In this document: in pieces, positions 1 to 42,024 of the stretch
How positions within the stretch are numbered: position 1 is the first letter of the stretch
Layout of the letters: every line of letters begins with the position of its first letter
From: Chlorokybus atmophyticus
Lineage: Eukaryota; Plantae; Mesostigma and Chlorokybus algae
Length of the DNA: 42,024 bases
Direction of reading: 5' to 3'
Assembly (NCBI GenBank): GCA_009103225.1
Contig: RHPI01002116.1
Coordinates: 1-42,024, forward strand
The notes under the pieces: generated by a model
What the model was told of the DNA's origin: nothing
Databases searched by the model: none
The model's input: the letters and a program-made list of their open reading frames with translations, nothing else
Made by a program: the position numbers and the translations under genes

Positions 1-3000
1 GTCTTGGTCTTCGCTTCAGTGAGCCCAAACTTGGTGACGAGTCTTCTCACCATCTGCTCCTGACTGATCTTGATTGTGCGTGCAGTCCTGTCGCGCTCAA
101 TCACCATGCCAAGGAACCACTTGGCCTCTCCAAGATCACGAACTGAGAATGCTTATTGTAGAGCAAGTTTCGTCTCCTGCAGGTGGTGCACCTGCCAGGC
201 GGTGATGATGATATCATCAACATACACGAGCAGCCAGACCTTGTTGTCTGCATGGATGAAGAGCCCAGGGTCTGCAGAGGATGCGGTGAAGCCAAGTGCC
301 TCCAGCTCCTTGGTGAGCTTGATGTGCCACATACGCGGTGCCTGTCGCAGCCCGTACAGTGCCTTGATCAGCTTGCACGCTGTGCCTCTCTCCCCTTCTT
401 CATATCCAGGTGGTTGCTCGATGAAGATCTCCTCCTCCAGCTCTCCGTAGAGGAAGGCAGTCTTCACATCCAGGTGATGCAGCTCTAGGTCTTCAGCAGC
501 AACCATAGCTAGCAGTGCACGGAAGGTGGTATGCTTACTTGCAGGTGCAAACACTTCGTTGAAGTCCACACCTTCCTGCTGCAAGAAGCCCTTTGCCACC
601 AGTCTTGCCTTGTAGCGCTCAATGTTGCCCTGACCATCACGCTTCACCTTGAAGACCCATTTCACTGGAATGGTCTTCACTCCTTGCGGTAACTGCTCCA
701 GTGACCAAGTGTTGTTGGCATGGAGTGACGCAATCTCCTCGTCCATAGCACGCTGCCATTGCTCCGCATCTGGTGCTAACAATGCCTCCTCGTAGGTGCT
801 TGGCTCCTCATTCTGCACACTGGCGACGTGTGCCTTGTGTAGGAAGTCAGGTGCCTTTCTCTCCCTCACTGGGTATCTCCGAGCTGCGTGCTCCTGCTGC
901 AGGTGCGACTGCTTGTCTGCTACAGTGGAGTCCTGCTCACCCTTATCGTCGATGATGGCCTTGCCTGTAGCCTCCACTGTTTCAGGATGCTCCGGCTGTG
1001 CTTCATCTTCAGGAAAGAAGCCTGCTTCTGGTTGTGATAATCCCTCGTGGAAAACCACCTCTCTGCTCACGATGATCTTCTGAGTGTCCTCGAGCAAGAT
1101 CCTGTAAGCCTTGGAACCCGGTTCATAGCCAACGAAGATGCCCTTCTTGCTGACCGGCTCCAGCTTGTGCCTGAGCTGTTTAGGCACTAGTGCATATGCC
1201 GTGCATCCAAACACACGCATACCACTCACATCTGGTGTGGCTCCATAGAAGTGCTCCCACGGAGTCTTCTGCTCTGAGCTCACCGGAGACCTGTTGCGGA
1301 TGTAGTTGGCAGTGAGTACCGCCTCCTTCCACAAACTGTCTTCCATCTTTGTGTCGTTGAGCATGGCTCGAACACGCTCCAAGAGTGTCCTGTTGAGGCG
1401 TTCAGCTGCTCCATTCTGCTGCGGGGTGTAGGGTGCCGTTGTCTCGTGGCGTATGCCCTTGCTGGCGAAGAACTCCTTCAACTCCTTGTTGATGTACTCC
1501 CCTCCTCGATCACTCCTCATTGCCTTCATCTTGTTGCCAGACTGGGTCTCCAACAAGGCCACGACTGTGCGCACAGCTCCAGCAACTTCTGACTTGAGCG
1601 TCAATGGAAAGATGATGGACAGCTTGCTGTAGTCGTCGAGGAATGTAGCAAAGTACCTGGCCCCTCCCTTCGCCACAATGCGCATAGGGCCACAGACATC
1701 CATGTGCACAAGCTCGCAAGGATGCTGACTGCTAGAAGAGGATGATGGGAATGGCATAGCATGCTGCTTTGCAACCAGGCATGGTTCACAAAGTGCACCT
1801 GATGCATTCTTGAGTTCTTCTGTGCTGAGATGGATGCCCTTGACCATCTTCTCAGCGACAAGGCGAGTGAGGTTGACGTAGCTGAGATGCCCGAACCTTC
1901 GATGCCACAATGTTGGCGACTCCTTGTCCTTCACCACCATGGCTTGAATGTCTCTGTCTTGAGGCTGCTCCACGTGGTAGAGCCCTCCCGGATCAGCGAT
2001 TCCAACCATGTGCACGACCCCATCAAGGATGACAGTGCAGCCACCCTTCCGAAATAGGATCTCCGCGCCTAAGCGCTCCGCAACCCTCACAGAGAATAGA
2101 CTCGCAATAGCCTTAGGAACATGCAGGACGTTGCGTAACAACACCTCGCGTAGTGTGTTACCAACCTTGCACTGGAGTCGTACGTTGCCAACTCCCTCAG
2201 CCACCAGTACTTCGCCACCGAAGCCCGCCACCTTGATTGTGGACGTCAGCTTCCTGTAGCCCTCCATCACCTCCTTGTTTGGTGTGAGATGACGATCGCA
2301 GCCAGAGTCCACCACCCAGAAAGCTGTGCCCGCCCTCGAACTGGATGCAGTGAAGGCGACATGTTTCTCCTTGTGTTGGTGCTCGTTGCCGCTGTTGCTG
2401 GTGCTTGCTCTAGGTTGCCCCTGTTGTTTCTTCCTACAGTCCTTCACAATGTGCCCCTTCCAACCACACCAGTGGCATGTGAGGTCTTTGTGACGAGGAT
2501 TGCCTGGCTTGTTGCCCTTGTACTTCTCTTCATGGTTGCTCTTCTTTGCGTGCTTGCCGCTGTAGAAGGCGATGGCATCCGCTTGCTCGTCCTTCTTCAC
2601 AACCCTCTGCTCCACGGTGAGCAGCTTCGGTAGCACATCGTCCAACGTCAACTCCGATGATGACGTCTCCAGCAGGGTTGCGACGACCTCGTACTCTGCT
2701 GGTAGCCCTGCAACAACAGCCAGCACAACCTCCGTCTCCCCCATGTTGTGGCCGACGTTGATGAGGTCCGCCCACAGCTCTCTTGCGCGCGCAACATACT
2801 TCATGATGGGTTCTGCTGCCTCCTTCCTGAGTGCGCTGAGCTGCTTGCGTAGATGCAACTTTCTTGCATTGTCCTTGGCTCTGAAAACGGCTGATAGCTT
2901 TTCCCAAGCTTGTCTACCATCTTCACATGCAGTGAGCATGGGAAAGTGATGCGGTTTGCAATTCAACACAAGCAAAGAGTGTGCTTCCGCTGCATGCTCT

Positions 3001-3161
3001 GACCACATAGTGTTCGCTCCTGGTATTGGTGGTGGTGCCTTCGGATCAACGTACTTCCACACCTTCTTGTGGATGAGCAAGGCCTTCATCTCAACGCACC
3101 ATGTGTTGTAGTTGTCGGTGTCCAACTTTGCAATCTGCCCCTTGTCGTAGGTCACCTCCAT
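1..3161 (-). pseudogene. pol: Copia gag-pol polyprotein of copy A, premature stop in RT
   Basis: CHWCGWKGHIVKDC knuckle, WVVDSGC protease, HMDVCG/RSDRGGE/AAERLN integrase, YVDD RT. TAA at 153-155 where intact copies have CAA. Confidence 0.93.
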
Positions 3162-3276
3162 TTCTGTCGTGCCTGCCTTTTCTTACAGTTGACACCCAAG
3201 GCTCTGCTACCAACAAGCTACCGTAGTGTAGAACCACTATGCACACAAGCTAGTCTCACACTCCTCAAGCGTAGTG

Positions 3277-3289
3277 TGGGCCCATAACC
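3277..3289 (-). promoter_or_regulatory. Copia primer-binding site GGTTATGGGCCCA (half-tRNA-iMet type); also at 6910-6922, 18198-18210 and 20424-20436
   Basis: Abuts the LTR CA in all four copies. Complementary to the initiator-tRNA anticodon stem-loop, as known for Drosophila copia and Volvox Osser. Confidence 0.88.
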
Positions 3290-3711
3290 TGTTGAAGGAC
3301 TAGCATACACATGTAGTCGAGGCAAGCATAGACTTAGAGACAGAGCTACCGCCACCAGAGCATACACAAGTCACATCACATTCATCTATTACAAGTTGTC
3401 CGCTGGTTCTTGTACCAGCCAGTAACACACACGTCTACGTTTGCAAGCACTGCGTAAGCTATACTCCGCTTTTTTACGCGCTCTAAGCTGCGTTGTCTTT
3501 CTTACAACCAGAGCTTTCCAACAAGCTCTTACACGCCTAATATGAGTAAGTATACGCGGAGATACGAAGCAATTAGTAAGGCTCCAGTCTGGAGTCCGGA
3601 GTCTGGTCCGACGACGCCATCTTGCTAAGTCCGGACCTAGTGCTCGTCCTTACGACCTTCTACTCCTGTGCGAGGGTCGATGCTGATCGTATGTAGGAAC
3701 GCCTCTCGACA
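3290..3711 (-). repeat. 5' LTR of Copia copy A (422 bp, TG...CA)
   Basis: Aligns to the other six LTRs of the family. Its outer end is variant (TGTCGAGAGGCG vs TGTTGAGAGTA). Confidence 0.93.
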
Positions 3712-3946
3712 GATGCTGTATTGAGTGCTAACCAATTAAACCATTGGCAACAAGCCTTAAACGCTTCACAAGGCCTTGTAACCTGTGTGAAACACGCACA
3801 TGCACCTGTTCAAAGCGCGCGACGGACAGTGCAAGCAGACAGTGCGAAGCACACCCTGCCAACCAGATCACTTGAGCAGCTTTGCGAGCTCAAGCATAGT
3901 TGATACCCACGACAGGCTACGGGTTGCTGATCTCAAGTGCGTATCA

Positions 3947-4615
3947 TGTCATGCCAGCGGTCCATGAGGGGCCAACTTCCTCGAGGATGCCTACAGCCAA
4001 GCATCATTCCCGCGCTACCGGCATCACAGCACTTCCCCATCAGCTATGCCTACAGTCAGGCATAAACCCTGGCTACCAGCATGGGTCCCGCGCGACGCTG
4101 AGCAGTTGTGAGTCAGTCCTCGTAAGTACCCAGTATAGCCGAACTAGCTGATCCGTTGTGAGGTGACTTAGGTCTGATCTAGGTCATTTCGTAAACTAGC
4201 CGTTATCTTAGAACTGAACAGTTGTCACTTGACTATAAAGGCTTAGGACTTAGCCTCTGTACATTGATGACACTGTAAGTGAGAATTGAGAGACTTAGAA
4301 TAACGAAGTATGGATGTTGATCTTCGGAGTGCGTTGCACTTGCTCTCTAGAGGTTGTGGCTTGATGTGACTGCACCACCTCGACGCCCCGATTGCCAAGA
4401 CACATCTACACGTGAAAGAATGCAGCGTATGCACACGGGCATTGCTTGTCACTTGATGTGATTGTGATTGCGTGGGTGCGCGTTGTGTAGTCCGCATCAG
4501 AGTGTGGTATCTACCGGTTGCCGCATTCATACACCTGACTTAACAGTGGAATTGTCTTGACCTCATGCAAGGAACTGTATAAGCAGCACTACCTCTAGTA
4601 GTGGCTTGTTGACTT
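3947..4615 (+). repeat. Terminal repeat B1 (660 bp plus a 9-bp overlap with the start of repeat A)
   Basis: About 95% identical to 29115-29784 (about 32 differences by eye). Confidence 0.95.
4234..4239 (+). promoter_or_regulatory. Putative TATA box (TATAAA) of the Gypsy-like element
   Basis: Conserved in B2 at 29403-29408. Lies about 30 nt upstream of the putative self-primer sequence at 4266. Confidence 0.55.
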
Positions 4616-4626
4616 ACAGTGTCATC
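4612..4626 (+). promoter_or_regulatory. Putative self-priming PBS/U5 site ACTTACAGTGTCATC, the perfect reverse complement of 4266-4280
   Basis: The complementarity is directly visible. The site straddles the ...TTACA end at 4618. No tRNA-type TGG PBS is present. Confidence 0.7.
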
Positions 4627-4820
4627 CTCCTTGTACAAGTGAGTGTCGTGCATCAGCGTGTGTTGCATCTTGGCAGCAACGGTGGTTGCATCAGTGTCGT
4701 GTTATCATTGTCAGCACATAGTGCATTTCCAAGCACTAGTGTGTTGAGTGGTAGCATTGGGGAGCACTAGTAGAGTACACACTCTGCCTCGCTCTCTTCG
4801 TCGCTCACCGTGCAACCTGC

Positions 4821-6487
4821 ATGAGTGAGTCCCCAGCAGGCAGAGAGTCCACCCAACGTTATGGGCTTTCCCCTGTTGCGGAGGAGACCACCAGCAACTT
4901 TGACAACTGGTTGGGCTCAAACCTATCTTACGGGCGGTTCGGCGAAGAAGAGGGCGGCGACAATATCGACATCCCTCAGTCTTCCCCAACACCCCGTTGC
5001 AGACATACTCAGTCTCATCATTGAGTTGAAAGCTTCATTGATCAGCTCGACAGCGACGACATGGAGGCATCCGGCGCCACTCGTGGTCTTACCTTCTCCG
5101 GACGTCCTGGCACAACACCACTAGACGAATGGATCATCAAGTTCACCTCCAGCATAAGCTACCATGCGATCAAGACTCCCAACTCGTCAGATGTTATGTC
5201 TTTTCGCATGGCTGCAACCTGCTTAGACCACAAGGCACATGAGGTGTATAGGTCAGTTGCTGCACAGCATGAGATTGGAGGGTACGGAGTTCTGGCCGGC
5301 ACCGGAGCTCTGCCCATGGACACATCAACTCCTGGCGTCCCTGTCACGCCTATTGTTCCAGCTGCCCCACTGCAAGGCCCTACTCTTACTGAAGCTTTGG
5401 CCGCAGCACAGTTGACAGCTGAAGCAGACATACCAGCAGTTGATCCTGCATTGGTCGACCGCGAGTTGGCGGCAGCGCAGCAAGCACGCCGTTCTCAGGT
5501 GCAACTTTTGGCGTTCAGACTAATGGCGGAGCAACAAACTGCACTCGAGGAGGCACAAGCACGACAACGTGCCCCCGTACCTGATACTCCAGTTCAGACA
5601 AAGACTCAGGGGACCCGAGACACATCTGCCGGCAGTACTCTGTCGCTAGGCTCGGTCAGCATGCGAGAACCCGCGCTCACCGTCAGGGTGGACCGCACCC
5701 TGTCACCGTTACAGGACTTGTACCTGACGCTCCGGCGCACATTTCCACCACAAACCAGTCAGAAGGTGGAGGAGTTGCGTCACTTCAGGCGCAAAACAGG
5801 GGAGGACCCTCTACGCACTTACACCCGGATGGTCAAGCTGCTGAAGGACACCAACTACAGAATCCTCAGCGACGAAGCTGCCGCCGTGGTGTTTGTCAGC
5901 CAACTAGAGCCTCCCCTGAACAGGACGGTGGACAACGCTCGCAACAATACCCGATCACAAGGGTATTCGCTGCTTCAGGCCTTTTAAAAACTTAAAGCTC
6001 AGGCCATCCATGACCGCCAGGTGTGGATGAGAGCAGTGTTGGATATGAACTCTGGTCCTTCACGTGCTCCTGCCTCTGCTCCAGACCCCAGCCGACGTGA
6101 CCGCAAGTCTTACACCACCAGCACACCCAAACCTCCTGCAAAGTCAGCTCACGCTGCACTCCCTGCCCCTATTGGCTGCCACAGGTGTGGACGTCACGGC
6201 CACTACCAAAGGGACTGCACAGAGGAGTACGCGAACCTGGTGTGCGACCACTGCCACAAGAACGGACACTTGGAGGCAGTCTGCAACGCCAAGCACCCTG
6301 AGCTGAGATCCTCAGGCAGCTACGAGGGCAGCAGCGGTTACAGCAACAACGGCAACAAGGGCAAGGAGTCAGCCAACAACGGTTATCGGGGGAAGAACAA
6401 CCCTCCAAAACAAAAACAGAACCACCAAAGTGGACCCAAGGCAGGCAACGCCGCCCACAAGGCGCCTGTCGCAGAAGACACAGAGGT
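4821..6487 (+). pseudogene. gag: Gag of the Gypsy-like element (segment 1), two CCHC zinc knuckles
   Basis: ATG at 4821 is in frame with the 5061 and 6021 ORFs across stops at 5022-5024 and 5985-5987. CHRCGRHGHYQRDC and CDHCHKNGHLEAVC. Confidence 0.85.
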
Positions 6488-9400
6488 TGTTGAGAGTATT
6501 CCTACATACGATCAGCATCGACCCTCCACACAGGAGTAGAAGGTCGTAAGGACGAGCACTAGGTCCGGACTTAGCAAGATGGCGTCGTCGGACCAGACTC
6601 CGGACTCCAGACTGGAGCCTTACTAACTGCTTCGTATCTCCGCGTATACTTACTCATATTAGGCGTGTAAGAGCTTGTTGGAAAGCTCTGGTTGTAAGAA
6701 AGACAACGCAGCTTTGAGCGCGTAAAAAAGCGGAGTATAGCTTACGCAGTGCTTGCAAACGTAGACGTGTGTGTTACTGGCTGGTATAAGAACCAGCGGA
6801 CAACTTGTAATAGATGAATGTGATGTGACTTGTGTATGCTCTGGTGGCGGTAGCTCTGTCTCTGTGTCTATGCTTGCCTCGACTACATGTGTATGCTAGT
6901 CCTTCAACAGGTTATGGGCCCACACTACGCTTGAGGAGTGTGAGACTAGCTTGTGTGCATAGTGGTTCTACACTACGGTAGCTTGTTGGTAGCAGAGCCT
7001 TGGGTGTCAACTGCAAGAAAAGGCAGGCACGACAGAAATGGAGGTGACCTACGACAAGGGGCACATTGCAAAGCTGAACACCGACAACTACAACACATGG
7101 TGCGTTGAGATGAAGGCCTTGCTCATCCACAAGAAGGTGTGGAAGTACGTTGATCCGAAGGCACCACCACCAACACCAGGAGCGAACACTGTGTGGTCAG
7201 AGCATTCAGCAGAAGCACACTCTTTGCTTGTGTTGAACAGCAAACCGCATCACTTTCCCATGCTCACTGCATGTGAAGATGGTAGACAAGCTTGGGAAAA
7301 GCTATCAGCCGTTTTCAGAGCCAAGAACAATGCCAGAAAGTTGCATCTACGCAAGCAGCTCAGCGCACTCAGGAAGGAGGCAGCAGAACCCATCACAAAG
7401 TATGTTGCGCGCGCGAGAGAGCTGTGGGCGGACCTCATCAACGTCGGCCACAACATGGGGGAGACGGAGGTAGTGCTGGCCATTGTTGCAGGGCTACCAG
7501 CAGAGTACGAGGTCGTCGCAACCCTGCTGGAGACGTCATCATCGGAGTTGACGTTGGACGATGTGCTACCGAAGCTGCTCACCGTGGAGCAGAGGGTTGT
7601 GAAGAAGGACGAGCAAGCGGATGCCGTCGCCTTCTACACCGGCAAGCACGCAAAGAAGAGCAACCATGAAGAGAAGTACAAGGGCAACAAGCCAGGTAAT
7701 CCTCGTCACAAAGACCTCACATGCCACTGGTGTGGTTGGAAGGGGCACATTGTGAAGAACTGTAGGAAGAAACAACAGGAGCAACCTAGAGCAAGCACCA
7801 GCAACAGCGGCAACGAGCACCAACACAAGGAGAAACATGTCGTCTTCACTGCATCCAGTTCGAGGGCGGGCACAGCTTTCTGGGTGGTGGACTCTGGCTG
7901 CGATCGGCATCTCACACCAAACAAAAAGATGATGGAGGGCTACAGGAAGCTGACGTCCACAATCAAGGTGGCGGGCTTCGGTGGTGAAGGACTGCTGGCT
8001 GAGGGAGTTGGCAACGTACGACTCCAGTGCAAGGTTGGTAACACACTACGCGAGGTGTTGTTATGCAACGTCCTGCATGTCCCTAAGGCTATTGCGAGTC
8101 TATTCTATGTGAGGGTTGCGGAGCGCTTAGGTGCGGAGATCCTATTTCGGAAGGGTGGCTGCACAGTCATCCTTAATGGGGTCGTGCACATGGTTGGAAT
8201 CACTGATCCGGGAGGGCTCTACCACGTGGAGCAGCACCCTAAGAACATTGACATTCAAGCCATGGTGGTGAAGGACAAGGAGTCGCCAACATTGTGGCAT
8301 CGAAGGTTCGGGCATCTCAGCTACGTCAACCTCACTCGCCTTGTCGCTGAGAAGATGGTCAAGGGCATCCATCTCAGCACAGAAGAACTCAAGAATGCAT
8401 CAGGTGCACTTTGTGAACCATGCCTGGTTGCAAAGCAGCATGCTATGCCATTCCCGTCATCCTCTTCTACCAGTTAGCATCCTTGCGAGCTTGTGCACAT
8501 GGATGTCTGTGGACCTATGCGCATTGTGGCGAAGGGAGGGGCCAGGTACTTTGCTACATTCCTCGACGACTACAGCAAGCTGTCCATCATCTTTCCATTG
8601 ACGCTCAAGTCAGAAGTTGCTGGAGCTGTGCGCACAGTTGTGGCCTTGTTGGAGACGCAATCTAGCAACAAGATGAAGGCAATGAGGAGTGACCGAGGAG
8701 GGGAGTACATCAACAAGGAGTTGAAGGAGTTCTTTGCCAGCAAGGGCATACGCCACAAGACAACGGCACCCTACACCCCGCAGCAAAATGGAGCAGCTGA
8801 ACGCCTCAACAGGACACTCTTGGAGCGTGTTCGAGCCATGCTCAACAACACAAAGATGGAAGACAGTCTGTGGAAGGAGGCGGTACTCACTGCCAACTAC
8901 ATCCGCAACAGGTCACCGGTGAGCTCAGAGCAGAAGACTCCGTGGGAGCACTTCTATAGAGCCCACCAGATGTGAGTGGTATGCGTGTGTTTGGATGCAC
9001 AGCATATGCACTAGTGCCTAAACAGCTCAGGCACAAGCTGGAGCCGGTCAGCAAGAAGGGCATCTTCGTTGGCTATGAACCGGGTTCCAAGGCTTACAGG
9101 ATCTTGCTCGAGGACACTCAGAAGATCATTGTGAGCAGAGAGGTGGTTTTCCACGAGGGATTATCACAATCAGAAGCAGGCTTCTTTCCTGAAGATGAAG
9201 CACAGCCGAAGCATCCTGAAACAGTGGAGGCTACAGGCAAGGCCATCATCGACGATCAGGGCGAGCAGGACTCTATTGTAGCAGACAAGCAGTCGCACCT
9301 GCAGCAGGAGCACGCAGCTCGGAGATACCTAATGAGGGAGAGAAAGGCACCAGACTTTCTACACAAGGCACACGTCGCCAGTGTGCACAATGAGGAGCCA

Positions 9401-11389
9401 AGCACCTATGAGGAGGCATTGTTAGCACCCGATGCGGAGCAATGGCAACGTGCTATGGACGAGGAGATTACGTCACTCCATGCCAACAACACTTGGTCAC
9501 TGGAGCAGTTACCGCAAGGAGTGAAGACCATTCCAGTGAAATGGGTCTTCAAGGTGAAGCGTGATGGTCATGGCAACATTGAGCGCTACAAGGCAAGACT
9601 GGTGGCAAAGGGCTTCTTGCAGCAGGAAGGTGTGGACTTCAACGAAGTGTTTGCAGTTGCAAGTAAGCATACCACGTTCCGTGCATTGCTAGCTATGGTT
9701 GCTGCTGAAGACCTAGAGCTGCATCACCTGGATGTGAAGACTGCCTTCCTCTACGGAGAGCTAGAGGAGGAGATCTTCATCGAGCAACCACCTGGATATG
9801 AAGAAAGAGAGAGAGGCACAGCGTGTAAGCTGATCAAGGCACTGTACGGGCTGCGACATGCACCGCGTATGTGGCACATCAAGCTCACTAAGGAGCTGGA
9901 GGCACTTGGCTTCACCGCATCCTCTGCAGACCCTGGGCTCTTCATCCATGCAGACAACAAGGTCTGGCTGCTCGTGTATGTTGATGACATCATCACCGCC
10001 AGGCAGGTGCACCACCTGCAAGAGACGAAACTTGCTCTACAGCAAGCATTCTCAGTTCGTGATCTTGGAGAGGCCAAGTGGTTCCTTGGCATTGTGATTG
10101 AGTGCGACAGAGCTGCTCGCACAATCAAGATCAGTCAGGAGCAGATGGTGAGCAGACTCGTCACCAAGTTCGGGCTCACTGAAGCGAAGACTAAGACCAC
10201 ACCGTTGGCACTTGGCATTGCCCTTATCAAGGCAAAGGATGATGACGTACTCGACAAGGCTCTGTATCCATATGGTGAGCTGGTAGGCAGCATGCTCTAT
10301 CTGGCAGTGTGCACACGTCCCGATGTTGCACATGCTGTGGGAGTACTTGCTCGCTACATGTCATCCCGAGCATGGAGCACCGGAGAGCAGCAAAGGGAGT
10401 ACTACGGTATGTTGCTGGGAGCGCAACAGTTGGCATCAAGTTTGGGAGCGGGAGCACTGAGTTGGAGGGCTACTGCGACTCGGACTTTGCTGGTGACCTC
10501 AACAGCAGGAGGTCCACTACAGGCTACGTCTTCAAGCTGAACGGAGGCGTGGTGAGCTGGAATAGCAGGCTGCAGCCAACAACAGCAGCATCTACATCAG
10601 AGGCTGAGTACATGGCAGCGGCAGCAGCAGTGAAGGAGGCACTCTGGCTTCGCAAGCTCATGGCAGACTTGGAGCACCCCATGGCGTGCATCGTCATCAA
10701 CTGTGACAACCAAGGAGCCATCAAGTTATTCAAGCACCCTATCGCCTCGGCAAGAACGAAGCACATTGATGTCATGCATCACTTTGTGCGTGACAGAGTC
10801 ACAAGAAAGGAGGTGGAGTTCCAGTACAGCAACACCGAGGGCATGCTGGCGGACTTCATGACAAAGCCATTGTCACCGCTCAAGTTCAAGACTTGTTGCG
10901 CAGGACTTGGCATCTGTGTTTGACTACAGGAGCAAGCGTTGGAGGTCAAGCTGCTCGCGTGGGAGTGTTGAGAGTATTCCTACATACGATCAGCATCGAC
11001 CCTCCATACAGGAGTAGAAGGTCGTAAGGACGAGCACTAGGTCCGGACTTAGCAAGATGGCGTCGTCGGACCAGATTCCGGACTCCAGACAGGAGCCTTA
11101 CTAACTGCTTCGTATCTCCGCGTATACTTACTCATATTAGGCGTGTAAGAGCTGGTTGGAAAGCTCTAGTTGTAAGAAAGACAACGCAGCTTAGAGCGCG
11201 GAAAAAGGCTGAGTATAGCTTACGCAGTGCTTGCAAACATAGACGTGTGTGTAACTGGCTGGTATAAGAACCAGCGGACAACTTGTAATAGATGAATGTG
11301 ATGTGACTTGTGTATGCTCTGGTGGCGGTAGCTCTGTCTCTGTGTGTCTATGCTTGCCTCAACTACATGTGTATGCTAGTCCTTCAACA
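6488..11389 (+). mobile_element. Ty1/Copia copy B, full-length but decayed; TSD GAGGT
   Basis: LTRs at 6488-6909 and 10966-11389 (about 12 substitutions and one 2-bp indel). GAGGT at 6483-6487 and 11390-11394. Confidence 0.97.
7038..10923 (+). pseudogene. pol: Copia gag-pol of copy B, disrupted
   Basis: TAG at 8475-8477 (CAG in intact copies); frameshifts near 8960 and 10365; all domains recognisable, ending in RNase H (YCDSDFAG). Confidence 0.95.
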
Positions 11390-11394
11390 GAGGT

Positions 11395-12733
11395 GGTTGC
11401 TGCCCTCACATCACGGATGGATGAGCTTCACGCAATGCCGAAGGGCAAGCAGGATGAATACCGCGCGTGCTACACGGCGCGCTGGGCAACAATGGCAGCC
11501 AAGCGTAAGGCAGTCGCCACGCCCGCGCGCATACAGCCACCACGGCGAGCCCGAGGAGACGCCGGGCCATCCGCCATAGGGGAAGCAGCTGGGTCTGCAA
11601 GTCAAGCGGCAACAACAGCAGCGACCACCGCAGCATCATCACTAGCTGCCACCACTGGGGCCTCAAGATCATTATCTGCGTCCGCGGCAGAACCTGCGGA
11701 TCTCACCGTCTCAACTGCCACGCAAGCGGCCACGGCAGCAACTGCCGGTGCGGTCAACGAAGGGCTCGCGGCAACCATCGCTGCGACCTCCGCCGTCCTC
11801 GCTGCCGAGTCGATGACAGCAGCTTCACCAGCAGCAACCATCGCCGCTGTCAACACAACTGCGCAGCCCATTAGTACTGTGGCTACCGCCCAGTACTGTA
11901 TCGGTGCTTTGGAAATAACCATGGCTGGACCATCGACGTGCACCGCGGCTGCCACAGGAGCAGGGCCCTTCACGTCCACGACAGCAGAGGCAGCCTCAAC
12001 CGGCGCAGTTGACGTGCCAACAGCAGTGCGCCCGCCCGTTCAGGGGCCGATCCAAACAGCGGCTGGCATGCCTATCACCCCGGCTTATGCAGGAGGTGAT
12101 CAGTTCATGTAGCGCGTTGCCGAGGACGCTCTGCTATATGGTGTCGATGATGTCCCTCTCCACCGTCAAGAGCTGGGTCACGACTTTCGCAACCCTCGCA
12201 TCACTGATGAGACCCTCACCATGTTCTGGGATCTGTACAACCGTCATCGGTTGGCTTCAGAGCACCCAGTCTTGCTGGAACCACCCAACCAAGAGCCATC
12301 CAACCTAAACCACTTCGACAACTTGGACCCACAGGTGGTTCAACTGTTTCGAGCATTTGCTGCGCGCCCGCTGGGCGACGATCCCGAGCTGAACACGTGC
12401 TCATGGCGTGAGCAATGCCGTCGCTTCTACGCACTGGATCGGGCTCGCCAATTTCGTGAGCAGCCAGAACAAGTGGTCCGCTGCCGCGAGCGGGACTACT
12501 ATGAAGATGTGCAGCGAGACATAGACGAAGCGCCACTTGGAGTCATTATCAACGACACCCGCGCTGAAGCACATGGCAACATTTGGGTGAACAGGCCGCA
12601 GTATCCCACCAATGAGGACAGGGAGCGCATTAGACTTGCTCAGACGAGGGCGTTGAGCAGGTATTTTAGGGGGGAAATCGCCGCTCTCATCGTCAACATG
12701 ATCAATACGTGGCCAGCAAATCAGTGTCAACTA
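11395..12733 (+). pseudogene. Gypsy polyprotein segment 2: Ala/Thr-rich linker plus unknown domain
   Basis: Frame continues across TSD GAGGT (AEDTEV|VAALTSRM). The 12221 ORF is in the same frame past TAG at 12110-12112. Confidence 0.75.
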
Positions 12734-13190
12734 TGTTGACATACACACGTGCAAGTGACACGCCAACAACATCAACACAAGAGTATGACTGCTATTGCCG
12801 CCATAGCATATGCACACATGCTACATCGTGACCTCTCATCTTCATTGCAACAAGTCTGGGCTTTATACCCCGCCAGTCTCTACACACGTCCACATTGGCA
12901 AGCACCGCGTGCGCTATACTCAGCCGATTGCTGTTCTGTAAGCTACGCTGTCTAGCTCACAACCAGAGCTTTTCAACAAGCTAAGCCACGTCTGCTAAGC
13001 TTACGTATCCACAAAGCTACGCGATTTCTCCCAAGGCTCTACCAAGCAGCCTGGTCCGGAGTCCGTCATGACTCGACCGTCTTGCTAAGTCTGGAGTCCA
13101 CGCGCTTCTTCCTGGTACCTTCGACCCTCGACTCCTGTATGAAGGGCAAGCTGACCGGACACAAGCATCACCCATGTAATACCTTCAACA
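12734..13190 (-). mobile_element. Solo LTR (457 bp) of a second, related Copia family; TSD AACTA
   Basis: TG...CA ends; AACTA at 12729-12733 and 13191-13195. Shares blocks with the Copia LTR (GACTTAGCAAGA, GCTTGTTGAAAAGCTCTGGTTGT, GCTGAGTATAGC, GGTATAA). Confidence 0.9.
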
Positions 13191-13195
13191 AACTA

Positions 13196-13729
13196 GGGAG
13201 GGGGTATCTTCAGCAAGGAGCCCACCCTCATCTCGCTGGTCAACAAACATACGGGGAGCGACAGTTGCGGACACGGCTACTGTAGGAAGCCATCCGGGGG
13301 ACGTTGCAACAACAGGGCTGGGAGGGCGCCGCACTCAGAGGGATGCTGCGACTGCAGCAAAGCACGGGAGAACGGGCTTAAGTACTCACGTGGTTGATCA
13401 ACCACCCCGCAGTTCCACTGTTCGCATTCCCTTCGAGACTGCATTAGATGAGTGCGTTCATGCGCTCTGTACGGCAAGCCTACGATCAAGTGGTGGACCA
13501 ACTGCCTCCCTACGGCATTCGTAACAGAGTCACCATGGAGGTCGCCCTCATGCATCTACCAGGCATTGAGGCAGCACGGCAGCTTCGGCGCATCGCTCAG
13601 GCCTATGACAACCAACGTCGACAGCAGGACTCGCCCGACACCCTGCGTGGGCGAGCCATGACAGTGATCGACGTCGGAATCATCGGAGGTCGATGGGATA
13701 CGTACATGCGGAGCATTCTTGGACTACCC
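13196..13729 (+). pseudogene. Gypsy polyprotein segment 3 (unknown domain, several stops)
   Basis: Reading rejoins across AACTA (NQCQL|GRGYLQ) and across TACCC (ILGLP|TISDALRR). Confidence 0.65.
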
Positions 13730-16700
13730 TGTTGAAGGACTAGCATGCACATGTAGCTGAGGCAAGCATGGATGCACAGAGACAGAGCTACCGCCACCAG
13801 AGCATACACAGGTCACATCACATTCATCTATTACAAGTTGTCCGCTGGTTCTTATACCAGCCAGTTACACACACGTCTACGTTTGCAAGCACTGCGTAAG
13901 CTATACTCAGCCTTTTGACGCGCTCTAAGTTGTGTTGTCTTCCTTACAACCAGAGCTTTCCAACAAGCTCTTACACGTCTAATATGAGTAAGTATACGCG
14001 GAGATACGAAGCAGTTAGTAAGGCTCCAGTCTGGAGTCCGGAGTCTGGTCCGACGATGCCATCTTGCTAAGTCCGGACCTAGTGCTCGTCCTTACGACCT
14101 TCTACTCCTGTGTGGAGGGTCGATGCTGATCGTATGTAGGAATACTCTCAACACTCCCACGCGAGCAGCTTGACCTCCAACGCTTGCTCCTGTAGTCAGA
14201 CACAAATGCCAAGTCCTGCACAACAAGTCTTGAACTTGAGTGGTGACAATGGCTTTGTCATGAAGTCCGCCAGCATGCCCTCGGTGTTGCAGTACTGGAA
14301 CTCCACCTCCTTCCTTGTGACTCTGTCACGCACAAAGTGATGCATGACATCAATGTGCTTCGTCCTTGCCGAGGCGATAGGGTGCTTCAACAACTTGATG
14401 GCTCCTTGGTTGTCACAGTTGATGACGATGCACGCCATGGGGTGCTCCAAGTCTGCCATGAGCTTGCGAAGCCAGAGTGCCTCCTTCACTGCTGCTGCCG
14501 CTGCCATGTACTCAGCCTCTGATGTAGATGCTGCTGTTGTTGGCTGCAGCCTGCTGTTCCAGCTCACCACGCCTCCGTTCAGCTTGAAGACGTAGCCTGT
14601 AGTGGACCTCCTGCTGTTGAGGTCACCAGCAAAGTCCGAGTCGCAGTAGCCCTCCAACTCAGTGCTCCCGCTCCCAAACTTGATGCCAACTGTTGCGCTC
14701 CCAGCAACATAGCGTAGTACTCCCTTTGCTGCTCTCCAGTGCTCCATGCTCGGTGCAGACATGTAGCGAGCAAGTACTCCCACAGCATGTGCAACATCGG
14801 GACGTGTGCACACTGCCAGATAGAGCATGCTGCCTACCAGCTCACCATATGGATACTGAGCCTTGTCGAGTACCTCCTCATCCTTTGCCTTGATGAGGGC
14901 AGTGCCAAGTGCCAACGGTGTGGTCTTGGTCTTCGCTTCAGTGAGCCCAAACTTGGTGACGAGTCTTCTCACCATCTGCTCCTGACTGATCTTGATTGTG
15001 CGAGCCGCCCTGTCGCGCTCAATCACCATGCCAAGGAACCACTTGGCCTCTCCAAGATCACGAACTGAGAATGCTTGCTGTAGAGCAAGTTTCGTCTCCT
15101 GCAGGTGGTGCACCTGCCTGGCGGTGATGATGATATCATCAACATACACGAGCAGCCAGACCTTGTTGTCTGCATGGATGAAGAGCCCAGGGTCTGCAGA
15201 GGATGCGGTGAAGCCAAGTGCCTCCAGCTCCTTGGTGAGCTTGATGTGCCACATACGCGGTGCCTGTCGCAGCCCGTACAGTGCCTTGATCAGCTTGCAC
15301 GCTGTGCCTCTCTCCCCTTCTTCATATCCAGGTGGTTGCTCGATGAAGATCTCCTCCTCCAGCTCTCCGTAGAGGAAGGCAGTCTTCACATCCAGGTGAT
15401 GCAGCTCTAGGTCTTCAGCAGCAACCATAGCTAGCAGTGCACGGAAGGTGGTATGCTTACTTGCAGGTGCAAACACTTCGTTGAAGTCCACACCTTCCTG
15501 CTGCAAGAAGCCCTTTGCCACCAGTCTTGCCTTGTAGCGCTCAATGTTGCCCTGACCATCACGCTTCACCTTGAAGACCCATTTCACTGGAATGGTCTTC
15601 ACTCCTTGCGGTAACTGCTCCAGTGACCAAGTGTTGTTGGCATGGAGTGACGCAATCTCCTCGTCCATAGCACGCTGCCATTGCTCCGCATCTGGTGCTA
15701 ACAATGCCTCCTCGTAGGTGCTTGGCTCCTCATTCTGCACACTGGCGACGTGTGCCTTGTGTAGGAAGTCAGGTGCCTTTCTCTCCCTCACTGGGTATCT
15801 CCGAGCTGCGTGCTCCTGCTGCAGGTGCGACTGCTTGTCTGCTACAGTGGAGTCCTGCTCACCCTTATCGTCGATGATGGCCTTGCCTGTAGCCTCCACT
15901 GTTTCAAGATGCTCCGGCTGTGCTTCATCTTCAGGAAAGAAGCCTGCTTCTGGTTGTGATAATCCCTCGTGGAAAACCACCTCTCTGCTCACGATGATCT
16001 TCTGAGTGTCCTCGAGCAAGATCCTGTAAGCCTTGGAACCCGGTTCATAGCCAACGAAGATGCCCTTCTTGCTGACCGGCTCCAGCTTGTGCCTGAGCTG
16101 TTTAGGCACTAGTGCATATGCCGTGCATCCAAACACACGCATACCACTCACATCTGGTGTGGCTCCATAGAAGTGCTCCCACGGAGTCTTCTGCTCTGAG
16201 CTCACCGGAGACCTGTTGCGGATGTAGTTGGCAGTGAGTACCGCCTCCTTCCACAAACTGTCTTCCATCTTTGTGTCGTTGAGCATGGCTCGAACACGCT
16301 CCAAGAGTGTCCTGTTGAGGCGTTCAGCTGCTCCATTCTGCTGCGGGGTGTAGGGTGCCGTTGTCTCGTGGCGTATGCCCTTGCTGGCGAAGAACTCCTT
16401 CAACTCCTTGTTGATGTACTCCCCTCCTCGATCACTCCTCATTGCCTTCATCTTGTTGCCAGACTGGGTCTCCAACAAGGCTACAACTGTGCGCACAGCT
16501 CCAGCAACTTCTGACTTCAGTGTCAACGGAAAGATGATGGACAGCTTGCTGTAGTCGTCGAGGAATGTAGCAAAGTACCTGGCCCCTCCCTTCGCCACAA
16601 TGCGCATAGGGCCACAGACATCCATGTGCACAAGCTCGCAAGGATGCTGACTGCTAGAAGAGGATGATGGGAATGGCATAGCATGCTGCTTTGCAACCAG

Positions 16701-18634
16701 GCATGGTTCACAAAGTGCACCTGATGCATTCTTGAGTTCTTCTGTGCTGAGATGGATGCCCTTGACCATCTTCTCAGCGACAAGGCGAGTGAGGTTGACG
16801 TAGCTGAGATGCCCGAACCTTCGATGCCACAATGTTGGCGACTCCTTGTCCTTCACCACCATGGCTTGAATGTCTCTGTCTTGAGGCTGCTCCACGTGGT
16901 AGAGCCCTCCCGGATCAGCGATTCCAACCATGTGCACGACCCCATCAAGGATGACTGAGCAGCCACCCTTCCGAAATAGGATCTCCGCGCCTAAGCGCTC
17001 CGCAACCCTCACAGAGAATAGACTCGCAATAGCCTTAGGAACATGCAGGACGTTGCGTAACAACACCTCGCGTAGTGTGTTACCAACCTTGCACTGGAGT
17101 CGTACGTTGCCAACTCCCTCAGCCACCAGTACTTCGCCACCGAAGCCCGCCACCTTGATTGTGGACGTCAGCTTCCTGTAGCCCTCCATCACCTCCTTGT
17201 TTGGTGTGAGATGACGATCGCAGCCAGAGTCCACCACCCAGAAAGCTGTGCCCGCCCTCGAACTGGATGCAGTGAAGGCGACATGTTTCTCCTTGTGTTG
17301 GTGCTCGTTGCCGCTGTTGCTGGTGCTTGCTCTAGGTTGCCCCTGTTGTTTCTTCCTACAGTCCTTCACAATGTGCCCCTTCCAACCACACCAGTGGCAT
17401 GTGAGGTCTTTGTGACGAGGATTGCCTGGCTTGTTGCCCTTGTACTTCTCTTCATGGTTGCTCTTCTTTGCGTGCTTGCCGGTGTAGAAGGCGACGGCAT
17501 CCGCTTGCTCGTCCTTCTTCACAACCCTCTGCTCCACGGTGAGCAGCTTCGGTAGCACATCGTCCAACGTCAACTCCGATGATGACGTCTCCAGCAGGGT
17601 TGCGACGACCTCGTACTCTGCTGGTAGCCCTGCAACAATGGCCAGCACTACCTCCGTCTCCCCCATGTTGTGGCCGACGTTGATGAGGTCCGCCCACAGC
17701 TCTCTCGCGCGCGCAACATACTTTGTGATGGGTTCTGCTGCCTCCTTCCTGAGTGCGCTGAGCTGCTTGCGTAGATGCAACTTTCTGGCATTGTTCTTGG
17801 CTCTGAAAACGGCTGATAGCTTTTCCCAAGCTTGTCTACCATCTTCACATGCAGTGAGCATGGGAAAGTGATGCGGTTTGCTGTTCAACACAAGCAAAGA
17901 GTGTGCTTCTGCTGAATGCTCTGACCACACAGTGTTCGCTCCTGGTGTTGGTGGTGGTGCCTTCGGATCAACGTACTTCCACACCTTCTTGTGGATGAGC
18001 AAGGCCTTCATCTCCACGCACCATGTGTTGTAGTTGTCGGTGTCCAGCTTTGCAATCTGCCCCTTGTCGTAGGTCGCCTCCATCTTTGTCGCTCCTGCCT
18101 TCCTTGCAGTTGACACCCAAGGCTCTGCTACTAACAAGCTACCGTAGTGTAGAACTACTATGCACACAAGCTAGTCTCACACTCCTCAAGCGTAGTGTGG
18201 GCCCATAACCTGTTGAAGGACTAGCATGCACATGTAGCTGAGGCAAGCATGGATGCACAGAGACAGAGCTACCGCCACCAGAGCATACACAGGTCACATC
18301 ACATTCATCTATTACAAGTTGTCCGCTGGTTCTTATACCAGCCAGTTACACACACGTCTACGTTTGCAAGCACTGCGTAAGCTATACTCAGCCTTTTGAC
18401 GCGCTCTAAGTTGTGTTGTCTTCCTTACAACCAGAGCTTTTCAACAAGCTCTTACACGTCTAATATGAGTAAGTATACGCGGAGATACGAAGCAGTTAGT
18501 AAGGCTCCAGTCTGGAGTCCGGAGTCTGGTCCGACGATGCCATCTTGCTAAGTCCGGACCTAGTGCTCGTCCTTACGACCTTCTACTCCTGTGTGGAGGG
18601 TCGATGCTGATCGTATGTAGGAATACTCTCAACA
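13730..18634 (-). mobile_element. Ty1/Copia copy C, full-length and very young; TSD TACCC
   Basis: LTRs at 13730-14153 and 18211-18634 (424 bp, 1 difference seen). TACCC at 13725-13729 and 18635-18639. Confidence 0.98.
14196..18083 (-). CDS. pol: Intact Copia gag-pol polyprotein (1295 aa from ATG 18083)
   Basis: Uninterrupted ORF with CCHC, DSG protease, D-D-E integrase, YVDD RT and RNase H motifs. Confidence 0.96.
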   Translation of the reverse strand: MEATYDKGQIAKLDTDNYNTWCVEMKALLIHKKVWKYVDPKAPPPTPGANTVWSEHSAEAHSLLVLNSKPHHFPMLTACEDGRQAWEKLSAVFRAKNNARKLHLRKQLSALRKEAAEPITKYVARARELWADLINVGHNMGETEVVLAIVAGLPAEYEVVATLLETSSSELTLDDVLPKLLTVEQRVVKKDEQADAVAFYTGKHAKKSNHEEKYKGNKPGNPRHKDLTCHWCGWKGHIVKDCRKKQQGQPRASTSNSGNEHQHKEKHVAFTASSSRAGTAFWVVDSGCDRHLTPNKEVMEGYRKLTSTIKVAGFGGEVLVAEGVGNVRLQCKVGNTLREVLLRNVLHVPKAIASLFSVRVAERLGAEILFRKGGCSVILDGVVHMVGIADPGGLYHVEQPQDRDIQAMVVKDKESPTLWHRRFGHLSYVNLTRLVAEKMVKGIHLSTEELKNASGALCEPCLVAKQHAMPFPSSSSSSQHPCELVHMDVCGPMRIVAKGGARYFATFLDDYSKLSIIFPLTLKSEVAGAVRTVVALLETQSGNKMKAMRSDRGGEYINKELKEFFASKGIRHETTAPYTPQQNGAAERLNRTLLERVRAMLNDTKMEDSLWKEAVLTANYIRNRSPVSSEQKTPWEHFYGATPDVSGMRVFGCTAYALVPKQLRHKLEPVSKKGIFVGYEPGSKAYRILLEDTQKIIVSREVVFHEGLSQPEAGFFPEDEAQPEHLETVEATGKAIIDDKGEQDSTVADKQSHLQQEHAARRYPVRERKAPDFLHKAHVASVQNEEPSTYEEALLAPDAEQWQRAMDEEIASLHANNTWSLEQLPQGVKTIPVKWVFKVKRDGQGNIERYKARLVAKGFLQQEGVDFNEVFAPASKHTTFRALLAMVAAEDLELHHLDVKTAFLYGELEEEIFIEQPPGYEEGERGTACKLIKALYGLRQAPRMWHIKLTKELEALGFTASSADPGLFIHADNKVWLLVYVDDIIITARQVHHLQETKLALQQAFSVRDLGEAKWFLGMVIERDRAARTIKISQEQMVRRLVTKFGLTEAKTKTTPLALGTALIKAKDEEVLDKAQYPYGELVGSMLYLAVCTRPDVAHAVGVLARYMSAPSMEHWRAAKGVLRYVAGSATVGIKFGSGSTELEGYCDSDFAGDLNSRRSTTGYVFKLNGGVVSWNSRLQPTTAASTSEAEYMAAAAAVKEALWLRKLMADLEHPMACIVINCDNQGAIKLLKHPIASARTKHIDVMHHFVRDRVTRKEVEFQYCNTEGMLADFMTKPLSPLKFKTCCAGLGICV

Positions 18635-18639
18635 TACCC

Positions 18640-19780
18640 ACCATTAGCGACGCCTTGAGAAGGCAGCTGGTACGCGCCGTCTACCTCACGCCTATACCTC
18701 TGGTGGAAGAGTTCGACGACTGGCGTTACCACCCTTTAGCCACATGAGAGGGAACGCTGGTGCGGGAGGCCGCTCATGCACTCTACTGGACTAACAGGGA
18801 GGCAGTGACAACAATGGAACGCGTGCCTCCACCACCACCACCAGCAGCCCCTGGTATGGACCCAACTCCTCGTCGCAATGCACCACCGGCTCCGGTATCA
18901 CCCGGACAAGGGCTAGGGCAGGGGGGTGGAACCGGACGGAAGGAAGTGCACAAGGACAGGGCATTGCTCTTGCTGCAGGAAGAGGAGCCATGGCAGCCTT
19001 GAGGTCCGGCACTCTGGAGCTACATCCCACAGCTAACGCTGTTCCTCGATGTCCCATTGATCGCGTGCGGCTCAACGCCAACGCCGTCATGGTTGCCAAC
19101 CAGGGCAAGCATGTGCAAATCAACGGACGCGCACCCAAACGCGTCATGTTGGACGGAGGGGCACAACCATGTATCATTGGCAGACACTTGGCCAAAGCCT
19201 TGGGGCTCACGGCAGCGTCGCTGGTCAGTTGCCCTTTTGAGATTGACATCGCCACGGGAGGACGCAAAAGCCCTGTTGGATCACCAAGGAAGTCCTCACC
19301 ATCACCCTGACTGGGCTAGACCCCACGCACACCACTCAGCTGGCCCAGCAATGTGTGGTTACCAACGCCACCAGCTATAATTTGTTCGGGCAGGACTTTA
19401 GTTACCCCATAGCCATCGGCATGGACAACTGGACCGAGCAAGCATGGTTCAGGCCCGGCTGGCGCAGCGGAGATGGTTCTGTCATTGGGTTCATCCCCCT
19501 CGACCTGGTGTTGCCCACACGTGCACGCCGGCTTATGGGAGCCACCGCTACAGCTGTCGCCACATCCCTCATGCCATACTCCGACACGCAGGAAACAGCA
19601 ACCCAGGAGGTAGCCTTGCAAGACCCAACAGAACGGCGCTGGAGAGCAGAGGTGGATGCGCGCGTGTTGCTGGACAAGAAGCCCTTTCCCAGACGCTTCC
19701 CGGGTTACCACGAGGACGTCCCACTTGCGGAGCAATTCACCGTGGCCACCGGAGTCGTGGACTTCAGTGCGGCACGACGC
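18640..19780 (+). pseudogene. Gypsy polyprotein segment 4: Pro-rich linker and retropepsin-like protease
   Basis: KRVMLDGGAQPCIIG (D at 19152-19154), then TNATSYNLFGQDF. Frameshifts near 18930-19000 and 19270-19310. Confidence 0.78.
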
Positions 19781-19999
19781 TTACAAGGAGTCACGTTGCT
19801 GGAACTGTTCGGCGAGATTGGCAGCGGCTTGGCGGCACTCCTCAACACCGGTATTAAGGTAACACAGTATTACTACTGCGACCCTGATCCGCATGCCCAG
19901 ACTGCTGGCCGCCATCATCTGCGTCAGTTGCACTTGCGTTATCCACACCTCCTACCATTGTCTGCATTACGTGGAAGTCGTAAGGCGCTGCCTCAAGAC
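19781..19999 (+). pseudogene. C5 cytosine DNA methyltransferase domain, N-terminal part (SAM-binding motifs)
   Basis: TLLELFGEIGSGL (motif I FxGxG-like, 19799-19831) and YYYCD (motif II), in frame downstream of the protease C-terminal part. Confidence 0.87.
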
Positions 20000-20296
20000 T
20001 GTTGAGAGTATTCCAACATACGATCAGCATCGACCCTCCACACAGGAGTAGAAGGTCGTAAGGACGAGCACTAGGTCCGGACTTAGCAAGATGGCATCGT
20101 CGGACCAGACTCCGGACTCCAGACTGGAGCCTTACTAACTGCTTCGTATCTCCGCGTATACTTACTCATATTGAGCGTGTAAGAGCTTGTTGAAAAGCTC
20201 TGGTTGTAAGGAAGACAACACAACTTAGAGCGCGTCAAAAGGCTGAGTATAGCTTACGCAGTGCTTGCAAACGTAGACGTGTGTGTAACTGGCTGG

Positions 20297-20322
20297 TATA
20301 AGAACCAGCGGACAACTTGTAA
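20297..20322 (+). promoter_or_regulatory. Putative TATA (TATAA) and chlorophyte-type poly(A) signal (TGTAA) in the Copia LTR
   Basis: GGTATAA is conserved in the diverged solo LTR family. TGTAA at 20318-20322. Function is inferred only. Confidence 0.4.
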
Positions 20323-20550
20323 TAGATGAATGTGATGTGACTTGTGTATGCTCTGGTGGCGGTAGCTCTGTCCGTGTGTATCCATGCTTGCCTCAGCTAC
20401 ATGTGCATGCTAGTCCTTCAACAGGTTATGGGCCCACACTACGCTTGAGGAGTGTGAGACTAGCTTGTGTGCATAGTAGTTCTACACTACGGTAGCTTGT
20501 TGGTAGCAGAGCCTTGGGTGTCAACTGCAAGGAAGGCAGGAGCGACAGAA

Positions 20551-23500
20551 ATGGAGGCGACCTACGACAAGGGGCAGATTGCAAAGCTGGACACCGACAA
20601 CTACAACACATGGTGCGTGGAGATGAAGGCCTTGCTCATCCACAAGAAGGTGTGGAAGTACGTTGATCCGAAGGCACCACCACCAACACCAGGAGCGAAC
20701 ACTGTGTGGTCAGAGCATTCAGCAGAAGCACACTCTTTGCTTGTGTTGAACAGCAAACCGCATCACTTTCCCATGCTCACTGCATGTGAAGATGGTAGAC
20801 AAGCTTGGGAAAAGCTATCAGCCGTTTTCAGAGCCAAGAACAATGCCAGAAAGTTGCATCTACGCAAGCAGCTCAGCGCACTCAGGAAGGAGGCAGCAGA
20901 ACCCATCACAAAGTATGTTGCGCGCGCGAGAGAGCTGTGGGCGGACCTCATCAACGTCGGCCACAACATGGGGGAGACGGAGGTAGTGCTGGCCATTGTT
21001 GCAGGGCTACCAGCAGAGTACGAGGTCGTCGCAACCCTGCTGGAGACGTCATCATCGGAGTTGACGTTGGACGATGTGCTACCGAAGCTGCTCACCGTGG
21101 AGCAGAGGGTTGTGAAGAAGGACGAGCAAGCGGATGCCGTCGCCTTCTACACCGGCAAGCACGCAAAGAAGAGCAACCATGAAGAGAAGTACAAGGGCAA
21201 CAAGCCAGGCAATCCTCGTCACAAAGACCTCACATGCCACTGGTGTGGTTGGAAGGGGCACATTGTGAAGGACTGTAGGAAGAAACAACAGGGGCAACCT
21301 AGAGCAAGCACCAGCAACAGCGGCAACGAGCACCAACACAAGGAGAAACATGTCGCCTTCACTGCATCCAGTTCGAGGGCGGGCACAGCTTTCTGGGTGG
21401 TGGACTCTGGCTGCGATCGTCATCTCACACCAAACAAGGAGGTGATGGAGGGCTACAGGAAGCTGACGTCCACAATCAAGGTGGCGGGCTTCGGTGGCGA
21501 AGTACTGGTGGCTGAGGGAGTTGGCAACGTACGACTCCAGTGCAAGGTTGGTAACACACTACGCGAGGTGTTGTTACGCAACGTCCTGCATGTTCCTAAG
21601 GCTATTGCGAGTCTATTCTCTGTGAGGGTTGCGGAGCGCTTAGGCGCGGAGATCCTATTTCGGAAGGGTGGCTGCTCAGTCATCCTTGATGGGGTCGTGC
21701 ACATGGTTGGAATCGCTGATCCGGGAGGGCTCTACCACGTGGAGCAGCCTCAAGACAGAGACATTCAAGCCATGGTGGTGAAGGACAAGGAGTCGCCAAC
21801 ATTGTGGCATCGAAGGTTCGGGCATCTCAGCTACGTCAACCTCACTCGCCTTGTCGCTGAGAAGATGGTCAAGGGCATCCATCTCAGCACAGAAGAACTC
21901 AAGAATGCATCAGGTGCACTTTGTGAACCATGCCTGGTTGCAAAGCAGCATGCTATGCCATTCCCATCATCCTCTTCTAGCAGTCAGCATCCTTGCGAGC
22001 TTGTGCACATGGATGTCTGTGGCCCTATGCGCATTGTGGCGAAGGGAGGGGCCAGGTACTTTGCTACATTCCTCGACGACTACAGCAAGCTGTCCATCAT
22101 CTTTCCATTGACGCTCAAGTCAGAAGTTGCTGGAGCTGTGCGCACAGTCGTGGCCTTGTTGGAGACCCAGTCTGGCAACAAGATGAAGGCAATGAGGAGT
22201 GATCGAGGAGGGGAGTACATCAACAAGGAGTTGAAGGAGTTCTTCGCCAGCAAGGGCATACGCCACGAGACAACGGCACCCTACACCCCGCAGCAGAATG
22301 GAGCAGCTGAACGCCTCAACAGGACACTCTTGGAGCGTGTTCGAGCCATGCTCAACGACACAAAGATGGAAGACAGTCTGTGGAAGGAGGCGGTACTCAC
22401 TGCCAACTACATCCGCAACAGGTCTCCGGTGAGCTCAGAGCAGAAGACTCCGTGGGAGCACTTCTATGGAGCCACACCAGATGTGAGTGGTATGCGTGTG
22501 TTTGGATGCACGGCATATGCACTAGTGCCTAAACAGCTCAGGCACAAGCTGGAGCCGGTCAGCAAGAAGGGCATCTTCGTTGGCTATGAACCGGGTTCCA
22601 AGGCTTACAGGATCTTGCTCGAGGACACTCAGAAGATCATCGTGAGCAGAGAGGTGGTTTTCCACGAGGGATTATCACAACCAGAAGCAGGCTTCTTTCC
22701 TGAAGATGAAGCACAGCCGGAGCATCCTGAAACAGTGGAGGCTACAGGCAAGGCCATCATCGACGATAAGGGTGAGCAGGACTCCACTGTAGCAGACAAG
22801 CAGTCGCACCTGCAGCAGGAGCACGCAGCTCGGAGATACCCAGTGAGGGAGAGAAAGGCACCTGACTTCCTACACAAGGCACACGTCGCCAGTGTGCACA
22901 ATGAGGAGCCAAGCACCTACGAGGAGGCATTGTTAGCACCCGATGCGGAGCAATGGCAGCGTGCTATGGACGAGAAGATTGCGTCACTCCATGCCAACAA
23001 CACTTGGTCACTGGAGCAGTTACCGCAAGGAGTGAAGACCATTCAAGTGAAATGGGTCTTCAAGGTGAAGCGTGATGGTCAGGGCAACATTGAGCGCTAC
23101 AAGGCAGAACTGGTGGCAAAGGGCTTCTTGCAGCAGGAAGGTGTGGACTTCAACGAAGTGTTTGCACCTGCAAGTAAGCATACCACTTTCCGTGCACTGC
23201 TAGCTATGGTTGCTGCTGAAGACCTAGAGCTGCATCACCTGGATGTGAAGACTGCCTTCCTCTACGGAGAGCTGGAGGAGGAGATCTTCATCGAGCAACC
23301 ACCTGGATATGAAGAAGGGGAGAGAGGCACAGCGTGCAAGCTGATCAAGGCACTGTACGGGCTGCGACAGGCACCGCGTATGTGGCACATCAAGCTCACC
23401 AAGGAGCTGGAGGCACTTGGCTTCACCGCATCCTCTGCAGACCCTGGGCTCTTCATCCATGCAGACAACAAGGTCTGGCTGCTCGTGTATGTTGATGATA

Positions 23501-24438
23501 TCATCATCACCGCTAGGCAGGTGCACCACTTGCAGGAGACGAAACTTGCTCTACAGCAAGCATTCTCAGTTCGTGATCTTGGAGAGGCCAAGTGGTTCCT
23601 TGGCATGGTGATTGAGCGCGACAGGGCGGCTCGCACAATCAAGATCAGTCAGGAGCAGATGGTGAGAAGACTCGTCACCAAGTTTGGGCTCACTGAAGCG
23701 AAGACCAAGACCACACCGTTGGCACTTGGCACTGCCCTCATCAAGGCAAAGGATGAGGAGGTACTCGACAAGGCTCAGTATCCATATGGTGAGCTGGTAG
23801 GCAGCATGCTCTATCTGGCAGTGTGCACACGTCCCGATGTTGCACATGCTGTGGGAGTACTTACTCGCTACATGTCTGCACCGAGCATGGAGCACTGGAG
23901 AGCAGCAAAGGGAGTACTATGCTATGTTGCTGGGAGCGCAACAGTTGGCATCAAGTTTGGGAGCGGGAGCACTGAGTTGGAGGGCTACTGCGACTCGGAC
24001 TTTGCTGGTGACCTCAACAGCAGGAGGTCCACTACAGGCTACGTCTTCAAGCTGAACGGAGGCGTGGTGAGCTGGAACAGCAGGCTGCAGCCAACAACAG
24101 CAGCATCTACATCAGAGGCTGAGTACATGGCAGCGGCAGCAGCAGTGAAGGAGGCACTCTGGCTTCGCAAGCTCATGACAGACTTGGAGCACCCCATGGC
24201 GTGCATCGTCATCAACTGTGACAACCAAGGAGCCATCAAGTTGTTGAAGCATCCTATCGCCTCGGCAAGGACGAAGCACATTTATGTCATGCATCACTTT
24301 GTGCGTGACAGAGTCACAAGGAAGGAGGTGGAGTTCCAGTACTGCAACACCGAACGCATGCTGGCGGACTTCATGACAAAGCCATTGTCACCACTCAAGT
24401 TCAAGACTTGTTGTGCAGGACTTGGCATCTGTGTTTGA
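20551..24438 (+). CDS. pol: Open Copia gag-pol polyprotein (1295 aa)
   Basis: Uninterrupted ORF with all domains. A few changes at conserved sites relative to copy C (KARL>KAEL, HIDV>HIYV, IPVKW>IQVKW). Confidence 0.95.
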   Translation: MEATYDKGQIAKLDTDNYNTWCVEMKALLIHKKVWKYVDPKAPPPTPGANTVWSEHSAEAHSLLVLNSKPHHFPMLTACEDGRQAWEKLSAVFRAKNNARKLHLRKQLSALRKEAAEPITKYVARARELWADLINVGHNMGETEVVLAIVAGLPAEYEVVATLLETSSSELTLDDVLPKLLTVEQRVVKKDEQADAVAFYTGKHAKKSNHEEKYKGNKPGNPRHKDLTCHWCGWKGHIVKDCRKKQQGQPRASTSNSGNEHQHKEKHVAFTASSSRAGTAFWVVDSGCDRHLTPNKEVMEGYRKLTSTIKVAGFGGEVLVAEGVGNVRLQCKVGNTLREVLLRNVLHVPKAIASLFSVRVAERLGAEILFRKGGCSVILDGVVHMVGIADPGGLYHVEQPQDRDIQAMVVKDKESPTLWHRRFGHLSYVNLTRLVAEKMVKGIHLSTEELKNASGALCEPCLVAKQHAMPFPSSSSSSQHPCELVHMDVCGPMRIVAKGGARYFATFLDDYSKLSIIFPLTLKSEVAGAVRTVVALLETQSGNKMKAMRSDRGGEYINKELKEFFASKGIRHETTAPYTPQQNGAAERLNRTLLERVRAMLNDTKMEDSLWKEAVLTANYIRNRSPVSSEQKTPWEHFYGATPDVSGMRVFGCTAYALVPKQLRHKLEPVSKKGIFVGYEPGSKAYRILLEDTQKIIVSREVVFHEGLSQPEAGFFPEDEAQPEHPETVEATGKAIIDDKGEQDSTVADKQSHLQQEHAARRYPVRERKAPDFLHKAHVASVHNEEPSTYEEALLAPDAEQWQRAMDEKIASLHANNTWSLEQLPQGVKTIQVKWVFKVKRDGQGNIERYKAELVAKGFLQQEGVDFNEVFAPASKHTTFRALLAMVAAEDLELHHLDVKTAFLYGELEEEIFIEQPPGYEEGERGTACKLIKALYGLRQAPRMWHIKLTKELEALGFTASSADPGLFIHADNKVWLLVYVDDIIITARQVHHLQETKLALQQAFSVRDLGEAKWFLGMVIERDRAARTIKISQEQMVRRLVTKFGLTEAKTKTTPLALGTALIKAKDEEVLDKAQYPYGELVGSMLYLAVCTRPDVAHAVGVLTRYMSAPSMEHWRAAKGVLCYVAGSATVGIKFGSGSTELEGYCDSDFAGDLNSRRSTTGYVFKLNGGVVSWNSRLQPTTAASTSEAEYMAAAAAVKEALWLRKLMTDLEHPMACIVINCDNQGAIKLLKHPIASARTKHIYVMHHFVRDRVTRKEVEFQYCNTERMLADFMTKPLSPLKFKTCCAGLGICV

Positions 24439-24909
24439 CTACAGGAGCAAGCGTTGGAGGTCAAGCTGCTCGCGTGGGAGTGTTGAGAGTATTCCTACAT
24501 ACGATCAGCATCGACCCTCCACACAGGAGTAGAAGGTCGTAAGGACGAGCACTAGGTCCGGACTTAGCAAGATGGCATCGTCGGACCAGACTCCGGACTC
24601 CAGACTGGAGCCTTACTAACTGCTTCGTATCTCCGCGTATACTTACTCATATTGAGCGTGTAAGAGCTTGTTGAAAAGCTCTGGTTGTAAGGAAGACAAC
24701 ACAACTTAGAGCGCGTCAAAAGGCTGAGTATAGCTTACGCAGTGCTTGCAAACGTAGACGTGTGTGTAACTGGCTGGTATAAGAACCAGCGGACAACTTG
24801 TAATAGATGAATGTGATGTGACTTGTGTATGCTCTGGTGGCGGTAGCTCTGTCCGTGTGTATCCATGCTTGCCTCAGCTACATGTGCATGCTAGTCCTTC
24901 AACAAAGAC

Positions 24910-25677
24910 ATCCGCCTCATCTCAGCTGATCATCTCATTGCCTTGGGCAATGTCGATCTGTTAATTGCTGGATGGGAGTGCCAAGGTTACTCCAAGGCCG
25001 GCACAGGACAGGGGTTGGACGACCCACGCTCCACCCTTTTCTGAGAGCTGCTGCGAGTCATCCACCTGCTGCAGCACCACCAAATTCAATGTCCCCTGGC
25101 GTACAATATCGAGAACGTCCACTCTGAGGACGATCGCCGTTACCACGTGCAACACAGCTATTGTGTGGTATGCTCCATCCTTGAACATCAAACCAAGATA
25201 AACGCTGCTCGGCATGGGTCACGTGCACATCGCGTCCGTGCCAAGTGGACCAACCTTGCCGCCGTGGAAGAGCTGACAGCCGCAGAGCATCTACTCATTT
25301 GACGTTCCAACAACTTGTTTGTGGATGACATCCGCGACGCTGACAGAACATCGCAACCCGTCTCTCGCCACGGCCACGCCCACTTCCATCAGTGCAACCA
25401 ATCGGGCGAACCACGCAGAGTACTCCCCACGCTGGTCTCATATTCAGGCTCTTATGCTTTCCGAGATGGCGGGGACGGCATGGTCTTTGACCGCACAACG
25501 AACCGACTGGAAGAACCCAACGCACGTGAGCGCGAACGCGCCATGGGTTTCTTTCCGGGCAGCATCACCAGCTGCGCGCTAACCGATAGTCAACAGAGGC
25601 AACTCCTAGGTCGTGCCATGGACCAAAACAGTATGGTTTGGCTACTGAAAATCTGCTTCGCCATTCAAGACCGATAG
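24910..25677 (+). pseudogene. C5 cytosine DNA methyltransferase domain, catalytic C-terminal part
   Basis: Manual translation: IRLISADHLIALGNVDLLIAGWECQGYS (motif IV Cys at 24979-24981), IENV (25111-25119), AHRVRAKWTN, EPNARERERAMGF, RQLLGRAMD. TGA at 25042 and 25300. Confidence 0.92.
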
Positions 25678-27240
25678 GTGTCTCTCAAGGATCTCAAACA
25701 CCTGTCTGGGGGGTGGGTCAATTGCTCCGACGCTGTCGTGGCCCACATCGCCCTGAAGATCGCTCACATGGAGGAGCGGGTAGCAGTCACAGTGGAGGAC
25801 ATCCATGTGAAGGCAACCGCCACGTCATGGGATCACGCCATGGAACCCTTGGCAACAGGCTCTGTGAAGGAACAGTTGGAGTCGCTCCTCAACAAATGGA
25901 GAGCTCTGTTCAGTTTCAACGTCAAGAAGCTGGGCAAGTGTTCAGTGTACCAGATGGACATCAACCTCGTCGACGAAGAACTGGCGTTCAGAAGACAGTA
26001 CAAGCTGTCTAAGTTGGAGGAAGACTTGGTGGAACAGCGATGCAAGGCATTGCTGGAGGCGGGACTCATCGAGGAATCCACGTCCGACTTCGCTGCCGCC
26101 ACAGTCATGCCCCTCAAGAAGGACTCAGAGGGCAACTGACAGAACGGCGGATGTGTGGGGATTATTGCCCACTCAACAACAAAACCAAGCAGGATCGGTT
26201 ATCAATGCCAACCGCAGAGGGCATCTTCGACGACGTCGGCTCGTGTACCGTGTTCAGCATTCTGGACATGCGGCAGGGGTACAACCAGATCGAGATCAAG
26301 CCCGAAGACAAGCACAAAACGGCATTTTGGGGCAACCGGCAGGTGTACACTGGAAGGTCATGCCTTTCGGGCTGAAGAACGCGCCAGCAAAGTTCCAGCG
26401 CGTAATGGACAAGGCGTTGAAGGGGTGCTCCTTCGCGCGGTGCTACATCCACGACATCCTGATCTTCAGCCACACCGCAGAGGAGCATCTCCTCCACATC
26501 GAGGAGGTACTACTAAGGAGAGTTCAGGCAGTAGGGATGACTGTGCACCCCGACAAGTGCACTTTCTTCACCCACAAGGAACCCTACCTCGGCCACATGA
26601 TCGTGCCCAACGGCGTATACGTTCAGCAGGCCAAGGTGGAAGCTCGGCATCTATTCCAGCCCCGACAGAGCTGACTCGACTGCGTGCCTTCCTCGGCCTC
26701 GCCAACTACTATATGAGGTTCGTCAAAGACTTCGCTAAGGTGGCGCGCCCCCTCAACGAACTCCTCAAGAAAGAGACAGAGTGGAGCTAAAAGGAGGCCC
26801 AGCAACAGGCTTTCGAGGAGCTGAAGCACAGGCTCACATCAGCCCCCATTTTGCATCGACCAGACTACACCAAGCCCTTTGTTCTCCACACCAACTGGAG
26901 CAAACTCGGCATGGGTGCTGTCTTGGTCCAGCTCAATGATACAAGAAGGAACGGGTGGTGTCCTACGCCAGCCGCAGCAACAACAGCGCTGAAGCCAATC
27001 ACAGCAGTTACGAGGGCGAGTGCCTTGCCGCTGTATGGGTCATCTCCTTCTTCAGACCATTCATGTTCGGGAGACAGTTCTCGCTAATCACCGACCACCA
27101 GCTGCTGCGCTGGCTCATGACCAATCAACACCTTACGGGCAAGTTGGCCAGGTGGGCCTTGCTGCTACAGGAGTACGTTTCAAGATCACCCACCGGACAG
27201 GCCTGGCCAACCAGGACGCGGATGGCCTCAGTCGCAACCC
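25678..27240 (+). pseudogene. pol: Gypsy-type reverse transcriptase and RNase H (frameshifted)
   Basis: RRMCGDY, ILDMRQGYNQI, VMPFGLKNAP, YIHD (26444-26455, normally YxDD), LRAFLGLANYY, FVLHTNWS, SYEGECLA, TDHQ, NQDADGLSR. About four frameshifts. Confidence 0.95.
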
Positions 27241-27469
27241 CCACCTCTCCACCAACAACGCCACCGGTGCCCGTCATGACTTGGGTCCGTTGGCACCACC
27301 ACCACAGGTGGCCACCATGCTTGCCGTCGCTGCGCTACGCTCATGACACCATCACAGGAGCAGCTCCGACGATGCTAGTATCTGACGATATGCCAGCGCT
27401 CATCCCTGTCGACACTGACACATCTGAGCAGGCCACACCCGATGATGCTCAACTCCCAGCAACGAATCT

Positions 27470-28640
27470 ACGTCAAAACATCTGGCTGGACAAGAACTCC
27501 ATGGCCTACCTACAGCATGGACAGCATATAGCAGGACTGAGCGCGCGTGAACGGGACTGCGTCAGTCAGCGCTGCCAGAACTACCGATGGGAGGATGGAC
27601 TCGTCTTTCGGCGTGTCCACATCCACAACAAAGAAGTTCCGGCGCTGCACCGTCGCGAGGGCATCATCTCTGCACTCCACACGAAGCTAGGTCATTTCGG
27701 TGTCAATCATACCGACAGCTTGGTGAGTGCCCAATACTGGTGGCATGGCATGCACACTCAGGTTCGCACTCTTGTCGCAAGCTGCGCGCATTGCGACCTT
27801 GTGCGTGCCAGCCTCAACACCCGTACCAGCACGCTTCATCCGCTGCCTATAGCCGGCATGTTCTACCGGTGGGGACTGGACATCCTTGAAGATTTGGCAC
27901 CCTCAGCTCGTAGCAACAAGTACATCCTCGTCATGATCGAACACTTCTTCAAGTGGGTTGAGCTGGTCCCCCTTCCCGACAAAAGCAGCAGGGGAACCGC
28001 TCAGGCGTTCCTCGACCATGTGCTCAGTCGCTTCGGCTCATGTGCTGAAGTCATTACCGACCAAGGGGCAGAATTCCGCGGCGAGTTCGACACCTTGCTG
28101 GATCGCTCCTACATCGACCACCGGCGGACCTCTCGTGACCATCCGCAGGCAGATGGACTGGCGGAGCGTATTGTCCAGACCATCAAGAAGGCCTTGCGCA
28201 AGTACGTCATCGACCACGAGAAACGCACCTGAGATGACTACCTCCCCTTGATAGCACTAGGCTATCAGCTTTCCAAACAGGCTTCCTTGCGCATGTACAG
28301 CCCATACCAGCTGCTTTTTGGCAGGGAACCCTTACTCCCGTTCCGCGCTAAAAAGGAAGTGGAACGCGTGCTGGACAACCTCGACGACCCTGTGGCTATG
28401 CTGCACGACATGCAGCAGCGCGCCTACCTGTTCGCGCACGTCATCCCCATGGCCATGGGCAACCTCCGCATTGCTCAGCACCGGGACACACTGCGCTACG
28501 AACGCGTCCGCAGTGGGTTCTACAAGCAGCGCAGCCGCCGCTTCGAGGCGGGCGACTACGATTACCGTATGACCCAGACCAAAGACACCCTTGACATCAG
28601 TGTCAAACGCGTCGTCTACAAAGACCTAAAGGTGCTCCCT
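27470..28640 (+). pseudogene. DDE integrase
   Basis: LHTKLGHFG...CAHC (HHCC), WGLDI, VITDQG, GLAER. TGA at 28230-28232 in KRT*DDYLP. Confidence 0.95.
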
Positions 28641-28684
28641 TTGGAGTTCTGGACTTACTCGGCAACGACGACGATGACGCACTC

Positions 28685-28813
28685 ATGATGTTGTGCGACG
28701 GGTGCAACAACGGCATGCACTGCTACTGCCTCGACCCGCCAAAGGACACTGTGCCCCTGGAGGCATATTCGTGTGAGGACTGTCGCATCCATGGTCCTCC
28801 TCATTCCCGCTGA
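28685..28813 (+). pseudogene. PHD finger (C-terminal three-quarters) ending the polyprotein
   Basis: MLCDGCNNGMHCYCLDPPKDTVPLEAYSCEDC matches the PHD C4HC3 pattern. The first CxxC pair is missing. Not in the ORF track. Confidence 0.85.
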
Positions 28814-28849
28814 AGGCTGCTCAATGGAACAGAGGCTTCCCCAGTTCAC

Positions 28850-28862
28850 AGAGGGGGTGGCT
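28850..28862 (+). promoter_or_regulatory. Putative polypurine tract AGAGGGGGTGGCT before repeat A1
   Basis: Purine-rich run immediately 5' of the TG at 28863. Confidence 0.6.
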
Positions 28863-29112
28863 TGTTGACTTGCTCTTATTAGCATTATCAGCAACGCATT
28901 TCATTACTCAGAGCACGCAGCACCACATCGTATCACATGTCATTAACATCATATGAGTTGTCCCCACAAGTAGGTACAGGCAGGGGGGTATCCTTTGCCT
29001 CCCGCACTGTGCAGCTACACAATCGACAGCCCACCAGGCTGGCCTCATTCCCTGTCATGACAATACAGTTGGGATCGACCCGGAGAGGCACACGACCCTG
29101 CCAGGCCCGACA
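28863..29112 (+). repeat. Repeat A1 (250 bp, TG...CA)
   Basis: 3 differences from 29776-30025. Confidence 0.96.
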
Positions 29113-29114
29113 GC

Positions 29115-29775
29115 TGTCATGCCAGCGGTCCAGGAGGGGCCAACTTCCTAGAGGATGCCTACAGCCAAGCATCATTCCCGCGCTACCGGCATCACAGCAC
29201 TTCCCCATCAGCTATGCCTACAGTCAGGCATCAACCCTGGTTACCAGCATGGGTCCCGCGCGACGCTGAGCAGTTTTGAGTCAGTCCTCGTAAGTACCGT
29301 AGTATAGACGAACTAGCTGATCCGTTGTGAGTTGACTTAGGTCTGATCTAGGTCATTTCGTAAACTAGCCGTTATTTTAGAACTGAACAGTCGTCACTTG
29401 ACTATAAAGGCTTAGGACTTTGACTCTGTACGTTGATGACACTGTAAGTGAGAATTGAGAGACTTGGAGAAACGAAGTAAGGATGCTGACTTTCGGAGTG
29501 CGTTGGACTTGCTCTCTGGAGGTTGTGGCTTGATGTGACTGCACCACCTCGACGCCCCGGTTGCCAAGATACATCTACACGTGAGAGAATGCAGCGTATG
29601 CACACAGGCATTGCTTGTCACTTGATGTGATTGTGGTTGCGTGGGTGCACGTTGTGTAGTCCGCATCAGAGTGTGGTATCTACCGGTTGCCGCATTCATA
29701 CACCTCACTTAACAGTGAAATTATCTTGACCTCATGCAAGGAACTGTATAAGCAGCACTACCTCTAGTAGTGGCT
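29115..29775 (+). repeat. Repeat B2 (661 bp)
   Basis: Direct repeat of 3947-4606. Separated from A1 by the dinucleotide GC within the palindrome GACAGCTGTC (29109-29118). Confidence 0.96.
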
Positions 29776-30025
29776 TGTTGACTTGCTCTTGTTAGCATTA
29801 TCAGCAACGCATTTCATTACTCAGAGCACGCAGCACCACATCGTATCACATGTCATTAACATCATATGGGTTGTCCCCACAAGTAGGTACAGGCAGGGGG
29901 GTATCCTTTGCCTCCCGCACTGTGCAGCTACACAATCGACAGCCCACCAGGCTGGCCTCATTCCCTGTCATGAAAATACAGTTGGGATCGACCCGGAGAG
30001 GCACACGACCCTGCCAGGCCCGACA
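29776..30025 (+). repeat. Terminal repeat A2 (250 bp)
   Basis: Copy of A1; followed by TSD ATCA. Confidence 0.96.
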
Positions 30026-30089
30026 ATCATTGGGCAAGCTCAGTCGCACACCTCACACCGCATCTGGATGGTAGTCTGCGGTTGAGCCG

Positions 30090-30602
30090 CCTGCCTTATG
30101 CAAAAGTCGAACACCAGGTCGCTACCCAAGCGATGGCTTCTCAAGGAAACCTGCCATACACACATCTGTTCATGTGCGCATGCATTTACCTTACGGATGC
30201 AGTATTAATGCTCAAAACCTATGCACCGTTTGGTGGCAAAGTTGTGTGCACAACTCGTTTCCCTTTGTATAAGTGTAAGCTGGCAGAATGGTTGTTATGT
30301 GCGTGTACGTGCGCGTGTGCGTGCGTGCGTTGCATGACCGTTATAGCACCTTGTATATGACGACGGCGTTGTGATGGCGGAACTTGCATTACACGTGGTT
30401 GAGACTGCGCGTGACCTCAAAGGTATTGTTCTGGCAGGCTCACGTTGTACAGCACGTCCAGCTCACAATGCAGTGTCATCCGGGTGGCACGCTGTTTGCT
30501 TGCATTTGGTGAACGCGCAGCGGCTACCTGGCCAGGAGGATCGGCCCACAGCATGCGCTGGCCAATGCCATGAACCACCAACATGAGGTGACCTACAGGA
30601 AC
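30090..30602 (-). pseudogene. Exon remnants of a host DDHD / PA-preferring phospholipase A1 (SGR2-like) gene
   Basis: VPVGHLMLVVHGIGQ; LDVLYNVS-(frameshift)-CQNNTFEVTRSLNHV*CKFRHHNAVVIYK; GT-AG intron 30349-30151; VSLRSHRLGSDLVFDF. These follow the order of recalled SGR2 motifs HGIGQ, DVLYYMSP-YCQ, LNRLYLKF and GHSLGS. Confidence 0.75.
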
Positions 30603-30934
30603 CTGCATCGGTAATGCACATGCGGGATTTTAGTAAAGAGCAAGTAAGATAGAGAATGCACAGAAGAGCTGCCTGGTTGAATCAACTCTTGCTGTCAAAA
30701 TGGCCTGTGCGAGCACGGATTTATTGCACAAGACCAGCCCACACATCTGAGCAGTATTTCTCCCGTTCTTCTGGAGCTCCGTAAGTTCTGCTCTACGAAA
30801 CCAAAATCAAACCTCATTTTCTACATGCACCATGTGGCTGAAGTGTGCCACGCACAGAGGGGTTGTGATGAGGTGTTGACGCCGCCACATGCGCGCCAGA
30901 GTGCTAACATCTGGATGGACTCCATGCATATTAC

Positions 30935-31150
30935 TTAGCCGCGCAGGAGCTTGTAACCGAAAGGCTTAAAGCTGGACGAGCCAGTGAACGTGCGGGTGAG
31001 CTTCGGGCCCGTGTCATTGACACTGCTGAGCGGTAGCGGCCGCGTGCAGCTGCTGTCATAGGAGGACAGCTTGCAGCAATCACTATGATCCTAGGCTGGT
31101 GAGCGCGTGTGCATGGCTTCTGGATGCAGCTCGACCACATACAAAATGTA
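30935..31150 (-). pseudogene. Possible upstream exon remnant of the same phospholipase-like gene
   Basis: Acceptor-like CCACAG then YILYVVELH...FKPFGYKLLRG*, weakly like the LRRGY motif. Contains stops. Confidence 0.3.
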
Positions 31151-32599
31151 CCTGTGGCAGGAAAACAGTCAGTTCGCACTGATGGTGCTGCCTCCAAGTT
31201 GTCATTGTGAGGTGGACTGCTTTGCCACCATGCCAAGATGAGGATATTGCACTGCATAACCCCACACGCGTCCGTTCAAGCACTCATCTAGCCGCACATG
31301 CACAACATAGGTATGTGTGCGTAACTGGGCAGTGCACACCGTACAGTTACTGTGCCCATATTCAACACAAAGTGTGTGCCACAGACTTCCCCCTTCCCCC
31401 ATCTCACTTGCCTAACGCCGCCTGATGTGGCGCACAGCACAGGCTAGATCGCCTCCAACTTGACGTTTACATGTATACAATAGGCAGGTTCCATGGTGCC
31501 ACAAGTATTTTCCTTTGGTTGGTAACAGCTTGATTATGGTTATGTTGTCTGCCTTTCTCACGTCATAATGTGTGTTACGTCTGCTTGCATTGCGGCGGCG
31601 TATTATTTTATGATGTATTGCATTCATGCAATGCTATCATAGCAACACCCATGACATTTGGCAATAAATGCAAACAAGGATTAGCGCTCAATAACATAGC
31701 AAGCAACACTTCTATATGTACGCATAAAGCACAAGGGTTAACGTAAACTCCGTAGCAGGTAAGTCGCAGACAATTGTGCCAAATTTCATGTCAGCAAACC
31801 AATGCACATAACAAAAGCGTTCGTTAATGCATTGTCGAGCAATTTGGCACATATTCTGTAGCTCTTGAATTACGCACTAACATTCTTGTAATTTGAGTTG
31901 CCTACAATGCTATACAAATAGTGGCCACATACGGCCAATATAGCAGTTTGCTAATGGTGTTACCTTTAAATGTGGCACATTGCATATGTGTTCTTTCATA
32001 CATATACAATAGCACATTGCAAAATTCCATCGATGCACACCACAAAAAGCTGCGACCTTTAAGCAGTTGAAACTTTGGTGTAGCACATACATTTTATTGT
32101 AATTACCTTTGTGCATGAGTCGCGTAATTTTCACATATGGGCAAGACATAGCACGTATCTTGGTATGACAATTGCTTGAAGTTACACATCAAATATAATC
32201 TTGTTTGCCAATTCATGTCAGTGGTTGCTTGATATAACAAGTGGCACTCGTGCGAGGACGTTACAACGTCGTCAACCACTATAACGGCATTGTATAATGC
32301 TAGTATAGTGCGCCATGAATGACATGCTTCAACTCTTAAATGTACTTTACAATCTGGCTTACAATTGCATGACTTTCTCAACTTGGCAAACAATTATAAA
32401 ACTGCTATTACAAATTGATCGTGAGAAATAATGAGTTACTAATACAAATACACTACTCAATAAACATGTCCTTGCTAAGTCACCTTTGACATCAGCAAAA
32501 GCTCTACGAGTTCACAATCCAAAGCTCATACACGCAAAATCACGAAAGCTTCAATAGAATTCACGTAATCAAGCAAGGTTGGAAAGGCGAATAGTTGGC

Positions 32600-33720
32600 C
32601 TTCATTCACGCACACACACACACACGCCTTTCTACGCACCTGCACCCGGGTGCGCACATGCTCACAAACACACGCCTCCCCCCCCTCCCNNNNNNNNNNN
32701 NNNNNNNNNNNNNNNNNNNNNNNNNNNNNNNNNNNNNNNNNNNNNNNNNNNNNNNNNNNNNNNNNNNNNNNNNNNNNNNNNNNNNNNNNNNNNNNNNNNN
32801 NNNNNNNNNNNNNNNNNNNNNNNNNNNNNNNNNNNNNNNNNNNNNNNNNNNNNNNNNNNNNNNNNNNNNNNNNNNNNNNNNNNNNNNNNNNNNNNNNNNN
32901 NNNNNNNNNNNNNNCCCCCGCCTGAGCGCTTGCGGGCGTCGACATTGGCTTCGCTGCTGCAATGCCGCCGGGGCTATGGCCAGCTGTAGTAGCCACTGCA
33001 ATGGCTGGCATGCCAGGCTAGCCGCCCTGTACATCTTGCGTGTATGGTCGACACGGGGTTGGCGGATGGATTAGTGCGATTGGGTTGTGGCTATTTGCAA
33101 CTTCGCTTGGACTTGTTGAGTGCTTTCATGGATTGAGTTTTACACAACATGATCGCAACAAGCTTCGCAGCGATTGTTGGGTTGTGTTGCGGCAATAGCA
33201 AGGCAAACACTAGACTCCAATCGCTATAATATTTTAACATAGAGCCGTTCACCGCTCGCTACTTCCTGTTGCCAGCAACAACCATTGATGGCACCCCTGC
33301 TACACTGGCAAACCGTTGTGATTTGGTTAGCCAGTGTGTTCTTGCGTTGTGTGCGTGCCACGCCCTCTCCCCCCTTTTCCCTGGAGCACACAGCCACACC
33401 AACACCACACGCACACACGCCTTCCTCAATGCGGTGCGTCACTCACCAAACATCCAACTTGCCCTTAAAGAAAACAAGTTGTGCGCGTGTGCGCATTTGC
33501 ATACGCTTGGTGCAAGTTCAACAAAGTTTGTTCAGTGCCGTGCCGTGCGTGTGGGGCCCGGACCTACGTCACCTCTACCAAATTCAGGACCACCTCACCT
33601 CGTTGGTGAATGCTGGTGCACCGTGCACCAAGGCTTGTGCTGCGCCTCATGCAGTGTCCCTGCAAAGTATTATACATGATGGGTGCAAATGCATGTGCGG
33701 ATGCATGTGCGTGCACCAGA
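32600..33720 (+). repeat. Diverged segmental duplicate, copy 1 (paralogue at about 37745-38880)
   Basis: Collinear shared blocks such as GGGTTGTG..TTGCAACT, GGCAAACACTA, CTGCTACACTGGCA, CAGTGC.GTGCC.TGCGT and GCTGCGCCTCATGC. Confidence 0.75.
32690..32914. other. Assembly gap (225 N) flanked by C-rich tracts
   Basis: N run. Confidence 1.
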
Positions 33721-34339
33721 TACTGTGCAGCTGCCCAGGTGCAATCAGACACACACAAGGCTGTTGGTTAGATTAGGAGTACAGACGCATGCGTCCAACT
33801 TGGTTTAAAACGTACTAGACAGGCTGTTGGACTGAGACATTTGCAGAACGGCCGTCAAACTTCCAGTCTATCAATTAAATGCCATTGCGGCGGCCGCTGC
33901 TACCTCATTGCAACTTTCTATTACTTCAATTGGCATAGTCATGCCCTCGCAGTGCATGTGTGCTGTTGGCACTGACGTGCGCCAGCGCGAATGCAGAAAG
34001 TCTGTGGCATCCTTGAATCAAAGCAGTTTCAGCACATGCAGAATCCGCTATTGCTCTTTCTTACTATGCGCTGTGACTCTGGTTCCTGTAATCATTAGAC
34101 ATGATCGCATTCGTCCTTTGTAAGCCAACATGACAAGCTCATGGTCGCGCGCATACCAGCACGCGCAATCGTAATCCGCCTCGAAATGACGAGGCCATGT
34201 TGCAGTTGGTCGTGCCTCATGCCTGCATGTGACAGAGAGATGTCCTTGCCCCTGCATGATGATGGTGCACATATTTAAGCTCACAATGAGAATGACGGAA
34301 GCATTGCACCATGATGTGCTACAAGTAATAGCACTGACT

Positions 34340-34600
34340 AGTCCTACTAGTAGTGCTCATCACAGGTAGTAGTTTTAGCGGCAGCAGTAGTAATTTACTG
34401 GTGCAGCAGTAGTAGTAACTTACTGCTTACTACACTGCTTTTTGGAATGGCAGTACTGCTACTAGAACTAGGAGTACTGCCATGACGACTACTAGTGGGA
34501 CGAGTAGTAGCAGTATTGCAGCTGCTAGCAGAGCTATCACTGCTACTACTAGCAGCGATAGCGGCTCTAGCACGAGTACTACTAGCACCACTACGTGCCA
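34340..34600. repeat. Degenerate (AGT/AGC)n low-complexity tract
   Basis: Many TAGTAG, CAGCAG and ACTACT units. Confidence 0.7.
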
Positions 34601-34689
34601 TCCATACTACGGGCGTGCAGTGCGCAGTGTGCTCCCCGCAGTTGCTCCACAAGCGCGGGGGATTGATGTGTGCAAGCGCAGTGCAAACT

Positions 34690-34907
<218 letters not shown>

Positions 34908-37744
34908 NTATCGGAAATGAGTATTCGACACCGTGTGCTACATAGCAATAAACACTAAGCACCTTAGGACAGGACTACAACAGTGTGCGTTTTATGCAAC
35001 GTGCAGCAGCTTGTCACCTCGCATGGTGTGTACTGGCCATGGCCTATGTGAACGCTCCATCTGCGCCATCCAGCCATTGGATCTTAGGCAAATTGCAAGT
35101 GGTATGCCCTTTAGAAGTACACCGACAACAGATAAGGAAGCCAGTCCGGTGTCTGCCATCACTCTCAGTGAGTAAGCAAAAGAGCATCCACTTTGGGGTG
35201 CAATAGTGCATCATGCAGTTGTTGCGTTCAGCGCTACTAGTAGTTAACGGTGTAGGTGTTGGCAACAAGGCTTTACACAAGGCTTTGAGCCTGCTCAAGC
35301 ACTCACTTGCACTAAGCGCAACGCACAGCGCAGGCCATTGCAGTTGCAAAGCGAAAATCGCCAATCATGCGGCATTGCGAGCCGCTTAAATCAAGCACAT
35401 ATATATCCCACCGAAGGCAACCACTGGTTGATCTCCTTAGTGTGTACCATGGGGGAAGGCTCGCACACCTTCAACAGCTTTGTTGCGCTACCTCCGTAGC
35501 GAAAGCGACAGTTGTGCTGCGGGGTCGCTGCCGTTGAGCCACAGTCCGCAAGTTTTAGGGTTGCAACCTGCAGTTGGACACCTTTTAACAGCTGTACCAT
35601 CGACAATGTCAGTTTGGCAGATATCATAGAACGTGGTAATTTGTAGCGCCAGCACACACAAAACAGTAGTGCTACAGTCAGCTGCCATAGAGCTACTCGC
35701 CTCAACTGTAGCGCAGTTGGCAGAATTTATAGCTGCCACTTGCAGTGTCCTCATAGCTGCCCATCGCACCACTGCTGAGCAACAACGGCCATCTTACCGC
35801 TCACAGCTATCGATTGAGGAATAGCTTGCAGCACTTATTTCAATGCCCTCACAGGGGCCGTTTGGGCATGTGCATATGCGTGCATGCACACGGCTTCCGC
35901 ATCAAGCCCAGCCATGTATGAAACGTGTTGGTGGCAGTTGACACATGTCCGTTTGCGCTGATGGTTTGCTGCCTGTAGATTGTCATTGTTGCACTTGTGT
36001 TGGCGACCTGCTATGCCACACCAAGTGGCAGTGCAATAAGGTGACCTTGATGCACTACATAACCCCACCCATGTACACACAAGCACCCAGCTAAGTGCAC
36101 ATACGCATGTACGCGCACAACGTGCGTCTGTGGGCGTAACCGGGCAGTGAGTGCATGTTGTACAATAAGCACTGCGCGGCACGGTACCCCACGCACATGA
36201 TAGACAGCTTGATGGCGGCAATGCACACTGGGACGGAAGTTGCACAATAATTTGCGTTGCAGTGCACAGCTGCAGTTAGCGCAGCTTAGCAGCTTTCACT
36301 GAGTGGGTTGATGGAAAACAAAACCAGTGAGTGCATTGAAAACCACAATTTGCGGTTTTCAATGCACTATTCAATTTAAATATGGGCAAACTGCTGCCAC
36401 CTTGCTCTCTCCGCCGCGAGCTGTGCGCGAGGAGTGTTTGTCCCCACGACATCAACGGCGCTAGCGGACGTAGCTGCTTGAACTTTGGATGTGCTTGTGT
36501 AGTTGTGGCTGTTAGCATGAGTATGACTAAATGGCCCGCGTTGCCCATGTAATGTATTGATCTGAGCGACAAGCCTGCCCCACACAATGCCATATTGAAA
36601 CGGCTTGCGCAGCGGGAGCTTATTTGCGCAAGCCGTTTCGAATCCATTATAGGGTTGATGTTCCCTTTTGAGGACGCTGTAGGGGTGGTGATAATGTGAA
36701 AGTTAGAGACGACCTGCCCCTGCCGGTGATCATGACACAATAATAATTAGGTCACAACTATGAAAGCAAAAGCCTAAACTGTTATCCTAAAAGTGTAGGG
36801 TAGGCTAAAGGACGATTGCACGTGGACTTTTGTGTGCATACCCTTAAGATCTATGAAACGGTGCGGTTGATGTCATCAAGTAAGAACAAGCGCATTGTAA
36901 TATGGGCCAGCAAAGTTGACTTCTGCATCCTACGTATAGACATTGTGAGTAAGTAATTGCTCAAGTGGGTTTATTGACATGTATGGATTACACTATCGTT
37001 CATTTACACCTTAACAGCTTTCACTTCATGCGCTTTCCTTCTTTGTGGAATCACATCGTCATTCTTTGATGCGCAACCGGTGCGCTAAATAAAGAGCACA
37101 GACATTTAGATGATTGAAAACAAGGTATCGCATTTGAATTCAACCTATAATGCTGTTTACAGCTTACGTAGGTTTCTGTAAGCTTTAAGTTCTATTTCAA
37201 TGTAACGAACAGCATGTTGCATTGATAAGTGCAAAGTGTCTACACACAAACCCACGCTCATCGTTGCTTTACGTAATAGTTGGCCCATTCGTGATACAGC
37301 AATGGCCGCGTGTGAATTGACAGTATTACTATTAATGCTTAACACATAGTACTTAATATATATAATTAGTATGGGAATCGGTCTCAGTGGAAGGAGTCGT
37401 TTACATTATGTGCCGCAAGTAACGACGACTTTCACTACTTTATTTGCATGTACATTCAATGCGAAACGACAATGCACATGCATATGTGTTATCTATGCAT
37501 TGTGAGTGAGTTCTTGCGTGAATGGCATGCATAACACTATGCATACAGTGCGCTTATCCTGCACACACACTCATTACGCATGAAGAAGTTTGCAATACGA
37601 CTCAATGAGGACGTCTTTGCTATGCAGAACACCCACTACATGCGATAGTTACGGCAGCATAAGTAGTAGTGGTTACGTATGTCATAATGGCCTTTGAGTA
37701 TGCGTAATAGATGCATCAAGGGCTGTTACATCAATTCTGAGAAG

Positions 37745-38108
37745 TTTTACCCACACACAAACACATCTTTCTACACACCCGCACATGCGTGTCCTGCAGT
37801 TTGTGTGCATAGATGCGCACATACTCACAACACACGCATGGCCCCCCGCCCCTCCCACACGAGGCGCATGCGCATGTGATTGTTGGACACTTTGCTTGTT
37901 GGTGTGATTAACAGAGTAGGAGCTTAATGTATTAGGTAGAGTTGGCAGCCCACTGGTGAACTGCTGGTGTTGTGTGTCAGCATGAAGTGGCATGTGTGAC
38001 TGCTGAATGTTGTACATGACATTGTGTGCTTGACACCATGCATGCTACTATTATAGCATGCTATCACTTGTACACATCCACCAACACCACGACCCACACA
38101 TACAAATG

Positions 38109-38139
<31 letters not shown>

Positions 38140-38880
38140 CNNNNNNNNNNNNNNNNNNNNNNNNNNNNNNNNNNNNNNNNNNNNNNNNNNNNNNNNNNNN
38201 NNNNNNNNNNNNNNNNNNNNNNNNNNNNNNNNNNNNNNNNNNNNNNNNNNNNNNNNNNNNNNNNNNNNNNNNNNNNNNNNNNNNNNNCCCCCCCCCCCCC
38301 CCCCCCCCGGGGGGGGAATGTAGTGCTGCCGGTGCTAAGGCAAGCTGTAGTGGTTGGCATGCCGCCTAATGCACTTGACGTTCGTGGCCGATACGGTGTT
38401 TGCGGAGGCTACAACATCATCCTGTGCGGTTGGGTTGTGACTGCTTGCAACTGCACTTGAATTTTCCTTCAACTTGTTGGATGCTTTTATGACTCAGTTT
38501 TGCGACGTCTGTTGTGTGGTTCAGTGGCGGTAATAGGTAGGCAAACACTAAGCTGCGTTTTGCGGTTGTTGCTTCAGCAGAGAGCCCACCACCGCTTCTT
38601 ACTCCCTGCCGCGGAAACCACAACCAGCTCTGCTACACTGGCACACCATCGTGTTGTGTCACTCGTTGAGAAGCCAATGTATTCTTGCGTGCGTCACAGT
38701 TTATTGTACAGTGCTGTGCCATGCGTTTGGGTTTTGGGACTACTTCACCTCTGCAAGGACCAAGGACTATGTCACGGCGGAGGTGAGCGGTGGTGCGGCT
38801 GCGCTGCGCCTCATGCCGTGTCCTGTAGTATACAATTGTGAGTGCAAGTGCATGTGAGCGTGCGCGTGCCGGATGTTATG
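37745..38880 (+). repeat. Diverged segmental duplicate, copy 2
   Basis: Same blocks as 32600-33720, including AG...GT-bounded exon-like pieces. Confidence 0.75.
38117..38316. other. Poly-C tract with assembly gap (N 38141-38287) followed by G8
   Basis: C24, 147 N, C21, G8. Confidence 1.
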
Positions 38881-38990
38881 CACTTATAGATGCCCAGATG
38901 CGATCAAGCATATACAATTTGCATGTGCATGCGTGCGCGCCACCACGGCATGCCCGTGTGTGCAAAGCAGCAGGTAACCTGCAGCTTATT

Positions 38991-39662
38991 TGTGACGGTG
39001 CTCGTGCCTTGCTACCTGTGAGTTGGTCCAATCCACAACCTTCTCACCAAGGCACAGTATTCACACCGGAACCTTGCCCCCTCTGCCAAACACACACACG
39101 CGCCCCGCCACTCGCGTACGCACGCGCATGCGCTCGAAGCTACACACCGACTTGTGTAGCGCCTTGGATCGTCACACAAGCAAGTACACACCAGTGGCCA
39201 CACGCTAGCAACCCCTGCTAACCACCACCAAGCTTGCACACCAGAAACTAGGGAGCTAAAGGTTGTATTGCAAATTGTAGAATGTCACTTTTATACCTAC
39301 CAGTCTGCACATGCTACTGTCTAGACGATTCTAGCGCTAGACGGAACTAGAAGCTAAGATATTCTTGCAGAATCTTGTAGTACACTTCTAGACCTTTCCA
39401 ACGCACCAAAGATCTCCTAATTTGCTGCTCATATGGTCAAGTTATACTACTTGGCGCCAGGCCCTTCCAGAAATCTGGTCGAGCCCTTCTCGACTGGCCC
39501 TCCGTTTTCTGGCACCTTCCGGACTGGTCTTGGGGCCCCGGTCGATATCCGCGGCAGACTCATAACTCGCCGATATCCGCCACAAGTCATTAAAAACATG
39601 TACCTTACAAATAAGGCCTAAAACGGCCATGAAAATCACAGAATTTGGCCTTGACTGTTACA
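38991..39662 (-). repeat. Chromovirus 3' LTR (672 bp, TGTAACA...CGTCACA)
   Basis: Preceded on the minus strand by PPT GGGGGGGGAGGAG. About 10 differences from 41039-41711. Confidence 0.95.
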
Positions 39663-41028
39663 CTCCTCCCCCCCCAGGTGAGCTTCGTCCTCGAAGCTCG
39701 CGAGGTTGTCGTCGAGCAAGATAGGCACGCACAACGTCTTGAGCATTAGTCAAGTGTGCCTCTGGCTCCCAGGATGCTTCATGCAACGGATAGCCCTTCC
39801 ATTTCACTAAGAACTTGCGTACGCCATGCACAAACTTCTCACCAAGGATGTCTTCTACCTCCCACTCGGGTTCACCGTCCGTGCCAACTTCGGGGGGTGG
39901 CCTTTCTGGCGGTTGTCCTCGATATGCTTTCAGAAGGGAAACGTGAAAAACGGGGTGCACACGCATGGTGTCAGGTAGCTCCAACTTGTACGCCACGTCC
40001 GAGATAACTTTGCTGACCTTAAATGGTCCCAACCAGCGTTCATTCAGCTTGCGAACTCCCGTACGCACCTGGACGTGCTTCGCGGAGAGTAACACAATGT
40101 CGCCTTCCTGAAACGTGAGGTGTCGGCGATGCGCGTCCGCGTACTGCTTCTGCCGATTTTGTGCCACCAATAACGCATCCCTAGCTGCCTTGTTAATGTC
40201 CGCGCACTTTGTAAGGAAGTCATTAGCTGCCTCCACACGCACGTCATGTCGTCGCGGTGTCCATGCCGTCAACGGTGTCAATGGATGTTGCCCGTAGTTC
40301 ATAAGGAAGGGAGTGACACCTGTGCTTGCATTGTGGTGGTTGTTGATCGCAAACTCAACCAACTCAAGCAGCTCCTCCCAATTGTCTTGTCGCGCGTTAA
40401 CGTAGCAACGCAGCATGTCCTCGATCACACGGTTGGCCCGCTCCGTTTGCCCATCAGTTTGCGGGTGGAATGCCGTGCTAAACTTCAGTGTGGTACCCAG
40501 TGCACTATGCAGCGCCTCCCAAAACTTACTTGTAAAGCGCGGGTCGCGATCACTCACAATGCTTCGTGGTAATCCATGAGAACGAAATACATGCTTCACG
40601 AACAAGCGTGCTGCCTCCGGTGCCGTGCAAGACTCACTGCACGGTGCCAAGCGTACCATTTTGCTGGTTTTATCGACGAACACAAGTATAGCGTCGTACC
40701 CTTCTTTTGTCTTTGGTAGCCCCGTGATAAAGTCCATGGTAACTTGCTCCCACTTGGACAATGGCACAGGGAGAGGTTGCAGCAACCCACCTGGCTTTTG
40801 GTTGCTTGCCTTCACCCTTTGGCATGCGTCGCACAACGCCACGTAGTCGCGCACATCGCGATGCATCTCTCGCCAGTAAAAACGATGTTTTAAGCTTGCC
40901 AAAGTCCTTTCCAACCCTTGGTGACCAGCAATGGGCACGTCATAAGCTTCCTTCAGCAACTTCACGCGGATATGCGCGACGTTGGGGATGTATAAGCGCC
41001 CGTGGTGCCACAGCAGCCCGTCGCGCAT
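39658..41028 (-). CDS. Integrase plus chromodomain (open frame, 456 aa from ATG 41028)
   Basis: GHQG...CDAC, MDFIT, VSDRD, QTERAN, then EWEVEDIL...FLVKWKGY...SWEP. First HHCC His reads Tyr. The stop falls inside the LTR (TG TAA CA). Confidence 0.85.
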   Translation of the reverse strand: MRDGLLWHHGRLYIPNVAHIRVKLLKEAYDVPIAGHQGLERTLASLKHRFYWREMHRDVRDYVALCDACQRVKASNQKPGGLLQPLPVPLSKWEQVTMDFITGLPKTKEGYDAILVFVDKTSKMVRLAPCSESCTAPEAARLFVKHVFRSHGLPRSIVSDRDPRFTSKFWEALHSALGTTLKFSTAFHPQTDGQTERANRVIEDMLRCYVNARQDNWEELLELVEFAINNHHNASTGVTPFLMNYGQHPLTPLTAWTPRRHDVRVEAANDFLTKCADINKAARDALLVAQNRQKQYADAHRRHLTFQEGDIVLLSAKHVQVRTGVRKLNERWLGPFKVSKVISDVAYKLELPDTMRVHPVFHVSLLKAYRGQPPERPPPEVGTDGEPEWEVEDILGEKFVHGVRKFLVKWKGYPLHEASWEPEAHLTNAQDVVRAYLARRQPRELRGRSSPGGGGV

Positions 41029-41038
41029 TGACCAGTGC

Positions 41039-41711
41039 TGTGACGGTGCTCGTGCCTTGCTACCTGTGAGTTGGTCCAATCCACAACCCTCTCACCAAGA
41101 CACGGTATTCACACCGGAACCTTGCCCCCTCTGCCAAGCACACACGCGCGCCCCGCCACTCGCGTACGCACGCGCATGCGCTCGAAGCTACACACCGACT
41201 TGTGTAGCGCCTTGGATCGTCACACAAGCAAGCACACACCGGTGGACACACGCTAGCAACCCCTGCTAACCACCACCAAGCTTGCACACAAGAAACTAGG
41301 GAGCTAAAGGTTGTATTGCAAATTGTAGAATGTCACTTTTATACCTACCAGTCTGCACATGCTACTGTCTAGACGATTCTAGCGCTAGACGGAACTAGAA
41401 GCTAAGATATTCTTGCAGAATCTTGTAGTACACTTCTAGACCTTTCCAACGCACCAAAGATCTCCTAATTTGCTGCTCATATGGTCAAAATTATACTACT
41501 TGGCGCCAGGCCCTTCCAGAAATCTGGTCGAGCCCTTCTCGACTGGCCCTCCGTTTTCTGGCACCTTCCGGACTGGTCTTGGGGCCCCGGTCGATATCCG
41601 CGGCAGACTCATAACTCGCCGATATCCGCCACAAGTCATTAAAAACATGTACCTTACAAATAAGGCCTAAAACGGCCATGAAAATCACAGAATTTGGCCT
41701 TGACTGTTACA
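41039..41711 (-). repeat. Second chromovirus LTR (673 bp)
   Basis: Near-identical to 38991-39662 and has its own upstream PPT. Confidence 0.95.
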
Positions 41712-42024
41712 CTCCTCCCCCCCCAGGTGAGCTTCGTCCTCGAAGCTCGCGAGGGTGTCGTCGAGCAAGATAGGCACGCACAACGTCTTGAGCATTAGTC
41801 AAGTGTGCCTCTGGCTCCCAGGATGCTTCATGCAACGGATAGCCCTTCCATTTCACTAAGAACTTGCGTACGCCATGCACAAACTTCTCACCAAGGATGT
41901 TATCTACCTCCCACTCGGGTTCACCGTCCGTGCCAACTCCGGGGGGTGGCCTTTCTGGCGGTTGTCCTCGATATGCTTTCAGAAGGGAGACGTGAAAAAC
42001 GGGGTGCACACGCATGGTGTCGGG
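41707..42024 (-). CDS. Integrase C-terminus and chromodomain of the second chromovirus copy (partial)
   Basis: Near-identical to 39658-39975. Confidence 0.9.
   Translation of the reverse strand, partial: PDTMRVHPVFHVSLLKAYRGQPPERPPPGVGTDGEPEWEVDNILGEKFVHGVRKFLVKWKGYPLHEASWEPEAHLTNAQDVVRAYLARRHPRELRGRSSPGGGGV

What the first reader, a model, noticed from the sequence alone, without database searches (positions are those of the whole stretch)
19781..25677. C5 DNA cytosine methyltransferase embedded in the retrotransposon polyprotein between protease and RT, hidden by a Copia insertion
Seen: removing Copia D at TSD AAGAC joins ...ALPQD|IRLISAD... in frame. The joined frame gives motif I (LELFGEIG), II (YYYCD), IV (AGWECQG, with Glu instead of the usual Pro before the catalytic Cys), VI (ENV), VIII (AHRVRAKWTN), IX (ERERAMGF) and X (LLGRAMD). 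Established: retrotransposon-borne DNMTs were reported in dinoflagellate elements and charophyte Ty3/Gypsy elements (de Mendoza et al. 2018), so the fusion has precedent. Inference: the element could methylate its own cDNA or locus, or alter host chromatin. If the host is a chlorophyte this may extend the known range. This copy is dead (two TGA stops, G>E in motif I, the insertion).
Basis: partly seen in the sequence, partly recalled or inferred. Interest (0 to 1): 0.85.

Follow-up and report, generated by a model that had tools for sequence, protein, structure and literature searches.

The report
Copia-split DNMT3 in algal Gypsy retrotransposon
This is a dead copy of a jumping gene, in what is likely a green alga, that carries a DNMT3-type DNA-methylating domain (here split by a second jumping gene) which likely marks the element's own new DNA copies; the design is already described in the alga Klebsormidium, but relatives are far more numerous than reported and reach other green algae.

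Summary
Confirmed. A young Copia (20000-24904, TSD AAGAC) splits a C5-methyltransferase domain in frame, between protease and RT of a Ty3/Gypsy element. Sibling contigs and intact relatives carry the domain uninterrupted, so it is not a host-gene fragment. It is DNMT3-type by profile and by the fold of a relative.

The host element spans 3947-30025, with DIRS-like split repeats (A-coding-B-A-B), TG..CA ends, a 4-bp TSD, a DDE integrase and a PHD finger. That matches KnitGypsy-Dnmt3 (de Mendoza 2018), and RT and DNMT trees group it with a Klebsormidium nitens protein.

Corrections: Glu before the catalytic Cys is the family's majority state (99 of 166), not decay. The copy is more broken than stated, including an unlisted TAG before RT. 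The host was not established; named nearest relatives are streptophyte algae.

Added: a large family under purifying selection, in two layouts; the second (DNMT between RNase H and integrase) includes a chlorophyte, Scenedesmus. Activity and substrate are inferred. The scan found this kind before, in this genome and others.

Verdict: new member of a known kind.

The parts
3943..3946 (.). Left target-site duplication ATCA of the host Gypsy element (right copy 30026-30029)
3947..4615 (+). Repeat A1; starts TGTC; last ~15 nt equal the start of repeat B
5061..6487 (+). gag-like frame with zinc knuckle (about 6174-6224), one internal stop
6488..11389 (+). Copia B insertion, TSD GAGGT, LTRs differ at 12 of 422, ORF broken
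11395..19000 (+). Long gag-protease linker of the host element (11395-12733, 13196-13729, 18640-19000), no recognised domain
12734..13190 (.). Solo LTR of an older, related Copia family (about 68% to the Copia LTRs), TSD AACTA
13730..18634 (-). Copia C insertion, TSD TACCC, intact ORF, 99% to Copia D
19065..19510 (+). Aspartic protease, frame break near 19280
19781..19999 (+). DNMT3-type methyltransferase, N half (motifs I, II; family-specific helical insert)
20000..24904 (+). Copia D insertion, TSD AAGAC, intact 1295-aa ORF
24910..25674 (+). DNMT3-type methyltransferase, C half (motifs IV, VI, VIII, IX, X), two TGA stops
25675..25677 (+). In-frame TAG between DNMT and RT; decay or programmed stop, unresolved
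25990..27176 (+). Reverse transcriptase and RNase H, several frame breaks
27477..28640 (+). DDE integrase with H2C2 zinc domain, one stop at 28230
28667..28783 (+). PHD finger at the end of pol
   Evidence: PF00628, E 4.1e-9
28850..28857 (+). Purine run (PPT-like) directly before repeat B1
   Evidence: role inferred
28857..29112 (+). Repeat B1
29109..29118 (.). Palindrome GACAGCTGTC at the B1-A2 junction; its halves equal the two ends of the element
29115..29784 (+). Repeat A2 (differs from A1 at 31 of 654 compared positions)
29770..30025 (+). Repeat B2 (differs from B1 at 3 of 256); ends GACA

Best explanation
This is a dead copy of a split-repeat Ty3/Gypsy retrotransposon of the KnitGypsy-Dnmt3 kind, whose pol region holds a DNMT3-type cytosine methyltransferase between protease and RT that in intact copies likely rides into the particle with Gag-Pol and likely methylates the element's own new DNA before or as it integrates. 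Shown: the domain, its position, its DNMT3 type, its presence in siblings, long co-inheritance with RT and purifying selection. Inferred: that it is active, that the protease releases it, and that its substrate is the element's cDNA, probably a joined-end form that the integrase opens at the palindrome between repeats B and A. The benefit would be that the new copy arrives already marked like host DNA.
For: Junction, TSD and frame; uninterrupted siblings; 20 relatives among 3085 candidates, best 44-48% identical, incl. K. nitens KFL_009030040 with order PR-DNMT-RT-RH-INT; profile best matches DNMT3A 1.5e-23, then DRM-type 4e-14, then HhaI 1.2e-9; model of relative P0006's domain pLDDT 91.4, best fold match DNMT3B E 2.1e-19, TM 0.72; catalytic Cys and motif VI Glu in 166 of 166, both motif VIII Arg in 165 of 166; dN/dS 0.03-0.17 in the 8 comparable pairs of 55 among 11 loci, and 19 of 33 listed sibling differences synonymous against 25% expected; RT and DNMT trees split the same two layouts (99/98 and 100/99); A-coding-B-A-B repeats as stated for KnitGypsy-Dnmt3.
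Against: No activity shown for any Gypsy-borne member: the K. nitens domain gave no methylation in yeast (inconclusive per its authors). Most relatives have Glu where characterised C5 enzymes have Pro before the catalytic Cys, with unknown effect. The element is not CpG-poor compared with its neighbours (CpG o/e 0.78 for the element, 0.92 in the DNMT, 0.59 in Copia D, 0.71-0.77 in flanks). The fold model is of a relative, not of this copy. No tree with host DNMT3 sequences could be built. In the integrase tree one type I row (L038, long branch) fell outside the group.
Confidence: 0.6

Rival explanations
1. Same element, but the methyltransferase acts in trans or after integration, on host chromatin or on the insertion locus, guided by the integrase PHD finger.
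For: PHD at the end of pol here and in 73 of 188 stored DNMT-bearing proteins; some relatives end the Gag-PR-DNMT frame at a stop, which would make the enzyme in bulk.
Against: A pol-borne domain is normally confined to the particle and pre-integration complex (general knowledge of LTR elements). K. nitens has a plant-like methylome despite these elements.
Confidence: 0.15
2. The domain is kept for binding rather than catalysis (DNA clamp on the cDNA ends or palindrome, or an RNA substrate).
For: Glu for Pro in motif IV in 99 of 166 relatives; no activity of the K. nitens domain in yeast.
Against: Catalytic Cys, motif VI Glu, motif VIII Arg and the SAM-binding Gly are invariant or nearly so; human DNMT3B also failed in the same yeast assay.
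Confidence: 0.2
3. In this family too the TAG at 25675 is a programmed leaky stop, so the enzyme is the tail of Gag-PR and RT is made by readthrough. This concerns expression and is compatible with the best explanation.
For: 14 of 19 related loci have an in-frame stop roughly 75-115 codons after the DNMT: TAG-CAR-YYA in 3, TAR-CAA-CCC in 10, a TAG-TAG in 1; 4 were frameshifted and 1 had none. Background TAG-CAR-YYA is 43 of 9912 TAGs. L003 has the RT most identical to this copy (58%).
Against: The window's TAG lies about 3 codons after the domain, reads TAG-GTG-TCT, and has no unusual 3' structure (z +0.52). P0007, P0031, P0038, P0289, P0022 and L038 read through the linker without a stop. The copy has many other stops.
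Confidence: 0.25
4. A host DNMT3 gene fragment landed by chance in one element copy.
For: None found.
Against: 139 of 188 stored DNMT-bearing proteins also carry PR, RT, RNase H or integrase; the other 49 show the domain alone, many as short pieces. Siblings carry it. No introns. Trees congruent.
Confidence: 0.02

Closest known systems
KnitGypsy-Dnmt3 of Klebsormidium nitens (de Mendoza et al. 2018, PMC5890265; read parts 1-4 of 7, further passages and supplement passages; figures not held)
   Same: Intronless DNMT3-type domain in pol of a Gypsy element; DIRS-like repeat arrangement; conserved catalytic residues; purifying selection. A K. nitens protein (KFL_009030040) has the same domain order, is 44% identical and groups with this copy in RT, integrase and DNMT trees.
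   Different: Different host and family. Motif IV is EC here, PC in the K. nitens protein. PHD finger after the integrase (the main text does not mention PHD). This copy is dead and four times interrupted. I could not confirm that KFL_009030040 is one of the paper's named copies.
SymbioDIRS-Dnmt3 (same paper)
   Same: DNMT3 in a retrotransposon pol ORF; A-coding-B-A-B repeats; two domain orders; shown to methylate CG de novo in yeast.
   Different: DIRS elements use a tyrosine recombinase; this one has a DDE integrase, protease, TG..CA ends and a 4-bp TSD.
EpiLTRs of Cymbomonas and Euglena (bioRxiv 10.64898/2026.05.21.726589; passages read, supplements closed)
   Same: LTR retrotransposons with a cytosine methyltransferase and a chromatin reader; one host is a chlorophyte.
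   Different: Their DNMT is sister to DNMT4, sits with a DAM domain and a chromodomain; here DNMT3-type, PHD, no DAM hit.
Gypsy-7a_cRei of Chlamydomonas reinhardtii (PMC9940879; passages read)
   Same: Green-algal Gypsy with a PHD finger in the polyprotein.
   Different: No methyltransferase in its listed domains; relationship not tested.

Membership tests
KnitGypsy-Dnmt3 kind | C5 methyltransferase of DNMT3 type, not rearranged | tested here: met
   (fold from relative P0006); motif order I-X
KnitGypsy-Dnmt3 kind | Gypsy domain set and order (gag, PR, RT, RNase H, DDE integrase) around the DNMT | tested here: met
KnitGypsy-Dnmt3 kind | DNMT in the same open frame as RT | tested here: inconclusive
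   same frame, but TAG at 25675 in this copy; open in P0007, P0031, P0038, P0289
KnitGypsy-Dnmt3 kind | DIRS-like repeats A-coding-B-A-B | tested here: met
   also L029
KnitGypsy-Dnmt3 kind | Key catalytic residues conserved, no introns | tested here: met
   for the family; this copy has lost the motif I Gly
KnitGypsy-Dnmt3 kind | Purifying selection on the DNMT | tested here: met
   (relatives; weaker data for direct siblings)
KnitGypsy-Dnmt3 kind | Groups with a K. nitens Gypsy-DNMT protein | tested here: met
   trees unrooted, place within the group unresolved
KnitGypsy-Dnmt3 kind | Methyltransferase activity | not testable with these tools
   not shown for the K. nitens enzyme either
Eukaryotic DNMT3 clade | Nests with host DNMT3s in a tree with other DNMT families | not tested
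   no reference DNMT sequences were held; only profile and fold ranks
DIRS/Ngaro retrotransposons | Tyrosine recombinase, no DDE integrase | tested here: not met
   rve and Integrase_H2C2 hits, TSD present
Troyka | CG..CG ends, 3-bp TSD (PMC12440569, parts 1-3 of 5 read) | tested here: not met
   TG..CA ends, 4-bp TSD
EpiLTR | DAM plus DNMT4-like domain plus chromodomain | tested here: not met

The most novel reading that the evidence does not exclude
This copy belongs to one old, green-lineage-wide Gypsy clade that integrates from an end-joined DNA form opened at a mid-LTR palindrome and that has kept a DNMT3 with an unusual Glu-Cys active-site motif to methylate that intermediate. The enzyme has moved once within pol (before RT in streptophyte-type elements, after RNase H in chlorophyte-type ones) and in one branch is made in bulk ahead of a leaky stop. 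The methylase and the DIRS-like replication would then be two sides of one strategy.
Probability: 0.3. Interest if true: 0.7.

Novelty: new member of a known kind. Interest (0 to 1): 0.42.

Why it matters
The fusion itself is published, and this copy is dead, so the finding alone is a further example. What it adds is scale and test material: hundreds of 50%-identity clusters score in this family, intact members exist, two domain orders and a Glu/Pro switch at the active site give natural comparisons, and a chlorophyte carries the second order. That makes the open question of de Mendoza 2018 (what a Gypsy-borne DNMT3 does, given that the one tested was silent in yeast) testable with other enzymes. 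The split ends also pose a question about how a DDE integrase uses such a substrate.

Tried and rejected
No whole genome was held, so copy number and host genes could not be examined. No RNA holder was listed; this says nothing on expression. Host identity: 14 window ORFs outside known domains gave no Pfam hit; Copia relatives were unnamed apart from distant ones; the ESM Atlas gave a streptophyte-rich DNMT cluster first (score 0.95) and uninformative integrase clusters. Troyka was considered for the odd repeats and rejected. A phage or bacterial origin of this domain got no support: IMG/VR gave 8 loci matching only short parts at E 1e-8 or weaker. A readthrough structure after the window's TAG was not found. 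A single-sequence fold of the unknown linker domain failed (pLDDT 36.6) and was not searched further. The palindrome is not significant by count in the window alone (18 of 100 shuffles as many); its weight comes from position and recurrence. The RT tree used a wrongly framed middle piece and was redone. CpG depletion as a sign of self-methylation was not seen. The N half alone found nothing in the PDB.
Full report
Observation. A Copia element at 20000-24904 begins TG, ends CA, has LTRs identical at 423 of 424 positions, an intact 1295-aa ORF and AAGAC on both sides. The codons left and right of it are in one frame. The C half (P0001, X at two TGA) hits PF00145 at E 3.1e-9; the N half alone has no Pfam hit. 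Both halves align to one contiguous stretch of single relatives and together cover 5-333 of a 334-position family profile (the N half was one of its 14 rows). A 265-nt contig of run X2 crosses the junction without the Copia, and a contig of run X1 does so for 12 letters. Either run could be related to the window's source, but the uninterrupted form differs from the window, so it is another copy.

The host element. Self-comparison shows repeats A (3947-4615, 29115-29784) and B (28857-29112, 29770-30025), i.e. A-coding-B-A-B, with ends TGTC..GACA and a 4-bp TSD ATCA. Inside lie gag with a zinc knuckle, protease, the DNMT, RT, RNase H, a DDE integrase and a PHD finger. Four insertions interrupt it, each with its own 5-bp TSD: Copia B, an older solo LTR, Copia C and Copia D. 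The copy has about seven frame breaks in pol, further stops, and differs at 8 of 56 near-invariant DNMT columns. It is dead well beyond the lesions first listed. Sibling contigs differ from it by single-base indels at two of the RT-region breaks.

What the domain is. A profile of 13 relatives plus the window's N half ranks DNMT3A first among solved structures (1.5e-23), then DRM-type enzymes (4e-14) and HhaI (1.2e-9). A model of relative P0006's domain (45% identical to the C half) has pLDDT 91.4 and matches DNMT3B best (E 2.1e-19, TM 0.72). Among 166 distinct related domains the catalytic Cys and the motif VI Glu are invariant and both motif VIII Arg occur in 165. The motif I Gly is present in all 146 rows with a residue there, so Glu in the window is copy-specific. 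I had no host DNMT3 sequences for a rooted tree, so DNMT3 type rests on profile and fold rank.

Family breadth. The profile finds 558 clusters at 50% identity with E<=1e-30, of which the best 150 were listed; I did not see the rest, and some may be host DNMT3s. Of 188 stored DNMT-bearing proteins (redundant cluster members included), 20 have the window's layout (after PR or before RT), 119 have the DNMT after RT/RNase H or directly before the integrase, and 49 show the domain alone. The two layouts are the two sides of one branch in the DNMT tree (18 v 17 rows, 100/99; 167 rows, 0.996) and in the RT tree (11 v 21 rows, 99/98). The integrase tree groups the window with K. nitens at 0.971 but leaves one long type I row outside. 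Trees are unrooted or weakly rooted and the window's place within its group is unresolved. Named members are K. nitens KFL_009030040 and Closterium GJP34393.1 in the window's layout, and Scenedesmus KAF8056149.1 in the other. dN/dS of the DNMT is 0.03-0.17 in the 8 of 55 locus pairs that were neither saturated nor identical; 19 of 33 listed sibling differences in the window's N-half region are synonymous against 25% expected (few contigs, and the window's own decay adds noise).

Ends. The B1-A2 junction is the palindrome GACAGCTGTC, whose halves are the element's two ends. The pattern GACAGYTGTC occurs in 6 of 60 loci, in both layouts; in 5 it lies 3' of pol and in L038 at the wrapped start of the contig. 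Most other loci stop short of that region or are unrelated methylases. L029 shows the whole A-B-A-B plan with TSD AAGG. A purine run precedes B1, and A1 ends in 15 nt equal to the start of B. The plan equals two ordinary LTRs (B+A) joined end to end and opened at one B-A junction. Unexplained: A copies differ at 31 of 654 positions, B copies at 3 of 256.

Expression. 14 of 19 related loci have an in-frame stop in the DNMT-RT linker, three with TAG-CAR-YYA, the tobamovirus readthrough motif (PMC3542737, passages), against 43 of 9912 TAGs in background. Ten of the 14 are close copies of one family. The window's TAG is at a different place, lacks that motif and has no unusual structure behind it. 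K. nitens and four other distinct proteins have an open linker. I read the window's TAG as decay (about 3 to 1), untested.

Mechanism. Most likely the domain is made as part of Gag-Pol, enters the particle, and methylates the new cDNA, so that the copy resembles host DNA or sets the chromatin of its insertion site. This is the hypothesis of de Mendoza et al. for DIRS-borne DNMT3. Against it: the K. nitens enzyme was silent in yeast, inconclusively, and the element is not CpG-poor.

Host. Not established. The window holds no recognisable host gene. Named relatives of this layout are streptophyte algae.

Known or new. KnitGypsy-Dnmt3 has the same design, including the DIRS-like repeats (PMC5890265, parts 1-4 of 7, passages and supplement passages; figures not held). 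Searches found no paper describing the second layout, a chlorophyte Gypsy-DNMT3, the Glu-Cys motif or the leaky stop. Two later papers cite the kind as streptophyte (bioRxiv 10.64898/2026.05.21.726589 and PMC12344493, passages), and the former reports a different DNMT in chlorophyte LTR elements. PMC11244446 and bioRxiv 10.1101/2021.11.30.470311 (passages) added nothing. The library lacks most subscription papers, and bioRxiv supplements were closed, so these gaps are soft. The scan itself noted this kind twice in this genome and at least eight times with the leaky stop in other genomes.

Verdict. Real, well supported, a new member of a known kind. Interest 0.42.

Noticed in passing
window 1-3711, 6488-11389, 13730-18634, 20000-24904: Four copies of one Copia family, 97-99% alike, within 25 kb; three are nested in the same Gypsy element and two have intact ORFs and near-identical LTRs. 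Suggests a recent burst with a preference for this repeat-rich site.
   Followed up: partly
window 3947-4615 v 29115-29784; 28857-29112 v 29770-30025: A repeats differ by 4.7% but B repeats by 1.2%, less than the LTRs of nested Copia B (2.8%). Gene conversion, assembly collapse or a feature of replication; unexplained.
   Followed up: no
window 11395-12733, 13196-13729, 18640-19000: About 750 codons between gag and protease with no Pfam hit and no match among stored relatives; 12113-12736 reads like a globular domain, but a single-sequence fold failed.
   Followed up: partly
window 12734-13190: Solo LTR of an older related Copia family with TSD AACTA, a fourth insertion in the host element.
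   Followed up: yes
window 38991-42024: Chromovirus-type Gypsy 3' part on the minus strand (integrase, SH3, chromodomain) with about 1 kb repeated at a 2048-nt spacing.
   Followed up: no
L001:5083, L002:2081, L003:4509, L004:10988: Conserved in-frame stop followed by CAR-YY between DNMT and RT in one branch of relatives; likely programmed readthrough. L001 also folds better than shuffles just after it (z -2.7).
   Followed up: partly
P0201 (KAF8056149.1, Scenedesmus); L020-L027: Second layout with the DNMT between RNase H and integrase, the commoner one in these searches; L025 and L027 share the end palindrome.
   Followed up: partly
window-wide: CC and GG dinucleotides are under-represented (o/e about 0.56-0.87) and TG/CA over-represented (1.25-1.56) in elements and flanks alike; cause not examined.
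   Followed up: no
window 33174-33710 v 38512-38869; 34692-34907: A diverged non-coding repeat (67-79%) just after each of two assembly gaps, and a long CT microsatellite.
   Followed up: no
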